DNA of 64,000 bases. It comes from a bacterium (GTDB lineage Bacteria > Bacillota > Clostridia > Oscillospirales > CAG-272). The stretch is taken from positions 1,170 to 65,169 of the forward strand of contig CAVIKO010000005.1 in assembly GCA_963643035.1 (NCBI GenBank), given 5' to 3'. Shown piece after piece: positions 1 through 64,000 of the stretch (within the stretch, counting starts at the first letter, position 1; the number at the start of each line of letters is the position of its first letter). The position numbers and the translations under genes are program-made. The notes under the pieces were generated by a model. That model saw nothing but the letters and a program-made list of their open reading frames with translations. It had not been told where the DNA came from and ran no database searches.

Positions 1-427
1 ATCTTGCTTTTTCTGCAACGCGGCACACACCATCGACCAGTTCTGGCAGCATATCGTCGAATCCTGCGCCATGGAGCGGAGTTGTGGCATTCAGACTGCA
101 AGCGATGGTATGGTGAAAGAATGGAGAGCCCATCTCTGCGGCAAACTCTACCTGCCGGCGCAGATCGTCCACAGCGGCGGGATTCTTATAAATATTCGTA
201 CCGACGGAATAACAAGCCATGCGCATACCGCTATCCGCGAGAATCTTACGCAATGTATGTGCTTCCTTGAGATCCCGAACGGTGTATATCTGACCGCCTG
301 TACCCTCCAGAGGTTCCACGGCAGAGAATCCGCAATGAGCAGCGTATTCCACCGTTTTCTCGATCCCGATGCGGCGGCACATATCGGTGAACCCGGCGTA
401 AAAGGCAAATTCCATTGTATTTTGCAT
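1..427 (-). CDS. sugar phosphate isomerase/epimerase-like TIM-barrel protein (5' part; gene continues past left edge)
   Basis: Absent from the ORF track because there is no stop inside the window. Manual minus-strand translation from the ATG at 427-425 gives MQNTMEFAFYAGFTDMCRRIGIEKTVEYAAHCGFSAVEPLEG... and stays open to the edge. Family assigned by eye only. Confidence 0.5.
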   Translation of the reverse strand, partial: MQNTMEFAFYAGFTDMCRRIGIEKTVEYAAHCGFSAVEPLEGTGGQIYTVRDLKEAHTLRKILADSGMRMACYSVGTNIYKNPAAVDDLRRQVEFAAEMGSPFFHHTIACSLNATTPLHGAGFDDMLPELVDGVCRVAEKAR

Positions 428-533
428 GCGTATTCTCCCTTAATCTTTTCGTTTTCCATTTTGCAAAATGCAACAAACGCCCAACCGCAGAACGATCGGG
501 CGTTTGCTTGCCATACGGGATAGAATCGAAAGA

Positions 534-1595
534 TTAGCCGGTGATACCGGAACGTTCGATACCTTCCACAATGTACCGCTGACCGAAGAGATAGAGAACG
601 ATCAGAGGAGCGATGATCAGGATACCGCAGGTGTTACGGATCGCGGCGGTATAGAGTGCCTGACCGGCATAGTTGGTATCCAGAGATTTCGGAACCTTGA
701 TGATGTCGGGCAGAAGCAGATCGCCGGATGTTGTGTAGAACAGCTCGGTATAGAAATTGTCCGTCCACTGCCAGCAGAACGAGAACATGAATACCGTGAC
801 CATCATGGTGACGGACAGCGGGAGAATAATCCGAACGAAAGTGGAGAATACGCCGGAACCATCGAGGTACGCGGATTCTTCCAGCTCATCCGGAATGCCG
901 CGGAAGAACTGACGGAGGAGGAAGATGTACAGACCGTTCTTATACGCAAGACCTGTGATCGACAGGATGTACAGCGGGAAGTTTGTATTGATCATATTGA
1001 TGCTTGTGACATCAAGAACCTTGATGGCGTCGATTACGCCACCGCCGAGGAAGTTGATCAGACCGAACGAATCCCCGAGCTTGAAGATGTCGAAGTACCG
1101 GAATTCCATGAACAGGGAGAGCTGCAGTGTGGTGTGCGGTACGACCATCGTGAAGATGACCAGTAAGAACAGCAGGCTGTTGCCCTTGAATTTGAACTTC
1201 GCAAAGCCGTAACCGATGACGCAGCAGACGAAAGTCTGGAGAACGCCGCAGGTCAGGGACAGAATGAAGGTGTTCAGGAGAGCCGTTAAATACTTATTGT
1301 CCACGATGATGGCACGATAGGTTTCGAGGGTAGGATGGCGCGGCAGGAGTCGAACCGTCACATCCACGAAATCTTCCGGGCTCATGAAAGAGGACGAGAG
1401 CTTCGTATAGAACGGGAACAGGATTACGTAAGAGATACCGAGAAGGAGGAGGAACCGGAAGAGGTACCACACTACTCTCTTAATGGTATACAGGTTGATG
1501 AATTTTGCGCGCATTCTTTCCCAGAAAGGGGTACGTTCAAAATCCGCGCGGATCTTATTTTTGGTTTCCTTGGTGATCTTAGCAGTGCTATTCAT
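534..1595 (-). CDS. carbohydrate ABC transporter permease (MalG/AraQ-like)
   Basis: 353-aa polytopic ORF. EAA-loop signature EESAYLDGSGVFSTFVRIILP. ATG preceded by GAAAGGAGG. Confidence 0.9.
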   Translation of the reverse strand: MNSTAKITKETKNKIRADFERTPFWERMRAKFINLYTIKRVVWYLFRFLLLLGISYVILFPFYTKLSSSFMSPEDFVDVTVRLLPRHPTLETYRAIIVDNKYLTALLNTFILSLTCGVLQTFVCCVIGYGFAKFKFKGNSLLFLLVIFTMVVPHTTLQLSLFMEFRYFDIFKLGDSFGLINFLGGGVIDAIKVLDVTSINMINTNFPLYILSITGLAYKNGLYIFLLRQFFRGIPDELEESAYLDGSGVFSTFVRIILPLSVTMMVTVFMFSFCWQWTDNFYTELFYTTSGDLLLPDIIKVPKSLDTNYAGQALYTAAIRNTCGILIIAPLIVLYLFGQRYIVEGIERSGITG

Positions 1596-1613
1596 TCTAT
1601 GTACCTCCTTTCA

Positions 1614-2609
1614 TTAGTCTCTTCTCTGGTAGAAGATGAATGCGCTCAGAATACCGGCAACCGCCGCAATGATGAGGATAACGATGAGGAAGTACATCCA
1701 CGACATGGCAGAGGACAGAACGTTACCGTTTGCCTGCTCATATACAGTGGAGATATACGCCATAACCTTGTTATCCGACGATGTAAACGCGTCGATAATG
1801 GTGTAGACGGTGTTTACGAGGATCATCGGGGATACCATCGGCAGGGTGATCTTCCAGAAGGTTTCCCAACCGGACGCGCCGTCGATGGAGCAGGATTCGT
1901 AGATAGCCGGAGAAATGGACTGCAAGCCGGAGAGGAAGATCAGCATCTGTACACCGCAGCGGTTTACAATATTGAAGATATTGTTTACCATCTGTACGAC
2001 ATACTCAACGATCTCGGTACCAATCATCATACCGCGGAAAAGACTTTCCACGTCCATGACGGATACAATTTCGGTAGCCTGGCTTTCATCGCCGGAACCG
2101 TCATCGATACCGCTGGAGGAAGACATATAGTCGTTCATGGTGTTGCCGGCATCGATATCCGCAATCAGACCGGTGGTCAGGATAACGGGGATGAAGAAGA
2201 TGGCACGGAACGCTGCACGGCCGGCGATCTTCTGGTTCAGGATGATCGCAACGAACAGGGAGAAGAGGACGATCGACGGGATGTCGAGGACGAGCTGCTT
2301 CAGACCTGCCACGAGGGTGGTTACAAACGAGGTATCGACAAGAATGGCATCGCTGTAGTTCTTCCAGCCGACCCATTTCAGTTCGTAACCGCCTCCCACG
2401 AGAATTTTGATCTCGTGGAAGGAGTACTTAATGGAGTCAAATACAACGGGGAGATAGATGAGGATAAATCCAATGAGAAAGGGCAGAATGAAGAGCCAGC
2501 CTGCTCTCGCCTTACGGACATCCAGGGATGCGCCTTTTTTTCTTTTTTTACCGGGAGCATTGTCAATCTGAATCTTCTGCTTCTTCGGTGCTTTTGCATC
2601 TAAGTTCAT
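1614..2609 (-). CDS. sugar ABC transporter permease (MalF-like)
   Basis: 331-aa polytopic ORF. EAA loop YESCSIDGASGWETFWKITLP. SD GAAAGGGGAG. 18-nt gap to the next gene. Confidence 0.9.
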   Translation of the reverse strand: MNLDAKAPKKQKIQIDNAPGKKRKKGASLDVRKARAGWLFILPFLIGFILIYLPVVFDSIKYSFHEIKILVGGGYELKWVGWKNYSDAILVDTSFVTTLVAGLKQLVLDIPSIVLFSLFVAIILNQKIAGRAAFRAIFFIPVILTTGLIADIDAGNTMNDYMSSSSGIDDGSGDESQATEIVSVMDVESLFRGMMIGTEIVEYVVQMVNNIFNIVNRCGVQMLIFLSGLQSISPAIYESCSIDGASGWETFWKITLPMVSPMILVNTVYTIIDAFTSSDNKVMAYISTVYEQANGNVLSSAMSWMYFLIVILIIAAVAGILSAFIFYQRRD

Positions 2610-2626
2610 TCGTGCACTCCCCTTTC

Positions 2627-5600
2627 TTAGTCAATTCGGATGAAGTTAAGCGGTTCAACCTCGTAGGTCTTGCCGTCTACTTCAGTGGTTACACGGAAGG
2701 AATTGTAGTTGAGGATGAATTTTACGCCGTTTTCGTAGGTCACGAGAACGAGGGTACCGCTGGTAAGCGCGTACTTTTCAGGAACCTCAGCTTCTTCTTC
2801 TTCAGCGACGATCACTTCGCCGAACTCGTTCAGACCGCCGTTGTCGGTAGTCTCTTCATCGTCACCCTTTTCGGTTTCTGCTTCTGCAGCGGCATCTGCT
2901 TCATCGGTTGTGCCGTACTGCTCTGCAAGACGAGCGGCAAGTCTCTCGGCCTTTTCTGCCTTTTCCGCTGCGAGAATTTCCTCTTCTGCGAGAGCTTCCT
3001 CTGCTGCGGCTGCGGCTGCCTCATCGGCTTCCAGTTCGTCATCATCGGGAATCCGTTCGCCGTCGATGAATTCGTGGTCAACGATGTAGGAGGTCTGGAG
3101 ATCGTTGGTCGCGTCATTGAGCTTGTTGTAATATTCCACTACGTCTTCCTTCCAGATTTCGTAGTTGACGGAATAATACTTGCTGTTGGTCATGGATTCC
3201 TTCAGGCGGTTCGTGTTCTGGTAGGACAGCGTGTAGTACAGGGTCGCACCGTTTTCGATGGAACGCAGAATCATTTCATCGACATCGCCTTCCATGTTGA
3301 TGGCGGTACCGGTGAAGATCTTGGAGCCATGGAGAACCATGCCCATGAACGGTACGCATTCGCTTGCCTTTACAAAACGGCTGGAATCGAGAGATACCTC
3401 AACGATGGTATCCGCGTAAGGCAGTGCATACGCGTTTCCGCCGGAGATCATGACGCTCTCATAGTCGTTATCGAGCTGCTGTAAGAATGCCGTGGTGTAT
3501 TCCTTGTTGTCCTCGCGATGGTACGGCTCATCTTCGTCAAAGTCGGAGTTGAGGTCGCTGCCAAGCGTGCCAACGGAAATGTTCGCGTTGCCGTAGGAGA
3601 GGTATTCCGGACCGAACTTCTTATAGAAGCGTTCGTAGGAAACCGGGGATACGCAGAGCGCGAAGGTTCTGTCGAAGGTCTGGGTCGCGGGGTCGTATGC
3701 TCTTCTTCTGGTATAACGGTCGTCGATGGTCTTGATTGCGTCTCTCTTGAGGGAGAAGCCGTCAAACATATCACGGAAGTGGTTATACGCGAAGTCGAAG
3801 TCGGGGTAAACTTTGAAACCGGTCTGGTTTGCATAGGAAACGAGGTCAGAGAATCCATCCGCACCGCCAACGACCTTGTTCCACTTCAGCTTGGCAGGAT
3901 ACGTGTAGTAATCCATGTTGCCGTTGTAGTAACCGGTGAGACGGAAGTTGATGGAACCGGAGACACCCATCTCGGAAAGTTCAGCCTGCATGGTCTTGAT
4001 GTCCTCGAAGGTGGTCAGCGGGGTATCCACTTCTACCGGGAAGGACAGGACGCGTTCCAGAGTCTCGGTGGTACCAAACGTCTCAATGAAGAGCGGCAGG
4101 TTTTCATCGGCGGTTTCCATCTTGGTGATGTAGCCGTTTTCGGTGAAGTAATCGCGGCAGGCGGTCGCCATACCTACATAATCCGCCGCATAGTATTCCT
4201 TGACGCCCTTTTCGGCAGCGACATTTTCGTCGGTCAGGAAGATATACTCAATGCGATAACGTCCTGTGTACTTCCGGTCGGAGGTAACAGTCCAGGAAGC
4301 GGAACCGGATACGGAGATGGAGTCTGCCAGATTGTATTCATCGGAAGGACGAGGTGTGAACTGTGCGTATACGGTGTTGTACGGATGGAGCGTACCGCCG
4401 TGCGCCGTCATCAGCGTGGCAAGCGAATCGCCCTCGGTAATGATAGCGAGATAACCGTTGGAATAGGTCACAGGATCGGACGGAATGCCATTCTTATCCT
4501 CCAACTTTTTCGTGGTGGTTGCGGTATCCGTAGTGGAGGTATCTGCTGCTGCGCTATCGTCTGTCGCGGCTGCCTTGGACTCGAACCTTTCGGGAGCAAG
4601 CTCACCGTAGTTGACCATATTGCCCCATACGGGCCAGCGCATTACCTGAGAGTTGGTACCGCGGATTTCATGATACGCGAAGTCGTCGCCGTACATAATA
4701 CCGGAAATGTTGTAGGTCTGTCCCTTCACATCCTCATAGCGGACGAGTGCGCCCGTACCATCGGGGATGAGAGTGTAACCGGTGTAGGTGTTAGAACCGG
4801 CGTCGAAATACGGGAGGTAAATCAAGGTGTCGAACTGGTATGCGGATTCATCGAATTCGATACTGTTCGCCGGGCAGCTAACGGAAATGCCGTTTTCGGT
4901 GATGCTGTATTCGAGTGCGATACGGAAACGCGGCGGAGCGGCATCTGCGCCCTCATAGCCTGTTTCGCTGTGGTCTGCGTCGAGCTCTTCATAGGTGTAG
5001 GTCGGGCAGTACTGCTTGATGATTTCCTCAAGCTCACGAAGCTCTCTGGCTTTGATTTCCGGGTCGCACACATACACTGCCATTTCCAGCGTAATCGGGA
5101 ATTTGGACTGCATCTCGATGATACCGCGCTCTGTCAGAGTCGGGTCGGACGGGTCCTTCTTGGTATAGAAGGAGACGAGCTTTTCACGAAGCCAGTCATT
5201 TTCGATCTGGGAAAGGATGAGTTCTTCAAAACGTTCCACACGAATCATACGGGGAACGAGACGGATGGTCTGCTGTTCACCAAGTGTGTATTCCACACGC
5301 ATACCACCCTTGATGTTCTTACGGGTGATCTGCCCGCGAAGAGCAGCTTCAGTGTATGAATACATTTTCTTGGACACGTCGTTATCTTTATAGTTGATAA
5401 TGACCTGGGAGAGCAGTTCTTCCTTTACCGCAGAGGATGCGGTAGTTTGGGAAACGTCAATTGGGTTGGAGAAGTGTACCTGACCGGAAGCGGTATCCAC
5501 AATGGCAACCTCGCCTGTGAATTCCTCAAACCACATCTGGTAACCCTTTTCCTCCTTGACAAGGATCATATCGGCGAGCTTCTGCTCAGGATTGGCGTAG

Positions 5601-5734
5601 ACTTCGGTCTTGTAGTCGATCAGCGGATTGCCATCTTCATCGACCTTGTCTTCCCACGCGGCGCCGGTCGGAACCGTCATCGCGCCGGCGAGCATAACCA
5701 GAGTTAAGAATGCCGAAAGAAATCTTTTCATCAT
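2627..5734 (-). CDS. large secreted protein of unknown function (possibly glycan-active; from memory resembles DUF5696-type proteins)
   Basis: 1035-aa ORF with an SPase-I-type signal peptide (MMKRFLSAFLTLVMLAGAMTVPTGAAW). SD AGGAGAA. Acidic Ala/Glu-rich tract near the C-terminus. No catalytic motif that I can name. Confidence 0.8.
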   Translation of the reverse strand: MMKRFLSAFLTLVMLAGAMTVPTGAAWEDKVDEDGNPLIDYKTEVYANPEQKLADMILVKEEKGYQMWFEEFTGEVAIVDTASGQVHFSNPIDVSQTTASSAVKEELLSQVIINYKDNDVSKKMYSYTEAALRGQITRKNIKGGMRVEYTLGEQQTIRLVPRMIRVERFEELILSQIENDWLREKLVSFYTKKDPSDPTLTERGIIEMQSKFPITLEMAVYVCDPEIKARELRELEEIIKQYCPTYTYEELDADHSETGYEGADAAPPRFRIALEYSITENGISVSCPANSIEFDESAYQFDTLIYLPYFDAGSNTYTGYTLIPDGTGALVRYEDVKGQTYNISGIMYGDDFAYHEIRGTNSQVMRWPVWGNMVNYGELAPERFESKAAATDDSAAADTSTTDTATTTKKLEDKNGIPSDPVTYSNGYLAIITEGDSLATLMTAHGGTLHPYNTVYAQFTPRPSDEYNLADSISVSGSASWTVTSDRKYTGRYRIEYIFLTDENVAAEKGVKEYYAADYVGMATACRDYFTENGYITKMETADENLPLFIETFGTTETLERVLSFPVEVDTPLTTFEDIKTMQAELSEMGVSGSINFRLTGYYNGNMDYYTYPAKLKWNKVVGGADGFSDLVSYANQTGFKVYPDFDFAYNHFRDMFDGFSLKRDAIKTIDDRYTRRRAYDPATQTFDRTFALCVSPVSYERFYKKFGPEYLSYGNANISVGTLGSDLNSDFDEDEPYHREDNKEYTTAFLQQLDNDYESVMISGGNAYALPYADTIVEVSLDSSRFVKASECVPFMGMVLHGSKIFTGTAINMEGDVDEMILRSIENGATLYYTLSYQNTNRLKESMTNSKYYSVNYEIWKEDVVEYYNKLNDATNDLQTSYIVDHEFIDGERIPDDDELEADEAAAAAAEEALAEEEILAAEKAEKAERLAARLAEQYGTTDEADAAAEAETEKGDDEETTDNGGLNEFGEVIVAEEEEAEVPEKYALTSGTLVLVTYENGVKFILNYNSFRVTTEVDGKTYEVEPLNFIRID

Positions 5735-5764
5735 AATATCTTTTCTCCTATCTCTCGTTATGGC

Positions 5765-7897
5765 TTACAACCGGAATGCGATTTCTTCCACGATCTGCGT
5801 GATGAACATTACGATCTTCGCCATCAGGGAGGTGAAGAGGATCCCAATGAACATGATGAACGCCATACCAACGATGGTAGCGAGGCAGGTCAGAAGATTC
5901 TTACCCACGGAGTAGTCGTGTGTGACCATCATACCGAGAACGAGCAGGATGCCGAGCCAGAGATATGCGAAGGAGCTAAGCAGCGTCAGCAGACCGGATT
6001 CGTTGGCAGCGAGTACGTGAGACAACAGCGTGGACGGGAAAATCAGCAGGATCAGAGGCGTTAAGCAGTAGCAGGAGGCGATGAAGATGTCACTCATGCT
6101 GCCTTCACCTTCAAACAGAGTGGTAAGACACCAGTTCGCGATGACCCACAGGAGCAGCGGTGCGACAACTGCGGTCACTGCGCCGAAGACGTTAGAATAG
6201 GATGTATACGGATTGAAGATGTAGCCTTGACCGATGGAGTTGTAGAAGTAAACGAGGATGGTCGTGATCAGGATGACCATCGCGGAGCGCACGGAGCCGC
6301 GCTTTTCGTGTTTCAAATCCCAGAATCCGTCGAACGGATGGAAAATCACGTGGAAGGCATATAGAAGCTCTTCTTTGAGGCTCTTTCTGCCGACCTTGAG
6401 TGCAGCGCGTGTGTTAATCTTTGCGGCGTATCCGAAGAATTTGCCGATGGCTATGAATACCACAACGAGTATGACCGGGATGGTCCAGAAATACTTGGAA
6501 GCCCATTCCTTACGGATTTCCTTCCATGCATCGGAGTAGTTATCCGTTTCATATGCGGCCTTGTAGTATTCCATCGCTTCCTCGTATTTGCCCTGACGGT
6601 ACAGAGCCTTACCGATCTGGATGTATGCGGCATCGAAGTTGTTGTTCCGCTTCAGCACCTCTGTCCAGTCATCGATGGTCATGTCATATTTCCGTTCGTT
6701 GTCGTGCTGAATAGCCTGCAGGAGGAGGTCACCATACTGGGTACGACGGTATACGACGATGTTGTCATTGGTCTTGTCCAGAAGCAGAATCTTGGAACCC
6801 TGGTATGCAATGGCTTCAACGGAGCCGATGTTACCGGTCTGGATACCCAAGTCGCCGAAGATGAAGAGCAGGTTGCCGTTGTCATCGTAGGTAAAGACTT
6901 TGGAACGCTTTTCATCGATAATGGACCATGTGCCTTCCGGTCCGACCGCACAGTCGATAACCTTGGATGCACCAACGATGGTGTCAGTGGACAGGGTGGA
7001 GAATCCAACTTCACCGGACGGCGGATAGAAGCCATTACGCTTCATAACGTCGGAACCGGAGGCGTTGAGTTTCTTAACAGGTGCATAGTCGGAAGATGTA
7101 CTCTTGCTGAGGATCGCGTTCTGCTGTTGCGCCTCGTCAATGGAGGAGGTGGTCACGTAGATGAAGTTGTTTTCATCGATCGTGATGTTGTTGAACTCTG
7201 TAGAGACGTACTGCTCACTCTGGGAACGCTGTTCATCCGTCTGGATCTTACGCCAGATAATCTCCAGTGCGGAGATGGTAACCTTCTGTGCGCCGATGAA
7301 GCCGTAGAAGTCCGCGTTGTCGTTGATAACGATGATACCCTGATAGGTAGTAGACGATACAACGAAGAGACGACCGTACTGGTCTACCGCGCAGGCAACG
7401 GGCTTATAGATGGAGCCTTCCTCAAAAAGGTTGGATTCCGGCTTTTTGATGATCTTTACGTAGTTGCCTTCCGTATCGAATTTAATGATACGGTTGTTGT
7501 CGGTGTCACAGACGTAGATATATTCTTCGTTTACGAACACACCGGAGGGATTGTTGAAAGAGTCCGGGACACCGTGTTCATTCGTGAACTTATCTATGTC
7601 GAAGAGGTGGTTGTAGTACCGGTCACATACGATGACACGGTTGTTGGCAGCATCCACAAGGTACATTTTTTCATCCGGGCCGATGAAGAGATCTCTCGGG
7701 TCGTCGAATGCGACTTCCAGCCCCATGGAGGAGGAAGTGATCACCGTATCCGGAACGTAAGCCGCAGGAGAAACCAGCACTTCGCCATCGGAAGAATAGG
7801 TGTAGGTCGCGTAAGGCGTAGAAGCGGAGAGAGCGGTCGGGAGAACTGTGATTGCCGTCAGAACGGAAAGGAGTATGTTTTTGAAAATTTTCTTCAT
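5765..7897 (-). CDS. secreted NHL-repeat beta-propeller / TPR / C-terminal Yip1-like polytopic membrane protein
   Basis: 710 aa with a signal peptide. Repeated blades of the type YLVDAANNRVIVCD and YVCDTDNNRIIKFD. TPR-like helix pair (GKALYRQGKYEEAMEYYKAAYE). Then about 6 TM helices resembling a Yip1 domain. SD TAAGGAGG. Confidence 0.8.
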   Translation of the reverse strand: MKKIFKNILLSVLTAITVLPTALSASTPYATYTYSSDGEVLVSPAAYVPDTVITSSSMGLEVAFDDPRDLFIGPDEKMYLVDAANNRVIVCDRYYNHLFDIDKFTNEHGVPDSFNNPSGVFVNEEYIYVCDTDNNRIIKFDTEGNYVKIIKKPESNLFEEGSIYKPVACAVDQYGRLFVVSSTTYQGIIVINDNADFYGFIGAQKVTISALEIIWRKIQTDEQRSQSEQYVSTEFNNITIDENNFIYVTTSSIDEAQQQNAILSKSTSSDYAPVKKLNASGSDVMKRNGFYPPSGEVGFSTLSTDTIVGASKVIDCAVGPEGTWSIIDEKRSKVFTYDDNGNLLFIFGDLGIQTGNIGSVEAIAYQGSKILLLDKTNDNIVVYRRTQYGDLLLQAIQHDNERKYDMTIDDWTEVLKRNNNFDAAYIQIGKALYRQGKYEEAMEYYKAAYETDNYSDAWKEIRKEWASKYFWTIPVILVVVFIAIGKFFGYAAKINTRAALKVGRKSLKEELLYAFHVIFHPFDGFWDLKHEKRGSVRSAMVILITTILVYFYNSIGQGYIFNPYTSYSNVFGAVTAVVAPLLLWVIANWCLTTLFEGEGSMSDIFIASCYCLTPLILLIFPSTLLSHVLAANESGLLTLLSSFAYLWLGILLVLGMMVTHDYSVGKNLLTCLATIVGMAFIMFIGILFTSLMAKIVMFITQIVEEIAFRL

Positions 7898-7907
7898 AAA
7901 GTCCTCC

Positions 7908-8780
7908 TTAGTCCTTCATACCGCTGGAACCCATCGTTTCGATGATGTTGGACTGCGATACGACGAAAACGAGGATCGGCACTGCCATCATAACGACCGT
8001 GGATGCGGCGGATGCACCGGTACGGGCGATACCGCCTGCGGTGATCTGGCTGATTGCGTAGTTTAAGGTTTTAAGCTGTTCGGAGTAAATGAGGTTCGTC
8101 TGCCCGGAGTTCCACAGTCCCTGGAAAGAGTAGATGATCAGGGTCAGCCAGGCGGGCTTAACCATCGGCATTGCGATCGACCAGAAAGTACGCAGTTCGG
8201 ATGCGCCGTCGAGACGGGCAGATTCCAGAACCTCGGTTGTAACGTTGGTCTCCATGAACTGCTTCATGAGGTACAGACCAAGAGTAGAAGCAAATGCCGG
8301 AATGATGATCGCAAGGTAGGTGTCGATCCAGCCGAGCCAAGACAGGGTGATGAAGTTAACAAGCCCTGTAACGGTGGCGGAGAACATAAGAGACTTCTGA
8401 ATGAGGGAGAAGAAGAACTTGTTGCCCGGGAAGTCGATTTTCGCGAGTGCATATGCGGAGAGGGAGGATAACACAAGGTTACCGAAGGTACCACCGACAG
8501 AGATCAGCACGGTGTTGAAGATGTAGCGCGAGAACGGAACCCAGGAGTCGCTCATCAGGTTGAAGAGGGACTTGAAGTTTTCCATGGTCGGGTGTACAAC
8601 ATAGAATCGCGGCGGGAAGTAGAAGATTTCATCCATCGGCTTGAGGGACTGGATGATGGTATAATACATCGGGAGGAACATGAAGAGTCCGAAGATGGTC
8701 AGGACAACTGTAATACCAACGTCGCCGCCAACCGAACGGTTGAGGACAACTTCATGTTTTCTGGTACGTAATTTTCTCAT
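7908..8780 (-). CDS. carbohydrate ABC transporter permease (MalG-like), second pair
   Basis: 290 aa, polytopic. EAA loop LESARLDGASELRTFWSIAMP. Start lies 1 nt after the upstream stop. Confidence 0.9.
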   Translation of the reverse strand: MRKLRTRKHEVVLNRSVGGDVGITVVLTIFGLFMFLPMYYTIIQSLKPMDEIFYFPPRFYVVHPTMENFKSLFNLMSDSWVPFSRYIFNTVLISVGGTFGNLVLSSLSAYALAKIDFPGNKFFFSLIQKSLMFSATVTGLVNFITLSWLGWIDTYLAIIIPAFASTLGLYLMKQFMETNVTTEVLESARLDGASELRTFWSIAMPMVKPAWLTLIIYSFQGLWNSGQTNLIYSEQLKTLNYAISQITAGGIARTGASAASTVVMMAVPILVFVVSQSNIIETMGSSGMKD

Positions 8781-8781
8781 G

Positions 8782-9726
8782 TCACTGTCCTACCTTTGCA
8801 ATGAGTTTCGTAATCAACACGTTACAGCCGATCATCATCAGGAACAGGATGAAGGAGATAGCGGACGCATAGCCGACCTCCCAACGGGTACCCTGATATT
8901 CGGTGAGGTGATGGTTTAAGGTGTACGCAACGTAGTCCACGGACGGGTTACCAGCGAGTGCGGTAACAACCGGACCGAAGCCGAACGCGCCGGTGATGGA
9001 AAGGATAGCACCGAACATCAGCTGCGGCTTCATGGAAGGCAGGGTGATGTACCAGAGCTCCTGCCAACGGTTCTTAACGCCGTCGATGGCACCGGCTTCA
9101 TAGAGAGACTTGTTGATGCCCTGCAGACCGGCGATGAAGGAAAGGAACGCGGTACCAAGGGACATCCACAGTGCAACGATGATACAGAGCGGCATAACGT
9201 AGTCGGCGTTCTGGAACCAGAGGATCGGGGTATCGATGAAGCCGAGCTTAATGAGGATCGCGTTCGCCCAACCGTAGGTATCGGAGGAGAACAGGGTTGC
9301 CCAGATCAGGTACACGTTACCGGAAATGGACGGTGCGTAGAAAATCAAGGTTACGATAGCGCGGATCTTCGGGGACAGCTCGTTGATGAACCATGCTACC
9401 ACAAACGAAAGGATGTAGGACACAGGGCCGGTGACGGCTGCAAAGATCAGCGTGTTTTTCAGAGCGGTGATGAACAACTCGTCATCGAGGAACAGGGTGA
9501 TGTAGTTGTCCATGAAGATGAACTTCGGCCACTCCAGCATATTGAAGGAGGTGAAGCTCAGCACAAGGGAGAGAAAGACGGGGATGATGGTGAATAAGAA
9601 GAACAGAATCATAAACGGTGCGATCATGAAGTATGCCGTTTTGTTCTTCCGAATGAGAAACCATGTCCATTCCGCTTTTGTCATCTCATGGCGGGTCTTG
9701 ACTTGCTTTTCGGTATTCTTAGACAT
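8782..9726 (-). CDS. sugar ABC transporter permease (MalF-like), second pair
   Basis: 314 aa, polytopic. EAA loop YEAGAIDGVKNRWQELWYITLP. SD AAAGGAGAG. Confidence 0.9.
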   Translation of the reverse strand: MSKNTEKQVKTRHEMTKAEWTWFLIRKNKTAYFMIAPFMILFFLFTIIPVFLSLVLSFTSFNMLEWPKFIFMDNYITLFLDDELFITALKNTLIFAAVTGPVSYILSFVVAWFINELSPKIRAIVTLIFYAPSISGNVYLIWATLFSSDTYGWANAILIKLGFIDTPILWFQNADYVMPLCIIVALWMSLGTAFLSFIAGLQGINKSLYEAGAIDGVKNRWQELWYITLPSMKPQLMFGAILSITGAFGFGPVVTALAGNPSVDYVAYTLNHHLTEYQGTRWEVGYASAISFILFLMMIGCNVLITKLIAKVGQ

Positions 9727-9857
9727 ATACGCTCTCCTTTACGAAATTTCTTGCCGGATGCTATATATAATAATGTAGGTTTTTGTCCTCCGGCGGAGAA
9801 GTGCAGACGTTTCAGGATGGTACTGATGCAGCGCATCCCTTACATCTTTGCCGTGTA

Positions 9858-9882
9858 TCCGGGGAGTTTTCGCTCTCCCGGA
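9858..9882 (-). other. stem-loop in the SBP-permease intergenic spacer (possible mRNA stabiliser or partial terminator)
   Basis: TCCGGGGAG-N6-CTCTCCCGGA imperfect inverted repeat, 26 nt downstream of the SBP stop. No U-run follows. Confidence 0.3.
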
Positions 9883-9907
9883 CACATCGGGCGGGGATCA
9901 TACAAAA

Positions 9908-12900
9908 TCAGTCGAGGTAGGATTCGAGCGCGTCAGCAGCGTCGTTCAGGTAGCGAACGATCTGGACGGTCGTCTCGTCGGAACCGGTGAGAGAGGAAGC
10001 GGCGGCACGGATTTCATCGATGTCCTTGTTATCGCAGGCGGTGATGACTGCATCGTACTGACCGCTGTTCTCGCCGATGAGCTCCAGCACCTGGCTGATT
10101 CTCTTGTCCGCGAGCGTAGAACCGATGGGCAGGATTTCCAGATCAAACTCGGTTCTCTTCCGGTTGATTTCCTTATTGATGGTGTTGATATACTGCAGAA
10201 GGGAATCTACCGGGTCTGCATGGTTATTGTACGCGTCTAAGAACGCGAAGTTGGTATAACGGGCGAGGATGTAGTTGCCGGGATACTGCGGAACGGCTAC
10301 GAGGCTATCCATCTGCTTCTTCAGCTGATTGTATTCGCGGGACGTCCACGGCAGCTCTTCCAGAGCCTCCTTATTGGCGGTGGTATTCTTAGCCGCATCG
10401 CCGAGGATGGCAACAAGCTCGTTGGAGTAGTCCACCTGGAACTGGGTATCGGTGTACCACTTCATGAATTCCCAAGCGGAGGCGGGATCATCGGTACCGG
10501 ACATCATAACGAGCGCGCCGGTAGAGGACATGGTAACGTTGTTGACGTTGCCCTCTTCGTCCACGGTGCCGGGTACGGGACCGAATTCCCACAGACCTGC
10601 AATTTCCGTACCGAAGATAACAACGTTATTGTATTCGCTGTACGGACGGATCGCGATCGGCATTTCACCGGTCTTGAAACGGTTAGCGAAGTCGTAGGTG
10701 TACGGCAGAGAGTACTGCGTGAACATATCACACATGATCTCGAATGCCTCAAGGGACTTGTTGGAGTCGAGGTTGATGCGCATACCATCGTCCGCCCAGA
10801 GATCCTCATCCATCTGATACATGAAGGTCTGGTAGTCGGCGGTCAGACCGATTTCCATGTTGTTGAACTGGAGAACCGGCACCATGGCGAGGAGTTCATC
10901 CCATGTCTTCGGCACATCGAGACCGAGGTCAGCGAGAATGTCGGTGCGGTAGAACATCATGTTCCAGGACTGCGTGGAAGGCAAACCATATGTTTTGCCG
11001 TAAAGGGAAATCGGAATCATAGCAGCTTCGGTAAATCTTGCTTCCACTTCATGGAAGTCGGAGAAGATCTCCCGCATCTGCGCATTGTACGCCTTGGTTT
11101 CTTCATCCGCATCCGCTTCATCTTCGTATGCTTCCGGGTTGACGGCAAGCACCGCATGACGGATAGCGTACTGAATCGGGTCCGCGCCGGCACCGTCAAG
11201 GGCTACGTCAGGGCCAACGCCTGCGAGCACGGACGGCAGCAGCGTATCTGCGGAGACGAGCTTGAGGGCTACGTCTACATTAGCTTCGGGAACGAACTGG
11301 TTATCGATCAGGTTCCGAATGATCTGCGCCTGGTCACGACCGGTCACAACCCATACCTCGATGCTCTTTTCCTTGGCGGATTCCTCCGTGGAGGAGCCGA
11401 TGGAGTTGTAGTCGGTGTAGAACGAGCCGAAGAACTGCTTCATTTCATGTGCAAAAGCTTGGAAGAAGTTGCCTTCCGCTTTCGGCAAATCTGCGGATGC
11501 GGGCTGGATCAGGATATAGTCGATTTCCAGCGGCTGCTTGGTAACGGTATTGAGCCACGTACCGAGCGTACCGATGTTGGATTTCAGGTTAGAGAGGTTC
11601 GACGCAATTTCATCCTCATCTGTACCCATTCTCTCCAAGAGACGGGCGATGGTCGCCAGCGTTGCGGAGTTTTCACTCTTTACGTCTGCGGTGGACTCGA
11701 TGTAGGTGATGACGTCGTTCAGATTGATGGACTGGACTACAAGATCCTCCACAACGTCCGGCATTACACGTCCGAAGCCGTAGTCACGGTAGGAGTCCGG
11801 AGATGCGCCGGTCAGCTTCAGGATCTCGAGGTAGTCATCGTTGATGGAGTCCATGATCTCGTTTACCTGACGAACGGTGTCGCCCATTTCGCCGAGCGTT
11901 ACCTCCAGGCGCAGGGTGTGTTCGCCGGGTTCAAGATAGAACTGGAAGGTATCCGCGCCGTTGTTGGCGGCAGCTACCTGCCATTCGGTGTCGTAATTGA
12001 ATTTTGCGTAGTTGGCTTCTTCAAACGGGACCTCGCCGTCAATGAGGATCTTCCGGGAAACATACATACCGGACAGCTCATTCTGACGGAAGCGGAACAC
12101 GATCTCGTAAAGACCGGCGGATTCCACGTTGAAGTTGTATTCCACCCACTGGCCGACCTTCTGCCACTTTTCGCCGCCGATCGTATTCAGCATGATCTTT
12201 GTGTGATGCTGCGGCTCGGTGATGGCGGATTTCCGGTCGTAGATCGGATAAACGGTGTAGTCGGAGGTAGCGGACGGGGTTTCCGCATCGATGTGGATCG
12301 TGGAAGCGGTCGCCTCGGACTTACCGGCGATATAATCCTCGTAAGCGAGCTTATCCTCATAGGGGTGAATGGTGATCGTCTGGATCGCCATCGGCTCACG
12401 GACGGCCTCCAGAGTGATCGTGTTCTCACCGGCTTCGAGGTAGAATTCAAACGGATTTGCATAGTAGCCGTTGGAGTCGATGAAATCGTAAGTCGACCAG
12501 ACATGCTCGACATGAGAACTGGGACGCAGTTCGTTGCCGTTGGAGTCGATCTCAAATCTGCCGTCTACATAATCGTTGACCCAGGTTTTCTTCATGAGCA
12601 GGTAACGCGCCTCGGAGAAGGGAACCTTATCGTTTATGTAGAGCATCCGCTCGATGGAGTTTGTCTTTTCGGAAGTAGACGTGTAGTCGATGCTGATCGA
12701 GTAAAGACCAGTTTCCGGAATGTTGACCTTCCACGTGACCTTGCCATCGTCCTGCATCACAAGGCTCTGTCCGCTCTTACCGTTGTAGTTGGATTCAACC
12801 TTTACGGTAGCGGTGGTGGATTCAGCAACATAATCCGCCGCGTTAATCGTAACGGACTTCGTCCCCCGCTTCGCATCCGCGTGCTGCTCCTTATACGCAG

Positions 12901-13075
12901 CATAAGAGATGGAAGACAGGGATTCGCTGATTTCCTGCAGTGTCGTCTTTGTAGTGGTGCTGCTCTCGGCGGCGGTATCGTCTTCGGCAGCCATAACAGC
13001 CGTCTGTGCGGTACCGAGAGCCATCAGAAGCGACAGAGCAAGACAAGTCAGCTTTTTGCTTGTGGGTTTTCTCAT
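9908..13075 (-). CDS. giant extracellular solute-binding protein with two N-terminal CBM-like modules
   Basis: The ORF track gives 9908-13288. I prefer the internal ATG at 13075 (MRKPTSKKLTCLALSLLMALGTAQTAVMAAEDD), which has SD CAGGAGGAAG. Two internally duplicated beta-sandwich-like modules (FYLEAGENTITLEAV vs FYLEPGEHTLRLEVT). The C-terminal half is typical family-1 SBP. Confidence 0.85.
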   Translation of the reverse strand: MRKPTSKKLTCLALSLLMALGTAQTAVMAAEDDTAAESSTTTKTTLQEISESLSSISYAAYKEQHADAKRGTKSVTINAADYVAESTTATVKVESNYNGKSGQSLVMQDDGKVTWKVNIPETGLYSISIDYTSTSEKTNSIERMLYINDKVPFSEARYLLMKKTWVNDYVDGRFEIDSNGNELRPSSHVEHVWSTYDFIDSNGYYANPFEFYLEAGENTITLEAVREPMAIQTITIHPYEDKLAYEDYIAGKSEATASTIHIDAETPSATSDYTVYPIYDRKSAITEPQHHTKIMLNTIGGEKWQKVGQWVEYNFNVESAGLYEIVFRFRQNELSGMYVSRKILIDGEVPFEEANYAKFNYDTEWQVAAANNGADTFQFYLEPGEHTLRLEVTLGEMGDTVRQVNEIMDSINDDYLEILKLTGASPDSYRDYGFGRVMPDVVEDLVVQSINLNDVITYIESTADVKSENSATLATIARLLERMGTDEDEIASNLSNLKSNIGTLGTWLNTVTKQPLEIDYILIQPASADLPKAEGNFFQAFAHEMKQFFGSFYTDYNSIGSSTEESAKEKSIEVWVVTGRDQAQIIRNLIDNQFVPEANVDVALKLVSADTLLPSVLAGVGPDVALDGAGADPIQYAIRHAVLAVNPEAYEDEADADEETKAYNAQMREIFSDFHEVEARFTEAAMIPISLYGKTYGLPSTQSWNMMFYRTDILADLGLDVPKTWDELLAMVPVLQFNNMEIGLTADYQTFMYQMDEDLWADDGMRINLDSNKSLEAFEIMCDMFTQYSLPYTYDFANRFKTGEMPIAIRPYSEYNNVVIFGTEIAGLWEFGPVPGTVDEEGNVNNVTMSSTGALVMMSGTDDPASAWEFMKWYTDTQFQVDYSNELVAILGDAAKNTTANKEALEELPWTSREYNQLKKQMDSLVAVPQYPGNYILARYTNFAFLDAYNNHADPVDSLLQYINTINKEINRKRTEFDLEILPIGSTLADKRISQVLELIGENSGQYDAVITACDNKDIDEIRAAASSLTGSDETTVQIVRYLNDAADALESYLD

Positions 13076-13755
13076 ATAACCTTCCTCCTGCTTGTTTTTG
13101 GGACTTTGGCAATTCACTCCGTACCGGATATTCCGGCAGTCTGGACTGTGTATACGCCGCTGTCCGCCCTCACTTGGGGAATTTGTTTCGTGCCTCCGTG
13201 CATGATTTTGCCGCCATCCACCTCCTAAAGGCAGACACCTGACGCCGCGATCCGCTGAGACATCGCACCATCGACAATCGTTTCGCATCCGCCGGACGAA
13301 TCATTCCGCCATTCGCCAGACGAACACTCGTCGCACGATCTTTCGTCGCACGAATTTTCCGCTTCTCGATCGTACCGTAAAGGTACCCGGTGCGTAGCAT
13401 AAGATACGGAGGCGCAAACAAATTGCTCCGGACAGCTTTTTTTCTTCTGAAACGAACACATTCGCCGTATTCCATGCGGTAAATCCGCGTTTCGTCCGGT
13501 TTCCTTTCGCCAAACCTCCATCGGTAAACGGTCCCGATCGATTTTAGCGCGCAAGATCCCCGACTTCCCGCCGACTCACAGCCTTCAGACGAAAAAAAGG
13601 CATCCGAGCAGCATTGCGTCCCAAGTACCGGGAGAGCCACATGCCATAGGGTCCGCCTCGCAGATCCGCACAGTGACCGTTTTGCGGTCGTTCCGTGACG
13701 GGATTCTGCGGTTCGAAGGCCGCAAACTGGTCTCCCCCCGTATTTATATGCCATA

Positions 13756-13784
13756 ATCATAGCATAAACGCACAAAAAAGTCAA
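13756..13784 (-). promoter_or_regulatory. sigma-70-type promoter of the ABC operon
   Basis: Minus strand TTGACT-17 nt-TATGAT. Implies a leader of about 670 nt before the SBP start. Confidence 0.45.
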
Positions 13785-14058
13785 GTGTTATCCAGTCGAC
13801 GCGTGTGAAATTTGGTATGCAGCCTGTTTTCCCCACAGCGTTTTTTCAGGTTTGTGAAAAGATTCGGTCTGAAAACCGTTTTTCTGCCACATCCGCGTCA
13901 TATTTCCGCCTCTCTCCGAAGGTATATTATTTTTACCTTTATTGCACTTTTTGAGTTTGTTTTTGTTATTTTTTTGCTGTTTTTTCGTTTTTCAAATCCT
14001 CTCAAATGCTTGCAATTCACATTTCGTCATTTTTATTTACCTGATGCGGAATGCGTCT

Positions 14059-14074
14059 GGAAATCGCGATTTCC
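14059..14074. promoter_or_regulatory. perfect 16-bp palindrome GGAAATCGCGATTTCC (candidate operator)
   Basis: Read directly from the sequence. Lies inside the AT-rich island upstream of the ABC operon promoter. Confidence 0.3.
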
Positions 14075-14320
14075 TCGAAACTCGATTTTCGCACATTTGT
14101 TTCCGGTCATCCTGCACAATTTTTTTAGCATTTTTTCTACATCATTAAAAATTGCACAAAATTTCATAAATCTGCCACACAGAGGACGTTTTCGAGGATT
14201 TCACACCCGTTACATCTGTCATTCATGGGTGATTTAGGTTTTATTACCTTATTTTTTCCATTTCTGTCACCAATCATGCAGTTTCTTTCTCCTCTGGTGC
14301 ACCGTCCTATCACCGCGTGA

Positions 14321-15466
14321 TCAGTCCCTCAACAGTCGATGTACCTGATTCATCACAATCTCTGCCGCACGCTCCACATCCGCCGCCGTGTTGCCCTGTC
14401 CGAATGACAGCCGGAGCATGGTTCGTGCGATCTCCGGTGGGTATCCCATGGAAAGAAGCACCGCGGACGGCTCTGTACTTCCGCTGTGGCACGCAGCTCC
14501 CGGAGATGCCGCCAATCCCGCCATAGTGAGAGAGAGCGCGAGATTTTCCCCGGTAACACCGCGCCGTGCCAGAGACGGAAACACAAGACAGTGGGTGGCG
14601 CCGATCCGTTCCGCCGCTTCTCCGGGGATAACGAGATCTTGTATCGCATCGTGCAGGGTGTTCTCCAGTCTTGTACCGCTCTCATACACTGTTGTAAATT
14701 TCCGGCGATCCTTTACCGCAGATGCAAACGCCGCTGCCAACGGGAATGATTCCGTACCGCCTCGCATACCGGATTCCTGACCGCCACCCGTGATGGGAGA
14801 ATACCGCGCGAGATCCCCCCGCAGATAGAGCAGACCGATTCCAAGCGGACCGCCGCATTTGTGTGCCGCCACTGCAAATCCATCCACGTACGGCGCGAGT
14901 GCGGCGGGATCGCGATGAGGAGCGTATGCCACAGCGTCCGTGAAGAAATACGCATCGTGGGCATGGGCAAAAGCGGCAAGTGCGCGAATCGGCATGACGG
15001 TTCCGATCTCGTTCTGCGCTGCCATCGTGGTACACAGTCCTGTGTCCGCCGTCCAGACCGATGCAATAGCGTCCGCAGTGACTGTTCCGTTTGGACCGAC
15101 AGGTGCAACGCGGATCGAGAACCCCTCCCGAACGAGAGCGTCGCAGGCGGCGACCACGGCAGGATGCTCTGCGGCAGAACGGACGATGGTGCGCTTTCCC
15201 CGTTCTGCAGCGGCATGAGCGAGAGTATGGATGGCGATATAATCGGATTCTGTGCCGCCGGATGTAAAATACGTATCCTCAGGAGAAATCCCACACCACG
15301 CGGCGAGGACATGGCGCGCATCGGACAAAATCGCGGCAGCGCGTTCCCCGAATGGGTGGAGGGAGGAGGGATTACCAATTGTCTCGTCGGTGTCGAGAAG
15401 ATGGCGCAACGTATCGCGGGCAGCGGGTGAGAGAGGGGCATGGGCGGCATAATCGGCGTAAATCAT
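14321..15466 (-). CDS. cysteine desulfurase, class V aminotransferase (NifS-like)
   Basis: The ORF track start at 15478 is GTG. The ATG at 15466 (MIYADYAAHAPL...) has SD GAAAGGTG and matches the MIYLDNAATT start of the paralog at 30399-31583. Conserved SAHKxxGP-type motif (AAHKCGGPLG). Confidence 0.9.
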   Translation of the reverse strand: MIYADYAAHAPLSPAARDTLRHLLDTDETIGNPSSLHPFGERAAAILSDARHVLAAWCGISPEDTYFTSGGTESDYIAIHTLAHAAAERGKRTIVRSAAEHPAVVAACDALVREGFSIRVAPVGPNGTVTADAIASVWTADTGLCTTMAAQNEIGTVMPIRALAAFAHAHDAYFFTDAVAYAPHRDPAALAPYVDGFAVAAHKCGGPLGIGLLYLRGDLARYSPITGGGQESGMRGGTESFPLAAAFASAVKDRRKFTTVYESGTRLENTLHDAIQDLVIPGEAAERIGATHCLVFPSLARRGVTGENLALSLTMAGLAASPGAACHSGSTEPSAVLLSMGYPPEIARTMLRLSFGQGNTAADVERAAEIVMNQVHRLLRD

Positions 15467-15502
15467 AGAGGAATGCACCTTTCGCTGTGAGATTTCCTAC
15501 CT

Positions 15503-15531
15503 ATTATATACGATTCGTGCGAAAAGTGCAA
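15503..15531 (-). promoter_or_regulatory. promoter of the cysteine desulfurase gene
   Basis: Minus strand TTGCAC-17 nt-TATAAT. The -35 ends 4 nt from the first tandem-repeat unit. Confidence 0.5.
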
Positions 15532-15535
15532 TAGC

Positions 15536-15973
15536 GAGTGGGAATACTGTGCAGCAGATTTGTAGAGCAATCCATCCCACTCTCGAGAATTTCCTTGACA
15601 GGAAATTCTCCAAGGTTTGGTTTGACAACAGAGTGGGAATACTGTGCAGCAGATTTGTAGAGCAATCCATCCCACTCTCGAGAATTTCCTTGACAGGAAA
15701 TTCTCCAAGGTTTGGTTTGACAACAGAGTGGGAATACTGTGCAGCAGATTTGTAGAGCAATCCATCCCACTCTCGAGAATTTCCTTGACAGGAAATTCTC
15801 CAAGGTTTGGTTTGACAACAGAGTGGGAATACTGTGCAGCAGATTTGTAGAGCAATCCATCCCACTCTCGAGAATTTCCTTGACAGGAAATTCTCCAAGG
15901 TTTGGTTTGACAACAGAGTGGGAATACTGTGCAGCAGATTTGTAGAGCAATCCATCCCACTCTCGAGAATTTC
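15536..15973. repeat. tandem array of a 95-bp unit, 4 full copies plus a 58-nt partial copy, all identical
   Basis: Units start at 15536, 15631, 15726, 15821 and 15916. Each unit contains GAGTGGGA-N31-TCCCACTC and GAGAATTTCC-TTGACA-GGAAATTCTC. The ORF track shows the 95-nt periodicity (plus-strand ORFs at 15549/15644/15739/15834/15929). Confidence 0.97.
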
Positions 15974-16076
15974 TCTGAAACCGGGCAAATTTCGCTGCTA
16001 TTATGCCTATGCCCACTGTGTGCAAAATCACCGTTTTCTGACCGTGTGCGAATCGGGGAATTGTGGGGAAATCCTA

Positions 16077-16105
16077 TTTCCAAACAGAGCAAATGGTGCT
16101 ATAAT
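16077..16105 (+). promoter_or_regulatory. promoter of the antiporter gene
   Basis: TTTCCA-17 nt-TATAAT with an extended -10 TG (GTGCTATAAT). Confidence 0.5.
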
Positions 16106-16143
16106 AGTACCCGTACATTTTATGAAAAGAAGGGTTTGTTCCT

Positions 16144-17415
16144 ATGACAACGTTACTTGCCTTATCCATTGCTCTGTTTGCGGGGCTATTGATGTCTCGA
16201 TTGACAAAGCTTTGGAATCTGCCCGCCGTAACCGCGTATCTGGTGGCGGGGATCCTGATCGGCCCGTTCTGTCTCGGACGGCTGGGACTGTCGGGCATCG
16301 GATTTATCTCCATGGACGATGTAGGAAAATACGACATTATCTGCGACACCGCGCTCGGCTTTATCGCGTTCGCGATGGGCAATGAATTTCGGCTGGAGGA
16401 TCTGCGCAAAACCGGCAAACAGTCGATTGTGATCGCAATATTTCAGGCGGTAGTCGCGACGATTTTTGTAGATGTGGCGCTGATTATACTCCACTTCCTC
16501 ATGCCGGACAAGCTGCCCTTGTCTGCGGCGATCACACTGGGTGCGGTCGCGACAGCCACGGCCCCTGCGGCGACTCTGATGGTGGTGAAGCAATACAAGG
16601 CGGAAGGGCCGCTTACCCAGATCCTGCTGCCCGTAGTTGCCCTCGATGACGTGGTGGGACTGATCGTATTCGCGATTTCGTTCGGGGTTGCCAAGGCTCT
16701 GGAAAGCGGACACATGGATCTCGTATCGGTGATCGCGGACCCGCTGATCGAAGTATTCGCATCGCTCCTTCTGGGCGCGGTGCTTGGGTATCTCTTCCAC
16801 TTCACGGAGCAGTTCTTTTACTCGCGCAGCAAGCGTATGAGCATCTCTGTGACGTACGTTCTCCTTGCGGTCGCGCTGTCACAGCTGACATTCCAGATCG
16901 GTGCGGTAACGATCGGTTTCTCTTCCCTGCTCGTCTGCATGGCTCTCGGAACGATTTTCTGCAATTTGTGTCCGTTCTCTGAGGAGCTGATGGATCGTGT
17001 GGATCGCTGGACGGGTCCCTTGATGGTGCTGTTCTTCGTTTTGAGCGGTGCGGGGCTTGACTTCGACGTATTCTCCGATCCGGCGATCATTCTTGTAGGG
17101 GTGATCTACATTCTCTTCCGCTCCCTCGGCAAGATCAGCGGTGCCGCAGTTTCGTCCCGGTTCATGCACTGTGAACCGACCGTCCAGAAATATCTCGGCA
17201 TCACGCTTCTCCCGCAGGCGGGCGTATCCCTCGGTATGTCCCTGACCGCGATGTCCCTCGGCACGCCCGGTCTGATCATCCGCAACGTCGCCCTCTTTGC
17301 CGTCCTTGTCTACGAGCTGGTCGGACCCCTTCTGACCCGCATTGCCCTCGACAAAGCCGGTGAGATCCACGAAAAGCCCATTACGGAACGCGAGGCTGCC
17401 AAGAAACAGAAATAA
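16144..17415 (+). CDS. cation:proton antiporter (CPA2 / Kef-type Na+/H+ exchanger family)
   Basis: 423 aa with about 12 TM helices. N-terminus LLALSIALFAGLLMSRLTKLWNLPAVTAYLVAGILIGP is typical of the family. Confidence 0.85.
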   Translation: MTTLLALSIALFAGLLMSRLTKLWNLPAVTAYLVAGILIGPFCLGRLGLSGIGFISMDDVGKYDIICDTALGFIAFAMGNEFRLEDLRKTGKQSIVIAIFQAVVATIFVDVALIILHFLMPDKLPLSAAITLGAVATATAPAATLMVVKQYKAEGPLTQILLPVVALDDVVGLIVFAISFGVAKALESGHMDLVSVIADPLIEVFASLLLGAVLGYLFHFTEQFFYSRSKRMSISVTYVLLAVALSQLTFQIGAVTIGFSSLLVCMALGTIFCNLCPFSEELMDRVDRWTGPLMVLFFVLSGAGLDFDVFSDPAIILVGVIYILFRSLGKISGAAVSSRFMHCEPTVQKYLGITLLPQAGVSLGMSLTAMSLGTPGLIIRNVALFAVLVYELVGPLLTRIALDKAGEIHEKPITEREAAKKQK

Positions 17416-17557
17416 TCACCACCGTTTGGGAGAGGAAAAAACGGGACGTATGGTTTTGACGGGTGCTTTCATGGAATGGGATATTGCTTGTCCCGCCAAT
17501 GCCGCCGTCTGCTGCGCATCGTCTACTCCCACATAGCTATGTTTTTCCAAAGAAATA

Positions 17558-17595
17558 CAAAAACCGCCGGAGATACTTCCCCGACGGTTTTTTTG
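17558..17595. terminator. bidirectional intrinsic terminator between the convergent antiporter and glucokinase genes
   Basis: A-run, ACCGCCGG-N10-CCGACGGT, T-run. Confidence 0.6.
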
Positions 17596-17690
17596 ATGAG
17601 AACAGGGGAAAACACGGTTTCTCCCCTGTTTCATCCGATGAATTGTTTACAGATGTATCTGCCGACAAGCAAGTTTCCTTACCGGCAAGT

Positions 17691-18653
17691 TCACTTGCCA
17701 AGTACTCCTGCGCCGATGATACCCGCGTCGTTGCCGAGTTTGGCAATGAGGATCTGTGTGCGGGGGGTACCCTCTCTCGTGTAGGTTTCGCCCCATACCT
17801 TTTCAAGCAGCGGCTTCATGAGGTAGTCGCCCTCGTTGCATACGCCGCCGCCGATGGACAGCACGTTCGGCTGGAAGATATTGATCATATTGACAATACC
17901 GCAGGAGAGATAGCTGATGTACTCGTCCACAACCTCTGCGCCGACCTCGTCGCCCTGCTTCATGGCGTTGAACGCGGTACGTGCGCTGACCTTGGACAGA
18001 TCACCGCCGATCATGTCTTCCATGGCGGTCTTTTTGCCTGCCGCTCTTGCCGCCACGATGTGATCCTTCGTGATGTTGACGAGACCTGTAGCGGAGCTGT
18101 ACGCTTCCCAGCAGCCCTTTCTGCCGCAGGAGCACTGTCTGCCGTCCTTCTGGATGACAACGTGACCAAGCTCTGCGCCCGCGAAATTGAAACCGGTATA
18201 AACCTTGCCGTCGATGATGATACCGCCGCCGACACCGGTGCCGAGGGTGATCATCACGGAGATGGGCGCACCTGCAGCCACACCCGCAATCGCCTCTGCC
18301 TTTGCTGCGGCGTTCGCGTCGTTTTCGATATAGACCTTCTTACCGTCGAGCTGTGCGGAAAGCCGCTCTGCCAGAGGGTACTGTAAGAACGGGATGTTAT
18401 TCGCATATTCGACCACGCCGGTCACATTGTTCGCGGTGCCGGGGGTAGCCACGCCGACGGATTCGATGTCGTCAAGGGACAGTCCCTCCTCCGCGATGAG
18501 CTTTTTGCACAGGGCTGCCATATCCTCAATGATGGGATCCGCGCCGCGTTCCGGCTTGGTGGGTACGCTGCCCTTTCTGACGATTTCGTACTTGTCGTTG
18601 ACGATGCCGATGGCGATATTGGTACCGCCGAGATCCACGCCGATTGTATACAT
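17691..18653 (-). CDS. glcK: ROK-family glucokinase
   Basis: MYTIGVDLGGTN start (ATG at 18653, SD AGGCAGGA; the ORF track extends to 18683). ROK zinc motif CSCGRKGCWEAY. Confidence 0.9.
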   Translation of the reverse strand: MYTIGVDLGGTNIAIGIVNDKYEIVRKGSVPTKPERGADPIIEDMAALCKKLIAEEGLSLDDIESVGVATPGTANNVTGVVEYANNIPFLQYPLAERLSAQLDGKKVYIENDANAAAKAEAIAGVAAGAPISVMITLGTGVGGGIIIDGKVYTGFNFAGAELGHVVIQKDGRQCSCGRKGCWEAYSSATGLVNITKDHIVAARAAGKKTAMEDMIGGDLSKVSARTAFNAMKQGDEVGAEVVDEYISYLSCGIVNMINIFQPNVLSIGGGVCNEGDYLMKPLLEKVWGETYTREGTPRTQILIAKLGNDAGIIGAGVLGK

Positions 18654-18868
18654 AGTAAATCCTGCCTTTCTGAATTTGCGCATGGTACCGATCCGAGCGA
18701 ACGATTCACCACGCGCGGTTGTCCATACGCTATCATTATAATAAAAAACGCGTCTTTTGTCAACGGTTTTTCGGTATATTTCCGCATATTCTGCAGCGGC
18801 ACACGGAAAATTCGATCTGGCAAATCGTCGAAAAGTTGCATCGCTGTGGTATGCTGTTCACAAATATG

Positions 18869-18877
18869 TGGTATAAT
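18869..18877 (+). promoter_or_regulatory. extended -10 element upstream of the HAD hydrolase gene
   Basis: TGGTATAAT. No convincing -35. Confidence 0.35.
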
Positions 18878-18907
18878 AAAATAAATGACTATGGGGCGGT
18901 GCGCAGT

Positions 18908-19567
18908 ATGCGGTTTGAGAATTACATATGGGATTTCGATGGGACGTTATGCGACAGCTATCCGCATACGACGATGCAGTTTCTGCACGCGATGGGCTGG
19001 GGCATGGAACGGTACGATGAGGTATTCCACCGCTTACAGGTGACGTGGCTGCACGCGATCCGGTACTACCACATGGGCGAATCGGAGGATCGTACGTTCC
19101 GTGCGGCGGCAAATGATTTCGGAGTGGAGCCGTATCCGGTACTGTTCCCCGGCTGCCGTGAAACGCTGACGGCGATCCGGGATAACGGCGGGCGCAATTT
19201 CCTCTATACGCTGCGGGATGCAGAAGCGGTACGGTTTCTGGAAAAGGCGGGCGTTCTCTCTCTCTTCGACGGCTGTGTGACCAGCGAGGATCGCTTTCCC
19301 GGCAAGCCGGATCCAACAGCAGTGCGCTATCTTCTGGACACCTACCGCCTGGATCCGCACCAAACGGTGATGATTGGCGACCGTGAGCTGGACGGGGACA
19401 GCGGAAAAAACGCCGGGTGTGCAGGTTGTCTCCTTACATTCCTCGACAAAAACGCTGAGGGCTCCGATCCGCTGTTGGTCACGCACCAGGACTTTGCCTG
19501 CAGAAATTTCACGGAATTTTCTACTGTGATGGAGATTTCGCGGAACGAGGAAAACGTTCGCATTTGA
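18908..19567 (+). CDS. HAD-family hydrolase (phosphoglycolate-phosphatase-like)
   Basis: Internal ATG at 18908 gives MRFENYIWDFDGTLCDS, which carries the DxDGT motif I. The upstream part of the track ORF is non-protein-like. Confidence 0.85.
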   Translation: MRFENYIWDFDGTLCDSYPHTTMQFLHAMGWGMERYDEVFHRLQVTWLHAIRYYHMGESEDRTFRAAANDFGVEPYPVLFPGCRETLTAIRDNGGRNFLYTLRDAEAVRFLEKAGVLSLFDGCVTSEDRFPGKPDPTAVRYLLDTYRLDPHQTVMIGDRELDGDSGKNAGCAGCLLTFLDKNAEGSDPLLVTHQDFACRNFTEFSTVMEISRNEENVRI

Positions 19568-19677
19568 GAACGAATGTATTCGTTCCAGTTTCCATATAGA
19601 TTTTCTTTAGGGAATGGGTTGATTCCATCGCGTTTTCGCGCCTCCCATCCAGTGTCATTCGGAAGGAAGGATTGATT

Positions 19678-20142
19678 ATGAAGAAATCCACAATTCGTAT
19701 GTTGTCCTCGGCGGCAGTGATTTTGCCGGTGGTCGTATTGTCGTGTGCGTGTGCGATGGTACAGATACTCTTATCCGACGTTCCCTCTGTGGCGGTAGCG
19801 GCTGTGATGGGGCTTATCATATACGTGGTCTGGGCAGGCGGTATTGTGTTGACGATCGTCCGTCATCTGCGTGGCGCATCCCTTACGCTGTCCCTGCTGC
19901 TCCTCCTCTCCCTCGCCCTATTTGCCGTTGCGTATGCCATGGACTACGGCTTATTCTCAATGCGGAGCACGCTCTGGACGATCGGGCAGCTCTGCGGAAG
20001 TCCGATGTACATCCTGACGGACGGACTGGAGAAGCTCACCGGAAAGGAAAACGGCGCGGCGGCGATTCTGGCGGCAGTGGCATATCTCCTGCCGTGCATC
20101 GCCGGAACCGCGTATGCGGCGGGAAGCGAGAAAAAGAAATAA
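19678..20142 (+). CDS. small integral membrane protein, unknown function
   Basis: About 154 aa with 4 predicted TM helices. ATG at 19678 with SD GGAAGGAAGGA (the track start 19672 is TTG). Confidence 0.6.
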   Translation: MKKSTIRMLSSAAVILPVVVLSCACAMVQILLSDVPSVAVAAVMGLIIYVVWAGGIVLTIVRHLRGASLTLSLLLLLSLALFAVAYAMDYGLFSMRSTLWTIGQLCGSPMYILTDGLEKLTGKENGAAAILAAVAYLLPCIAGTAYAAGSEKKK

Positions 20143-20234
20143 AGAAAACGCGGATGTATGTTTTTTGTGTCAAAAAGCCCCTGCATCCAAAGCTGTGCAG
20201 CAATTGCTCGACTTGTTCGGCATAGACCAAAATC

Positions 20235-20270
20235 AAAAACGATCGCGGATTTTCCAGCGATCGTTTTTGT
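20235..20270. terminator. bidirectional intrinsic terminator
   Basis: AAAAACGATCGC-N10-GCGATCGTTTTT. Confidence 0.7.
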
Positions 20271-20375
20271 TTGTATGGCTTATTCACCGATGCGCAGTTC
20301 TTTTTTCAGCACAGCTTGCAATACAGCGGGAAAATTGCGTCACCGTTTTTCGGATGTGCGGGAGCTTTTTCCGGC

Positions 20376-21872
20376 TCAGTCACCAATATATGCCGTGGTA
20401 AACTTTTCCATTTCGGTTGCAATCTTCTTCTGATAGGATTCGTAGGAGGATATAACGCTCTTCGTATTGGTCGTGATCAGATTTGTCAGCACATAGTTCG
20501 GCCAGGTACCGATGTCGTAGATGTCGCCGAGGTCATAGATGCGGTTGGCAAAAATCAGATCCACCATAGCATCGGAATCCACGTCGCGCGTTGCCTTTCC
20601 TTTGAGCGTGGTGTCGTAGTACGCTGGTGTCACCGTATACAAAGACTCTGCGGACAGCGCTTCCACGAGGATGCCGGTGCGCTCGATGTTCTGCACGGAA
20701 ATCGGGATTCCCAGCAGTGCCGTGGTATGGCGGCTTACAAGGCTTGCGTACTGTGTCTGCTGCTCGTTGTACTTCGGGATCGGAAGAATCCCAAACGGCG
20801 CGTCCATATCGCGCAGAGCAAGCACGTCATCAAACCGGCTCCAGAAGAAGAGTCCGTGACCGTTCAGGAACAGTTCCCGGAACGGCGTATCATCTACGGG
20901 TTCTGCATCCTGACTGCCGCGGTGCTGGTCATAGATGGACGTCTCGTCGCTCATCATTTCCTGCACCTTTTGCAGTATCTCTATGTTCCGTCCCTCCTTG
21001 AAGGAATCGGACAGCGTGTTGTCCGCGTTCTTTGTGATAAACGTGCCGCCCGCGCCGAAATATACGCAGTATCCGGCATCGCGCTTACTCAAAAATCCCC
21101 AGAGATCATCGAGCGTCATTTTGCCGTCTCCGTTGAGATCCGTTGTGACGGTTTCGTAAATCGCCTTCATCCGGTCCATTGTCCACGCGCCGTCCGATAC
21201 AATGGTGTAGAGATCCTCAACTCCGTAATCCTTCGCTATATCCTTGTTGAACAGGATCGCGGAGGTCGCGTTTTTATCCTCTACGGAAATCGCCGCAGAC
21301 GCCATGCGCAGCGTATCGCCGACCGATAGGGCTTCCACGCTGTTCTGATCCCACCATGGCATATCCAGTTCCAGATACGGCACGTCATAGAGATTGTACA
21401 GAAGTCCGTCCGTTACCATCGCCGTCGATGAGGTCAACACCTGATACGCAATATCGTAGGTGTCATCCCCGGACTGCACCATCTTTTTGACCATCGGGTT
21501 TACATCCGCGTATTCCAGCTGGTATTTGATATTGTATGTATCCGCAATCAACGCGTTCCGGTTGTAAACAGCATCGTTCAGAGCGTCTCCGGTCAGCTCG
21601 TCCACACAAAAGTCGTTCACAAGACGGGATTTCCAGTCATCGCTAATCTTCCAGTGGACGGCGGAAAAGGTGTATCCCTCGTAATCCTGCACCGGTACTT
21701 CGGGTTTCAGCCGTTCGGTTTCCGTCTCCGTCTCCGCGACTGTCTCCGTCTCCGCCGCAGCAACCGTTTCTGTCTGCTCGTCCACAGCTTTCTCACCGCA
21801 GCCCGCAATGCATGGTGTGAGCATCAAAAACACCAGTATCCAGATAAGAAAGCTCTTTCGATTACGCCTCAT
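20376..21872 (-). CDS. orphan ABC-type solute-binding lipoprotein, paralog 1
   Basis: ATG at 21872 (MRRNRKSFLIWILVFLMLTPCIAGCG, lipobox IAGC) with SD AAAGGAG. Paralogous to 34138-35634 and 38429-39895 (shared LTGDxLNDAxYNR, DGAWTxD, DxNGDG). Confidence 0.85.
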   Translation of the reverse strand: MRRNRKSFLIWILVFLMLTPCIAGCGEKAVDEQTETVAAAETETVAETETETERLKPEVPVQDYEGYTFSAVHWKISDDWKSRLVNDFCVDELTGDALNDAVYNRNALIADTYNIKYQLEYADVNPMVKKMVQSGDDTYDIAYQVLTSSTAMVTDGLLYNLYDVPYLELDMPWWDQNSVEALSVGDTLRMASAAISVEDKNATSAILFNKDIAKDYGVEDLYTIVSDGAWTMDRMKAIYETVTTDLNGDGKMTLDDLWGFLSKRDAGYCVYFGAGGTFITKNADNTLSDSFKEGRNIEILQKVQEMMSDETSIYDQHRGSQDAEPVDDTPFRELFLNGHGLFFWSRFDDVLALRDMDAPFGILPIPKYNEQQTQYASLVSRHTTALLGIPISVQNIERTGILVEALSAESLYTVTPAYYDTTLKGKATRDVDSDAMVDLIFANRIYDLGDIYDIGTWPNYVLTNLITTNTKSVISSYESYQKKIATEMEKFTTAYIGD

Positions 21873-22034
21873 AGGTTTTCTACTCCTTTGTATATCGGCA
21901 TACACCGCTCACGTCGGTGTGATTTTCTATAGTATACCATATTTCATGCCGATATGCAAGGCTGTTTTTGTGCGTTTTGCAATAATTACATTTGTAACCA
22001 AATCTCGTTGCGTGAAAATCAGGCTCACGCCGCG

Positions 22035-23366
22035 TTATACCCCCGCCATCTCAGGCGCAAGGTTCGTGAATTTCGTGAAGCGGCCAATCCAGCCCACCTT
22101 GACCTTTTCCAGAGAACCGTGCCGGTTTTTCGCAACAATCACCTCGGCAACGCTCTGCTCTGGCGTTTCCTCCTTGTAATATTCGTCGCGGTAGAGGAAC
22201 ATGACCACGTCCGCATCCTGCTCAATGGCGCCGGAATCACGGAGATCCGACAGCATCGGACGCTTGTCTGGGCGGTTTTCCGGTCCACGCGACAGCTGTG
22301 CACAGCAAATCACCGGCACGTGCAATTCCTTGGCAAGCAGCTTCAGACCACGTGAAATCTCACCTGTCTCCTGTACCCTGTTCTCCGTGTGACGATCCCC
22401 CTGCATGAGTTGCAAATAGTCCACCACCACAAGTCCCAGATTCCTCACCCGCCGCAACTTCGACTTCATCCCCGTCACCGTAATGCCCGGCGTGTCGTCG
22501 ATGAGCAGCTCCAGCTCCGACAGATGCGCCGCCGCGTGTGCGATTGCCTCCCAGTCCGCATCCGTCAACTGCCCGGAGCGGAGCCGAAAGCTGTCCACCT
22601 GTGCCTCGCTCGACAACATACGATTTGCCAGCTGCGAAGCGGACATTTCCAGATTGAATACACAGACCGTTTTCTTTGTCCGATCCGCCGCCGCCGTTGC
22701 AATATTCATCGCAAAGCTTGTCTTGCCCATGCCGGGACGTGCACCGATCAGCACCAGATCACTTTCGCCAAGCCCCACGATTACGTTGTCCAGATCCGTA
22801 TAGCCCGTCGGCATCCCACGTGCGCCCTCCGGATCGTCCTTGAGCTGTTTCAGATGGTCGTATACCTGTAGCAGTGCATCCCGGATATGTACGAAATTCT
22901 TGTTCTCGCGCCCCTCCGCGATCCGGAATATCTTGCTCTCCGCATATTCGACCAGATTTCCGACCTCGTCGTCTCCCGCGTATGCCGCCTCCGTGATATC
23001 CTCGCCCGCTTCGATCAGCTGCCGTAGAATCGCCTTATCCCGCACGATCCCCGCGTAGTCCTTCGCGTTCGCCGACGTCGGAACCGCCTCCGCCACCAGC
23101 TTCAGATATTCCCTGCCGCCCGCCTCGTCATACGTCCCTGTCTGCACCAGTTCCTCAATCAGCGTCACAACGTCGATGTTCTTGCTTTTTAAGTACATCT
23201 GCTGCATCGCTGAAAAGATCTCAGCGTGTTCCGGCATATAGAAATCGTCCCGGCTGACAATCAACGCCAAATCGTCCATGCACGCCGGATCGATCAGTAT
23301 CGACCCCAAAACCGCCTGCTCCGCTTCCAGGGAAAACGGCATCCTTCTTGTAAGCTCTTCATTCAT
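22035..23366 (-). CDS. dnaB: replicative DNA helicase DnaB
   Basis: PFSLEAEQAVLGSILIDP N-terminus. Walker A GARPGMGKTSFA. 443 aa. Confidence 0.95.
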   Translation of the reverse strand: MNEELTRRMPFSLEAEQAVLGSILIDPACMDDLALIVSRDDFYMPEHAEIFSAMQQMYLKSKNIDVVTLIEELVQTGTYDEAGGREYLKLVAEAVPTSANAKDYAGIVRDKAILRQLIEAGEDITEAAYAGDDEVGNLVEYAESKIFRIAEGRENKNFVHIRDALLQVYDHLKQLKDDPEGARGMPTGYTDLDNVIVGLGESDLVLIGARPGMGKTSFAMNIATAAADRTKKTVCVFNLEMSASQLANRMLSSEAQVDSFRLRSGQLTDADWEAIAHAAAHLSELELLIDDTPGITVTGMKSKLRRVRNLGLVVVDYLQLMQGDRHTENRVQETGEISRGLKLLAKELHVPVICCAQLSRGPENRPDKRPMLSDLRDSGAIEQDADVVMFLYRDEYYKEETPEQSVAEVIVAKNRHGSLEKVKVGWIGRFTKFTNLAPEMAGV

Positions 23367-23472
23367 ATGTTAAAGATGCGGGGAAAACTTTTCCCTAAAA
23401 AAAGTCTTCCCCGCGCTCCTTTCCAAAACTTTGTACATGGAGACAAGCCAACTTACACGCTTGTTGTCTCTC

Positions 23473-23651
23473 AATAGCAGTATTCCCCACTACCTAATAA
23501 ACGAATGGCAGCAATCTCTCCCTGTAGTGTGCGGATCCGTTCTAAGAGCCGCTCGCGAACGATCTTCTAAGGGAACGGAGCACTCAAATTGGTGAGCAAT
23601 CGGACTTGCACAAACGAAATCCATCACCAATCCCCTTATAAAAGTTTTTGC
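23473..23651. repeat. conserved intergenic element, copy 1 (candidate structured RNA or dnaB leader)
   Basis: The reverse complement aligns block by block with 63381-63518. Shared blocks: GCAAAA(A)CTTTTAT, GGGGAT..GATTGG, AAGTCC, GCTCACCA, ACAGG(G)AGAGAT, TTCGT.TATT.GGTAGT.G, GCTATT. Confidence 0.6.
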
Positions 23652-23694
23652 CCGGCTTTTTCAAAAAGCCGTGTTCCCCCGTCTCTCCGTTTCC

Positions 23695-24147
23695 TCAGCC
23701 GTTCACAACAACGATGTTGATCTTGCCGGAAATTTCCGGGTAGAGTTTTACGTCGAGGGTGTAACTGCCGTAGTTCTTGATCGCCTCGTCGAGGACGATC
23801 TTGCGCTTGTCAATCTGGATGTTGTGCTGCGCCGCCAATGCCTCCGCAATATCCTTCGTCGTAACGGAACCGTAGATACGGTTGTCACCCTGCGCACCCG
23901 CCTGCACCTTAATCTTCACCACAAGCGTTTGCAGCTTTTCCGCCAACGCACGCGCATCTGCCTTTTCCAGTTCTATCTTACGCAGCCGCGCCGCTTCCTT
24001 GTTCTTGATGTCGTTCAGAATCGCCGCATCCGCTACCACCGCCAATTTGCGCGGAAGCAGGAAGTTGCGCGCATATCCGTCCGACACGTCAATCAGTTCG
24101 TCCTTCTTGCCCTGTCCTTTTACATCCTGTAATAATACTACCTTCAT
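23695..24147 (-). CDS. rplI: 50S ribosomal protein L9
   Basis: MKVVLLQDVKGQGKKDELIDVSDGYARNFLLPRKLA. 150 aa. SD AAAAGGAGAA. Confidence 0.95.
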   Translation of the reverse strand: MKVVLLQDVKGQGKKDELIDVSDGYARNFLLPRKLAVVADAAILNDIKNKEAARLRKIELEKADARALAEKLQTLVVKIKVQAGAQGDNRIYGSVTTKDIAEALAAQHNIQIDKRKIVLDEAIKNYGSYTLDVKLYPEISGKINIVVVNG

Positions 24148-24261
24148 TTTCGTTTTCTCCTTTTTGTTTCCTCATTTTATATATCTCACCGTACAGCGCA
24201 AGCCGCCGGGAATTGTTGTTTTTGGATTCGCTCAGGCATACGGGTCTGGCTGCTTCTTCTA

Positions 24262-26250
24262 TCACAGCTGCGTGTCAATCGCCAATTTCAGCTGTTCCAC
24301 CGCTTCGCGCATTGTGATTCCGGACAACTGCGCACCCGCCGCGTCATAGTGACCGCCGCCGCCGATCCTCTCGAGAATCAGCTGCACATTGATACTTCCG
24401 TTTGACCGGGCGGATATGTGAATCACATTGCCGATCTTCATCAGCGCAAACGATGCTTCGATGCCCTCCACCGACAGGAGATTGTTCGCCGCCTTTGCCG
24501 CAATGATCCGATCCGCAGGTCCCGCCTCCGCTGCGTTGTCCGTCTGCGCGCACGCAATTGCGCATTGCCCTCGATAGAGGAGGATGTTCTGCCGGAATCT
24601 GCCCTCGCGCTGATAGTCGTCCATACTCGTCCGGTTCATTGCCATCACCGTTTCCGGCATTGCGCCGCAGTCCCGCAGGAACATCGCCGCACTGAAGGTA
24701 CGCGTACCCGTTGATCGCGTGAACTGCTGTGTATCCAGGATAATGCCCGATAAAAGAAGCGTTGCCTCCTGAGACGGCAACTCATCCTTCGGCAGTACCT
24801 GCTCCAGCATCTCCGCCACCAGTTCGCTCGCCGAGGACGCGGACGGCTCAATGTACTCGATCGCTATCGGTCGGTCAAATTCCGCTACTTTCCGGTGGTG
24901 ATCGATGATCGCGAGCGTTCCCGCACGGCGCGCCAGCTCCGGTGACTCCATAATCGAGACGTTGTTCACGTCGCCAATCACCACGAGCGTTCCCGTCTCC
25001 ACCAGGTCGAACGCCGCCGCCTCGTCAATCAGCACCCCGAGGAAATCCTCCTCCGTGCCGAGCAGCTCAAGCATCCCCGTCAGATTCCGGTCGCTCCGGT
25101 TCACAATCATGTTCACCCGCGCCCCACAGTACATTGCCAGCCGCGTCAGCCCGACACAGGAGCCAATCGAATCAAAATCCGCGTTCCGGTGTCCCATGAC
25201 CAGCACGTTCGATGCTTTCTTCATCGCCGATACCAGCTCGCCCGATATCACGCGGGAGCGCACATTCGTCCGCTTCTGCACCGTCTTGGTAATCCCGCCG
25301 TAGAAATCGATCGATGCGTCGCCCTTGACCACCACCTGATCCCCGCCGCGCTGCAGCGCCATATCGAGTGCCGTGTGCGCTGCCTTTTCGCGATCCGCCA
25401 GCGATCCTGACACGTTGGACACGCCCATGGAGATCGTCATCGGCAGTTCAAAATCTCCGGCACGCACCGCGCGGACGCGATCCAACACGTCGAATTTCCG
25501 TGCCACGCAATGGGACAGCACCCGCTTTTCCATAAGGAAGAGGTACTTGTCCCTCTCGTATTCCTTCAGGATCCCGCCGCATTCCTCCGCCCAGTCGCGC
25601 AGCACCTCGTCGATCTTTGCCGCTGCGATCCGGTAATTCTCACTGTCGTACTGCATCATTTCGGCAAAATTGTCCACATAGATATACGCTGCCGCCAGTT
25701 CCTCCTCGAAAAGCCGCTTGCGCAGATGCTCCTCCGTCGTGATCTCGTCCGTCATAATGAGACAAAAATCGTTGTCGTCCGTCTTGATCGCCGTGTAGCG
25801 CGCCAGAAAATGTATGCCCTCGCACTTCAGCATCACATTGTCGCCGCGTTCCGGATTCCGGATTTCGGCAAGCCCCACGCCAAACAGTTCCTTCACAGAT
25901 TCACCGTACAGCTTATTTTTGGAGGAATACAACGCCTCCGTCGCCGTGTTGTACCACAGGATTCGTTCATCCTCGTCGCAAATGAACACCGGGGTCGGGA
26001 GCTTGACCACTGCGTCAAACATGATCCGACCCATTACCGGGGACAGATTTTCGTTTTTTGGCCCGCGCCGCCGATTTAAGATCCGGTGAATAAGCCAGAT
26101 TACGACGACGTACAGCGCACCGAGGGCACAGCCTGTGACGACGCCCGTGAGGTTTCTTCCGGCGATCGCGCCGGATGCCGCGATGAGCACCCCCGTGCAG
26201 CTCCACTCGACGATGTGCCGTCTGTTGTGGGATGTATCTGATGCTATCAT
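24262..26250 (-). CDS. gdpP: GdpP-type DHH/DHHA1 phosphodiesterase (c-di-AMP phosphodiesterase family)
   Basis: Two N-terminal TM helices. DHH motifs (GHRNADFDSIGS, IIDHHR). DHHA1 motif GGGGH. Synteny yybS-gdpP-rplI-dnaB. Confidence 0.85.
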   Translation of the reverse strand: MIASDTSHNRRHIVEWSCTGVLIAASGAIAGRNLTGVVTGCALGALYVVVIWLIHRILNRRRGPKNENLSPVMGRIMFDAVVKLPTPVFICDEDERILWYNTATEALYSSKNKLYGESVKELFGVGLAEIRNPERGDNVMLKCEGIHFLARYTAIKTDDNDFCLIMTDEITTEEHLRKRLFEEELAAAYIYVDNFAEMMQYDSENYRIAAAKIDEVLRDWAEECGGILKEYERDKYLFLMEKRVLSHCVARKFDVLDRVRAVRAGDFELPMTISMGVSNVSGSLADREKAAHTALDMALQRGGDQVVVKGDASIDFYGGITKTVQKRTNVRSRVISGELVSAMKKASNVLVMGHRNADFDSIGSCVGLTRLAMYCGARVNMIVNRSDRNLTGMLELLGTEEDFLGVLIDEAAAFDLVETGTLVVIGDVNNVSIMESPELARRAGTLAIIDHHRKVAEFDRPIAIEYIEPSASSASELVAEMLEQVLPKDELPSQEATLLLSGIILDTQQFTRSTGTRTFSAAMFLRDCGAMPETVMAMNRTSMDDYQREGRFRQNILLYRGQCAIACAQTDNAAEAGPADRIIAAKAANNLLSVEGIEASFALMKIGNVIHISARSNGSINVQLILERIGGGGHYDAAGAQLSGITMREAVEQLKLAIDTQL

Positions 26251-26350
26251 ATTGAAACTCCTTTAAGGAAGGGAGGTGATTCCTGATTGGGATTTGCTAC
26301 TGTGTTTTCCGAACACCATGCCGTTTCCCGCAAACACATTCCGCCGCGAT

Positions 26351-27409
26351 CTACTCCGTTTTTTCCGGCGGGGATTTTCTCTTCTTGTTTTTCAGCACCC
26401 GCCACGCGCCATAGACGGCAATGAGGAAGAACATGGTACTGCTATGAAGAAACAGCGCGATCATGAACGGGGAGAGAAGCATGATAATAAGAATGTAGGA
26501 ATGGGTGTGTTCCCCCTTGGTGACAAAAAATGTGTCGGTCAGACGATCGAGGATCCGCAGGAAAACCTCGCGGAAACCGACGTATATCGCAGGGGGAGAC
26601 AGGACGAGGACACAGTTTGTCAGCACCTTATAAATGAGGGGATTCTGCGTATAGGATGTGGTAAGCAGAAAGAGGGAGAGGAGCAGAAATACTGCGCCGA
26701 AATAGCGGGGCGTGGTGATGCCCCTGTCCACCTCCGGAAGAAAATACTTTCCACAGTTCATAAGGCGGAAAATCCGGCGGCAGATCCATTCGCAAATCCA
26801 CGAGATCGCCTCTGCGGTGAGCAGCCACAGCGCGGGCAGCGTGACGGTGATGGAACGTGCGGCAGATAGAGCAGCCGTCTCCGTCATGGAGAGAAGCCTG
26901 CTCTCGTACAGCATATCCGCGATACTGTTATAGATCTGCATGGGCAATTCCGCCACGGATATGCCGCGCCAGACATACCCGGCAAGAAGCAGTCCCGCTG
27001 TGAGCAGGCACAGGGACGCGGCGGTGGTCAGACAGACGATCCGGCGATACCGGGACTTCCGCAGCAGAAAAGCGGATGCATACACGTACGCACAGACAAA
27101 CACAGACAGGCACAGCACAACGGACAAAAACCATCCCGCCGAGATGCTCACAGCAATTCCGGAGAACAGAGATACCGTCATGGAAGCGGCGCGCCGCCAC
27201 AGCGCGATGAGCATCACATACGCGGAAACGGCAAGGCAAAAGAGCGGCAGAGCTGCAATAAAGCCGGGGATCGCGTGTTCCGATTGCCAACCGTCCCGCA
27301 TGACAGCGGCGGCAGCCAGGGTACAGCCGGTGATCGCGGCGAACAGCACCACAACCAGCGGCACCGACAGCATGGGAAGATCGTCCCGCTTTCGATAAAC
27401 CTGCAGCAT
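26351..27409 (-). CDS. YybS/DUF2232-like polytopic membrane protein
   Basis: Highly hydrophobic ORF. ATG at 27409 with SD GAAAGGAG (the track start 27475 is TTG). Position upstream of gdpP matches the B. subtilis yybS-yybT arrangement. Confidence 0.7.
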   Translation of the reverse strand: MLQVYRKRDDLPMLSVPLVVVLFAAITGCTLAAAAVMRDGWQSEHAIPGFIAALPLFCLAVSAYVMLIALWRRAASMTVSLFSGIAVSISAGWFLSVVLCLSVFVCAYVYASAFLLRKSRYRRIVCLTTAASLCLLTAGLLLAGYVWRGISVAELPMQIYNSIADMLYESRLLSMTETAALSAARSITVTLPALWLLTAEAISWICEWICRRIFRLMNCGKYFLPEVDRGITTPRYFGAVFLLLSLFLLTTSYTQNPLIYKVLTNCVLVLSPPAIYVGFREVFLRILDRLTDTFFVTKGEHTHSYILIIMLLSPFMIALFLHSSTMFFLIAVYGAWRVLKNKKRKSPPEKTE

Positions 27410-27518
27410 AACGCAAACTCCTTTCTCGTCCTGGATTTCTTCCTTTATTATAGCAAATTCCCGCTCTGTTGTCAACGCTGATTCTATTCTGAGAACGGTC
27501 GCTTTTCCACCTGTTTCT

Positions 27519-28160
27519 CTATCTATCCCTGCTTTCGCATCCGTGCCTGCATTCCCTTTTTAGGGGGCAATCGGCACATTTGGGCGCTCTGGCGGTGCAG
27601 TATTCTCTGCCGAACAGAACCATTCTGTGGCAGTAGGCGGCTTGCTCCGCTTTCGGGATGATTGGATCTAAGATTTTCTCCACCCGCACGGGATCCTTTA
27701 AGACCTCGGGATAGAAACCGAGTCTGCCGTTTATGCGTATACAGTGCGTATCTGCGACGATACCGGGCTTTCGGAACGCGTCTCCCAGCACGAGATTGGC
27801 GATCTTTCTTCCGACGCCGGGCAGTGTGAGCAAATCCTCCATGGTATCGGGAACCCGTCCGCCATACACGACAACGATGCGTGCCGCCGCCGCGTGGAGA
27901 TTTTCGCTTTTGACCCGCCAGAAGCCGCAGGAACGGATACAGTCACCGATCTCCGCGGCCTCTCCCGCCGCCATTGCGCCGACCGTGGGATATTTCGCAA
28001 AGAGCGCAGGAGTGACGAGGTTGACCCGTGCATCCGTACACTGTGCCGACAGCACACCCATCACGAGTAGACGCCACGGATCGCCATTCCAAGTAAGGGA
28101 ACAGAGCGCGTCCGGGTAGCATTCGGTGAGAATTTCATGGATTTTTGCAATGTCCGGCAT
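27519..28160 (-). CDS. nth: endonuclease III (HhH-GPD, Fe-S cluster)
   Basis: ATG at 28160 with SD GAAAGGAGG. LPGVGRKIANLV helix-hairpin-helix. C-terminal CTARAPKCADCPLKRECRHG cluster. Confidence 0.9.
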   Translation of the reverse strand: MPDIAKIHEILTECYPDALCSLTWNGDPWRLLVMGVLSAQCTDARVNLVTPALFAKYPTVGAMAAGEAAEIGDCIRSCGFWRVKSENLHAAAARIVVVYGGRVPDTMEDLLTLPGVGRKIANLVLGDAFRKPGIVADTHCIRINGRLGFYPEVLKDPVRVEKILDPIIPKAEQAAYCHRMVLFGREYCTARAPKCADCPLKRECRHGCESRDR

Positions 28161-28209
28161 ATCTGCGCCTCCTTTCTGTACCCGCTGTACGCAGATCGGT
28201 TTCACGGGA

Positions 28210-30267
28210 TCATTCGAGTTCAAAATAATAATCAAAAATATCTTTGATGGCGTATCCTGCGTTCGTACCGTTGGCGCCCTGCTCAATGACGCACGTGACG
28301 GCAATTTTCGGCGCGTCGTAGGGTGCGAAAGCGGTCATGATCGCGTTGTCGCTTTTCGTTTTATAAACCTGCGCGGTACCGGTTTTGCCGCCGACCGGAA
28401 TTGCATAGCCGGAGAAAACACGCGCCGCGGAGCCGTTGTCCATAACATTTTTCATGCCTTCCTTGACCGTCTCGAAAATTTCTTCCGAGAACAGCTCTTC
28501 CGACAGCACCGTAGGCGTTGTTTCCTCCAAAACGCCGCCATCGTAGCTCACAATCCGATCGAGTAGATGCGCGCTGTATCGTTTGCCGCGATTGAGTACC
28601 GTCGTCAGGTACATATTGATCTGGAGAGGAGTGAACACGTTGTCGGACTGTCCGATGGCAGCTTGCAAAGTATCACCGGGACTCCATTTGCCAAGTCCGT
28701 TGTCGTTACGGTAGTCAGGACCGGCAAGGATACCCGTTTTTTCCGGCAGTTCAATCCCAGTTGCTTCGCCAAAGCCGAAATTTTTCATGTGCGCATTCAT
28801 CTTTTCGATGGTAAGCAGTCTGCCGACCTCATAAAAGAAGTAGTTGCACGATTCCTGAATCGCCTCGGTGACGTTGATGTAGCCATGCGTACCGCCATAC
28901 GCGTAGATCCAGCATTCCGGCTGGTAGTCGCTGTAATACGTATATTTGCCCTGCGCGTTGATGATCGTATCTTTTTCGATGATCCCCTCCTCCAAAGCCG
29001 CAATCGCCACGCCGACCTTGAAAGTGGAGCCGGGCGCATAGGTACCGAACAGGGCACGGTTGTACATCGGCTGCCGCTCATCGCTGTTGAGGGTCGTAAA
29101 ATCCTGCTGGAATGTCGCGAGATTGTAGGTCGGATAGGACGCAATGGCAAGAATGTCCCCGCTGCTCACATCGGTCGCGACGATCGCGCCGGCGGACGCA
29201 TCCTCACCGGTCAGCGGGCGGCTGGGGTCCGCCTCGTCCCGGATTCGCTGTACCGTGGTGGCAAGCGCGTTTTCCGCCTCCATCTGCATGTCGATGTCGA
29301 TGGTCAGATACACGTCAGAGCCTGCCAATGGTTCGCGTGTGACCTCCGTTTTGATGATATTGCCGTAGGAATCCTCCGTGATCGTCAGTTCTCCGTCCAC
29401 GCCACGCAGCGATTCCTCGAACGCTTTCTCCACGCCGTCCAGACCGACCACATCGTCAAGGGTATAGCCGCGATCCAAATAATAGTCCTCGCTCCCGCTT
29501 GGCACCTTACCGATCCTGCCGAGAATGTGGGACGCGTAGCCGGGATATTCGTAGTTGCGCGTCAGAACCGTCGTCACCAGGATTCCGCGCGTCAGTTCCT
29601 CCTCCACCTGCGATACGGCAGCGAGGGAAATGTCCTCTGCGATCGTGTACGGCTCCACGGCGGAGAAATTCGACAGTTCCATATCCAGCCGATACGTGAT
29701 AAGCATCGCGGTTTCCTCGGGAGTGTAGATCATCTCCGCGTCCTCATCGATGAGAGCGTACCGTTCCATCAGCCCATGCACACAGGCATCCACGTCCCGT
29801 GCGTCGTCGAGATTCATCCCGTCGATGAGCTTCTCGTACCGGCTGCCCTTTACGGTGTCAAAAAACGTCTCGTCATACCGAAACGATACGGAGTCCTCCC
29901 CTGTCGAGATCACAAACGGCGTGACCGATGGCTCGACCGGCGTGATTTCATGGGCAGACAGGATTTCCATCGCACGGCAAAGGAGCGCGTTCTTGTCCGT
30001 TTCCTTATCGGGGAACGAGCTGTAGTCAAATTGCAAATTATACGTATAATGATTTGTCACAAGCGGTGTGCCGTTGCGGTCATAAATCTCGCCGCGAAAC
30101 GCCTGAATCGGCTCCGTCCGCGTGTAATACACCGTCGGTGTCGCCATCGTATAGTAATCCTGCCCCGCGACCTGTAAATACAGCAGCCGTCCCGTGTACA
30201 GCAGGCAAAACGCGCAGAACAGCACGCCCAGCGCGAAATATCGTATCAGATGCTCTTTTTTCTTCAT
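28210..30267 (-). CDS. penicillin-binding protein 2 / class B transpeptidase
   Basis: N-terminal TM anchor. Motifs STFK, SCN and KTGT are all present. 685 aa. Confidence 0.9.
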   Translation of the reverse strand: MKKKEHLIRYFALGVLFCAFCLLYTGRLLYLQVAGQDYYTMATPTVYYTRTEPIQAFRGEIYDRNGTPLVTNHYTYNLQFDYSSFPDKETDKNALLCRAMEILSAHEITPVEPSVTPFVISTGEDSVSFRYDETFFDTVKGSRYEKLIDGMNLDDARDVDACVHGLMERYALIDEDAEMIYTPEETAMLITYRLDMELSNFSAVEPYTIAEDISLAAVSQVEEELTRGILVTTVLTRNYEYPGYASHILGRIGKVPSGSEDYYLDRGYTLDDVVGLDGVEKAFEESLRGVDGELTITEDSYGNIIKTEVTREPLAGSDVYLTIDIDMQMEAENALATTVQRIRDEADPSRPLTGEDASAGAIVATDVSSGDILAIASYPTYNLATFQQDFTTLNSDERQPMYNRALFGTYAPGSTFKVGVAIAALEEGIIEKDTIINAQGKYTYYSDYQPECWIYAYGGTHGYINVTEAIQESCNYFFYEVGRLLTIEKMNAHMKNFGFGEATGIELPEKTGILAGPDYRNDNGLGKWSPGDTLQAAIGQSDNVFTPLQINMYLTTVLNRGKRYSAHLLDRIVSYDGGVLEETTPTVLSEELFSEEIFETVKEGMKNVMDNGSAARVFSGYAIPVGGKTGTAQVYKTKSDNAIMTAFAPYDAPKIAVTCVIEQGANGTNAGYAIKDIFDYYFELE

Positions 30268-30398
30268 GCTTTCAGAATAACGTCAGAACCCCTTTGAAGG
30301 GGGAACAGCAATCCGGAAGAGGAAGGTCTTGTCCTTCCTCATGGATTTTGGGCGGGATCGGCAGCAGATGCTTTCTCTATCACAATACCCACGCGCCG

Positions 30399-31583
30399 TC
30401 ACCGCATCCGTTGGAGGGTGCATACTCCGTCGGCAAGAGCGGCGGCGAAGGCATCGATTTCCTCCGCGGTATTCGTATAGTCGAAGCTCACACGGATCGC
30501 CGTATCCATGGCACGTGCGTCCAAACCGTAGGCAACGAGCGCGGCAGAGGTATGCTTTCCATGCGCGGAGCAGGCGGATCCGGCAGACACGCAGATTTCG
30601 CGTCCGGAGAGATAATTGAGCATAATCTCACTGCGGATGCCGGGGAGAGACAGATGAAGGATCCCCTCCACAGGCACGGGCGGGATGTGGATCTCCACGC
30701 CTGCAATGACAGACAGCCGATCGAGAAGACGGGTGCGCAATATGCTCTCCGTCTCTCTGTGTGCGGCAAAATCGCGCATGGCTTCTGTGGCGGCGGCGGC
30801 AAAGGCAGCGATAGCGAAGAGATTCTCCGTGCCGCTGCGATAGCCGAACTCCTGACCGCCGCCGGGCATAACAGGAACAATCCGTTTCTGTCGGTCGAGA
30901 TCGCCTCGGATATACAGCGCACCCGCTCCGCGTGTACCGTGGATTTTATGGGCGCTGACAGACAGAGTGTCCACACCAAGCCGTTCAGGGGAATCCTTGA
31001 TTTTGCAAAAGCCCTGCACATCGTCGCAATGGATCACCGCGCCCGGCGCATATTTCCGCACGATTTTGGCGGCAGCGGGGACGTCGTACACAGCCCCTGT
31101 CTCGTTATTGACACGCATACAGCCGAAATAGAGAACGGGAGACGGCGGATTTTGCACCGCATCCGCAAGAGCATCGAGATCGAGCACGCCGCCCGTGGTG
31201 GGGATGCGCACGAGGTCATATCCCTCGCTTTCCAGCCGCAGTGCGGGGTTTTCCATGGACGGATGCTCCCCTGCGGCAAGAAGGATGGTTCCGGGGTGAT
31301 GGGGATCCCGCTTTTTGGCATACGCGGAGCCGAGGAGGGAGAGGTTATTCGCCTCTGTTCCGGAGGCAGTGAGGATCACACGATCGGCACCCATCCGGTT
31401 CTCCAGCCGACGGAGTCCCATCGCGTGCGCGATCTCCTCCCGACATCCCGCGAGAAATTTTGCAGAGGACAATCCGGCAAAATGTGTGGACGAGGGATTG
31501 GCAAAATACGCCTCCGCCGCTCGCATACCGTTTATTGCCGCCTGCGATGGTTTTGTTGTGGCTGCGTTATCAAGATAGATCAT
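30399..31583 (-). CDS. cysteine desulfurase, class V aminotransferase (second NifS-like paralog)
   Basis: MIYLDNAATTKP start. SAHKIHGTRGAGALY PLP-lysine region. 394 aa. Confidence 0.9.
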   Translation of the reverse strand: MIYLDNAATTKPSQAAINGMRAAEAYFANPSSTHFAGLSSAKFLAGCREEIAHAMGLRRLENRMGADRVILTASGTEANNLSLLGSAYAKKRDPHHPGTILLAAGEHPSMENPALRLESEGYDLVRIPTTGGVLDLDALADAVQNPPSPVLYFGCMRVNNETGAVYDVPAAAKIVRKYAPGAVIHCDDVQGFCKIKDSPERLGVDTLSVSAHKIHGTRGAGALYIRGDLDRQKRIVPVMPGGGQEFGYRSGTENLFAIAAFAAAATEAMRDFAAHRETESILRTRLLDRLSVIAGVEIHIPPVPVEGILHLSLPGIRSEIMLNYLSGREICVSAGSACSAHGKHTSAALVAYGLDARAMDTAIRVSFDYTNTAEEIDAFAAALADGVCTLQRMR

Positions 31584-31728
31584 ATTATATACCTGTTCAT
31601 TATAAAAGGAAACGCGGCTTTTTGAGCCTTGGCAAGAACTTTTATAAGGGAATTGGGATAGGATTTCGTTTGTACAGATCCGGGTCAGGTTTTATTGCCG
31701 GTGTATTCCATGGGTGCTCCCGGAATCA

Positions 31729-32247
31729 TTACGGAATCAGCAGAAACTCCAGCATCTGATCGACTTCCTCCATGTGGGACTCGTACAGATCGGGCAGCGA
31801 TGTATACGTGAACAGATAGACATTGCCGTTTTTGACAGTCGCCGCCTGCAGGACATGGTAGGTATATGCGCCGAGCGTCCCGGTCCAGGTATATTTCACG
31901 CCGTGATTGCCGTCAATGAGGATATTCTCGCTCCCCTCCACGGTCACATCCTGATACACGTTCTCAATTTCCTGGAGATTCGTCTCCCACCACTCCTCTA
32001 ATGTGGTATCCGTATGGGGCAGTTCCCACGAAGTCACAAGAACCCCGGACGTATCGGCGTTCGAGTAATACGCCCCGGTAGCCCCGGTCGTTATATCCAC
32101 CGTCCAGTCCTCCGGTACAAACAGCGTATAATCCGCGCCTTCCCCGGACGCCGTTTTCATCCCTGTCGGCGCATTGGGATCCTTATCGCATCCTGCCAGC
32201 AGGAGCATGGCTGCCGCTATGGTTATGACCAAGATTTTTTTCTTCAT
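31729..32247 (-). CDS. lipoprotein, unknown function
   Basis: MKKKILVITIAAAMLLLAGCDKD (lipobox LAGC). 172 aa. Confidence 0.7.
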   Translation of the reverse strand: MKKKILVITIAAAMLLLAGCDKDPNAPTGMKTASGEGADYTLFVPEDWTVDITTGATGAYYSNADTSGVLVTSWELPHTDTTLEEWWETNLQEIENVYQDVTVEGSENILIDGNHGVKYTWTGTLGAYTYHVLQAATVKNGNVYLFTYTSLPDLYESHMEEVDQMLEFLLIP

Positions 32248-32370
32248 TATCTACATCTACCTCCGTTTCATGGGGATGCGGTCGCGTTCGGAAACGAAGC
32301 TGTTCGTTCCGGCTCCCGCAAAGCATTCAGAATTTTGCATCACGCACTGCTTTTCCTTATGATATGCTAC

Positions 32371-32399
32371 ATTATAGTATATCCCCGTGCGGGTTTCAA
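32371..32399 (-). promoter_or_regulatory. promoter of the lipoprotein / cysteine desulfurase unit
   Basis: Minus strand TTGAAA-17 nt-TATAAT. Confidence 0.55.
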
Positions 32400-32472
32400 G
32401 GGACAAAATGTAAACGTGGGAGAAAATCAAAGATTCGTACGAAAAAATCAAAAGAAAAAGAAAAAATCCCCC

Positions 32473-32501
32473 TTGACAAATTCGTTGCAATGTGGTATAC
32501 T
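32473..32501 (+). promoter_or_regulatory. promoter of the Fur-family regulator gene
   Basis: TTGACA-17 nt-TATACT with TG extension. AT-rich partial dyads (TCTTATCAAGAATCAATCTTATTTAAGAATGA) between the -10 and the start codon could be a Fur/PerR-type box. Confidence 0.6.
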
Positions 32502-32539
32502 CTTATCAAGAATCAATCTTATTTAAGAATGAGTATCAT

Positions 32540-32995
32540 ATGAAGCGAAACACACTGCAAAAACGGATTATTCTGGATGCGCTGCGGGAAATGAACTGCC
32601 ACGCGTCTGCGAGAATGGTGTATGCGAAAATCTCCGCGGACTATCCGACGATCAGTCTCGGCACCGTCTATCGCGTGTTGTCTGATGCGGCAGAATCAGG
32701 GGAGCTTCTGCGGCTCCATTTCACAACGACGGACGATCGGTTCGATATTACGCTTCCCCCGCATCCGCACGTCGTCTGTTCCCGGTGCGGTTTCGTGGAC
32801 GATGTAACGATGCGCGGCGGCTGGGACGATAGGGACAACGTACTCTCCGCCGGACGCGATCCGGACGCTCCGTTTCTCCTCACGGGCTGCACCATCGAAT
32901 GGGTCGGACTGTGCGCCGCCTGTCAGAGGGCATTGGCAGAGGATAGAGCCGAGAGCGCAGAGAAAACAGAAAAAGCGGAAAACGATCCCGCGTGA
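32540..32995 (+). CDS. Fur-family transcriptional regulator (PerR-like by context)
   Basis: ATG at 32540 (MKRNTLQKRIILDALRE...). CxxC pairs VCSRCG and LCAACQ. Sits directly upstream of rubrerythrin. Confidence 0.8.
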   Translation: MKRNTLQKRIILDALREMNCHASARMVYAKISADYPTISLGTVYRVLSDAAESGELLRLHFTTTDDRFDITLPPHPHVVCSRCGFVDDVTMRGGWDDRDNVLSAGRDPDAPFLLTGCTIEWVGLCAACQRALAEDRAESAEKTEKAENDPA

Positions 32996-33088
32996 ATCCG
33001 ATGGCAAAAACGGCACGGAATCCGAAGAATCGCGCAAAACAACACAAATTACAGGCGAAACGCCGGAGAAAACAAAGGAGAATGGGCT

Positions 33089-33643
33089 ATGAAAAAGTGG
33101 AGATGCACCGTATGCGGAGAAATCGTGGAATCGGATGTAAGACCGGACAAATGTCCTCTTTGCAAAGCGCCGGGCGATAAATTTGTCGAAGTCAAGGAAG
33201 AAGCGATGACTTGGGCAGCGGAACACGTAGTTGGTCTGGGAAAGGCGGCAGATGTCCCGGAAGAGGTAATTGAGGGACTGCGTGCGAACTTTAACGGCGA
33301 ATGCACCGAGGTCGGCATGTATCTGGCGATGGCACGGGTCGCACATCGGGAGGGCTACCCGGAGATCGGTCTGTATTGGGAAAAAGCAGCATATGAGGAA
33401 GCAGAGCACGCGGCAAAATTTGCGGAACTGCTCGGCGAGGTCGTCACACCGTCCACGGAAAAGAACCTGACGATGCGCGTAGAAGCGGAAAACGGCGCGA
33501 CAGCGGGCAAATACGAGCTGGCAAAGCTGGCAAAACAATACAATCTCGATGCAATTCACGACACCGTCCACGAGATGGCAAAGGACGAAGCCCGGCACGG
33601 CAAGGCCTTCGCGGGACTTCTGAAGCGGTACTTCAACAAGTAA
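33089..33643 (+). CDS. rbr: reverse rubrerythrin (N-terminal rubredoxin-like CxxC...CxxC plus a ferritin-like four-helix domain)
   Basis: [28 protein letters not shown] followed by ExxH di-iron motifs ([18 protein letters not shown]). SD AAAGGAGAA. Confidence 0.9.
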
Positions 33644-33707
33644 GAAAACTTGTAAGCACTGCGTTTTAACAAAAAGAAGGGGCTGTAAAAAAGTTCCCCA
33701 AAAGCGG

Positions 33708-33750
33708 CCGGAGACGGAGGTCAAGCAGGCTTCCGTCTCCGGTTGTTTCG
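33708..33750 (+). terminator. intrinsic terminator after rubrerythrin
   Basis: CCGGAGACGGA-N13-TCCGTCTCCGG followed by TTGTTT. Confidence 0.7.
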
Positions 33751-33774
33751 TGCCAAGGGCAATATACACAATTC

Positions 33775-33800
33775 ATTAGACAGATCCGTTTTCCTTATAG
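33775..33800 (+). repeat. 26-nt direct repeat, left copy (ATTAGACAGATCCGTTTTCCTTATAG)
   Basis: Matches 35641-35666 apart from three substitutions and one single-base indel. Confidence 0.7.
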
Positions 33801-34056
33801 AACGAGAGTGAGATGCATATGGTAATCGAACTGAACCGCCTTACAGGCCATCCTATCCCAATACCATCAGTCGACATTCTGATCCATACCCTGCCATATC
33901 CGATCAAGCATATTCCCGTTGGTGCATAGGTTGGCTGTAAGTTGTCCGTTTTGACTTGCAGATCCGTCTATGCGCTTTGTTGATTTACTTTAAAAGAGGC
34001 AGCGACATACGTAGTTCATTTTTCTTGCACTTTACAACATTTTTCCCAACCTAATA

Positions 34057-34085
34057 TTGACATGGCAGCGTTTTTATGATACAAT
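34057..34085 (+). promoter_or_regulatory. promoter of SBP paralog 2
   Basis: TTGACA-17 nt-TACAAT with TG extension. Confidence 0.55.
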
Positions 34086-34137
34086 TCCGATCAGAAGCAA
34101 CGCATTCTTAAAATATTATAGAGAAAGGCATTTTGTT

Positions 34138-35634
34138 ATGAACAGACGTCTGACCGCTCTGTTGATTGCTATTCTGACCGCACTGCCGCTGACAGCCTGC
34201 GGGAATACAACAACTAGTGAAAGCGACACCACTCCCACGATTCAGACAGATACCGCACCGGAAACCGAACCAACGGAAACCGAACCATCCTATGATCCGG
34301 GGCTTGCAGCCGTGGATTACAGCGGCACAGATTTTGTCATTCTCTACAACTATGGCAACGCCCTTGAGCCAAACAAGGACTTTGTGGGTGAAACGCTGAC
34401 CGGTGAAATCGTCAACGATGCCGTATACAACCGTACGATTGCGCTTGAGGAGAAATACAAGCTCAAAATGACATACACGGAATGCCAGGGAGACAGCGCA
34501 GTCGCAACTATGCTGCAAAAAGCCGTGACCGCCGGGGACTCCACCTACGCCGGTGCAGACATGAACGCGCAATTCTGTGTACAGCAGGCAAGCAAAGGCA
34601 CGCTTCTGGAACTGCATCAGCTTCCGAATATAGATTTATCGAAGCCCTATTGGAGCGATACCATGCTTTCCGGCAGTTCCATTAAAGGGAAGAATTACTT
34701 CGCCTTCTCGGACATCAACATTCACGCATACGGCGCCACTCCCTGTATTATTTTCAATAAAGTGGTACACCAAAACCACCAGCTGGAAGATCTCTACGAA
34801 ATCGTTTTGGACGGTCACTGGACTTTTGACAAGGCGTGCGAAATGATTTCCGCGGTAACCTCCGATCTGGATGGCGACGGTAAGATTACAAAAGACGACA
34901 GACTCGGCCTGATCGCAAACAACTTCTGCGTGGACTGCTTCATCTCCGGCACCGGCTACCAGATGATCGGCAAGGATGAAAACGACCTGCCGGTGCTACA
35001 AATGTATAGCGAGGAATTTGCCGACATCATGGATGGCATCAAAAAATTGCTGTCTGTAGAGACCGGATCGTTCTTGGTGGACAGAACCAGCACCGAAACA
35101 GAGGCCAGAGAATACTGGACGGAATGGGCAATCACGGAAGATCGTGCATTATTCTGGGTTGGTAATATAAAATGTGTGGAACGGATGCGCCAATCCGAGT
35201 CTGACTTTGGTGTCGTTCCCATGCCTAAGGCAAATGAAAATCAACAGAACTACGCCATTCACACGCAGGCAAATATCGGTACTGTGCTCTGTTTCCCGGC
35301 AATCGTTGCAGACACGGATATGGTCAGCCGCGTAATGGAGGATATGGCATACATCTCGTACATGACCGTCATGCCGGCATACATGGACGTATGCATAGAT
35401 GGAAAATCCATACGGGACGAAGAATCGCTCGCATGCCTGGAAATCATCCGCAATTCGTATTACTGTGACCTTGGCTTCATGTGCCAGCAGATGAACGTGA
35501 ACATCCTCGGCACCATGCGCGATTACGTCACCGCGAACCGTTCGGATTTCATGTCCAGTATGGAGAAAAAATCAAACACTTGGAGTAAGGCAGTGGAAAA
35601 AATCGCCGCGGCGTTCTCGGAAACTGCCGAATAA
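34138..35634 (+). CDS. orphan ABC-type solute-binding lipoprotein, paralog 2
   Basis: ATG at 34138 (MNRRLTALLIAILTALPLTACG, lipobox LTAC). Thr/Glu/Pro linker. Shares the paralog motifs. Confidence 0.85.
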   Translation: MNRRLTALLIAILTALPLTACGNTTTSESDTTPTIQTDTAPETEPTETEPSYDPGLAAVDYSGTDFVILYNYGNALEPNKDFVGETLTGEIVNDAVYNRTIALEEKYKLKMTYTECQGDSAVATMLQKAVTAGDSTYAGADMNAQFCVQQASKGTLLELHQLPNIDLSKPYWSDTMLSGSSIKGKNYFAFSDINIHAYGATPCIIFNKVVHQNHQLEDLYEIVLDGHWTFDKACEMISAVTSDLDGDGKITKDDRLGLIANNFCVDCFISGTGYQMIGKDENDLPVLQMYSEEFADIMDGIKKLLSVETGSFLVDRTSTETEAREYWTEWAITEDRALFWVGNIKCVERMRQSESDFGVVPMPKANENQQNYAIHTQANIGTVLCFPAIVADTDMVSRVMEDMAYISYMTVMPAYMDVCIDGKSIRDEESLACLEIIRNSYYCDLGFMCQQMNVNILGTMRDYVTANRSDFMSSMEKKSNTWSKAVEKIAAAFSETAE

Positions 35635-35640
35635 TTCTAT

Positions 35641-35666
35641 ATCAGACAGATCCGTTTCCCTTACAG
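35641..35666 (+). repeat. 26-nt direct repeat, right copy (ATCAGACAGATCCGTTTCCCTTACAG)
   Basis: See 33775-33800. Starts 7 nt after the SBP stop. Confidence 0.7.
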
Positions 35667-35831
35667 GATGTGGAACGCTCTGTCCCACTCGATTTACTAT
35701 TGAGATAGGTGCAATTTCTGAATACTGTCACAGCCAAAACAGAATATTATCGCCGGCAATGCGGTTCCCGTCAACCTTGCCACTGCAATAAAGGAACAGC
35801 TTATCCCAATACACCAAAGAAAGGCTCTCCT

Positions 35832-37103
35832 ATGCCAAACATCACCATTCTTCCCCCTGCCGACGGCATTTTTACGCCGGACGTACCGACAGACCCCTCC
35901 AAGCCCGAGCGCGTCACCCCGTCCGCGCCAATCTCGCCCTATCATGGGTATCTCCGTCCGCAAAACGATCCTGCGGCAAAGGCAGTCGGAGACAGGCTTG
36001 CCGCCGAAATACAGGCGCATATCCTCGCGGATTTTGAGAAAAACGAAGTGTACTGTGCGGCGCATCCGGAGGATCCCATAGACAAAATGGTGCATGTCTC
36101 GACTTTTGCCATTGTCGGGGACGTGCTCTACATGACCTATTACGCAAACACCGGGACGGACGCGGAGGATCCGGCGTATCAGGAAGCGCGATTCGCGTTC
36201 TGTCCGATACACGGCGCGACAGAGGAAAACATAACCTTAGACACCGACAAAATGGTAATCCTCCGGCTCCAGAAGGCGGGCGACACCCTGGACGGACGGC
36301 ACATCGACCGCGTATACGATACGATTTTACTCCGGCGGGAGGACGATGCGGACACGCTCTACCTCCTATGGACCGCCTCCGCGGACAATTTATACTACCG
36401 TTTCTACTGCACGTATACCATCTCCACTGCGACCCTTTCCGCAATCCGCCCGAACCGGTTCCGCGTGGGGAATGTGGAAAACGACTTTTCCATCCGCGGC
36501 ATGATCGGTGCGCTGTCGGCTAACGGAATCGCGCACAAGCCCATGTGGAGCGACATCGGGATCATGCAGAAGCTGTCCACGCACGTGGAAAACGGAAAAC
36601 TATGGTATTACACAGGCGCGTACTCCGGAAACTTCAACTGCATCATCAAAAGCCGCGATCTTGTGACATGGGAATATGTAGCCGCTCCCGATTTCATCAA
36701 CGAATCACTGTGGGAAAACGCCGTGTATGTGATCGGGGACAAGTGCTGGTACTTTGTGCGCCAGGATGAGTGTATGCAGGGTTTTCTCACCGCGTATGAC
36801 CTGAAAACCGGGATGTGGGCGGTGCCGACGCTGATCCGCGATGCGCAGTCCCGCTCGGATTTCATCCGGTACAAGGGGGATCTGTACCTCATCCACGCGC
36901 CGATCGACCGGAACGGATTCGGGATCGTGAAGATCAACCGCGAAAATCCCGCCGCGAGCACGCCGGTTGCGGTGGCGGACATGCACGACAGCCTGTTCTA
37001 TCCCTACACGGATCTCTGCGGCGGCTACGCGTACATGTCGTACACGGTGGCGCGCAAGCACATTCGTCTCACACGGTTCCCGATTGCGGAATTTTTGGGG
37101 TAA
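35832..37103 (+). CDS. hypothetical cytoplasmic protein (possibly a beta-propeller / glycosidase-like fold)
   Basis: Long ORF with protein-like composition and no signal peptide. ATG at 35832 preferred over the track start. Aromatic-rich repeated strands (WYYTGAYSG, WYFVRQDE, LYLIHAPID). No motif I can name. Confidence 0.6.
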   Translation: MPNITILPPADGIFTPDVPTDPSKPERVTPSAPISPYHGYLRPQNDPAAKAVGDRLAAEIQAHILADFEKNEVYCAAHPEDPIDKMVHVSTFAIVGDVLYMTYYANTGTDAEDPAYQEARFAFCPIHGATEENITLDTDKMVILRLQKAGDTLDGRHIDRVYDTILLRREDDADTLYLLWTASADNLYYRFYCTYTISTATLSAIRPNRFRVGNVENDFSIRGMIGALSANGIAHKPMWSDIGIMQKLSTHVENGKLWYYTGAYSGNFNCIIKSRDLVTWEYVAAPDFINESLWENAVYVIGDKCWYFVRQDECMQGFLTAYDLKTGMWAVPTLIRDAQSRSDFIRYKGDLYLIHAPIDRNGFGIVKINRENPAASTPVAVADMHDSLFYPYTDLCGGYAYMSYTVARKHIRLTRFPIAEFLG

Positions 37104-37115
37104 CAAACGGAAAGA

Positions 37116-37143
37116 AGGATCGCTCCGACGGCGGTCCTTTTTC
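37116..37143 (+). terminator. intrinsic terminator
   Basis: AGGATCGC-N7-GCGGTCCT (one G-U pair) then TTTTT. Confidence 0.6.
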
Positions 37144-37225
37144 ATCTATTTTCCCCATAAACCATTTTCCGTCTCATCCCGCAATCCGGTGTAGCTGCGC
37201 AGGCGCAAATTCATCGGGTTTGTGC

Positions 37226-37254
37226 TTGCGAACCGTTTCAGATTGTGGTATACT
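37226..37254 (+). promoter_or_regulatory. promoter of the PHP-domain gene
   Basis: TTGCGA-17 nt-TATACT with TG extension (TGTGGTATACT). Confidence 0.55.
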
Positions 37255-37290
37255 TATTGTAAAATTCAGTAGAAAAAAGAAGGGTTATCT

Positions 37291-38187
37291 ATGTTCACTG
37301 ACGCACAGGGACGCAAATGGTTCAAGGGCAATCTGCATACCCACACGACGGAATCGGACGGCAGAATCTCGCCGGAGGAATGCTATGCCCTATACAAATC
37401 GAAGGGATATGATTTTCTTGCCCGCACGGATCACTGGAAGGTGAGTGACGCAGGCGCATACGAGGGGATGCTCCTTCTCTCCGGCTGTGAATACGATTTC
37501 GGATCCGATCCGGCGGATGGCGTATACCACATTGTGGCACTCGGCATGGAGCGGGATCCGCAGATCACGCGAGCGATGACGCCGGGTGAAGCCGTGGAGC
37601 GCATCCACGCAAACGGGGGACTGGCAAATATCGCGCATCCGGCATGGTCGCTGGATACGCCTGACCAGATCCTGCGCTACGGCAATATTTTTGACATGAC
37701 GGAAATCTACAATTCCGTATCCGGTTTGCCGCGCAACGCCCGTCCGTACAGCGGTCTGATCGTGGACATGCTTGCCTCACGCGGGGTATATCTGCCCCTG
37801 ATCGCAGACGACGACGTACACTTCTATGTGCCTGGCTTTGATGCGTGCCGGAGCTTCATCATGGTGGAAGCCGAGGAATGCACGCGTGAATCGATCCTCG
37901 CGGCGATCGCGGCAAAACGATTCTACGCAACACAGGGGCCGGAGCTGTACGTGCGCATCGAAGGCGGCAAGCTCCTCGTGGACTGCTCCCCGGTCTGCGA
38001 GATCGTCTACTTCTCCAACCTGGTCTGGAGCGGTCATCGTGCAGATACGGCGGCGGACGGCGAGCGTTTGACCCACGGCGAATACACACCCCAGCAGAAC
38101 GACCGCTTCCTCCGCGTAGAGGTGCGCGATGCTGCCGGCAATATGGCGTGGAGCCAGATCTTTGACCGTTCTCAATGGCTTTCATAA
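37291..38187 (+). CDS. PHP-domain metal-dependent phosphoesterase (CehA/McbA-like)
   Basis: WFKGNLHTHTTESDG N-terminal His cluster, later TDHW and IAHP. 298 aa. Confidence 0.8.
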   Translation: MFTDAQGRKWFKGNLHTHTTESDGRISPEECYALYKSKGYDFLARTDHWKVSDAGAYEGMLLLSGCEYDFGSDPADGVYHIVALGMERDPQITRAMTPGEAVERIHANGGLANIAHPAWSLDTPDQILRYGNIFDMTEIYNSVSGLPRNARPYSGLIVDMLASRGVYLPLIADDDVHFYVPGFDACRSFIMVEAEECTRESILAAIAAKRFYATQGPELYVRIEGGKLLVDCSPVCEIVYFSNLVWSGHRADTAADGERLTHGEYTPQQNDRFLRVEVRDAAGNMAWSQIFDRSQWLS

Positions 38188-38362
38188 GGACACACCGCAC
38201 ACAACATTCCCTTATATAGACCGAAAACTGAAAAAACGATTGTCGGCTCCTTTTTCGGAAATTCTTTTCGCCCAAAGGAGCCGATAATCTTTCTGAAAAC
38301 ACTAATGTAGGGTGGATGTATTCAGCGCATCCTTACAAATTTTCCACACAAAACAGCACTTC

Positions 38363-38411
38363 CTTCCAAAACGAAACCGCCCTGCCGGGAATTTCCCGAT
38401 AGAGCGGTTTT
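38363..38411 (-). terminator. intrinsic terminator after SBP paralog 3
   Basis: Minus strand AAACCGC...CGGGAAATTCCCG...GCGGTTT followed by CGTTTT. Confidence 0.45.
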
Positions 38412-38428
38412 ATACGTAAAAAAGATGA

Positions 38429-39895
38429 TTACTGCACTACCACGCCGCCCGCAGCTACGATGGCTTTTTCGATAGCGGGGATCTTCTTTTCGACGCGGGA
38501 GACAAAATCAGTGCGATTGCCCTTCAGATAGGAGGCGAAAATGCCATCCTTGATCGCATCGTTGAACATTGTCGCGCCCAGATCGTAGTAGACATTGTTG
38601 AGAATCAGATCGAGCATCTGCGCGGATACGCTGTCCCGGCTCACCTTCTGCTTCAGCGTTGTCTCGTAGTACGCCGGCATGACATCGCGATAGGAGAGAT
38701 AGTGCATCATTTCCAGTACCGCGCCCACCAATTCCGGATCCTTCACCATTGCAGGAACCGTCGTGATCCGGCTGCCTGCTTCCGCTACAGAGCCGTACTG
38801 CTCCTGCGCTTCGTCATATTTCGGGAACGGGATGATACCGAAATCCGACACCATATCCCGCAGCAGACAAGCCGAATAGAACGTGTGATCTGCGAATAAC
38901 GCCTGATCGTCCTGGAAATACGTATCCGTCAGATAGTAGTTGTTCGAGTTATCCGATTTCGTGTACCAGAAGCCCGCCTCCCAGACCATGTTCGCCACCG
39001 TCTCGCATACATCCGCGATCCGCGTGTCTGTCAGCAGCGCAATCTTTACGCCGTCCGCCGTACGCTCGATCGTCCGACTCCGCGCCGCCGTCACGAAATT
39101 CATCAACAGCATGTTCGATCCGCCGACATAGCCGTAAATATCCTCTTTTCCGAACTCGCCGTCGCCGTTTACATCCTGAATCGCCGTATGTGCCATTTCG
39201 CTGAACTTATCCATCGTCCACGCGCCGGAGGATACCAGCTCGTAGGGATCGTCAAGTCCCAAATCGGCGACCATATTTTTATTAAACAGCAGCACGTGCG
39301 TGAAATCGTATATGCCGAGATTCGCGCTGCCGTAAGTGATATAACGCGCATCGCTGAAATTGATTGTGTCGTTGATGTCCTTCAGCCACCAATCTGCGTC
39401 GATATGAACGTCCGGCAGCGTTGTCACATCCATGAAATAACCTTCCTGCGCCCTTGCGAACGCGTGACGCTCCAGAAGCATCGCCAGATCATATGTCGTA
39501 TCGCCGGACTGAACCTGATTCACAAGCGTATCCGTAGCCTTCATCGAATCCGACTCAACGTTATCCTCCGCAAAAACGATGTTGAATTTTTCCTCAATTG
39601 CCTTGGTGCGGTTATACATCGCATCGTTCAGCACGTCTCCGGTCAGCTCCGTGATCGTGAATATATAGTGCTGCGTCCCGGATTTGCTCGTTGTAATTCG
39701 AAATTCCGCACCTTCAAAATCGCGATCCGCCACCGGATCCGCCGCCTCTGTTTCCGTTTCTGTTTCCGCGACTGTCTGCTCTGTGTCCCCGACACCGTTC
39801 GCCTCTGTCTCCGTGACAGCCGTCCCGCTGCCGCATCCGGTCAGTATCGCCGCCAAAAGCAGCAGCGCAATTGTCTTTTTCGCCTTTCCAAGCAT
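38429..39895 (-). CDS. orphan ABC-type solute-binding lipoprotein, paralog 3
   Basis: ATG at 39895 (MLGKAKKTIALLLLAAILTGCG, lipobox LTGC) lies 10 nt from GGAGG. The track start 39904 is too close to the SD. Shares the paralog motifs. Confidence 0.85.
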   Translation of the reverse strand: MLGKAKKTIALLLLAAILTGCGSGTAVTETEANGVGDTEQTVAETETETEAADPVADRDFEGAEFRITTSKSGTQHYIFTITELTGDVLNDAMYNRTKAIEEKFNIVFAEDNVESDSMKATDTLVNQVQSGDTTYDLAMLLERHAFARAQEGYFMDVTTLPDVHIDADWWLKDINDTINFSDARYITYGSANLGIYDFTHVLLFNKNMVADLGLDDPYELVSSGAWTMDKFSEMAHTAIQDVNGDGEFGKEDIYGYVGGSNMLLMNFVTAARSRTIERTADGVKIALLTDTRIADVCETVANMVWEAGFWYTKSDNSNNYYLTDTYFQDDQALFADHTFYSACLLRDMVSDFGIIPFPKYDEAQEQYGSVAEAGSRITTVPAMVKDPELVGAVLEMMHYLSYRDVMPAYYETTLKQKVSRDSVSAQMLDLILNNVYYDLGATMFNDAIKDGIFASYLKGNRTDFVSRVEKKIPAIEKAIVAAGGVVVQ

Positions 39896-40104
39896 TTTTA
39901 CCATGCCTCCGTTTTCTAAGGAAACGCTTCATAGACTGCCTATTTCTTTTACGCCCAAAAACACATATTCGTGCTTCTCGGTGCAAAATCTCAGTATAGG
40001 CAGCGCATTCCCAAAATTTTTGCCGTTTGCCATAGTATACACCACTTCCATCCGATATGCAAGTCCCACGGCGCATATTTTAACACTTTATTTCGTGAAA
40101 GCCC

Positions 40105-40134
40105 TTGCAACTTCCCGTTGGAATGTGCTATAAT
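40105..40134 (+). promoter_or_regulatory. promoter of the yerC-like / methyltransferase pair
   Basis: TTGCAA-18 nt-TATAAT with TG extension (TGCTATAAT). Confidence 0.55.
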
Positions 40135-40234
40135 ATCGACAGATACCGTTACGAAAGGAAACGCAGAAAAATAGAACATACCCAGAGGGGAAACGAAAAC
40201 GGCATCCCCCGTTTCTCCTCCAAAGTTCTCATAA

Positions 40235-40591
40235 ATGCGAATGATAGATATGGCTCAGCCCAAAAGAGATAAGAAGAAGGATTATTTGTTTCAGGCGATA
40301 CTGACCCTCCGAACCGTGGACGACTGCTACAATTTTTTCGAGGATCTTTGCACCATCAAAGAAATCGAGGAAATGGCGAAGCGGATGTGCGGTGCAAAGA
40401 TGCTGTCGGACAATAAGATCTACACCGAGATCACCGAGGCAACCGGGCTGTCCACCGCCACCATCAGCCGTATCAACCGATCCCTCCGGTATGGTACCGA
40501 TGGATACAGCGCGGTACTGGAACGGCTCGGCAGTAATCCAGGCCCCTATGATGCCGACAGCAATTCCAAAACCGAAAAGGAGAATCCGTAA
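40235..40591 (+). CDS. YerC/YecD-family TrpR-like DNA-binding protein
   Basis: DYLFQAILTLRTVDDCYNFFEDLCTIKEIEEMAKR...TGLSTATISRINRSL is typical of the family. The exact start is uncertain (no SD). Confidence 0.8.
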   Translation: MRMIDMAQPKRDKKKDYLFQAILTLRTVDDCYNFFEDLCTIKEIEEMAKRMCGAKMLSDNKIYTEITEATGLSTATISRINRSLRYGTDGYSAVLERLGSNPGPYDADSNSKTEKENP

Positions 40592-41364
40592 TGGCAAGTT
40601 GCGCAATGGATGGATACACCGCTCTCGCTCCCGTGTACAACAGACTGAACGAGGACGTTGATTACGAAAAGTGGGCAGATTCTATCACCGCGCAAATCGA
40701 ACGGGAATTTCGCGGAGAGGGCAAGCCGTCCCTCCTTCTGGAACTGGGCTGTGGTACAGGCTCCATGACCCGCGAGCTGTGCAGACGCGGCTTCGACATG
40801 ACCGCGCTCGATATTTCCGAGGAGATGCTCTCCGTTGCCGAGGTAAGACTGCGGGAAGAGGGGATCGAAAATGTCCTCTGGCTTCACGAAAGCATGACGG
40901 ATTTTGAACTGTATGGCACCGTGGACTGCGTGGTCTGCTGTCTCGACGGGATCAATCACCTCACCGGCCGGGACGAGCTTGCCGACTGCTTCCATCTCGT
41001 CGCGCAATACCTCAATCCCGGCGGACTCTTCCTCTTTGACGTGAATACACCCGCGAAATTCCGCACGAAATACGCCGATAACGATTATCTCCTTGAACAG
41101 GACGGAGCGGTGCTGTGCTGGTCCAATCGCCTGTCGAAAAAGGGCGATGTGTGCGATTTCTACCTCACCGTTTTTGAGAAACAGAAATCCGGACTATACA
41201 AACGCTCCGACGGCGTGACCCGTGAACGCTGCTACGGTATGCGCGCCCTGCAAAATCACGCCAAGGCCGCCGGACTCACCTGGGTCGCCTGCCACGGCAC
41301 CATAGACGGAGGCAAACCGGACGAGAAGTGCGACCGGTGGTACATTACCCTGCGAAAGGAATGA
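40591..41364 (+). CDS. class I SAM-dependent methyltransferase
   Basis: LLELGCGTGSMT motif I. The start overlaps the upstream stop (TAATG). SD AAAAGGAGAA. Confidence 0.85.
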   Translation: MASCAMDGYTALAPVYNRLNEDVDYEKWADSITAQIEREFRGEGKPSLLLELGCGTGSMTRELCRRGFDMTALDISEEMLSVAEVRLREEGIENVLWLHESMTDFELYGTVDCVVCCLDGINHLTGRDELADCFHLVAQYLNPGGLFLFDVNTPAKFRTKYADNDYLLEQDGAVLCWSNRLSKKGDVCDFYLTVFEKQKSGLYKRSDGVTRERCYGMRALQNHAKAAGLTWVACHGTIDGGKPDEKCDRWYITLRKE

Positions 41365-41487
41365 GAGAGGTGCCATTCTCCTCATTCTTATCAAGCCCTA
41401 TTCATTCCTCCTGACAAAAACCGCAAAAAGTGCCCGCTCCATGGACTGCACGATCCACAGAGCGGGCGTTTGTTATGCTGTTTTGGC

Positions 41488-42174
41488 TCAGTGCTTCTTC
41501 GATACCACGTATGCTGCGCCGGCGGAGAGGAGAAGAACCATTGCGGAAACGGCGAAATCAGCGGTCTTCGGTGCTGCCACCACTTCCGCTGCGGCGGCGT
41601 TATCTACGACCTCCGCCTCGGTTTCGGCTGCGGTTTCCTCTACAAAGATCACTTCCACGTAGTCGGCGTTGACGCTCTTGACCACGTCACCTGCGTTCGC
41701 GTCACGGTTGAAGTCCTCGGAGGTGGTGACGGCGATAACGTGCTTGCCGGCCTCCAGCGTGATGGTCAGTTCATAGGTACGGAATTCCTCACCGTACAGC
41801 TCCGGCAGCTCGTCCATGTTGATCTCCACCTCGTAGCGTTCGCCGTCCACGAGAATGTCGGCCTTCTTGGTGTCGCCCGCGTTGGTATCGTAGCAGAATG
41901 CAATCTTATATACGCCGGTCTTTTCGAGATTGATTTCCGGGAAGGTAACGGTGGATGCCATCTGGGGCGCGTCGTTCGTGCCGCCCAAGCCTACGATCTT
42001 GCCGTTCGAGGCAATGGGAACATCCTGAATATTGCCATCCTTGTATTCCTTGGCAGCTCCGGTGATTTCGCCGTCCTCACATTCGAAATGGTACAGCACA
42101 TCCTCCGCGCTGACTGCTACACAAAGGGTAAGCATCAAAACCGCACACAGTACGGCAGAGAGAATCTTCTTCAT
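41488..42174 (-). CDS. secreted CBM-like protein with a C-terminal sorting-signal-like anchor
   Basis: ATG at 42174 (MKKILSAVLCAVLMLTLCVAVSAEDV). Beta-sandwich-like domain (TYELTITLEAGKHVIAV) related to the SBP N-terminal modules. C-terminus is APKTAD, then a hydrophobic stretch, then KKH. Confidence 0.75.
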   Translation of the reverse strand: MKKILSAVLCAVLMLTLCVAVSAEDVLYHFECEDGEITGAAKEYKDGNIQDVPIASNGKIVGLGGTNDAPQMASTVTFPEINLEKTGVYKIAFCYDTNAGDTKKADILVDGERYEVEINMDELPELYGEEFRTYELTITLEAGKHVIAVTTSEDFNRDANAGDVVKSVNADYVEVIFVEETAAETEAEVVDNAAAAEVVAAPKTADFAVSAMVLLLSAGAAYVVSKKH

Positions 42175-42374
42175 GGTCATAATCCTTTCGCATTGTGATA
42201 AAAATGGGGTTCGCGGTCGTCCCGTGCAAGGCACCCGCATAGTATGTGGTATGTTGAGTATACCATGTTCGCACAGATTTGTCAAGAATTTTGCGTATTT
42301 TTTTCACAGTTTAGTCATGATTTTTTCCAACCTGTCCCATGACGGAAAATTTCCATAAAATTCACCGGATCCCG

Positions 42375-42403
42375 TCCCACACGTCATGGATATGTGGTAT
42401 ACT
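42375..42403 (+). promoter_or_regulatory. extended -10 promoter of glpK
   Basis: TGTGGTATACT. Weak -35. Confidence 0.4.
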
Positions 42404-42441
42404 ATAGGAAAGAAATTCGTTTCACAAGGAGGCTTCCTTCC

Positions 42442-43920
42442 ATGAAAAAGTATCTGCTTGCTCTCGATGAAGGCACAACCAGCGCACGGGCGATCCTCTT
42501 TGCGCGGGACGGCGGGATTGTCGCGACGGCGAATCAGGCGATCCGGCAGATTTATCCGCACCCCGGCTGGGTCGAGCAGGATCCGATGGACATTTACGCC
42601 GCGCAGATGGCAGCTCTGACCGAATGTGTTGCAAAAAGCGGGATCCATCCGGATGAGATTGCCGCGGTCGGGATCACGAATCAAAGAGAAACGGCGATTT
42701 TGTGGGATCGGAAAACCGGTGTCCCCGTCGCCCCCGCGATTGTGTGGCAATGCCGCCGTACCGCGGATCGATGCACGGCTCTGTACGCGGACGGCTGTGA
42801 CAGGGCAATCCGTGCAAAAACCGGACTGCGCCCGGACGCGTATTTTTCCGCCACAAAATGGGAGTGGATCTTCCGGGAAAATCCCGATCTGCTCCGCCGT
42901 GCACAACGGGGAGAGCTTGCCGCCGGAACCGTCGATACGTGGCTCGCGTGGAAGCTCACAGACGGGAGGATCCACGTCACCGACCGCACCAACGCCGCGC
43001 GCACCATGCTCTACAACATTCACACCGACGCATGGGATGAGGAACTGCTTTCCCTGTTCGGGATCCCACGGTGTATTTTGCCGGAGGTGCGCTCATCCGG
43101 AGAACACTATGGGGAGATCGCCATTCTCGGTACGCCTGTGCCGCTTGCCGGAATCGCCGGGGATCAACAGTCCGCTCTGTTCGGACACCGCTGTTTTGCA
43201 CCGGGCGACGCGAAAAATACGTATGGTACCGGATGCTTTCTTCTCATGCACACCGGACAGACTGCCGTGGACAGCCGCTGCGGACTGCTTACAACCATCG
43301 CAGCGGGAGAGACGGGCAGACCTGTCGAATACGCCTTGGAGGGGAGTGTCTTTGTCGGCGGGGCTGTGATCCAGTGGCTGCGGGACGAGATGCACCTGAT
43401 CGACCATGCCGCACAGTCCGAACAGCTCGCCCAAAGCGTATCCGACACCGGCGGGGTGTACATTGTGCCGGCGTTCACGGGACTGGGCGCACCGTACTGG
43501 GATCCGAACGCCAGAGGAACGATCACCGGACTGACACGCGGCTCCGGCAGGGCGCATATCGTCCGCGCCGCACTGGAATCGATCGCCTATCAGACAGAGG
43601 ATGTCCTTGCCGCCATGCGCACGGATGTGGATCATCCGATTTCGGCATTGCGGGTGGACGGCGGCGCGGCAGCGAACGATTTTCTGATGCAGTTCCAGTC
43701 CGATCTCTCCGGCGTGCCTGTCCTCCGTCCGCAGATCACCGAAGCAACCGCGTGGGGCGCGGCCTGTCTTGCCGGTTTAGGGGTCGGCTTCTATCGCACA
43801 AGGGACGAAATCCCGGAAAACAGCATTGCCGCCCGGTTTGATCCGCAGATTGATACCGATACACGTGCGAAATGGGCAGACGGCTGGAGCCATGCGATCG
43901 CAGCGGCGCGTACAATATAG
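42442..43920 (+). CDS. glpK: glycerol kinase
   Basis: ATG at 42442 with SD AAGGAGG. MKKYLLALDEGTTSARAILF and the full FGGY-kinase length. Confidence 0.95.
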   Translation: MKKYLLALDEGTTSARAILFARDGGIVATANQAIRQIYPHPGWVEQDPMDIYAAQMAALTECVAKSGIHPDEIAAVGITNQRETAILWDRKTGVPVAPAIVWQCRRTADRCTALYADGCDRAIRAKTGLRPDAYFSATKWEWIFRENPDLLRRAQRGELAAGTVDTWLAWKLTDGRIHVTDRTNAARTMLYNIHTDAWDEELLSLFGIPRCILPEVRSSGEHYGEIAILGTPVPLAGIAGDQQSALFGHRCFAPGDAKNTYGTGCFLLMHTGQTAVDSRCGLLTTIAAGETGRPVEYALEGSVFVGGAVIQWLRDEMHLIDHAAQSEQLAQSVSDTGGVYIVPAFTGLGAPYWDPNARGTITGLTRGSGRAHIVRAALESIAYQTEDVLAAMRTDVDHPISALRVDGGAAANDFLMQFQSDLSGVPVLRPQITEATAWGAACLAGLGVGFYRTRDEIPENSIAARFDPQIDTDTRAKWADGWSHAIAAARTI

Positions 43921-43932
43921 GAGGCATACACA

Positions 43933-44874
43933 ATGACCTGCGTTTCTCTTTCCATTCCCTCCACGGATGGCGTGCATCCAATTGCCGCGCGCGTCTATCT
44001 TCCCGCACCGGGAACTGCCGTGGTCGGGTATTTTCAGGTGGTTCATGGCATGGCGGAGCATATCGGGCGGTACGATCGATTTCTCTCCGACCTTGCCGCA
44101 CGGGGCTTTATCGCCTTTGGACACGATCATCTCGGTCACGGTCACACGGTATCCAACAGCGCGGAGTTGGGGCATATTGCGGACAAAAACGGCTGGCGGC
44201 TTCTCGCAGACGATGTGGCAGCGGTGCGTCGGCACGTGATGGCAGCGTATCCGGCAAAGGCAGCGTACATTCTCATGGGACACAGCATGGGTTCCTTCGT
44301 CGTGCGCACCGCATCGGTGCTTCACGGAACACCGGATGGACTGATCGTGATGGGAACGGGCGGCCCGAATCCGCTATCCGGGATAGGACTTTGTGCGATC
44401 CGCCTTGTGAAGGCTCTGCGCGGCGGGAAGCACCGCTCGCCGTTTCTCGAAAGGCTGGCGTTTGGCACGTATGACCGAGGATTCTCCGGTGACGGCGGCA
44501 GTCTCTGGCTCAGTGCGAACCCCGCCAATCGCGCCGCGTACCGCGCCGATCCGTTATGCGGATTCCGGTTTTCCGCCGCCGCCATGGAGGATCTCGTGCG
44601 GCTCCAGCGGTTCGCCAACAGCAAGGCGTTTTTTGATGGCATGGGATCCACCCCGGTTCTGCTTGTATCCGGCTGTGACGATCCGGTGGGCGACCACGGA
44701 CGTGGTGTGACGGCGGTATACAAGCGACTGCAAAAATCCGGTACGCCTGTGGAAATGAAGCTGTATGCAGGTCTGCGCCACGAGATTCTGAACGAGGGCG
44801 AGGCATACGGTGAGATCACCGGGGACATTCTCGACTTCGCTGTGCGCATCGCGAAAATGCCGGTTTGCGGCTGA
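43933..44874 (+). CDS. alpha/beta hydrolase (lysophospholipase / monoacylglycerol-lipase-like)
   Basis: Nucleophile elbow GHSMGS. HGMAEH region. SD TAGGAGG. 313 aa. Confidence 0.8.
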   Translation: MTCVSLSIPSTDGVHPIAARVYLPAPGTAVVGYFQVVHGMAEHIGRYDRFLSDLAARGFIAFGHDHLGHGHTVSNSAELGHIADKNGWRLLADDVAAVRRHVMAAYPAKAAYILMGHSMGSFVVRTASVLHGTPDGLIVMGTGGPNPLSGIGLCAIRLVKALRGGKHRSPFLERLAFGTYDRGFSGDGGSLWLSANPANRAAYRADPLCGFRFSAAAMEDLVRLQRFANSKAFFDGMGSTPVLLVSGCDDPVGDHGRGVTAVYKRLQKSGTPVEMKLYAGLRHEILNEGEAYGEITGDILDFAVRIAKMPVCG

Positions 44875-44925
44875 CGTATCTCTTTACAATACAGACCGTA
44901 TACACCGTCAGTTTTTCAAAACCTC

Positions 44926-44954
44926 TTGCAAATCCGTGCAAGTTATGGTATAAT
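44926..44954 (+). promoter_or_regulatory. promoter of the parvulin gene
   Basis: TTGCAA-17 nt-TATAAT with TG extension. Confidence 0.55.
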
Positions 44955-45035
44955 AGGGCAAAAAATGCTGTCTCCGTTCATCGGTGAACAGCGTCTTTCC
45001 AAGCATACATCTTACAGAACAAAGGAGACACCACC

Positions 45036-45782
45036 ATGGGGGAAGATAAAATCGTAGCGTCCGTCGGCGGAAAACCGATCACGGAGGCGGACGTCAGCCG
45101 GGAGATTGCCAGAATGGGGCAGCGGGGACAGAGCTACAATACGCCGCAGGGCAGAGCGATGGTTCTTGAGCAGCTCATCAACAAACGGCTCTTTTTACTG
45201 GACGCGCAGCGCAATCTGTACGAAAGAGAACCCGCGTTCAAGGAACAGCTTCAGGCGATCAAGGAGGAAATGCTCACGAGCTACGCGGTGCAGAAGGCCG
45301 TTGAGAGAGTGCGCGTGACCGAGGAAGAGGTCAAGAAGTACTACGAAGAAAACAAAGACAAATTCGTGTCCGGCACCAACTACAACGCCAGCCACATTCT
45401 CGTCGATTCCGAGGAGAAGGCGAATGAGCTGCTCAGTCAGATCCAAGCGGGCGAAATCACCTTTGAGGACGCGGCGCGTCAGTTCAGCACCTGTCCATCC
45501 GGCAAACAGGGCGGCGATCTGGGCGATTTCACCTCCGGGCAGATGGTTCCCGAATTTGAAAACGCGTGTGCCGCGATGGAGGTCGGTCAGACTGCCGGTC
45601 CGGTCAAGACGCAGTTCGGCTACCACATCATCCGACTGAACAAGAAGGAAGAGGGCGGCGATGTCAAATACGCGGACATCCGGGAGGAACTGACGGAGGC
45701 TCTCCGCGGCGAAAAGCAGCAGGCAGCGTACCAGAGCAAGATCAACCAGCTTAAGCTTCTCTATCCCGTAGACAAAATGTAA
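45036..45782 (+). CDS. peptidyl-prolyl isomerase, PpiC/parvulin type
   Basis: ASHILV...FEDAARQFSTCPSGKQGGDLGDF...FGYHII parvulin core. No obvious signal peptide. Confidence 0.85.
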   Translation: MGEDKIVASVGGKPITEADVSREIARMGQRGQSYNTPQGRAMVLEQLINKRLFLLDAQRNLYEREPAFKEQLQAIKEEMLTSYAVQKAVERVRVTEEEVKKYYEENKDKFVSGTNYNASHILVDSEEKANELLSQIQAGEITFEDAARQFSTCPSGKQGGDLGDFTSGQMVPEFENACAAMEVGQTAGPVKTQFGYHIIRLNKKEEGGDVKYADIREELTEALRGEKQQAAYQSKINQLKLLYPVDKM

Positions 45783-45874
45783 GAATAGAAACCGCCGATC
45801 TCAGGTTGATTTCGCACCCAAAGCCCTTTCATCCCATGCTTTTGACGTAAAATCCCGATGGGGGCATCGTTTCC

Positions 45875-45927
45875 AAAAAAACACCGGGAAAGCTTTCATA
45901 AAGGAAGGCTTTCCCGGCTTTTTCTTT
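45875..45927. terminator. bidirectional intrinsic terminator between convergent genes
   Basis: A-run, CCGGGAAAGC-N14-GCTTTCCCGG, T-run. Confidence 0.75.
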
Positions 45928-45928
45928 G

Positions 45929-47878
45929 TCACACGCAGAATATCTCCGGCTCCGCGATTCCCTCCGGCATATCCGTTTCCAGATAGATCGTCCCGCGATC
46001 CTCCGGCAGAAGCGGCTGAAGTTTCAGTCGGAGTGCGCGCACTCCCCGCACATCGACATACCAGAGATCCCCATCGCAGAAGTGATCAGACAGGAGGTGC
46101 GGTGTATCGTCCATCCCATAGGCAGCGGCGACATTACCGCGCACGCGAATCGCTATGGTATCGACGTTCTCCGGAATAGACGCCGCGTACTCCACGGTAT
46201 GATCGGCAAGCGTAGAGCCGTCCAGCCGACGCAGGTGCGCAAACGCTTCAAAGGAGAGCGTGTTTTCCACCCGTGCGCAAGGCAGCTTTTCACCGAGGCG
46301 GATCGTCGGACGCGCGGAATCCTCCAGCACAAGCGTCACGCCGCCGCATTCACCCGTTTCCACAAGCGGCCGCACCGTACCGTCCGCAAAGCAGATCACG
46401 GGATCCACGCCGCGCAGCGGTACAAAGGCGATCCGGTTCTCCGCACACTCTACCGGCATGGCGGTCACATAGCGCACCGTTTCTCCGCCGATGCGCAGTC
46501 CAAACGGGAAGATCCCGCAGCCGTTCTCCGGCAGTGTAAGGGGAATCGTAATCGACTCCGATGCCGTTTGGACAACAAGCTCCGTATGCTTTTCCCCCAT
46601 GCTTCCCCCGTGGATGTGGTTATTATAAAAGACAAAACCTCTCTCCCCATCGGAGCGTACTGCGATCCGTGCCGTATCGGTATCCGCAGGATCGCGCGGC
46701 AACTCGTCCGGGAAGCAGGCGGGCATCACGGCAAGCTCTTCCCCATACGCCTCCAGAAACCGGTGGATCTCCCGCAGTCCGTAGTAGCTGTCCCGGATCT
46801 GACCGCAATCTCCCAACGGTGCCTGAAAATCATAGGACACGATCGGGCAATCGTTCGGGTATCCGGTGACACGGCTTTCCTGATACGTGACCAGATCGCC
46901 GTCCGCCGTGCGTTCCACGGGATTTACACCGCCGTGATACATATAGTACCCCAGTCCGTTCACGCCGGAGCCGAGATTGCAGACTGCAAGCGCGGTGATG
47001 TCCGTCTCATGGAAAAGCGGACGACGGTGGTATGTGTTCTGATTGCCGCCGCCAAGCTCACAGGTCAGGAGCGGATACCGGCAGCGGGAGTCCTCCTGCG
47101 CCGCGATCGTATTTCCAAGCAAATCCGCGCCGATCACGCCGTCCTCGCGCCGAGGGGAGAAAAAGTAGTTCACGTTTGGCTCCAGCGCGTGTGTATGTCC
47201 CTCCCACGGTGCCTCCGGATAGCCGCCGAACATGGGACAGAGCGAATCGGGCAGTCGTGCGCCGCCCCAGCCGGTTGCCGACCAGATCGGTGCGCGAAAA
47301 CCCATCTGCACCAGCATCTCCCGCAGTGCGGCAAGATAGGCACTGTTTCCGGTAAGTTCGTTCTCCACCTGGATTCCGATGATGCCATCGCATCCGGCAA
47401 GTTCCGCGTAAATGTGTGCATACAGCCGCCGCACATATGCCATGTACGTTGGATCCAGACTGCGCAGCGGAAGATTTTTCGCCACAAGCCAATCCGGGAA
47501 TCCGCCGTACCGCGCTTCTCCGTGCGCCCATGGCCCGATCCGCAGGAAGAACGGCAGTCCAAGCGAGGCGCAAAGCGAGGCAAAACGGCGTATATCGCAC
47601 CTGCCGGAAAAATCAAATACGCCCTCCTCTTTCTCGTGATGGTTCCAGAACACATACGACGCGACCACATCGATCCCGCCATCCTTCATCTTCCGCAGCT
47701 CCGTTTCCCAATCCGTCTCCGGCACACGGGAATAATGAAGTTCCCCCATCCGGTAGATATACGGCTTCCCGTCGCGCAAAATACAGTCACGGGTCACCGT
47801 GTACGTTCTGCCAAGCGCGGTTCCGGTCATTCCGGCCGATGTAAACGCCGGCTTATTCTGCTGCACCCGAACGATCAT
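45929..47878 (-). CDS. beta-galactosidase, glycoside hydrolase family 35
   Basis: GELHYSRVPETDWETELRKMKDGGIDVVASYVFWNHHEKEEGVFDFSG is the GH35 N-terminal signature. 649 aa. Confidence 0.85.
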   Translation of the reverse strand: MIVRVQQNKPAFTSAGMTGTALGRTYTVTRDCILRDGKPYIYRMGELHYSRVPETDWETELRKMKDGGIDVVASYVFWNHHEKEEGVFDFSGRCDIRRFASLCASLGLPFFLRIGPWAHGEARYGGFPDWLVAKNLPLRSLDPTYMAYVRRLYAHIYAELAGCDGIIGIQVENELTGNSAYLAALREMLVQMGFRAPIWSATGWGGARLPDSLCPMFGGYPEAPWEGHTHALEPNVNYFFSPRREDGVIGADLLGNTIAAQEDSRCRYPLLTCELGGGNQNTYHRRPLFHETDITALAVCNLGSGVNGLGYYMYHGGVNPVERTADGDLVTYQESRVTGYPNDCPIVSYDFQAPLGDCGQIRDSYYGLREIHRFLEAYGEELAVMPACFPDELPRDPADTDTARIAVRSDGERGFVFYNNHIHGGSMGEKHTELVVQTASESITIPLTLPENGCGIFPFGLRIGGETVRYVTAMPVECAENRIAFVPLRGVDPVICFADGTVRPLVETGECGGVTLVLEDSARPTIRLGEKLPCARVENTLSFEAFAHLRRLDGSTLADHTVEYAASIPENVDTIAIRVRGNVAAAYGMDDTPHLLSDHFCDGDLWYVDVRGVRALRLKLQPLLPEDRGTIYLETDMPEGIAEPEIFCV

Positions 47879-47894
47879 ACAGTTCTCTCCTCTC

Positions 47895-48356
47895 TCAAAT
47901 TAGTGCTTTGATCCCATAGGACAAAATCGACATGATGACTCCGGCGGAAATCACTCCGATAAAGATCGCGGGAATCGCGTGCTTCGCTTTCAGCCGGAAC
48001 ACGGCAGCGATGAGCGCACCCGTCCACGCACCGGTACCCGGCAGCGGAATCGCCACAAACATGAAGAGTCCAAGCGCAGCGTATTTTTCGAGAACGTCGC
48101 TTTTCGACAGTGCACGCGCTTCCAGTTTTTCCGCGATCTTTCTGAGAAATCCCTCGCGCGTTTTCATCCAGCCAAGGATTCCGCGGATAAAGAGTAAGAT
48201 GAACGGCACCGGCACCATATTGCCGAGAATCGCGGTAATCAGCACCGGCAATAACGGCAATCCGGAGGCAACACCATACGGCACCGCGCCGCGAAGCTCG
48301 ATCACCGGAACCATGGACATACCGAACACGATCAGATATTTGGCAAGTGTGGACAT
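47895..48356 (-). CDS. small membrane protein (COG2426-type, annotated as small multidrug export protein)
   Basis: MSTLAKYLIVFGMSMVPVIELRGAVPYG. Start uncertain: the ATG at 48356 vs the TTG at 48380 used by the track. Confidence 0.7.
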   Translation of the reverse strand: MSTLAKYLIVFGMSMVPVIELRGAVPYGVASGLPLLPVLITAILGNMVPVPFILLFIRGILGWMKTREGFLRKIAEKLEARALSKSDVLEKYAALGLFMFVAIPLPGTGAWTGALIAAVFRLKAKHAIPAIFIGVISAGVIMSILSYGIKALI

Positions 48357-48366
48357 AGAACGAAAT

Positions 48367-49407
48367 TCATACCCTTTCAAAGCATTTGTTTTCTGTGAGA
48401 ACGCGCGTCAGATTGTCGGCGATCTCCCGCACGCCCGCGACATTCGGATGCACGAAATCTCCCGACAGTCCGCGTAGCCCGGAAAGCATCGTTCTGCCGT
48501 CGATATGGTACAGCTGCGGATACGCACAGGCGCGTTTTTCACAAGCTTTTCGCACGATCTCGCGGAAGGCGGCTGTCTTCGTATCCCCCGAAAAATCACC
48601 CAAATGATAGAAAATATCGATCACAAAGATCTTTTTGCCGGGATTTTTCCGCAGTATCGTGTCGAGGAGATAGTCCACACGCGCGGTAAATTCCTCCGCA
48701 GGCAATCCCAGTGCGTTTATCCCCAACTCCAAGATCGCGAAATCCCAGGTGCGCGGGTTTCTCTCACTACCCTGCTCGGCAATATAATCAGTGACCGCAC
48801 GCTCCAGGAGACAGGAACCCGCGAACCCGAAGCTGTAGAAATCCGCGTCCAGCCGTGCGCCGATCTGTGCGAGATATGTGAGATTGGCGGAGCAGGCAAG
48901 ACTGCCGTGTGTGATCGAGGAGCCATACATCAGGAAGCGCTTTTCCGGCACCTCGGATAGTTCCGGCGGCCGGACGTCTCCCTGCGCATCCATGAGGATG
49001 AGCTGCGCGGAATCGAAGGTCAGCCGGAGCACACACGGATCGTAAGCGTATCCGGCAGCATCGCTGATCCTCCGGAGCATGGCGGAATTTGGGTGATTCT
49101 CCAGCGTGATCGTCGTCGGTTCATAGCCGATCGTATAAGAAAGCGTCTGCCAGCCGGACTGCACACCCCCGAAATAGAGGATCGCGGTCGTATACGCGCC
49201 GGGCGTATCCATGCGCAGCGTGATTTTCGCGTTCCCAGATTGGAGGACGAAGCGGAACTCGCACCCGGCTGTGTTGCACGCCATCCGCTGCCCCTGGTCG
49301 CTCATCGCCGCGCGCACATCCGCCGGGACACGGGACATCCGCCAGCCGCCGTCCGGATGCGGCAGGAGCGCAGCTACATTGTAGAGCTCAAAGCCGTTAT
49401 AGAACAT
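48367..49407 (-). CDS. SGNH/GDSL-family hydrolase (carbohydrate esterase-like)
   Basis: FLMYGSSITHGS block I. GDFVHPN block V. N-terminal beta-sandwich-like extension. Confidence 0.75.
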   Translation of the reverse strand: MFYNGFELYNVAALLPHPDGGWRMSRVPADVRAAMSDQGQRMACNTAGCEFRFVLQSGNAKITLRMDTPGAYTTAILYFGGVQSGWQTLSYTIGYEPTTITLENHPNSAMLRRISDAAGYAYDPCVLRLTFDSAQLILMDAQGDVRPPELSEVPEKRFLMYGSSITHGSLACSANLTYLAQIGARLDADFYSFGFAGSCLLERAVTDYIAEQGSERNPRTWDFAILELGINALGLPAEEFTARVDYLLDTILRKNPGKKIFVIDIFYHLGDFSGDTKTAAFREIVRKACEKRACAYPQLYHIDGRTMLSGLRGLSGDFVHPNVAGVREIADNLTRVLTENKCFERV

Positions 49408-49413
49408 ATCTCT

Positions 49414-50601
49414 TTACCTTTCTGTTTCCGGCACGGTGGTGTTCTCCGCCGCGGAATCGAGCCACAGGGAGTGGATGGAGCCGTTTCGTACAAAGGTATC
49501 CGTTTTCTCACGCAGCTGCACCGTCTCCACGCCCTCGTCCATTCGGCAAACCACCGCGGTATCCGTCAGATTGCGGATCGAGATGGACGGCTTTTCCGGG
49601 ATTTTGTCCCGTTCTGTGTGGCGAACAAATCCGTCGACACGGACGTTTTTCGGGATCGATTCGCACACAATCAGTCCCCTCTCGGCGGATTCCATCGTTG
49701 TCCAGACGTGCATATTGCGTACTATGATATCGTCAAGCAGTCCCGCGCCGCGCGGATATTCCGACTCTGTGACAAGCGGTGTACGGCAATAGCGCGCACC
49801 GTCGATGTTGACAGCGAAATGGCGGCACCCGGTGTACACATTCTCAATGGTGATCCGACGGATCGGAGAGGTCACGCTGAGCAGGCGGAACGCCGTATAG
49901 CAGTCTTCAGCAAAGACATTGCGGATCACCACATCCTCAATCGGGCCGCGGCAGAGATCGAAATTTTCCAGCCGTGCCAAGGAATCGTCGGCGTTTAAGG
50001 CAATGAGATCGTCGTTGGTCTGTCCCGGAGATGCGGTGACATTCTCGATCAGACCGTCGTACACATGGCCGCCGAAATGGAGCCCGTCCTGATTGAACGC
50101 CAGCTTTTCGGAAGAGAAGCGGATATTCCGGATCGTAAAGTGGCGCAGTCTTGCCATGCGGATATAGTATACCGTGGAATTGCGCATGTCGAGTCCGGAC
50201 AGGGTCAGATTCTCCACGTTGCAGAAGTTCAATGTCGCGCCGGACCACGCATCCGATGCGAACAGGTCGGCAGGTTTGTTGTTGTTCTTTCCATCGTAGT
50301 TGCCGTCCCAGATACCGCCGGTCACGGTAATGTTGCGGTTGCCGGATTCCGTATCGGCGTTTGTCAGGAGGAAATCGCCGCGCTTTTTCGGTTTCCGTTC
50401 GCATAGAAACAGCCGCGCCATACCGTCGCAAAGGATGTGGGTATCGGAATGCACGCGCAGGGTCTCACCGATGCGGTATTCTCCGGCGGGAATATACACG
50501 ATAGCGGCGCCGGAATCAAGGGCTGCCTGTATCGCCGGTGCATCGTTGTGTTCCCCGTCCCCGGTCGCACCGGTATCGCGGACATGGATAATGCGGTTCA
50601 T
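49414..50601 (-). CDS. right-handed beta-helix protein (pectate-lyase-superfamily / GH28-related)
   Basis: IHVRDTGATGDGEHNDAPAIQAALDSG N-terminus is typical of Pectate_lyase_3-type proteins. Repetitive beta-helix turns. Confidence 0.7.
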   Translation of the reverse strand: MNRIIHVRDTGATGDGEHNDAPAIQAALDSGAAIVYIPAGEYRIGETLRVHSDTHILCDGMARLFLCERKPKKRGDFLLTNADTESGNRNITVTGGIWDGNYDGKNNNKPADLFASDAWSGATLNFCNVENLTLSGLDMRNSTVYYIRMARLRHFTIRNIRFSSEKLAFNQDGLHFGGHVYDGLIENVTASPGQTNDDLIALNADDSLARLENFDLCRGPIEDVVIRNVFAEDCYTAFRLLSVTSPIRRITIENVYTGCRHFAVNIDGARYCRTPLVTESEYPRGAGLLDDIIVRNMHVWTTMESAERGLIVCESIPKNVRVDGFVRHTERDKIPEKPSISIRNLTDTAVVCRMDEGVETVQLREKTDTFVRNGSIHSLWLDSAAENTTVPETER

Positions 50602-50770
50602 ACTGATCCTTTCCGCGGAGGGATCCCGTACGGGAAGTTCTCCGCACTTACCTGTTCATTACAGATGTCTGCACGGAAAAAGCCGCCTTTCTCCATCGCT
50701 GCCTCCGAAAGAGAGTGGTGCATGGATCGTGCGGCTTTCTCTGTTATTTGTGTATCGTGTTGTCCGAAAC

Positions 50771-52228
50771 TTACGCGTTGATGGAATAGATCACGTCTGC
50801 GTTCGTCTGGATCGAGCTGGAATTTTCCTCCAGCATTGCCGTGTACGCATCGCTGCGCAGGGCTTCATCGGCGTCGCATACCCAGCTCGGTTGGCCCTCT
50901 CCGACGTAATACATAATGTGATAGCCGTAGGTCGTCTCGACGATACCGTGATCGCCCGGCTGCCGCGCGCCGTCAAAGAGCCAGTCGTTGAATTCCGTGA
51001 TCATTTCACCGGGAGATACATTTTCGTAAAGTCCCCCTGTCGTCGTGGAGCCGGTATCGGTGCTGTATTCGGTGACGAGCGATTCAAAGGTATCGAGCGA
51101 AAAGTCTGCATCCTCCCACGTCTTATACACCTCATCTGCCGTTGCCTGTGCGTCATCATACGCATCGGTGCCGATGAGGATGTGGCGCACGGATCTGGTC
51201 GCCGTCTCGTCCCGGTACGCGCTCTTCACGAGGAAGTAGACGGAGTAGGACGTGCCGCCGCTTTCGGTGATGATCGTGGTGTCGCCCGGATTGGCGGAGA
51301 ACGCCCAATCGCTGGCTTCATTTCCATCGGTGGCGGTCAGATGGGTGACACCGCAGTTGGAGGCAAGATCCGCCGCATCTGCTTCGCTGTAGCCGAGATT
51401 GTTCACGGCGTAGGCGGCGATAGCGGCTTCAAAATCCTCGGCGGTCGCAGCGGCTGCGATGGTGGCTGCCGCCTCCTCTGCCTTTGCCGCCGCATCGGAT
51501 ACGCTGCCTGTCGGATTGCCGTCCGCGTCCTTTTCGATCAGATCGTTCTGCTTGATCGTGTAGGTGATGAGATCCACGCCGTCGTAGGTAGTTTTGTTTT
51601 CCTCATAATAGGCTTCATAATCCGCCGTGGTATAGGATAGCTCCCCGTTGAATTTGGCGGAATACTTGGCAGCGAGAGCGGTCAGGTTCAGGCAGTCGCG
51701 CACATCTTGCTCTTCGACATTCCCGCCGAACACCGTCATCAGGTAGGTCTGGAGCGTATACCCCGCGGCCTGCGCGTTTTCCGACAGCGCGGTAATGCTT
51801 GCGTCAATGGTCGCCTGATCGTCCGCGTCCACAGTCATGCCCGCGGTGTTCGCGGCTTCGCAGAGGGCGAGGATCTCCTGCACGTAATTCGCGGACATCG
51901 CCGCCATATAGTCAAACCAGGTAGCCTCATCGGAGTAGGTCTGGGATTTCAGCGAGGTCGAGGTGTCCAGTCCGTAATAGGTGGAGAGAATGCTTGCGTA
52001 GGACTGATAGGTGCTGTAGAAGAAGTAGGTCATCATCGCGCCGTTGACCTCGTAATGCTCGCTGGAGAGCGCGACTGTGTTTCTCATCGAGGTGTTCGAG
52101 GTCGAGGTGTTCGCGTAAATCGCCAGTCCTATGACTACAGCGGCAATGACGACGACTGCGGCAATGATGAGAATCGTGTTCCGCCGGGTCTTTTTCGGAT
52201 CCGCGGATACTTTTGCGTTTTCGTTCAT
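50771..52228 (-). CDS. membrane-anchored PrsA/SurA-like peptidyl-prolyl isomerase (C-terminal parvulin domain)
   Basis: ATG at 52228 (MNENAKVSADPKKTRRNTILIIAAVVVIAAVVIGLAIY, TM anchor). C-terminal VRHILI...GGLYENVSPGEMITEF...YGYHIMY. Confidence 0.8.
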   Translation of the reverse strand: MNENAKVSADPKKTRRNTILIIAAVVVIAAVVIGLAIYANTSTSNTSMRNTVALSSEHYEVNGAMMTYFFYSTYQSYASILSTYYGLDTSTSLKSQTYSDEATWFDYMAAMSANYVQEILALCEAANTAGMTVDADDQATIDASITALSENAQAAGYTLQTYLMTVFGGNVEEQDVRDCLNLTALAAKYSAKFNGELSYTTADYEAYYEENKTTYDGVDLITYTIKQNDLIEKDADGNPTGSVSDAAAKAEEAAATIAAAATAEDFEAAIAAYAVNNLGYSEADAADLASNCGVTHLTATDGNEASDWAFSANPGDTTIITESGGTSYSVYFLVKSAYRDETATRSVRHILIGTDAYDDAQATADEVYKTWEDADFSLDTFESLVTEYSTDTGSTTTGGLYENVSPGEMITEFNDWLFDGARQPGDHGIVETTYGYHIMYYVGEGQPSWVCDADEALRSDAYTAMLEENSSSIQTNADVIYSINA

Positions 52229-52476
52229 GGAAAAATCGGTTGCTCCTTTCGATGGATCCTCCCTTTTACAGAGGAGGCACACTGTCAATATTATACCATA
52301 CTTTCCGGAGCAATGCAATTCCTTCCCCGGTTTTTCTGTGGCTTTTCGCGGAAAGTTTTGTGTCGGGCAGGTGAAAACCGCGAAAACCGTCCCTTTTCCC
52401 CACACGCTCCGCCGTCTACGGGATGGAAACGATCGCTCGGCGATGCTAGCACCGCACGGCATTGTTTTTTTGTTTT

Positions 52477-52505
52477 TTGTCAGATTTTATGCAAGAAACT
52501 ATGAT
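52477..52505 (+). promoter_or_regulatory. upstream sigma-70-like promoter (TTGTCA-17 nt-TATGAT)
   Basis: Read directly. A hairpin plus T-run follows within about 20 nt. Confidence 0.4.
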
Positions 52506-52521
52506 CTTGACTAACCCCCAT

Positions 52522-52557
52522 CCCCCGTATCACCCGATACGGGGGATTCCCCTTTTT
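52522..52557 (+). terminator. GC-rich hairpin plus T-run (attenuator or end of a very short transcript)
   Basis: CCCCCGTATC-ACCC-GATACGGGGG then ATTCCCCTTTTT. Confidence 0.4.
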
Positions 52558-52580
52558 CCCGCAAATTTTCCCCATCCCCC

Positions 52581-52609
52581 TTTACAACCGCCCCGTTTCA
52601 TGCTATACT
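52581..52609 (+). promoter_or_regulatory. proximal promoter of the DUF362 gene
   Basis: TTTACA-17 nt-TATACT with TG extension. Confidence 0.55.
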
Positions 52610-52641
52610 ATCCTCAACTACATCACATAGGAGGCTACAGT

Positions 52642-53526
52642 ATGTCCAAATCTACCGTATATTTCACAAGCTCCCTTACGCCGGAATCCGTTGTTTCTCT
52701 GTACCGGCATCTGGGGATTGCGCTGCCCGGACGCGTGGCGGTGAAGGTACACTCCGGCGAAGAGGGCAACCAGAACTATCTGCACCCGGCGTTTCTAAAA
52801 CCGATGGTGGACGCGGTATCCGGCACCGTGGTCGAGTGCAACACGGCATACGGCGGTGCGCGCAACACGACGGAGAAGCACCGGGAACTGCTGAAGAACC
52901 ACGGCTGGTCGGAGATATTCCCGGTCGATCTGCTGGACGCAGAGGGGCCGGATGCGGTACTGCCGGTGAAAAACGGCAAGGTACTGCATGAAAACTATGT
53001 CGGCAAAAATCTCCTCACCTACGATTCCCTGCTCGTGCTGTCCCACTTCAAGGGGCATCCGATGGGCGGCTACGGCGGCGCGCTGAAGCAGCTGTCGATC
53101 GGCTGCGCTTCCTCGGACGGCAAGGCGTGGATCCACTCCGGCGGCACCTGGAAAACGCAGGACGGACTCTGGAGCAACACGTGCGAGCAGGACACGTTCC
53201 TTGCGTCTATGGCGGACGCGGCAAGCTCCGTCACCGATCTCTTCGCGGGTAAGGCAGCGTATATCAACATCGTGTGCAATCTCTCCGTGGACTGCGACTG
53301 CTGTGCCATTGCGGAGGATCCCTGCATGCACGACATCGGCATTCTCGCCTCGACCGATCCGGTTGCCCTCGACCGCGCCTGCCTCGATCTCATTGAGCAT
53401 TCTGACGATCCGGGGCGCGACCACTTCCTGGAACGCGTGAACTCCCGCCACGGTCAGCTCACAATCGGTTTTGCCGCCGACTTAGGGGTTGGGTCAGTGG
53501 AGTACGATTTGGTAAACGTGGACTGA
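52642..53526 (+). CDS. DUF362-domain protein
   Basis: ATG at 52642 with SD TAGGAGG. MSKSTVYFTS...VAVKVHSGEEGNQNYL is typical of DUF362 N-termini. Confidence 0.7.
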   Translation: MSKSTVYFTSSLTPESVVSLYRHLGIALPGRVAVKVHSGEEGNQNYLHPAFLKPMVDAVSGTVVECNTAYGGARNTTEKHRELLKNHGWSEIFPVDLLDAEGPDAVLPVKNGKVLHENYVGKNLLTYDSLLVLSHFKGHPMGGYGGALKQLSIGCASSDGKAWIHSGGTWKTQDGLWSNTCEQDTFLASMADAASSVTDLFAGKAAYINIVCNLSVDCDCCAIAEDPCMHDIGILASTDPVALDRACLDLIEHSDDPGRDHFLERVNSRHGQLTIGFAADLGVGSVEYDLVNVD

Positions 53527-53631
53527 TTGGATAAAGGAACGCGGGGATACACGGCTTTCTAAATCACGCCTTGCAAGGACTTTTATGGGGATGGCTTGTC
53601 GCTTGGCACTGCTCATTCCTCATTTCTTACA

Positions 53632-53671
53632 GAAAAAAAGCGTCTCTCTTTTTGGATGAGACGCTTTTTTC
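53632..53671. terminator. bidirectional intrinsic terminator
   Basis: AAAAAAAGCGTCTC-N11-GAGACGCTTTTTT. Confidence 0.8.
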
Positions 53672-53673
53672 TG

Positions 53674-54405
53674 TTAAAACTGTATATCTGCCCAGACGGG
53701 GAGGTGATCGCTTGCGGAGCCCGGACCGATACCATGACGGCGAAGGGCCACCCTATCGTTTAAGAAGATATAATCGATACGGATACGGGGGGCATCGGCG
53801 GGGAAGGTACATTTACGGAAGTCGCCAACAGAGCGATAATCCCGCCGCAGCCGCCAGAGGATCCCCTCATCGGGTGTAGAATTGAAATCGCCGAGCAGGA
53901 CGGTGGGATTTTTCTCCGTTTCCAACAGCTTCCGGCAGAGCGCGGCGGCGTTTTCTCTTTCGGGGAGGGACAGACCGAAGTGGGTAGCGAGGACGGTCAG
54001 ATGCTTATCTCCCGCGAAATCGAACGTACAGCGCAGTACGGAGCGGCTCTCCACACCATCCGGTACTCTGCCGTCCACAACGGGATCCGGGATCGGAATC
54101 ACCTCGGAGGACGCGATCGGATAGCGCGACACCAATCCGTTGCCGTAGGGTTCCGTGCCGTTCACATAAATCGACCTTCCGAACACATGATGGAACCCGA
54201 GATTGCCGCCGATCGCGTCCGCCTGCGCCGTATATTCCGGCGTCAAACCCGCGCCGCGCACCTCGTTCAATCCGCAGATATCCGCTCCCACCTCTCGGAT
54301 CGTCCCGGCCGTTTTGGCAAGATCGATTACTGCCCGCTTTTCCGTCCGCCAAAGCAAATAATCCATCCCGTGGAGAATATTATATGTCATAATGCGAAGT
54401 TCCAT
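53674..54405 (-). CDS. endonuclease/exonuclease/phosphatase (EEP) family protein
   Basis: LRIMTYNILHG start. GDFNS. C-terminal SDHLPV. 243 aa. Confidence 0.85.
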   Translation of the reverse strand: MELRIMTYNILHGMDYLLWRTEKRAVIDLAKTAGTIREVGADICGLNEVRGAGLTPEYTAQADAIGGNLGFHHVFGRSIYVNGTEPYGNGLVSRYPIASSEVIPIPDPVVDGRVPDGVESRSVLRCTFDFAGDKHLTVLATHFGLSLPERENAAALCRKLLETEKNPTVLLGDFNSTPDEGILWRLRRDYRSVGDFRKCTFPADAPRIRIDYIFLNDRVALRRHGIGPGSASDHLPVWADIQF

Positions 54406-54521
54406 ACAAAAATCATCCTTTCCATAGCTCCATAGCGATTATGGATTTTTCGCGAGGGATGCAATGCCCCCTCCTTTGTATGCATGGGTTCAAGCCGCGT
54501 TTTTCCCGCTTTCCCACGGCA

Positions 54522-56402
54522 TTACAGTGTAATCAAAGCAGTCTCCCCGTAGGAGCAGACTGCCAATATTGTACCGGCAGAGGTGGAGACGGTGCATTTG
54601 CCAGCGCGGCAATCGATGGAAAATACGCCGCCGTGCGCGTGGATATTCCTCAAGGTCAGATGATCAAGTGCGGCGGGAAGGTGCGGTGTGATCGTAAAGC
54701 TGCGGAATCCGGCAGGCTCCAGGCCGAGCATCCCCTCGACCACGATTTTGCAATACAATGCCGACTCGCCCGACAAATGGCGTCTGCCCCCCTCCGGATA
54801 TGCCTCCACCGGATACGGTACCCGTTCGCCGAGCAGGCGATTCTCACTGTACGCCCGCAGCACCCGATACGCCTCGTCTGTACGTCCCGCTGCGAACAAT
54901 CCGCGCAGGGCGTAGAGCGTGGAACGATCCCAGATCGTCTCGCTCGTCTCCGCGGTCAGCATTCCGTCGCCACGCAGCAGATACTGCGATGTCAACGCCG
55001 CTGCTGTACCATCCGCCCGATCCAGAATCCGCATACAGAGCGGCATACAGATCCACGAACGAAGCTCCGCAAGCCCCTCGTGGTAGCGGTACGTGTCCAT
55101 CCCGTGAATCTCCGCGCCGAATACCCGCTCAATCGCGTCGTGCAGCGCCGTCGCTTCTGTACGGCACTGCTCCGCCGTCGCGGTATCGCCCAGCTCCGCC
55201 GCCAAAATTGCGCAGTAAATCAGCCCGCTGTGGCAGAGGCACGACGTGTTCAGATTCGTCGCCCCGTGCGAGAACCGTCCTTCCAACTCATCCGCATCCG
55301 ACGCGATCACGCCGTCCGCTGTCTTTTGGCGCATACAGTACCTGAGACACCAAAGGATCGCCGGGTAATACGCCCGCGCCGCGTCCGGATCGCCGCAGGT
55401 CAGGAAGAATCGGCTGGCACCGTAGAGGTACATCGCGGCATCCCCGCGGTCGCCGGCACCGTTCCAGTAATCCAGACCCTCCGCGATTACGGACGAGGGG
55501 ATCGGCATATAGCTCTCGCTCATGAACGGGATATACATCCGGTATGCATTGCGGCTTGCTTCAAGGAGCGCGTCATCCCCGGTATAGGCGAAATACGGGC
55601 CTGCGTACTCAACCTGATCATTGCACCATGTCGCCGCGTAATAGCTGTAGCCGCCGGGAGAGTGGAGCTTGCCGTACCGCGTATCGAACACGGATTCGCC
55701 TGCACGCAGCTTTGAGAACGTGAACAATGCGTCCAGCACCGCGTCTCCCGTATCGATTGTCATGGGGGATGTCAGTGTGCGGATCCGCTCCCGCCTTTTT
55801 TCCAGCTCCGCGTCGGCATGGAGAGACGGCGTTTTCTCGTTCGCGATTCTGCCGGAGAACTGCACAATGATCCGGAGCATATCCCCCGGCGCTATTGTAC
55901 GGCTGCCCGGAAAATCGTGGGTGATCTCGGCGACGTTCACGCCCATCGGACCCATGACCTCAGCGACAACACGCGACTGCGGAGTATCGGTGGTGATGGT
56001 GACGGGCTGTGCGCCGCCGTTTTCGATCCGGATCTCCTCTAAGGAAGCGCGCGCCGCCGCAGCCGGGAAGCATGTGCGGCAGACGATCAGTTCTCCCGCA
56101 CGGGAGGCGATATGCAACACACCATCGATACGGAATTCCGTCGGACGTTCCCGCAGCTTTTCACCGTCACAGTACAGCACAATCCCTTCCGGCATATCCA
56201 TCTGCCACGAACCGTGCGTGTTGTTCGGGTGGATCCGCAGCGTAGGGAACACGGGATGGTGGAGCAGGACAAGCGTTCCGTCCTCCGCCGCGCCGTACTT
56301 CACGGTATCCGAGCATCCAAAGCCCGCCATCTCCAAATCATCGGTATGGCAGTCTTCCGGAATCCATGCTATTGTCTGCTGATTTTGCAGGGTCCATCTC
56401 AT
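54522..56402 (-). CDS. six-hairpin (alpha/alpha)6 glycosidase-like protein (GDE_C/GH63-like)
   Basis: Long protein-like ORF. ATG at 56402 with SD GAAAGGA is preferred over the track start 56438. Family call by eye only, from the helical Trp/Tyr-rich C-terminal two thirds. Confidence 0.55.
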   Translation of the reverse strand: MRWTLQNQQTIAWIPEDCHTDDLEMAGFGCSDTVKYGAAEDGTLVLLHHPVFPTLRIHPNNTHGSWQMDMPEGIVLYCDGEKLRERPTEFRIDGVLHIASRAGELIVCRTCFPAAAARASLEEIRIENGGAQPVTITTDTPQSRVVAEVMGPMGVNVAEITHDFPGSRTIAPGDMLRIIVQFSGRIANEKTPSLHADAELEKRRERIRTLTSPMTIDTGDAVLDALFTFSKLRAGESVFDTRYGKLHSPGGYSYYAATWCNDQVEYAGPYFAYTGDDALLEASRNAYRMYIPFMSESYMPIPSSVIAEGLDYWNGAGDRGDAAMYLYGASRFFLTCGDPDAARAYYPAILWCLRYCMRQKTADGVIASDADELEGRFSHGATNLNTSCLCHSGLIYCAILAAELGDTATAEQCRTEATALHDAIERVFGAEIHGMDTYRYHEGLAELRSWICMPLCMRILDRADGTAAALTSQYLLRGDGMLTAETSETIWDRSTLYALRGLFAAGRTDEAYRVLRAYSENRLLGERVPYPVEAYPEGGRRHLSGESALYCKIVVEGMLGLEPAGFRSFTITPHLPAALDHLTLRNIHAHGGVFSIDCRAGKCTVSTSAGTILAVCSYGETALITL

Positions 56403-56465
56403 TCTTTTACACATCCTTTCTGAATATGTCCTTATCATATATCACGGGGGGCGATGCATTTGCGT

Positions 56466-57860
56466 TCAAACGTTTGCGTCCGCATCTCGCGCATCCCCTC
56501 CCAGGAGGCGCACCTCATCGATGGTGATGGGCAGAGCCACCGCGAAAGAGAAAATATCGGCAACGGGCTGGGCGAGAATCAGACCGTTGAGCTTGAAGAA
56601 ATAGGGCAGGATTACGACAGCGGGGATGAACATGAGGCCCTGTCTTGCCATAGCGAGGAGGGACGCTCTGCCGACCTTGCCGATGGTCTGGGTCATCATA
56701 TTGGACATAACAACCATCGCGGAGAGGGGGAAGGTAACACATTGGCAGCGAAGGGCAAAGATGCCGATCTCTATGACCGCAGGGTCGGATTTCTGGAACA
56801 GTCCCACGATCTGACTGCCGAGCGCGAACACAATGACAGCGAGAACAACAAGGAAGATCGTGGCGTATTTCACACAGAAAAGATATGCGCGTTTGACTCT
56901 GCCATAGAGATGCGCGCCGTAATTGAAGCCGCAGACGGGCTGGAAACCCTGCCCGAAGCCGATCACGGCAGAGGATGCGAACATCATAATCCGGGAGACG
57001 ATGCTGATGGCAGCGATGGCGGCGTCCCCATATCCCTTTGCAACGGTATTGAGAACGATGGTGGACAGGCTGTTCAGCCCCTGCCGACAGAGAGAAGGCG
57101 TGCCGCCGTTTACGATATTTTTGAGATAGAACGCGTTGGGACGGTAGTTGCGGAAGCGGATCTTGAGGCTGTCGCTCCGCTGCACGCCGATACAGAGCAG
57201 GACAAAGCTGACAAGCTGGCTGAGGATAGTGGCAAGCGCGGCACCGGTCACGCCCATATTGCACACGAAGATAAAGAGGGGATCGAGAGCAAGATTGAGA
57301 ATTCCGCCGGAAGTCAGCCCGATCATAGCGAAGAAGGCGTTGGACTGGAAGCGGAGCTGGTTATTGAGGACGAGGGAGGCGCACATATAGGGAGCGCCGA
57401 TGAGGATGATGCGCAGGTAATCGACGGCGTAGGGGAGGATGGTATCCGTAGAACCGAGAAATTTCGCGAGTGGCTGAAGGAACAGCAATCCGGCGATCAT
57501 AATGACAATTCCGGCGATAAAGGAGGAAAAGAATCCGGTTGCCGCCATTTCCTCCGCGCTCTTTATATTTTTTTTGCCCAGCTCCCGGGAGATAAAGTTT
57601 CCGGAGCCATGACCGAAGAAAAAGCCAACCGCCTGAATGATAGCCATAAGCGAGAACGCCACACCGACGGCTCCGGTCGCACTGGTGTTTTCGAGCTTGG
57701 CGATGAAGAAGGTATCCGCCATATTATAAAAGCTGGTGATGAGCATACTGACGATGGTCGGTACGGCAAGCTGACAGATGAGCTTTTCCGGCGGTTCCGT
57801 CGTCATGCGCCGTTGTTTTTCCTCTTGCTTTTCGGTATCGGTTTTCATTGCGTGCGGCAT
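56466..57860 (-). CDS. MATE-family efflux transporter
   Basis: ATG at 57860 with SD AGAGAGGAA. LAVPTIVSMLITSFYNMADTFFI N-terminal MATE signature. 12 TM helices. Confidence 0.9.
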   Translation of the reverse strand: MPHAMKTDTEKQEEKQRRMTTEPPEKLICQLAVPTIVSMLITSFYNMADTFFIAKLENTSATGAVGVAFSLMAIIQAVGFFFGHGSGNFISRELGKKNIKSAEEMAATGFFSSFIAGIVIMIAGLLFLQPLAKFLGSTDTILPYAVDYLRIILIGAPYMCASLVLNNQLRFQSNAFFAMIGLTSGGILNLALDPLFIFVCNMGVTGAALATILSQLVSFVLLCIGVQRSDSLKIRFRNYRPNAFYLKNIVNGGTPSLCRQGLNSLSTIVLNTVAKGYGDAAIAAISIVSRIMMFASSAVIGFGQGFQPVCGFNYGAHLYGRVKRAYLFCVKYATIFLVVLAVIVFALGSQIVGLFQKSDPAVIEIGIFALRCQCVTFPLSAMVVMSNMMTQTIGKVGRASLLAMARQGLMFIPAVVILPYFFKLNGLILAQPVADIFSFAVALPITIDEVRLLGGDARDADANV

Positions 57861-58027
57861 ATATGTATTCCTCTCTCTTTTCGGTATGCACCTGAGAATA
57901 GGCGCGAGACAGGCATGTCTCGGCACAAACAAAGCGCGGGGCTGTACTAAGGATGCGTCTCATAAAGCAACCGAAAAATCAGCGTTTTCCTAAAGATGCG
58001 CGGCATAAAACCGCGTTTCTTTTCTTC

Positions 58028-58117
58028 GGAACCTCTGAATCAGTCGGATTTTTGCGATAAAAGGCCGAAATATAGGGGCCTTTATCAAAAAATAATCTGA
58101 AATCAAAGGCTTCCTTA
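58028..58117 (+). repeat. long imperfect-hairpin repeat, copy 1 (about 90 nt)
   Basis: GGAACCTCTGAAT...GATAAAAGGCC-N8-GGCCTTTATC...AAAGGCTTCC. Aligns in the same orientation with 63548-63639. Confidence 0.75.
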
Positions 58118-58229
58118 ATTATGCCACACTTTTCTAAAAATTGCAACACCCATTTTGTACTCCGTCATTTTGTATATTTTTCATGCGTCTATTCTGCGAA
58201 TTTTGATGCACAAAATTTTGAGAAACCCC

Positions 58230-58259
58230 TTGACAGTTGAGCGTACTTTCAAGTATAAT
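58230..58259 (+). promoter_or_regulatory. promoter of the HMA / P-type ATPase pair
   Basis: TTGACA-18 nt-TATAAT. Confidence 0.55.
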
Positions 58260-58306
58260 AGTACCAGAACGATTGAATGCGTTTTCAAATGAAAGGAACT
58301 GCAACT

Positions 58307-58528
58307 ATGAAAAAAGAGTACATTCTGGAAAATCTCGACTGCCCGAACTGCGCCGCGAAAATCGAGCGTACGGTTGCCGCCATCGACGGCGTGGATGCCT
58401 GCACCGTCAGCTTCCTCACCACCAAAATGATCATTGAAGCCGCCGAGGACAAAATCCCCGCCATTGAAAAGGCAGCCAAAAAGCAGATCCGCCGCATTGA
58501 GCCGGATACCACTCTTGTTGCCTGCTGA
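58307..58528 (+). CDS. stand-alone heavy-metal-associated (HMA) domain protein
   Basis: ATG at 58307 with SD AAAGGAA. MKKEYILENLDCPNCAAKIE metal-binding CxxC in a ferredoxin-like 73-aa domain. Confidence 0.8.
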   Translation: MKKEYILENLDCPNCAAKIERTVAAIDGVDACTVSFLTTKMIIEAAEDKIPAIEKAAKKQIRRIEPDTTLVAC

Positions 58529-58655
58529 CATCCTTTGGAGATGCAGTGGGACGCGGCGAGAACGTTGCTTCCAAAATTTTTCCGGAAAAGCCGTCCTATT
58601 TATGTAAGTTATTTGCAGGGAGCATGATCATCCTCCCATCAGAAAGAGGTATACT

Positions 58656-60509
58656 ATGCGGAAAAAGTGGATGTATTGGAGCTGCGGCGCGGCGATCTTT
58701 GCGCTCGGACTTGTCCTGGAACGGCTTGCCAACGCGCGGTTCAGCGTGCTATGGTGGATCGGAACCGGGCTGCTTGCGGCCTCTTATCTCTTTATCGGAT
58801 GGAAGGTGCTGTGGAAAGCGGCGCGGAACATTCTGCATGGACAGATTTTCGACGAAAACTTCCTCATGACCATTGCCTCGGTAGGTGCGGTCTGCATCGG
58901 CGAGGTAGAAGAAGCGGCGGCGGTCATGCTCTTTTACCAGCTCGGCGAGCTGTTTGAAGACATGGCAGTTCGCAAATCCCGCGGTTCGCTGAAGGAGCTG
59001 ATGGCACTCTGTCCGGACGTGGCACACGTGATGGAGGACGGCACCGTCACCGATTATTATCCCGACAAAGTATCGGTAGGGAATGTAATCCTTGTGCAGC
59101 CGGGAGAGAAGATCCCGCTGGATGGTGTGGTTCTGACCGGATCATCGTCCGTAAACACCGCCGCGCTGACTGGGGAAAGCATGCCGCAGCCCGTGGAGGT
59201 CGGCGCGGAGGTCATGAGCGGATCCGTCAACGAAAGCGGTGCACTCACAATCCGGGTCACAAAGCCCTACAGTGAATCGACGGTCGCAAAGATTCTGGAG
59301 ATGGTAGAAAACGCGGCTTCCTCCAAGGCGACCCCGGAGCGCTTCATCTCGAAATTTGCCGCAGTTTATACCCCCGTTGTTGTAATCGGTGCGGTGGTGC
59401 TTGCCATTCTGCCGCCAATACTCAAATGTGGCTCATTCACGGATTGGCTCTACCGTGCGCTGAACTTCCTCGTCGTGTCCTGTCCGTGTGCGCTGGTAAT
59501 TTCGGTGCCGCTGTCCTATTTCTGCGCGATCGGCTCCGCGTCTCGTAAAGGGGTGCTGGTCAAGGGCGGCGTATACATGGAGCGGCTCGCGCATACCACC
59601 ACCGCCGTATTCGACAAAACCGGTACGCTGACCGAGGGAAAATTCACGGTATACGCTCTCCATCCGACTGCGGGTGTGACAGAAGATACACTTCTCACCA
59701 TTGCCGCACGGACGGAAACCCTCTCGAACCACCCGATTGCGCAATCGATCCGCGCTGCGTATGAGGCGAAGATCGGCACACTGCCCACGGAGATTCCGGA
59801 AACGACTGAAACAGCGGGTCACGGCATCGCGGCAGTGCTGGACAGCAAAACCGCCGTTGTCGGAAACGAAAAATCGATGACGGCGGCGGGACTTCCCTCG
59901 CCTGCTCCGGCAGAAACCGCCTATACCGCTGTCCATGTGGCGTACAACGGGCATTATCTCGGCTGGATTGAGCTGGCGGATCGTCCGAAGGAGAACGCAG
60001 CAGAGGCGATCCGTGCCCTCAAGGCGGAAGGCGTGACGAAAACCGTCATGCTCACCGGGGACAGACAGACGGTCGGCGATGCGGTGGGCAAGGAAATCGG
60101 ACTGGATGAGGTACATGGTGGGCTTTTGCCGGACGACAAAGTACGCGCGTTTCAAAAGCTGCGGGAGGCATCGACCGGCAGCACTATGTACACCGGAGAC
60201 GGCATCAACGACGCGCCGGTGCTTGCGATGGCGGATATTGGTGTAGCGATGGGTGGGATCGGCTCGGATGCCGCGATGGAAGCCGCCGACATGGTGATCC
60301 TGACGGACGATCTCGCCAGACTGCCGGACGTGATCCGACTCGCAAAAAAGACGATGCGGCTCGTCAAGGAGAACATCACGTTCGCGCTGCTCGTCAAGGC
60401 AGTGATCCTCGTACTGTCCGCTATCGGCTATGGCAATCTGTGGCTCGCCGTATTCGCGGATGTCGGCGTGTCCGTGATCTGCATCATGAACGCGCTGCGG
60501 GCGAAATAA
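58656..60509 (+). CDS. heavy-metal-translocating P1B-type ATPase (Cd/Zn/Co-type, no fused HMA domain)
   Basis: CPC (VVSCPCALVIS), DKTGTLT, GDGINDAP. 617 aa. SD AAAGAGG. Confidence 0.9.
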   Translation: MRKKWMYWSCGAAIFALGLVLERLANARFSVLWWIGTGLLAASYLFIGWKVLWKAARNILHGQIFDENFLMTIASVGAVCIGEVEEAAAVMLFYQLGELFEDMAVRKSRGSLKELMALCPDVAHVMEDGTVTDYYPDKVSVGNVILVQPGEKIPLDGVVLTGSSSVNTAALTGESMPQPVEVGAEVMSGSVNESGALTIRVTKPYSESTVAKILEMVENAASSKATPERFISKFAAVYTPVVVIGAVVLAILPPILKCGSFTDWLYRALNFLVVSCPCALVISVPLSYFCAIGSASRKGVLVKGGVYMERLAHTTTAVFDKTGTLTEGKFTVYALHPTAGVTEDTLLTIAARTETLSNHPIAQSIRAAYEAKIGTLPTEIPETTETAGHGIAAVLDSKTAVVGNEKSMTAAGLPSPAPAETAYTAVHVAYNGHYLGWIELADRPKENAAEAIRALKAEGVTKTVMLTGDRQTVGDAVGKEIGLDEVHGGLLPDDKVRAFQKLREASTGSTMYTGDGINDAPVLAMADIGVAMGGIGSDAAMEAADMVILTDDLARLPDVIRLAKKTMRLVKENITFALLVKAVILVLSAIGYGNLWLAVFADVGVSVICIMNALRAK

Positions 60510-60556
60510 GAAGAAATCGAGTAGGAGGGGCCGAGAAACCCCGACCTCTCACACCA

Positions 60557-60591
60557 CCGTGTGTACCGTTCGGTACACGGCACCGTTTTTT
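60557..60591 (+). terminator. intrinsic terminator after the ATPase
   Basis: CCGTGTGTACC-GTTC-GGTACACGG then CACCGTTTTTT. Confidence 0.55.
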
Positions 60592-60675
60592 GCCGTTCGG
60601 ACTGCCGAGATCCTACAGAAGCGTGCGGCGATTTATTTGGCAGAGCAACGGCACACCCTATAGAGCATTCATTCC

Positions 60676-60723
60676 ATAAAACACCCCCCGGAGCCATCCA
60701 GACAACGGATGTACTCCGGGGGG
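60676..60723 (-). terminator. intrinsic terminator after the fusion gene
   Basis: Minus strand CCCCCCGGAG-N20-CTCCGGGGGG followed by TGTTTTAT. Confidence 0.65.
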
Positions 60724-60749
60724 TTCTGTCTATTTCCGTTTCCGCTTCG

Positions 60750-63293
60750 TCACGCTGTAACGATCCCGGCGGCTTCACGGAATTCGGGGAGACGGGCGGC
60801 TTCCTCGCGCATCTTATACTTGAGAATCTTCCCGGCTGCGTTCATCGGGAACTCGTCCACGAACGTCACGTAGCGCGGCACCTTATGCTTTGCCATGTGC
60901 GTCATGACGTACTCCTTGATCTCCTCCGCGGTAACCGTTTCGCCCGGCTTCGGGATGACGCACGCCATGATCTCCTCACCGTACTGCTTATCCGGCACGC
61001 CGATGACCTGCACGTCCTTCACCTTCGGATAGGTATAGATAAAATCTTCAATCTCCTTCGGGTAGATGTTCTCGCCGCCGCGGATGATCATGTCCTTGAT
61101 CCGTCCGGTGATCTTATAGTACCCATTCGGCAGACGGCGCGCAAGGTCGCCGGTATGGAGCCAGCCGTCCCGGTCGATGGCAGCCGCCGTCGCCTGGGGC
61201 ATTTTGTAGTAGCCCTTCATGATATTATAGCCGCGCGCCACAAATTCGCCATCGCAGTTGTCTGGCAGATCCGCACCTGTTTCGGGATCAACGATCTTGC
61301 ATTCCACGCCGAAGATCGCGCCGCCGACGGTATTCACACGATCCTCGATGGAGTCCGTGGTCTTGGACATCGTGGTCGCAGGGGACGCTTCGGTCTGCCC
61401 ATAGGTGATACAGATCTCGGACATGTGCATTTTTTCAATGACCTCCTTCATGACCTGGATCGGGCACGGAGAGCCTGCCATAATCCCGGTACGCATATGG
61501 GAGAAGTCCGTTTTCGCGAAATCCTTATGGCCGAGCATAGCAATGAACATCGTTGGCACCCCATGGAACGCTGTGATCTTCTCGCGGGTGATGCAGTCCA
61601 AACCCTTGGTCGGCGAGAACGCAGGGATCGGGGACATAGTGGTCCCGTGGGTGACGGATGCCGTCATGGCGAGAACCATACCGAAGCAGTGGAACATCGG
61701 CACCTGAATCATCATGCGGTCCGCGGTGGACAAATCCATGCAGTCGCCAATCGCCTTGCCGTTGTTGACAACGTTATAGTGGGTGAGCATAACGCCCTTG
61801 GGAAATCCCGTAGTACCGGAGGTATACTGCATATTGCATACATCGTGCTTATTGATCATGGCAGCACGGCGGTACACGACTTCCACGGGAGTTCTCTCGG
61901 CGTAGGAGAGCGCATCGTCCCAGGTCAGGCAGCCGGGTACACGGGACTCAACGGTAATGACGTTTCTGAGGAAGGGCAGACGGCGGCTATGGAGGGGCTT
62001 ACCTGTCTCCAGCGTGGCAAGCTCGGGGCATAATTCCTTTACGATGCCGATGTAATCGGAATCCTTATAGCCGTCGATCATGACGAGCGTATGGGTATCG
62101 GACTGGCGGAGGAGATATTCCGCCTCGTGGATCTTATAGGCGGTATTGACAGTGACCAGAACCGCGCCGATCTTGACCGTTGCCCAGAAGGTGATATACC
62201 ACGCAGGAACGTTGGTTGCCCAGATCGCCACATGGTCGCCCTGCTTGACACCGAGAGAGATAAGCGCACGGGCGAAGGTATCGACATCGTCGCGGAACTG
62301 CGGATAGGTGCGTGTATAGTCCAGGGTGGTATAGCGGAAGGCATATTGATCAGGGAACTCCTCACAGATTCGGTCGAGAACCTGCGGGAAAGTGAGGTCG
62401 ATGAGCTTTTCTTTTTCCCAGATGTACTTACCATCGCCGCGGATAGAGGTCTGAAGCCGTTCGGGCTGATCGCCGTCATCAAGGAACTGGCTCATATAGT
62501 GTGCGAACTGAGGGAAAACGATACCAGCATCGGACAACTCGGGGGAATACTGTTTGAGCCATTCGAGGGAAATATAGCCCTCATAATTGACACTGCGCAG
62601 CGCATTCATGAACTGCTCAATGGGCAGATCACCCTCGCCCATAATGCGGTAATGTACACCGGAGTCGTCTTTTACGGAGTCCTTGATATGGATATGCTTG
62701 ATATACGCGCCGAGATTGCGGATGGTGGTTTCGGGATCCTCGTCATGGTAGCGGTAGGGATGGTGGAGATCCCACAGCGCGCCGACATTATCGCTGCCGA
62801 CCGCCGCCAGCACGTCTGCGAGCCGTTTGGTGTCACAGTATACACCGTTTGTCTCCAGGAGGAGCGTGACTCCGGCCGCTTCTGCATCGCGCGCAAGGAT
62901 ACGCATAGCGGAAATGACATTCTCATCATCAAAATCGGTAGTAGGTTCCGCGGTGGGATCGCCCAGCACGCGGATATACGGTGTACCAAGAGCGGCAGCG
63001 ACCGCGATATATTCCCGCAGCTCTGAGATCATCTCGGCGTGGTGTGCCGGATCGCGCAGAGAGTAGCCGGAGGAGAGACAGCAAATCTCAAGGTGGAGCC
63101 GCTTCAGCTCCGCTCTGGTTCTCGCCAGATTCTCCGTCTGAAACGGGCTTGCGTGTACGGTGAAATCGCTCTCGGCAATATCGCTGCCCAGTCCGCGCAT
63201 CTCGATTCCGCGGAATCCGAAATCTTTTGCCATCGAATAAATGTCCGCCCATGAAAAATCGGGGCAGCCCAAAGTGGAAAATGCCAGCTTCAT
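60750..63293 (-). CDS. fusion protein: N-terminal xylose-isomerase-like TIM barrel (sugar phosphate isomerase/epimerase family) plus C-terminal AMP-dependent acyl-CoA synthetase/ligase
   Basis: 847 aa in a single ORF. N-terminus MKLAFSTLGCPDFSWADIYSMAKDFGFRGIEMRG. C-terminal half has YTSGTTGFPKG, GEFVARGYNIMKGYY, DGWLHTGDL and IIRGGENIYPKEIE. SD AAAGGAG. Confidence 0.85.
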   Translation of the reverse strand: MKLAFSTLGCPDFSWADIYSMAKDFGFRGIEMRGLGSDIAESDFTVHASPFQTENLARTRAELKRLHLEICCLSSGYSLRDPAHHAEMISELREYIAVAAALGTPYIRVLGDPTAEPTTDFDDENVISAMRILARDAEAAGVTLLLETNGVYCDTKRLADVLAAVGSDNVGALWDLHHPYRYHDEDPETTIRNLGAYIKHIHIKDSVKDDSGVHYRIMGEGDLPIEQFMNALRSVNYEGYISLEWLKQYSPELSDAGIVFPQFAHYMSQFLDDGDQPERLQTSIRGDGKYIWEKEKLIDLTFPQVLDRICEEFPDQYAFRYTTLDYTRTYPQFRDDVDTFARALISLGVKQGDHVAIWATNVPAWYITFWATVKIGAVLVTVNTAYKIHEAEYLLRQSDTHTLVMIDGYKDSDYIGIVKELCPELATLETGKPLHSRRLPFLRNVITVESRVPGCLTWDDALSYAERTPVEVVYRRAAMINKHDVCNMQYTSGTTGFPKGVMLTHYNVVNNGKAIGDCMDLSTADRMMIQVPMFHCFGMVLAMTASVTHGTTMSPIPAFSPTKGLDCITREKITAFHGVPTMFIAMLGHKDFAKTDFSHMRTGIMAGSPCPIQVMKEVIEKMHMSEICITYGQTEASPATTMSKTTDSIEDRVNTVGGAIFGVECKIVDPETGADLPDNCDGEFVARGYNIMKGYYKMPQATAAAIDRDGWLHTGDLARRLPNGYYKITGRIKDMIIRGGENIYPKEIEDFIYTYPKVKDVQVIGVPDKQYGEEIMACVIPKPGETVTAEEIKEYVMTHMAKHKVPRYVTFVDEFPMNAAGKILKYKMREEAARLPEFREAAGIVTA

Positions 63294-63380
63294 ATGTATG
63301 CAACTCCTTTGAATAATTATCTATGAATAGAGGGAGACGGTCGCTTATGAACCAATGAATCCAAAAGATCATTGCGCTCT

Positions 63381-63518
63381 GCAAAACTTTTATGAGGGGA
63401 TGGATTGGAATAGAGTTTGTATAAGTCCAACTGCTCACCAGTTTGGTTTTGCACGATACAGGAGAGATCGCTCGCGAGCGATTGCTATCGTTCGTATATT
63501 GGGTAGTAGCAAGCTATT
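63381..63518. repeat. conserved intergenic element, copy 2 (inverted relative to copy 1)
   Basis: The plus strand here aligns with the reverse complement of 23473-23651. Contains the perfect palindrome ATCGCTCGCGAGCGAT, which is absent from copy 1. Confidence 0.6.
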
Positions 63519-63547
63519 ATCGTAGGTGTTTGCAATAACAAATCTTA

Positions 63548-63639
63548 GGAACCTCTGAATAAATCGGATTTTTTGCGATAAAAGGCTAAAATATAGGGAC
63601 TTTTATCGCAAAAATAACCTTCAATCCGAGGTTTCCTTA
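63548..63639 (+). repeat. long imperfect-hairpin repeat, copy 2
   Basis: GGAACCTCTGAAT...TTGCGATAAAAG-N15-CTTTTATCGCAA...CCGAGGTTTCC. Same orientation as 58028-58117. Confidence 0.75.
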
Positions 63640-63654
63640 CTTTTCCCACACCAA

Positions 63655-63955
63655 CAAAAAAATCGCCCACGTCTCTTAACGGATTCTTCTCCGTCAGAGA
63701 CGAGGGCGTATGTTTGCTCCCGCGGTACCACTCTGTTTGACGCCTGTTGCGTCCCCTCTTCGGCACAGTCATGCCTTTCCCAAATAACGGTGGGTACCGT
63801 CCGCGCCTACTGAAGCGTATCGTCTGGATACGGCTCGTTCGGGCGGCTGCTGCAGGGGTGAGTGATAGGATCTCCGCCGCTGTCTCGCACCAACGACAGC
63901 TCTCTGCGGGTCGGACGGATCGTATGGTTTCCCCCGTCACTGCATTTGCTCTATG
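63655..63955 (-). promoter_or_regulatory. T-box riboswitch leader with terminator (provisional specifier CUC, Leu)
   Basis: Minus strand elements: AGAGAG bulge plus distal loop GCTGTC-GTTGGTGCGA-GACAGC; T-box sequence AGAGTGGTACCGCGGGAG; terminator CGCCCTCGTCTC-N21-GAGACGTGGGCG followed by ATTTTTTT. In the candidate specifier loop ...CTATCACTCA|CCCC the triplet before the terminal purine is CTC (63862-63860). Confidence 0.8.
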
Positions 63956-63958
63956 GTT

Positions 63959-63987
63959 AGTATACCACAAAGGGCAGGCTTTGTCAA
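63959..63987 (-). promoter_or_regulatory. promoter of the T-box leader
   Basis: Minus strand TTGACA-17 nt-TATACT with TG extension (TGTGGTATACT). Confidence 0.6.
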
Positions 63988-64000
63988 TTGGGCAAGATGA

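Follow-up and report, generated by a model that had tools for sequence, protein, structure and literature searches.

Why should a single bacterial operon carry two complete sugar-type ABC permease pairs, only one, very large solute-binding protein (SBP), no ATPase gene, and two large non-transporter genes wedged between the permease pairs? This question is raised by seven genes located at positions 534-13075 of the window, by which we mean the whole 64-kb stretch of DNA that was analyzed. The original prediction envisioned either a capture/processing machine that feeds two importers, or a transporter scaffold used for something other than simple import. The operon is a real and invariant seven-gene sugar-uptake cassette of gut and soil Bacillota, and we lean, with somewhat better than even confidence, towards the view that it encodes a self-contained seven-protein machine for the capture, trimming and import of carbohydrates. 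A literature search found neither a published study of the seven-gene cassette nor a paper that mentions DUF5696 or PF18952.

The seven-gene cassette and its control region

Read from the SBP end, the open reading frames encode a 1055-aa SBP (9908-13075), the permeases P1 (8782-9726) and P2 (7908-8780), an NHL/TPR/Yip1 membrane protein (5765-7897), a 1035-aa DUF5696 protein (2627-5734), and the permeases P3 (1614-2609) and P4 (534-1595); all are located on the minus strand. Each gene has an ATG start and an upstream GGAG-type Shine-Dalgarno sequence, and the intergenic gaps from the SBP gene to P4 measure 181, 1, 10, 30, 17 and 18 nt. A truncated AP_endonuc_2 gene, whose product is a xylose-isomerase-like TIM barrel, starts at 427 and is thus spaced from P4 by 106 nt. 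Because of the tight gaps, the Shine-Dalgarno sequence at every gene and the presence of one conserved promoter, we regard the seven genes as one conserved operon unit. The gene coordinates, common strand and close packing given in the original prediction are correct (gaps of 1-181 nt), and Pfam searches with the products matched SBP_bac_1, BPD_transp_1 (four times), Yip1/NHL/TPR, and DUF5696.

We inspected 92 related loci, 19 of which are incomplete, all of them cut by contig ends. The canonical gene order and strand are kept in each of the 73 complete loci (73/73; no exceptions), and so is the presence of the Yip1 and DUF5696 genes; the two inserted genes hence co-occur with the permease pairs. 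Loci of Butyrivibrio, Paenibacillus, Neobacillus, Cohnella, and further MAGs show the same arrangement, with DUF5696 proteins that are only 20-27% identical. Each of the seven proteins possesses its own orthologue in distant loci, and the membrane parts of the cassette are very strongly conserved. The earlier statement that Yip1 and DUF5696 genes reside beside sugar-ABC permeases was verified in loci from Clostridia and Paenibacillus.

Upstream of the SBP gene, promoter matching and conservation delineate a sigma-A-type promoter with an overlapping imperfect palindrome, ATGCTATGATTATGGCAT (13737-13789, minus strand). The promoter-like site at 13784-13756 that had been noticed originally (TTGACT, 17 nt, TG-n-TATGAT) is the top match in the region (10/12 matches, TG-extended), within which promoter-consensus matches occur at a frequency no higher than chance. 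Present as a single copy within the 64-kb window, the 43-nt promoter/operator block recurs ahead of the SBP gene in 22 related loci, with one copy per locus and at most nine substitutions; the proteins of these loci are only 55-75% identical. By sequence comparison, the promoter/operator is phylogenetically conserved, and the palindrome, whose half-sites co-vary (ATGC..GCAT versus ATGA..TCAT), is a probable operator. The promoter is followed by a 5′ leader of about 670 nt (13076-13736, minus strand) that matched no family in an Rfam search and whose length differs among loci (240-700 nt). It has a 5′-proximal stem-loop (~13693-13744), and all 14 diverged leaders examined form a hairpin in this position with differing stem sequences.

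Translocons, binding proteins and the ATPase

All four permeases match BPD_transp_1 and NCBIfam models, and all carry an EAA loop: P1 (UgpA/MalF-like; 9037-9099, EAGAIDGV), P2 (UgpE/MalG-like; 8166-8225, ESARLDGA), P3 (UgpA-like; 1839-1898, ESCSIDGA), and P4 (UgpE/MalG-like; 819-878, ESAYLDGS). These features bear out the predicted two full MalF/MalG-type pairs; P1P2 and P3P4 are paralogous type I ABC translocons of the CUT1 type, with EAA loops for the docking of a MalK/MsmX-type ATPase. The notion of a duplicated translocon stands with respect to the presence of two pairs, but not as a recent doubling, since P1 and P3, and likewise P2 and P4, are only about 22-26% identical and each pair has its own distant orthologues. 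P1 orthologues of Paenibacillus and Butyrivibrio exhibit 43-56% identity, and P3 orthologues of distant taxa 34-40%, while P3 is only ~26% identical to P1. Judged by these identities, the two pairs are ancient paralogues with one-to-one orthologues in distant taxa. P3 possesses an extended loop ahead of the EAA region, and P4 is consistently longer than P2.

In agreement with the original prediction, the 64 kb contain no ORF with both Walker A and LSGGQ motifs, and a tblastn search of the window with a UgpC-type ATPase yielded no match. That this lack is not odd is corroborated by the loci of Paenibacillus and Neobacillus (L087, L088), in which the giant SBP gene is directly preceded, at a distance of 13-37 nt, by a UgpC/MalK-type ATPase gene.

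The reading frame of the giant SBP is open upstream as far as 13288, and the ATG at 13075 is preceded by an AGGAGG Shine-Dalgarno sequence. The protein consists of an N-terminal signal/anchor that lacks a lipobox, an extension of ~570 aa, and a CUT1-type SBP domain (residues 599-878 and beyond; SBP_bac_1, 67 bits, 3e-18 at residues 599-878), a size and layout kept in all lineages (977-1087 aa). The extension comprises a helical stretch and two weak CBM35-like beta-sandwich matches. CBM_35 attains 28.1 bits against a cutoff of 28, with no single stretch passing alone, Golvesin_C and GH115_C score under their cutoffs, and the matches among PDB sequences are sugar SBPs and CBM35; we consider the CBM-like matches marginal.

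The original count of only one SBP gene in the operon is correct, but elsewhere the window contains three orphan SBP-like lipoprotein genes. The first (20376-21905, minus strand; likely ATG at 21872; lipobox IAGC) encodes a protein ~30% identical to those of the second (34057-35634, plus strand; likely start at 34138; lipobox LTAC) and the third (38429-39904, minus strand; lipobox LTGC). The second gave no significant Pfam match, and the third has a weak match to SBP_bac_1 (24.9 bits). No permease gene is found beside the first orphan gene in the window. Members of this family are encoded directly downstream of P4 in five related loci (L011, L017, L018, L028, L042), and L086 and L089 have one close to the cassette, which makes seven cassette-adjacent loci altogether; the first orphan protein may be a trans partner of the cassette. 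The window also contains a ROK-family gene (regulator or sugar kinase; 17691-18683, minus strand; Pfam ROK, 4e-60) whose product is 59% identical to a ROK protein encoded directly upstream of the cassette elsewhere, in divergent orientation in 19 of the 23 loci having one; this is only a hint of a link to the cassette.

In a test of rate covariation, partial-Mantel residuals, values that still contain shared phylogeny and sub-module recombination, group the SBP with P1 and P2 (r 0.48-0.62) and DUF5696 with P3 and P4 (r 0.27-0.54). We count this pattern in favor of the proposed machine. The split also fits the view that two ordinary, independent CUT1 importers simply are neighbors, P1P2 served by the giant SBP and P3P4 by ordinary lipoprotein SBPs, with DUF5696 and the NHL-Yip1 protein as co-regulated surface proteins that are not physically attached to the transporters; by its features, each permease pair is a full translocon, and ordinary SBP genes adjoin P4 in several loci. 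However, independent neighbors are usually shuffled at such evolutionary distances, and none of the 92 loci carries one permease pair without the other, even across Bacillota classes. Furthermore, both blocks show a correlation with the Yip1 protein in the same residuals. We grant the independence of the two importers a real, but distinctly smaller, likelihood.

The two accessory proteins and the proposed mechanism

Pfam matches (Yip1, NHL, TPR) and hydropathy define the architecture of the 710-aa accessory membrane protein. A signal peptide comes first, followed by a six-bladed NHL beta-propeller (~30-385) and TPR-like helices (~387-470). The chain then crosses the membrane in a TM helix (470-488), exposes a HPFDGFWDLKHEKRGS motif to the cytoplasm, and continues into the Yip1 domain, which has five TM helices (515-684) and scores 60.7 bits (cutoff 28.6). 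The protein places the propeller and the TPR helices extracellularly, and the Yip1 five-helix bundle in the membrane. In its AF2 model, which is of low confidence (pLDDT 58), the propeller matches those of TRIM-NHL proteins and the PknD sensor (E 3e-13). NHL and Yip1 are encoded by separate genes in L086, L089, L090 and L092; fused in some lineages and split in others, they are therefore functional partners.

The secreted or anchored DUF5696 protein (Pfam DUF5696, 441 bits, 7e-132) is composed of an N-terminal beta-sandwich, a (beta/alpha)8 barrel, and a C-terminal beta domain. Foldseek searches of the PDB with its AF2 model (pLDDT 62, pTM 0.64) retrieved GH129 structures (8rzk/5opq; E 4e-19, TM 0.63-0.65 by target) and NagBb (E 2.5e-16), then GH101, GH36 and GH31, and the family profile matched GH129 among PDB sequences (E 4e-8). 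By fold and sequence profile, DUF5696 is a distant GH129-like TIM-barrel protein, and it probably represents a separate family inside the same fold group. E275, D325, D351, D731 and E827 are conserved throughout the DUF5696 family; D731 is matched to the GH129 nucleophile by spacing only, and the second catalytic (acid/base) residue of GH129 is not identifiable in DUF5696. In the protein of the window, TGYYNGN takes the place of the GW.NGG motif seen in the wider family. Because of the GH129-like glycosidase fold of DUF5696, the "capture/processing" option of the original prediction is now better supported.

In Bacilli, Butyrivibrio and one MAG (L090), the cassette is flanked by GH26, GH113, GH9, GH35, GH2 and GH43 genes without signal peptides and adjoined by LacI or HK/RR regulators. 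These cytoplasmic enzymes and regulators indicate catabolic import; the alternative that the scaffold serves a use other than import is not supported. The known enzymes of GH129 and GH101 are narrow in their specificity, whereas flanking enzymes that differ by lineage suggest lineage-specific substrates, which counts against our preferred reading. Housekeeping genes surround the cassette in the Oscillospiraceae loci, with no further CAZyme or regulator gene adjacent.

We infer the substrate, the activity of DUF5696, and the role of the Yip1 protein as follows. The giant SBP would bind a large glycan or oligosaccharide, possibly aided by its weak CBM35-like N-terminal modules, and hand the ligand to P1P2. 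DUF5696 would cut or trim the glycan at the cell surface, and its products would enter via P3P4, be it directly or with the help of ordinary lipoprotein SBPs such as those encoded next to the cassette in some genomes and by the three orphan genes of the window. By analogy with YknW in YknXYZ assembly, the NHL/TPR-Yip1 protein might anchor the extracellular partners and link both translocons. A shared MsmX/MsmK/UgpC-type ATPase, presumably encoded elsewhere in the genome here, and in cis in the Paenibacillus and Neobacillus loci, would power import, and transcription would initiate at the 13784-13756 promoter under the control of a repressor bound to the overlapping palindrome.

Among the extracellular partners, covariation with P3 and P4 is confined to DUF5696. 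This finding also fits a non-enzymatic DUF5696 protein, a receptor or glycan-binding subunit whose glycosidase fold is degenerate and which replaces an SBP in presenting substrate to P3P4; P3P4 would then be an importer independent of a binding protein, or dependent on an enzyme-like receptor. The TGYYNGN reading, and the constancy of the DUF5696 fold next to GH families that vary widely by lineage, point in the same direction. However, the strong family-wide conservation of D325, D351, D731 and E827 is typical of active or metal sites, SBP-like lipoprotein genes that could serve P3P4 exist, and type I ABC importers are not known to use a glycosidase-fold receptor, so that we deem this role improbable. 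Equally doubtful is a recycling or remodeling of the cell's own exopolysaccharide or wall-associated glycan, with DUF5696 as hydrolase/transglycosylase and the importers salvaging fragments: the housekeeping surroundings in Oscillospiraceae, the conserved membrane parts, and a promoter/operator strongly kept across genera would suit it, but the catabolic loci described above, and the lack of adjoining glycosyltransferase/polysaccharide-synthesis genes in any inspected locus, do not.

Comparison with known systems

Some CUT1-family ABC sugar importers share an MsmX/MsmK/UgpC-type ATPase whose gene is often unlinked, as exemplified by the Bacillus subtilis MsmX systems and Streptococcus MsmK. 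Like them, the seven-gene cassette has a family-1 SBP and MalF/UgpA- and MalG/UgpE-like permeases with EAA loops; the window contains no ATPase gene, whereas the Paenibacillus and Neobacillus homologues have one in cis. Unlike them, it obligatorily links two translocons, its SBP is ~1000 aa long, carries an N-terminal extension of 570 aa and lacks a lipobox, and invariant NHL/TPR-Yip1 and DUF5696 genes lie between the permease pairs.

The GH129 family includes the Bifidobacterium bifidum alpha-N-acetylgalactosaminidase NagBb and a GH129-like 3,6-anhydro-D-galactosidase of Zobellia galactanivorans (PDB accession codes 5wzn, 5opq and 8rzk). DUF5696 has the same three-domain fold (Foldseek E 4e-19) and collinear profile matches (E 4e-8), and its family-conserved D731 lies at the spacing expected of the shared catalytic Asp (NagBb D435 = Zg D486; PMC5698469). 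It differs from GH129 through an identity of ~10%, a second catalytic residue that is not identifiable, and its extracellular or membrane-anchored location, always inside an ABC operon.

The Yip1-family protein YknW modulates the assembly of the YknXYZ ABC transporter complex in Bacillus subtilis/B. amyloliquefaciens (PMC4887032). As in YknWXYZ, a Yip1-family membrane protein is encoded together with an ABC transporter in the cassette; YknYZ is a MacB-type exporter, whereas the cassette translocons are type I importers. YknW is not known to have parts beyond its Yip1 domain, whereas the cassette protein also has an NHL propeller and TPR helices outside the cell and one additional TM helix.

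Some ABC importers work with more than one SBP, orphans included; examples are HisJ/LAO with HisQMP and AliA/AliB/AmiA with AmiCDEF. The window resembles these systems in its three permease-less SBP-like lipoprotein genes, whose family is cassette-adjacent elsewhere; the orphans differ in being very divergent, with one alone weakly matching SBP_bac_1, and are putative partners of P1P2/P3P4.

Finally, as in gpPULs and, as a functional analogue, in the Sus-like systems of Bacteroidota, genes for the proposed binding of glycans, their processing at the surface and their import stand together, and regulators and cytoplasmic GHs flank the Bacilli and Butyrivibrio loci as they do in gpPULs. The cassette lacks the SusC/D of Sus-like systems, and in Oscillospiraceae it lacks further adjacent CAZymes or regulators; a further difference from both types of systems is its fixed seven-gene core, which does not depend on the GH families that flank it.

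Composition and spread of the seven-gene cassette

The cassette comprises seven minus-strand open reading frames between positions 534 and 13075, arranged in the order giant SBP (9908-13075; 1055 aa), permeases P1 (8782-9726) and P2 (7908-8780), an NHL/TPR/Yip1 protein (5765-7897; 710 aa), a DUF5696 protein (2627-5734; 1035 aa), and permeases P3 (1614-2609) and P4 (534-1595). The original prediction had drawn these frames from the sequence alone and they were confirmed as drawn; each begins with an ATG codon preceded by a GGAG-type Shine-Dalgarno site, and the gaps between them measure 181, 1, 10, 30, 17 and 18 nt. Pfam searches with each product upheld every assignment (SBP_bac_1, BPD_transp_1 in four proteins, Yip1/NHL/TPR, and DUF5696). 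The sole long intergenic region of the operon, the 181 nt between the SBP and P1 genes (9727-9907, minus strand), is kept only in the closest relatives (88-94% identity over about 82 nt); as a possible element of mRNA processing or stability, it may set the SBP:permease ratio. A truncated minus-strand AP_endonuc_2 gene (xylose-isomerase-like TIM barrel; 1-427) lies 106 nt beyond P4; its membership of the conserved unit was rejected because the gene downstream of P4 varies among loci. An AP_endonuc_2 gene is also found in Neobacillus, five genes downstream of the cassette (19978-20832 of locus L088).

With the DUF5696 protein as the query, hundreds of relatives were recovered, and in the first three contexts inspected the seven genes recur, with flanks that are unrelated. 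When a single genome of each species was scanned, in a search that covered one subfamily, a close DUF5696 relative turned up in at least 386 species-level genomes; the 80 loci kept from it belong nearly all to uncultured gut or rumen Clostridia and Oscillospiraceae, the others being one Bulleidia genome and a record under the name Methanocorpusculum. In a plasmid collection searched by tblastn, only two carriers were present, Butyrivibrio fibrisolvens pNP243 and a replicon of Paenibacillus cellulosilyticus, both with the gene order of the window and with DUF5696 proteins only about 25% identical to that of the window. The Paenibacillus DUF5696 protein, used as a query in turn, matched members of the family from many cultured species of Paenibacillus, Cohnella and Neobacillus, and the cassette was found again in five more contexts (Neobacillus kokaensis, Cohnella luojiensis and three metagenome-assembled genomes, MAGs). 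The cassette is complete, in canonical order and on a single strand in 73 of the 92 loci compared; the remaining 19 are cut by contig ends, and there are no exceptions. The conservation of the neighbourhood, proposed at the outset as the check on the two genes wedged between the permease pairs, therefore holds in all 73 complete loci. The membrane parts are the most conserved of the cassette, with mean p-distances of 0.26-0.31 for the permeases and 0.375 for the Yip1 protein, as against 0.45-0.46 for the SBP and DUF5696 proteins.

One complete bacterial cassette resides on a contig deposited as Methanocorpusculum sp. (L014; JAGARL010000319.1), which is probably a binning contamination of an archaeal MAG. 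In the window, the surrounding minus-strand genes at 22035-26250 and 28210-30267 include those for a DnaB helicase, a GdpP-type c-di-AMP phosphodiesterase and a PBP transpeptidase, and this housekeeping neighbourhood places the cassette in the core chromosome rather than on a mobile island. A search of the published literature on DUF5696/PF18952, on Yip1 proteins with ABC importers, and on NHL proteins with SBPs or polysaccharide utilisation loci yielded no description of this system. The dual-translocon cassette is nevertheless not categorically new, because every one of its parts falls into a known superfamily.

Permeases, ATPase and substrate-binding proteins

BPD_transp_1 scored above the Pfam cutoff in P1, P2, P3 and P4, and all four carry the EAA coupling loop, so that the membrane subunits of a CUT1 importer are present twice over. 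NCBIfam assigns P1 and P3 to UgpA/MalF-like proteins and P2 and P4 to UgpE/MalG-like proteins, similarities that are generic only. Between the window and distant taxa the orthology is one-to-one, with 43-56% identity for P1 to P1 and 34-40% for P3 to P3, while P1 and P3 share only about 26% identity and P2 and P4 about 22%. Given this low identity between the pairs and their deep one-to-one orthologues, P1/P2 and P3/P4 are ancient paralogues, and a recent tandem duplication of a permease pair was rejected on the same grounds.

The absence of an ABC ATPase gene from the window, also part of the original prediction, was borne out: no open reading frame in the 64 kb has a Walker A motif together with LSGGQ, and a tblastn search with a UgpC-type query was empty. 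Among 85 loci, only two have an ABC ATPase frame within 10 kb of the cassette, on the opposite strand both times. Paenibacillus (L087) and Neobacillus (L088) have a gene for a UgpC/MalK-type ATPase immediately ahead of the one for the giant SBP (13-37 nt upstream), which supports the earlier view that the ATPase is merely unlinked in the window.

The C-terminal part of the giant SBP (residues 599-878) matches SBP_bac_1 at 67.3 bits against a cutoff of 26, as expected of a CUT1 SBP, and its sequence matches in the PDB are sugar SBPs. The N-terminal 570 aa gave only marginal Pfam matches to CBM35, Golvesin_C and GH115_C. By hydropathy, the giant SBP possesses a single N-terminal hydrophobic segment, and it has no lipobox; the same is true of the DUF5696 protein, and in Bacilli the N-terminal segments of both resemble uncleaved signal anchors.

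The claim of a single SBP stood for the operon and failed for the window, in which three further SBP-like lipoprotein genes are present: 20376-21905 (minus strand; lipobox IAGC), 34057-35634 (plus strand; LTAC) and 38429-39904 (minus strand; LTGC). These orphan proteins of about 500 aa are paralogous (about 30% mutual identity), very divergent from the Pfam SBP models, and have no permease alongside. Members of their family adjoin the cassette in seven other loci, namely directly downstream of P4 in L011, L017, L018, L028 and L042 (one or two copies), downstream of the cassette in Butyrivibrio and upstream of it in Cohnella; ordinary SBP genes flank it in Neobacillus and in the MAG locus L092. 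It is plausible from this gene context that orphan or ordinary SBPs act as trans-encoded partners of one of the translocons.

The DUF5696 and NHL/TPR/Yip1 proteins

The DUF5696 protein matches its Pfam family (PF18952) at 441.4 bits against a cutoff of 25.6; GH-family Pfam models gave no match even at an E-value of 10, nor did NCBIfam. An AF2 model of moderate confidence (pLDDT 62, pTM 0.64; 27 homologues) displays the domain sequence of the GH129 fold, an N-terminal beta-sandwich followed by a (beta/alpha)8 barrel and a C-terminal beta domain. Its top Foldseek matches in the PDB are to the GH129-like 3,6-anhydro-D-galactosidase of Zobellia (8rzk/5opq; E 4e-19; TM 0.63-0.65 by target length), followed by the GH129 enzyme NagBb (E 2.5e-16) and then GH101, GH36 and GH31. 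From sequence alone, a profile of 24 diverse DUF5696 members aligned with GH129 chains over three stretches in collinear order (E 4e-8), whereas a narrower profile reached only E 0.17; the identity between the two families is about 10%. Membership of a CAZy family demands significant sequence similarity to a characterised member. These comparisons suggest that DUF5696 is a sister family to GH129 and not a member of it, and probably a family in its own right. By profile and model, the protein is a distant representative of the GH129 fold with a predicted activity. Some relatives are labelled "glycoside hydrolase" in NCBI records.

Family-wide conservation is seen at the acidic residues E275, D325, D351 (24 of 24 sequences), D731 (22 of 24) and E827. 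The catalytic carboxylates of NagBb are D435 and E478, of which the Zobellia enzyme shares only D435, equivalent to Zg D486 (PMC5698469). The HMMER alignments between DUF5696 and GH129 end before the nucleophile strand; from the spacing to the aligned segment, we infer that the counterpart of NagBb D435 and Zg D486 would lie at about D731.

DUF5696 is a large family that forms 4144 clusters at 50% identity (E 0.001 or better), and many of its members bear long C-terminal extensions, up to a length of about 2500 aa, a frequent trait of surface enzymes. At about residues 898-990 of the window protein, a low-complexity acidic/alanine coiled coil is inserted between the barrel and the conserved C-terminal beta domain; the insertion is shared by the close relatives in the alignment (27 sequences, 57-92% identical). 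The DUF5696 proteins of Bacilli and Butyrivibrio are shorter by 200-280 aa.

The other wedged protein, NHL/TPR/Yip1, begins with a signal peptide and continues, after an extracellular half, into a TM helix (residues 470-488) and the five hydrophobic helices (538-686, by hydropathy) expected of the Yip1 family; Yip1 (PF04893) matches residues 515-684 at 60.7 bits against a cutoff of 28.6. Pfam also reports a TPR match and, for the protein as a whole, NHL at 24.3 bits against a cutoff of 20, with no single repeat passing alone. The AF2 model of the entire protein is of low confidence and only its propeller part was used; confidence within that part is mixed, being high at residues 50-150 and low at 202-312. 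The extracellular half models as a six-bladed NHL propeller, and in the fold search matches the TRIM-NHL, Brat and PknD sensor propellers (E 3e-13). The NHL/TPR/TM and Yip1 parts are fused in the window, Paenibacillus, Neobacillus and the MAG locus L091, and each has a gene of its own in Butyrivibrio, Cohnella, L090 and L092; the point of division is in the cytoplasmic linker, immediately ahead of an invariant HPFDGFWD(L/M)K motif.

Regulation, genomic context and proposed function

The promoter originally predicted at 13784-13756 lies inside a 43-nt block (TTGACtTTTTTGTGCGyTTATGcTATkATwATGgCATATAAAT; within 13737-13789, minus strand). The block is preserved in 22 loci, each with a single copy, which invariably precedes the SBP gene. 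Conservation of the block extends far beyond the -35 and -10 hexamers in these loci, the proteins of which have diverged to 55-75% identity. Over the -10 region it contains the imperfect palindrome ATGCTATGATTATGGCAT, which is probably the operator of a repressor; its half-sites change together, as such a site would be expected to do. No second copy of the block or operator is present in the window. Further along the leader, a 5'-proximal stem-loop (about 13693-13744 of the window, minus strand) is present in 14 of 14 diverged leaders, folded one by one (the window, L001, L014, L016-L018, L020, L022, L028, L031, L037, L040, L048 and L068), with stems that differ in length and sequence (CGGGA/TCCCG, CGGAGAGAA/TTCTCTCTG and CATAGAG/CTCTATG are examples). 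Attenuation is hinted at in L014-like loci, where a second hairpin, with a T run behind it, overlaps the 3' arm of this stem-loop. An Rfam scan of the whole window matched no family, and the long leader hence contains no known riboswitch.

In several lineages the cassette has a catabolic setting, and the flanking GH families vary by lineage around the fixed seven-gene core. A transporter, a CAZyme and a regulator, the combination that marks a Gram-positive polysaccharide utilisation locus, occur together in Butyrivibrio (L086; histidine kinase/response regulator pair, GH43), Cohnella (L089; LacI, GH26, GH113, GH9) and L090 (LacI, GH30, GH35). In Neobacillus, GH2 and GH38 genes flank the cassette along with GFO/IDH oxidoreductases and the AP_endonuc_2 gene, with no regulator in the stretch read. 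The window combines the transporter with the GH-like DUF5696 protein and has no adjacent regulator; a ROK-family gene (17691-18683, minus strand) lies 4.6 kb upstream. Housekeeping genes flank the cassette in Oscillospiraceae, where the recurrent neighbours are a NifS-like gene and the ROK gene, whose orthologue immediately precedes the cassette in 23 related loci, in divergent orientation in 19 of them. The ROK protein may be the regulator, as a candidate for the repressor at the promoter block, or a sugar kinase for the imported product. The GH26, GH113, GH9, GH35, GH2 and GH43 enzymes are cytoplasmic because they are devoid of signal peptides, and the GH30 enzyme of L090 is not, because it carries a lipoprotein-type signal. 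Several of these families are typically endo-acting, and their presence in the cytoplasm suggests that the substrates would be imported as rather long oligosaccharides.

In a mirror-tree style test on 61 complete loci, in which pairwise distances for each protein were corrected by regression on the mean of the others and assessed with 999 label permutations, residual correlations were positive within {SBP, P1, P2} (r 0.48-0.62) and within {DUF5696, P3, P4} (r 0.27-0.54), and zero or negative between the two blocks. The Yip1 protein correlates with both (0.23-0.24 with SBP and P1, 0.23-0.29 with P3 and P4, 0.41 with DUF5696). This gives only a hint, as such a test retains shared phylogeny and sub-module exchange, that the giant SBP might serve P1P2, that DUF5696 might work with P3P4, and that Yip1 might contact both.

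All of the contextual evidence is comparative, and the two AF2 models are of moderate to low confidence. On balance, we lean towards regarding the cassette as a self-contained machine that captures, trims and imports its substrate. The energy for import would come from a shared MsmX/UgpC-type ATPase, and the Yip1 protein would serve as a scaffold in the membrane; the analogy is to YknW, of the same family, which modulates the assembly of the YknXYZ ABC transporter (PMC4887032). The two blocks of the mirror-tree test could also belong to two independent importers accompanied by co-regulated surface proteins, a reading that we consider rather unlikely. It is quite improbable that DUF5696, with its GH129-like fold, is a non-catalytic receptor for P3P4, and recycling of the cell's own surface glycan is just as doubtful a purpose for the cassette.

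The capture, trim and import reading can be extended, tentatively and with little confidence, to a single supercomplex of all seven proteins. In it, the NHL/TPR-Yip1 protein would bridge two different type I ABC translocons and hold the giant SBP and a surface glycosidase of a new GH129-related family above them, with the products passed straight to a second translocon dedicated to them, perhaps with no classical SBP involved. If true, this would provide the first function for bacterial NHL-Yip1 proteins and for DUF5696, and the first enzyme-coupled, dual-channel ABC importer.

Through the cassette, a new glycoside hydrolase family could be defined and a first function in importers assigned to bacterial Yip1 proteins. 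Many of its carriers are uncultured Oscillospiraceae and other Clostridia, bacteria that abound in the guts of humans and ruminants and about whose glycan uptake little is known, and its invariant architecture offers a testable hypothesis for the uptake of large glycans by Gram-positive bacteria. We consider the invariant dual-translocon architecture, the importer-associated Yip1 protein and the probable new GH129-related family worthy of study at the bench; among the carriers, Paenibacillus cellulosilyticus KACC 14175, Neobacillus kokaensis, Cohnella luojiensis and Butyrivibrio fibrisolvens D1 are in culture. It is the supercomplex reading that we liken to the "utilisome" of the Bacteroidota, of which it would be the Gram-positive counterpart.

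Follow-up and report, generated by a model that had tools for sequence, protein, structure and literature searches.

Tandem array between two divergent genes

The spacer between two divergently oriented genes, one for a class-V aminotransferase and the other for a cation:proton antiporter, contains identical hairpin-forming units in direct tandem, and it has to be asked whether this array controls the neighboring promoters, encodes small RNAs, or is a variable repeat that came to lie between them. The first-pass annotation, made from the letters alone, had proposed all three. We analyzed the array in the window, that is, the whole stretch of 64,000 nucleotides under study, and compared it with its relatives in other genomes. 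The features are listed below in window coordinates.

14321-15466, minus strand: gene for a class-V aminotransferase, cysteine desulfurase-like (Pfam PF00266, E = 2e-44)
15503-15531, minus strand: putative aminotransferase promoter TTGCAC-17-TATAAT (read from the sequence; kept in element-free relatives)
15532-16017, no strand: whole insertion relative to the sister species (empty-site alignment, 23 empty-site loci)
15536-15630, plus strand: unit A1, 95 bp, composed of hairpin P1, hairpin P2 and a tail (TRF; match to covariance model R1, 103 bits)
15536-15582, plus strand: hairpin P1 of unit A1, GAGTGGGA-N31-TCCCACTC (pattern search, fold)
15585-15610, plus strand: hairpin P2 of unit A1, GAGAATTTCC-TTGACA-GGAAATTCTC (pattern search, fold)
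15631-15725, plus strand: unit A2, same sequence as A1 (TRF, pattern searches)
15726-15820, plus strand: unit A3, same sequence as A1 (TRF, pattern searches, covariance model)
15821-15915, plus strand: unit A4, same sequence as A1 (TRF, pattern searches)
15916-16017, plus strand: unit B, the edge unit (full-length covariance-model match; right boundary from the empty-site alignment)
15975-16004, plus strand: candidate outward-facing promoter in unit B, CTGAAA-18-TGcTATTAT (scan, 9 of 12 matches, with TG)
16077-16105, plus strand: putative antiporter promoter TTTCCA-17-TGcTATAAT (consensus scan; kept in relatives)
16144-17415, plus strand: gene for a cation:proton antiporter, Na_H_Exchanger (Pfam PF00999)
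15463-16092, 15497-15988 and 15504-16031, minus strand: ORFs crossing the array (ORF list)
2967-3008, 13320-13359, 18109-18144, 21718-21775 and 34259-34287: short tandem repeats (TRF)

For positions 15536-15973 TRF gave a period of 95, 4.6 copies, 100% matches, no indels and a score of 876. Pattern searches allowing no mismatches found five exact plus-strand copies of the 47-nt hairpin-1 segment and four of the 26-nt hairpin-2 segment, with none in shuffled sequences; the offset of P1 is constant in every unit of the array and that of P2 in units A1-A4. A single unit is predicted to fold into two hairpins (-32.1 kcal/mol, z = -3.2), and its reverse strand folds about equally well. TRF, the pattern searches and the fold bear out the earlier description of a perfect array of 4.6 two-hairpin units of 95 bp, and a count in the sequence agrees with the two TTGACA hexamers reported per full unit, eight in all over 380 bp.

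The right end of the array had to be revised. The last copy had been read as truncated, but the family covariance model matches positions 15913-16020 over its full length (68.8 bits), so that this copy is a complete edge unit with a decayed second hairpin, and in the empty-site alignment the 44 nt past 15973 (TCTGAAACC...GCCCAC) are part of the insertion. Unit B has the same P1 as the A units, and its P2' (GAGAATTT..AAATTTCGC) and tail' (TGCTATTATGCCTATGCCCAC) are decayed. As assembled, the array is A-A-A-A-B, four identical A units and one diverged B unit. Since the insertion reaches 16017, the distance to the -35 box of the antiporter is about 60 nt and not the approximately 100 nt given before, while at the other end the reported 4 nt are correct (TTGCAC at 15526-15531, first unit at 15536).

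The promoters assigned to the two genes are plausible, and both sequences are kept in element-free sister species; TTGCAC-17-TATAAT would serve the aminotransferase gene, the start of which is most likely the ATG at 15466 and not the GTG at 15478 of the mechanical ORF list. No aminotransferase product with exactly the GTG start is on record. A consensus scan of the window detected neither a convincing plus-strand promoter upstream of the array nor a terminator after it. At 15502-15509 (TATTATAT) the minus-strand TATAAT overlaps a plus-strand TATTAT, and such a symmetric -10 box could fire both ways, which would lead to transcription of the array towards the antiporter gene. The outward extended -10 box in unit B is a weak and speculative candidate.

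The five further short low-copy tandem repeats that TRF reported in the window (periods 15-24, 1.9-2.7 copies) are probably coding or chance repeats. A scan for tRNA and tmRNA genes found none.

The array is absent from sister species

Twenty three loci of sister species contain the same two genes, both promoters and a 193-bp spacer from which the element is absent; their flanks have 80-86% DNA identity to the window, and the antiporters have 88-94.6% protein identity. The covariance-model search detected no family copies in 27 sister-species loci, and the site is empty in all 20 loci examined for the cluster members P0122 and P0125. Closer strains for counting copies were not found among the other members of the antiporter cluster, all of them being at most 94.6% identical.

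The insertion measures 482 bp (15536-16017). The empty site reads GCAA-GAGTG-TGTGCAAAA, and the spacer ...AAAGTGCAA-GAGTG-TGTGCAAAATC... is present in 21 of the 23 aligned spacers, with a close variant in the other two. The empty site has a single GAGTG, the motif that also forms the first five bases of the element and that recurs at the 3' end of several single copies; the right junction in the window is CACTG. A short recombination core, microhomology or a target-site duplication may lie behind this recurrence.

Two GTGCAA motifs lie 6 nt apart in the element-free spacer (GTGCAAGAGTGTGTGCAA; empty sites L029 and L033-L052). In the window the same motifs are found at 15526-15531 and 16020-16025, 488 bp apart through the insertion. 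One of them is the -35 box of the aminotransferase promoter on the opposite strand, and the pair could be an operator.

The unit belongs to a dispersed family

A scan of species-representative genomes with the pattern GTGGGA-N27-35-TCCCACTCTCGAGAATTT identified 13 loci in four MAG species: an uncultured Ruminococcus (10 contigs hit), a second Ruminococcus, a Eubacteriales MAG and a Clostridia MAG. The dispersal counts therefore read as at least four Clostridia/Ruminococcus MAG species and 10 or more contigs in one MAG. A looser pattern yielded nine metagenome contigs, profile searches over the collected loci gave 64 nhmmer hits and 47 covariance-model hits, and the richest MAG has two or three family clusters per 8 kb. 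In the 64-kb window itself a covariance-model search with filters off detected no copies besides the array. The first-pass annotation had named a common dispersed repeat as the outcome that would speak against its reading, and with 13 loci and 64 nhmmer hits this is essentially what the unit has turned out to be.

The units of the family are modular, composed of hairpin P1, hairpin P2, which varies in length, and a tail, and are about 95-130 nt long (95-99 nt with the usual short hairpin 2). They occur singly, as 1.5-2 copies or in longer arrays that are sometimes mixed; tandem clusters contain 4.7 units at locus L006, 4.6 at L007, three at L008 and 1.5-2 at many others. In two of these clusters, two unit types alternate to give a higher-order repeat (194 bp x 2.2 at 99% in L006; 201 bp x 2.3 at 96% in L007). 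Different species share orthologous arrays (L007/L008 and L006/L012). In some arrays the units are of several kinds, differing in their P1 sequences or carrying a long P2 of about 130 nt, the latter having two inner hairpins (CAAACATC..GATGTTTG and TTGCC..GGCAA); judged by this composition, mixed arrays are beyond the reach of simple slippage. Such arrays were observed at L005 1-520, L009 3340-3732 and L011 5150-5500. Runs of N (scaffold gaps) lie inside the repeat arrays at L010 2178-2277 and L011 about 1675-1773, and several contigs end in the repeat.

The search of Rfam 15 gave no hit in the window at the gathering threshold, and relaxing the cutoff to E <= 10 for positions 15400-16150 brought up nothing relevant; the sole hit among 20 related loci was an unrelated NiCo riboswitch. 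The latter (L004 1475-1576, minus strand, 71 bits) is located upstream of a CDF cation-efflux gene, the 3' UTR of which carries a repeat unit followed by a strong terminator. BLASTN against phage and plasmid collections and two pattern scans of viral contigs yielded no match, and a literature search by topic and by sequence string found no description of the repeat.

Both hairpins are conserved by compensatory changes

In the first alignment, comprising 29 units, P1 was invariant and P2 had compensatory changes in eight of ten pairs. P1 covaries between subfamilies (GUGGGA/UCCCAC, CGGCGG/CCGCCG, GCGGG/CCCGC, GCGAG/CUCGC). In the alignment of 46 distinct sequences, which was fitted to the model while the subfamily stems are also readable directly in the raw sequences, 96% of the cells are paired and changes on both sides are seen in 15 of 19 pairs. 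None of 500 shuffles reached the observed pairing and covariation, and sliding the 3' partners reduced the pairing to 38-62%.

On the plus strand, G.U pairs outnumber A.C pairs (20 vs 6), which indicates that the structured strand is the plus strand, either as RNA or as single-stranded DNA. GTAG is confined to some P1 loops. Inspection by eye for pairing of the P1 loop with the tail, as in a pseudoknot, gave no consistent covariation. The K-turn, sarcin-ricin, hammerhead-like and CsrA-type motifs were also compared with P1 by eye, and none of them fits.

Family copies lie mainly at the ends of unrelated genes

The genes next to family copies are unrelated: they include genes for CDF efflux, two orthologous GH43 genes, guaA, and genes for CBM9, a histidine kinase, rubrerythrin, DUF1508 and solute-binding (SBP) lipoproteins. 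In about 17 of the 22 informative loci the upstream ORF is co-oriented with the element and ends 0-26 nt inside it, and the 5' part of the unit holds stops in all three frames (TGA, TAA and TGA/TAG). Between genes of the same direction, six copies are in sense and one is in antisense orientation (L013 3974-4113). Eight or more loci have a canonical terminator on the strand of the element, 35-93 nt past the end of the element or array, and these sense copies, lying between stop codon and terminator, are therefore in 3' UTRs. A few copies are located in leaders just downstream of a TATAAT box (L009, L014), and divergent spacers harbor copies at L015 and in the window.

The 12 nt at L010 416-427 (minus strand; GAGTGGGAATAA) serve twice, as the last four codons of guaA (E-W-E-stop) and, with full identity, as the start of the element, and the C-terminus of GMP synthase at this locus (..VEWE-stop) is conserved. 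The identity could reflect target homology, or else hint at the origin of the 5' arm of P1.

Copy number differs between assemblies

Another assembly of the same species (GCA_963629385.1, L001) has A-B at the locus, with flanks 99.7-99.9% identical and two SNPs in A-B, one per P1 loop. Related genomes thus differ both in the presence of the element (filled vs 23 empty sites) and in its copy number (A-B vs A4-B), the copy-number comparisons resting on short-read assemblies, which collapse or break at perfect tandem repeats. Since short-read assemblers collapse perfect repeats, the count in L001 is a lower bound. In two Logan contigs, assembled from other samples, the sequence breaks off exactly one k-mer into the part of unit B that is shared; these ends, as read from the contigs, show a branch of the assembly graph at unit B and are uninformative on copy number. 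The arrays of L006 and L012 differ from each other, as do those of L007 and L008, likewise in short-read assemblies.

Among the three readings proposed earlier, a hypervariable VNTR is the best supported, given A-B vs A-A-A-A-B at this locus, the identity of the inner units beside a decayed edge unit, and the recurrent duplications in the family. The accompanying suggestion, that the array changes promoter spacing or phase, would concern promoters that were already present in the element-free sister species.

Origin of the array and alternative explanations

It is probable that the array is a locally amplified insertion of a dispersed BOX/MIRU/REP-like hairpin repeat and not a device for promoter control. 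The family has dispersed intergenic copies per genome beside unrelated genes, with conserved stem-loop potential, as is characteristic of interspersed repeats. An ancestral A-B dimer would have landed in, or recombined into, the pre-existing spacer between the divergent promoters after the split from the sister species. The identical P1 segments would then have allowed unequal homologous recombination or replication slippage, through which unit A rose to four identical copies; amplification between these segments would explain the perfect inner units and the decayed outer half of B. This amplification may be recent, with continuing exchange homogenizing the inner units and leaving the outer half of unit B to drift. 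The spacer between divergent promoters may have been one of the few places where an insertion in either orientation is harmless. Possible side effects would be displacement of the upstream context of the aminotransferase -35 box, separation of the GTGCAA motifs and weak outward activity of the extended -10 box in unit B. The family presumably is or was mobile, as suggested by one comparison of a filled with an empty site between species that differ by 14-20% in DNA; a mobilizing enzyme, inverted repeats at the termini of the whole element and a clean target-site duplication were not found. A dedicated regulatory function at this locus seems not to exist, and none is required to account for the observations. 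The array is ordinary for such families and most likely represents a recent, probably neutral expansion between two promoters that work in the sister species without it.

The strongest observations against a plain repeat concern RNA. Hairpins and single-stranded motifs conserved across species, together with a near-exclusive sense orientation, would also fit a functional RNA, and orthologous arrays appear to persist longer than expected for pure junk. The family could accordingly be a functional strand-specific RNA module, acting in cis in UTRs (for example by blocking 3' exonucleases, modulating translation termination with a hairpin at the stop codon, or serving as a weak terminator) or processed to unit-length RNAs, and the window array would be its multi-copy version transcribed towards the antiporter gene. 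This agrees with the covariation in both hairpins, the excess of G.U over A.C pairs on the plus strand, the sense placement from stop codon to terminator, the copies directly 3' of TATAAT promoters in L009 and L014, and the arrays kept at orthologous positions across species; in one subfamily, the CAZWLL copies, P2 and the tail resemble a terminator, which is not the case in the window. However, the window offers this module neither a convincing plus-strand promoter upstream nor a terminator after the array, the neighbor genes have no common function, the same genes and promoters are kept in the element-free sister species, and covariation and strand asymmetry are equally expected of single-stranded DNA hairpins in transposition or recombination, so that we regard a functional RNA module as possible but unlikely. 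The earlier proposal of an array of small structured RNAs is half right: the two-hairpin fold is conserved with covariation and lies in sense orientation in transcripts, but in the window the unit lacks a promoter and a terminator of its own, and the family is dispersed beside unrelated genes. An array of stand-alone sRNA genes is not supported, as in the consensus scan neither the units nor the sequence directly upstream of them held a promoter-like or terminator-like site. A type III toxin-antitoxin (ToxI-like) array does not fit either, the flanking genes encoding Aminotran_5 and Na_H_Exchanger proteins and the family being dispersed. Somewhat less likely than the RNA module is a broader reading, in which the window array would be highly active or recently active and the family is either an undescribed strand-specific element with a single-strand form or a widespread 3'-UTR RNA module of Ruminococcus-like bacteria. 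Such an element may use a GAGTG-like core at gene ends, may move in the manner of integron attC sites or IS200/IS605, or via an RNA intermediate, and may build mixed arrays by successive site-specific insertions; an RNA module of this kind may genuinely contribute to translation termination or to the fate of mRNAs.

The remaining explanations are still less likely. That the four perfect copies are an assembly artefact, the true state being an A-B dimer, is suggested by the presence of only A-B in L001 and by the contigs from two other samples, which stop at a k-mer boundary inside the repeat, but perfect tandem repeats collapse or break in short-read assembly and are rarely inflated, and tandem amplification is common in the family; we consider an artefact improbable. 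A DNA-level operator, decoy or "-35 sponge", which would titrate RNA polymerase or a regulator and control both divergent promoters, could be seen in the eight TTGACA hexamers within 380 bp, the palindromes in each unit and the start of the array 4 nt from a -35 box. This proposal of the first-pass annotation did not survive comparison with the family, as TTGACA is peculiar to the variant in the window: the loop of relatives reads GTGACC, ATGACT, CTTTCGG or CGCAAACG, and their tail has TTAACA or other sequences. In addition, the units contain no -10 box at the right spacing, the family resides mostly in 3' UTRs of unrelated genes and not at promoters, and covarying stems of variable length favor a single-strand fold over a duplex binding site, which makes an operator or sponge highly improbable. 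We agree with the earlier exclusion of a CRISPR, as the segments between hairpins do not vary within the array and are kept throughout the family, leaving no unique spacers, and of a coding repeat, the period of 95 not being a multiple of three and the plus strand having 3-9 stops per unit. A repetitive protein might be encoded on the minus strand, which is open in all three frames: an ORF of 209 codons terminates at the aminotransferase start in the overlap ATGA, and the absence of minus-strand stops from the window unit (P of about 6e-4 in dinucleotide-preserving shuffles of unit 15536-15630) is not accounted for by a plain repeat. Minus-strand stops are also absent from five of the eight units of the closest subfamily (L007, L008, L019). 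Nevertheless, a minus-strand protein is scarcely credible, since the period is not a multiple of three, the ORF starts with TTG, has no ribosome-binding site and runs across the aminotransferase promoter, most subfamilies have 2-7 minus-strand stops per unit, and the long minus-strand ORFs of L007 are shadows of real lipoprotein genes.

Comparison with known repeat families

Repeats of this kind matter in practice: they break short-read MAG assemblies and can mislead gene callers through altered C-termini and long shadow ORFs that run through arrays. An influence on mRNA 3' ends across whole genomes is also possible, and the array could serve as a VNTR marker for strain typing.

BOX elements of Streptococcus pneumoniae and S. 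suis have the structure boxA-boxB(n)-boxC with a variable number of tandem internal modules; they are transcribed, have predicted stem-loops, lie in intergenic regions beside unrelated genes and vary in copy number between strains, and large pneumococcal BOX arrays open spurious ORFs (PMC3049150). The family described here is likewise a small modular interspersed repeat of Firmicutes with tandem modules, an array of which opens ORFs. Unlike in BOX, whole units (P1, P2 and tail) are iterated without distinct A and C ends, the orientation is near-exclusively sense, the units abut stop codons and the host clade is different. The resemblance to BOX is thus functional only, taxon and architecture setting the family apart.

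The MIRU VNTRs of Mycobacterium are direct tandem repeats of 46-101 bp, located in intergenic regions of operons, their ends overlapping the stop and start codons on either side. Our family shares with them the unit size, the direct tandem arrangement, the large number of loci, the overlap with the upstream stop codon and copy-number polymorphism, whereas overlap with the downstream start codon is not seen as a rule; the two covarying hairpins, which do not define MIRU, and the taxon also differ.

High-copy extragenic hairpins with conserved structure, located in 3' UTRs between stop codon and terminator, are a feature common to our family and REP/BIME. REP sequences affect mRNA stability, and they affect translation when located within about 15 nt of the stop codon. 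REP units are about 20-40 nt long with a 5' GTAG, alternate in inverted orientation in BIMEs and are associated with RAYT transposases, whereas our units of about 95 nt have two hairpins, stand in direct orientation and lack a conserved 5' GTAG, and so differ from REP/BIME proper. Like the MITEs RUP and Correia, the family is non-autonomous, dispersed, structured and insertion-polymorphic; it would differ from MITEs in that inverted repeats bounding the element as a whole, a clear target-site duplication and a matching IS were not seen, and in forming direct tandem arrays. The sole inverted repeats in the element are the P1 arms inside each unit.

In summary, given the different taxon and the absence of an Rfam match, of inverted alternation, of a conserved 5' GTAG and of whole-element terminal inverted repeats, the array in the window is best assigned to a new family of small interspersed structured repeats, which appears to lie outside BOX, MIRU and REP/BIME proper. 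The family appears to be undescribed, is present in high copy in at least one MAG and comes from poorly studied gut and rumen Clostridia.
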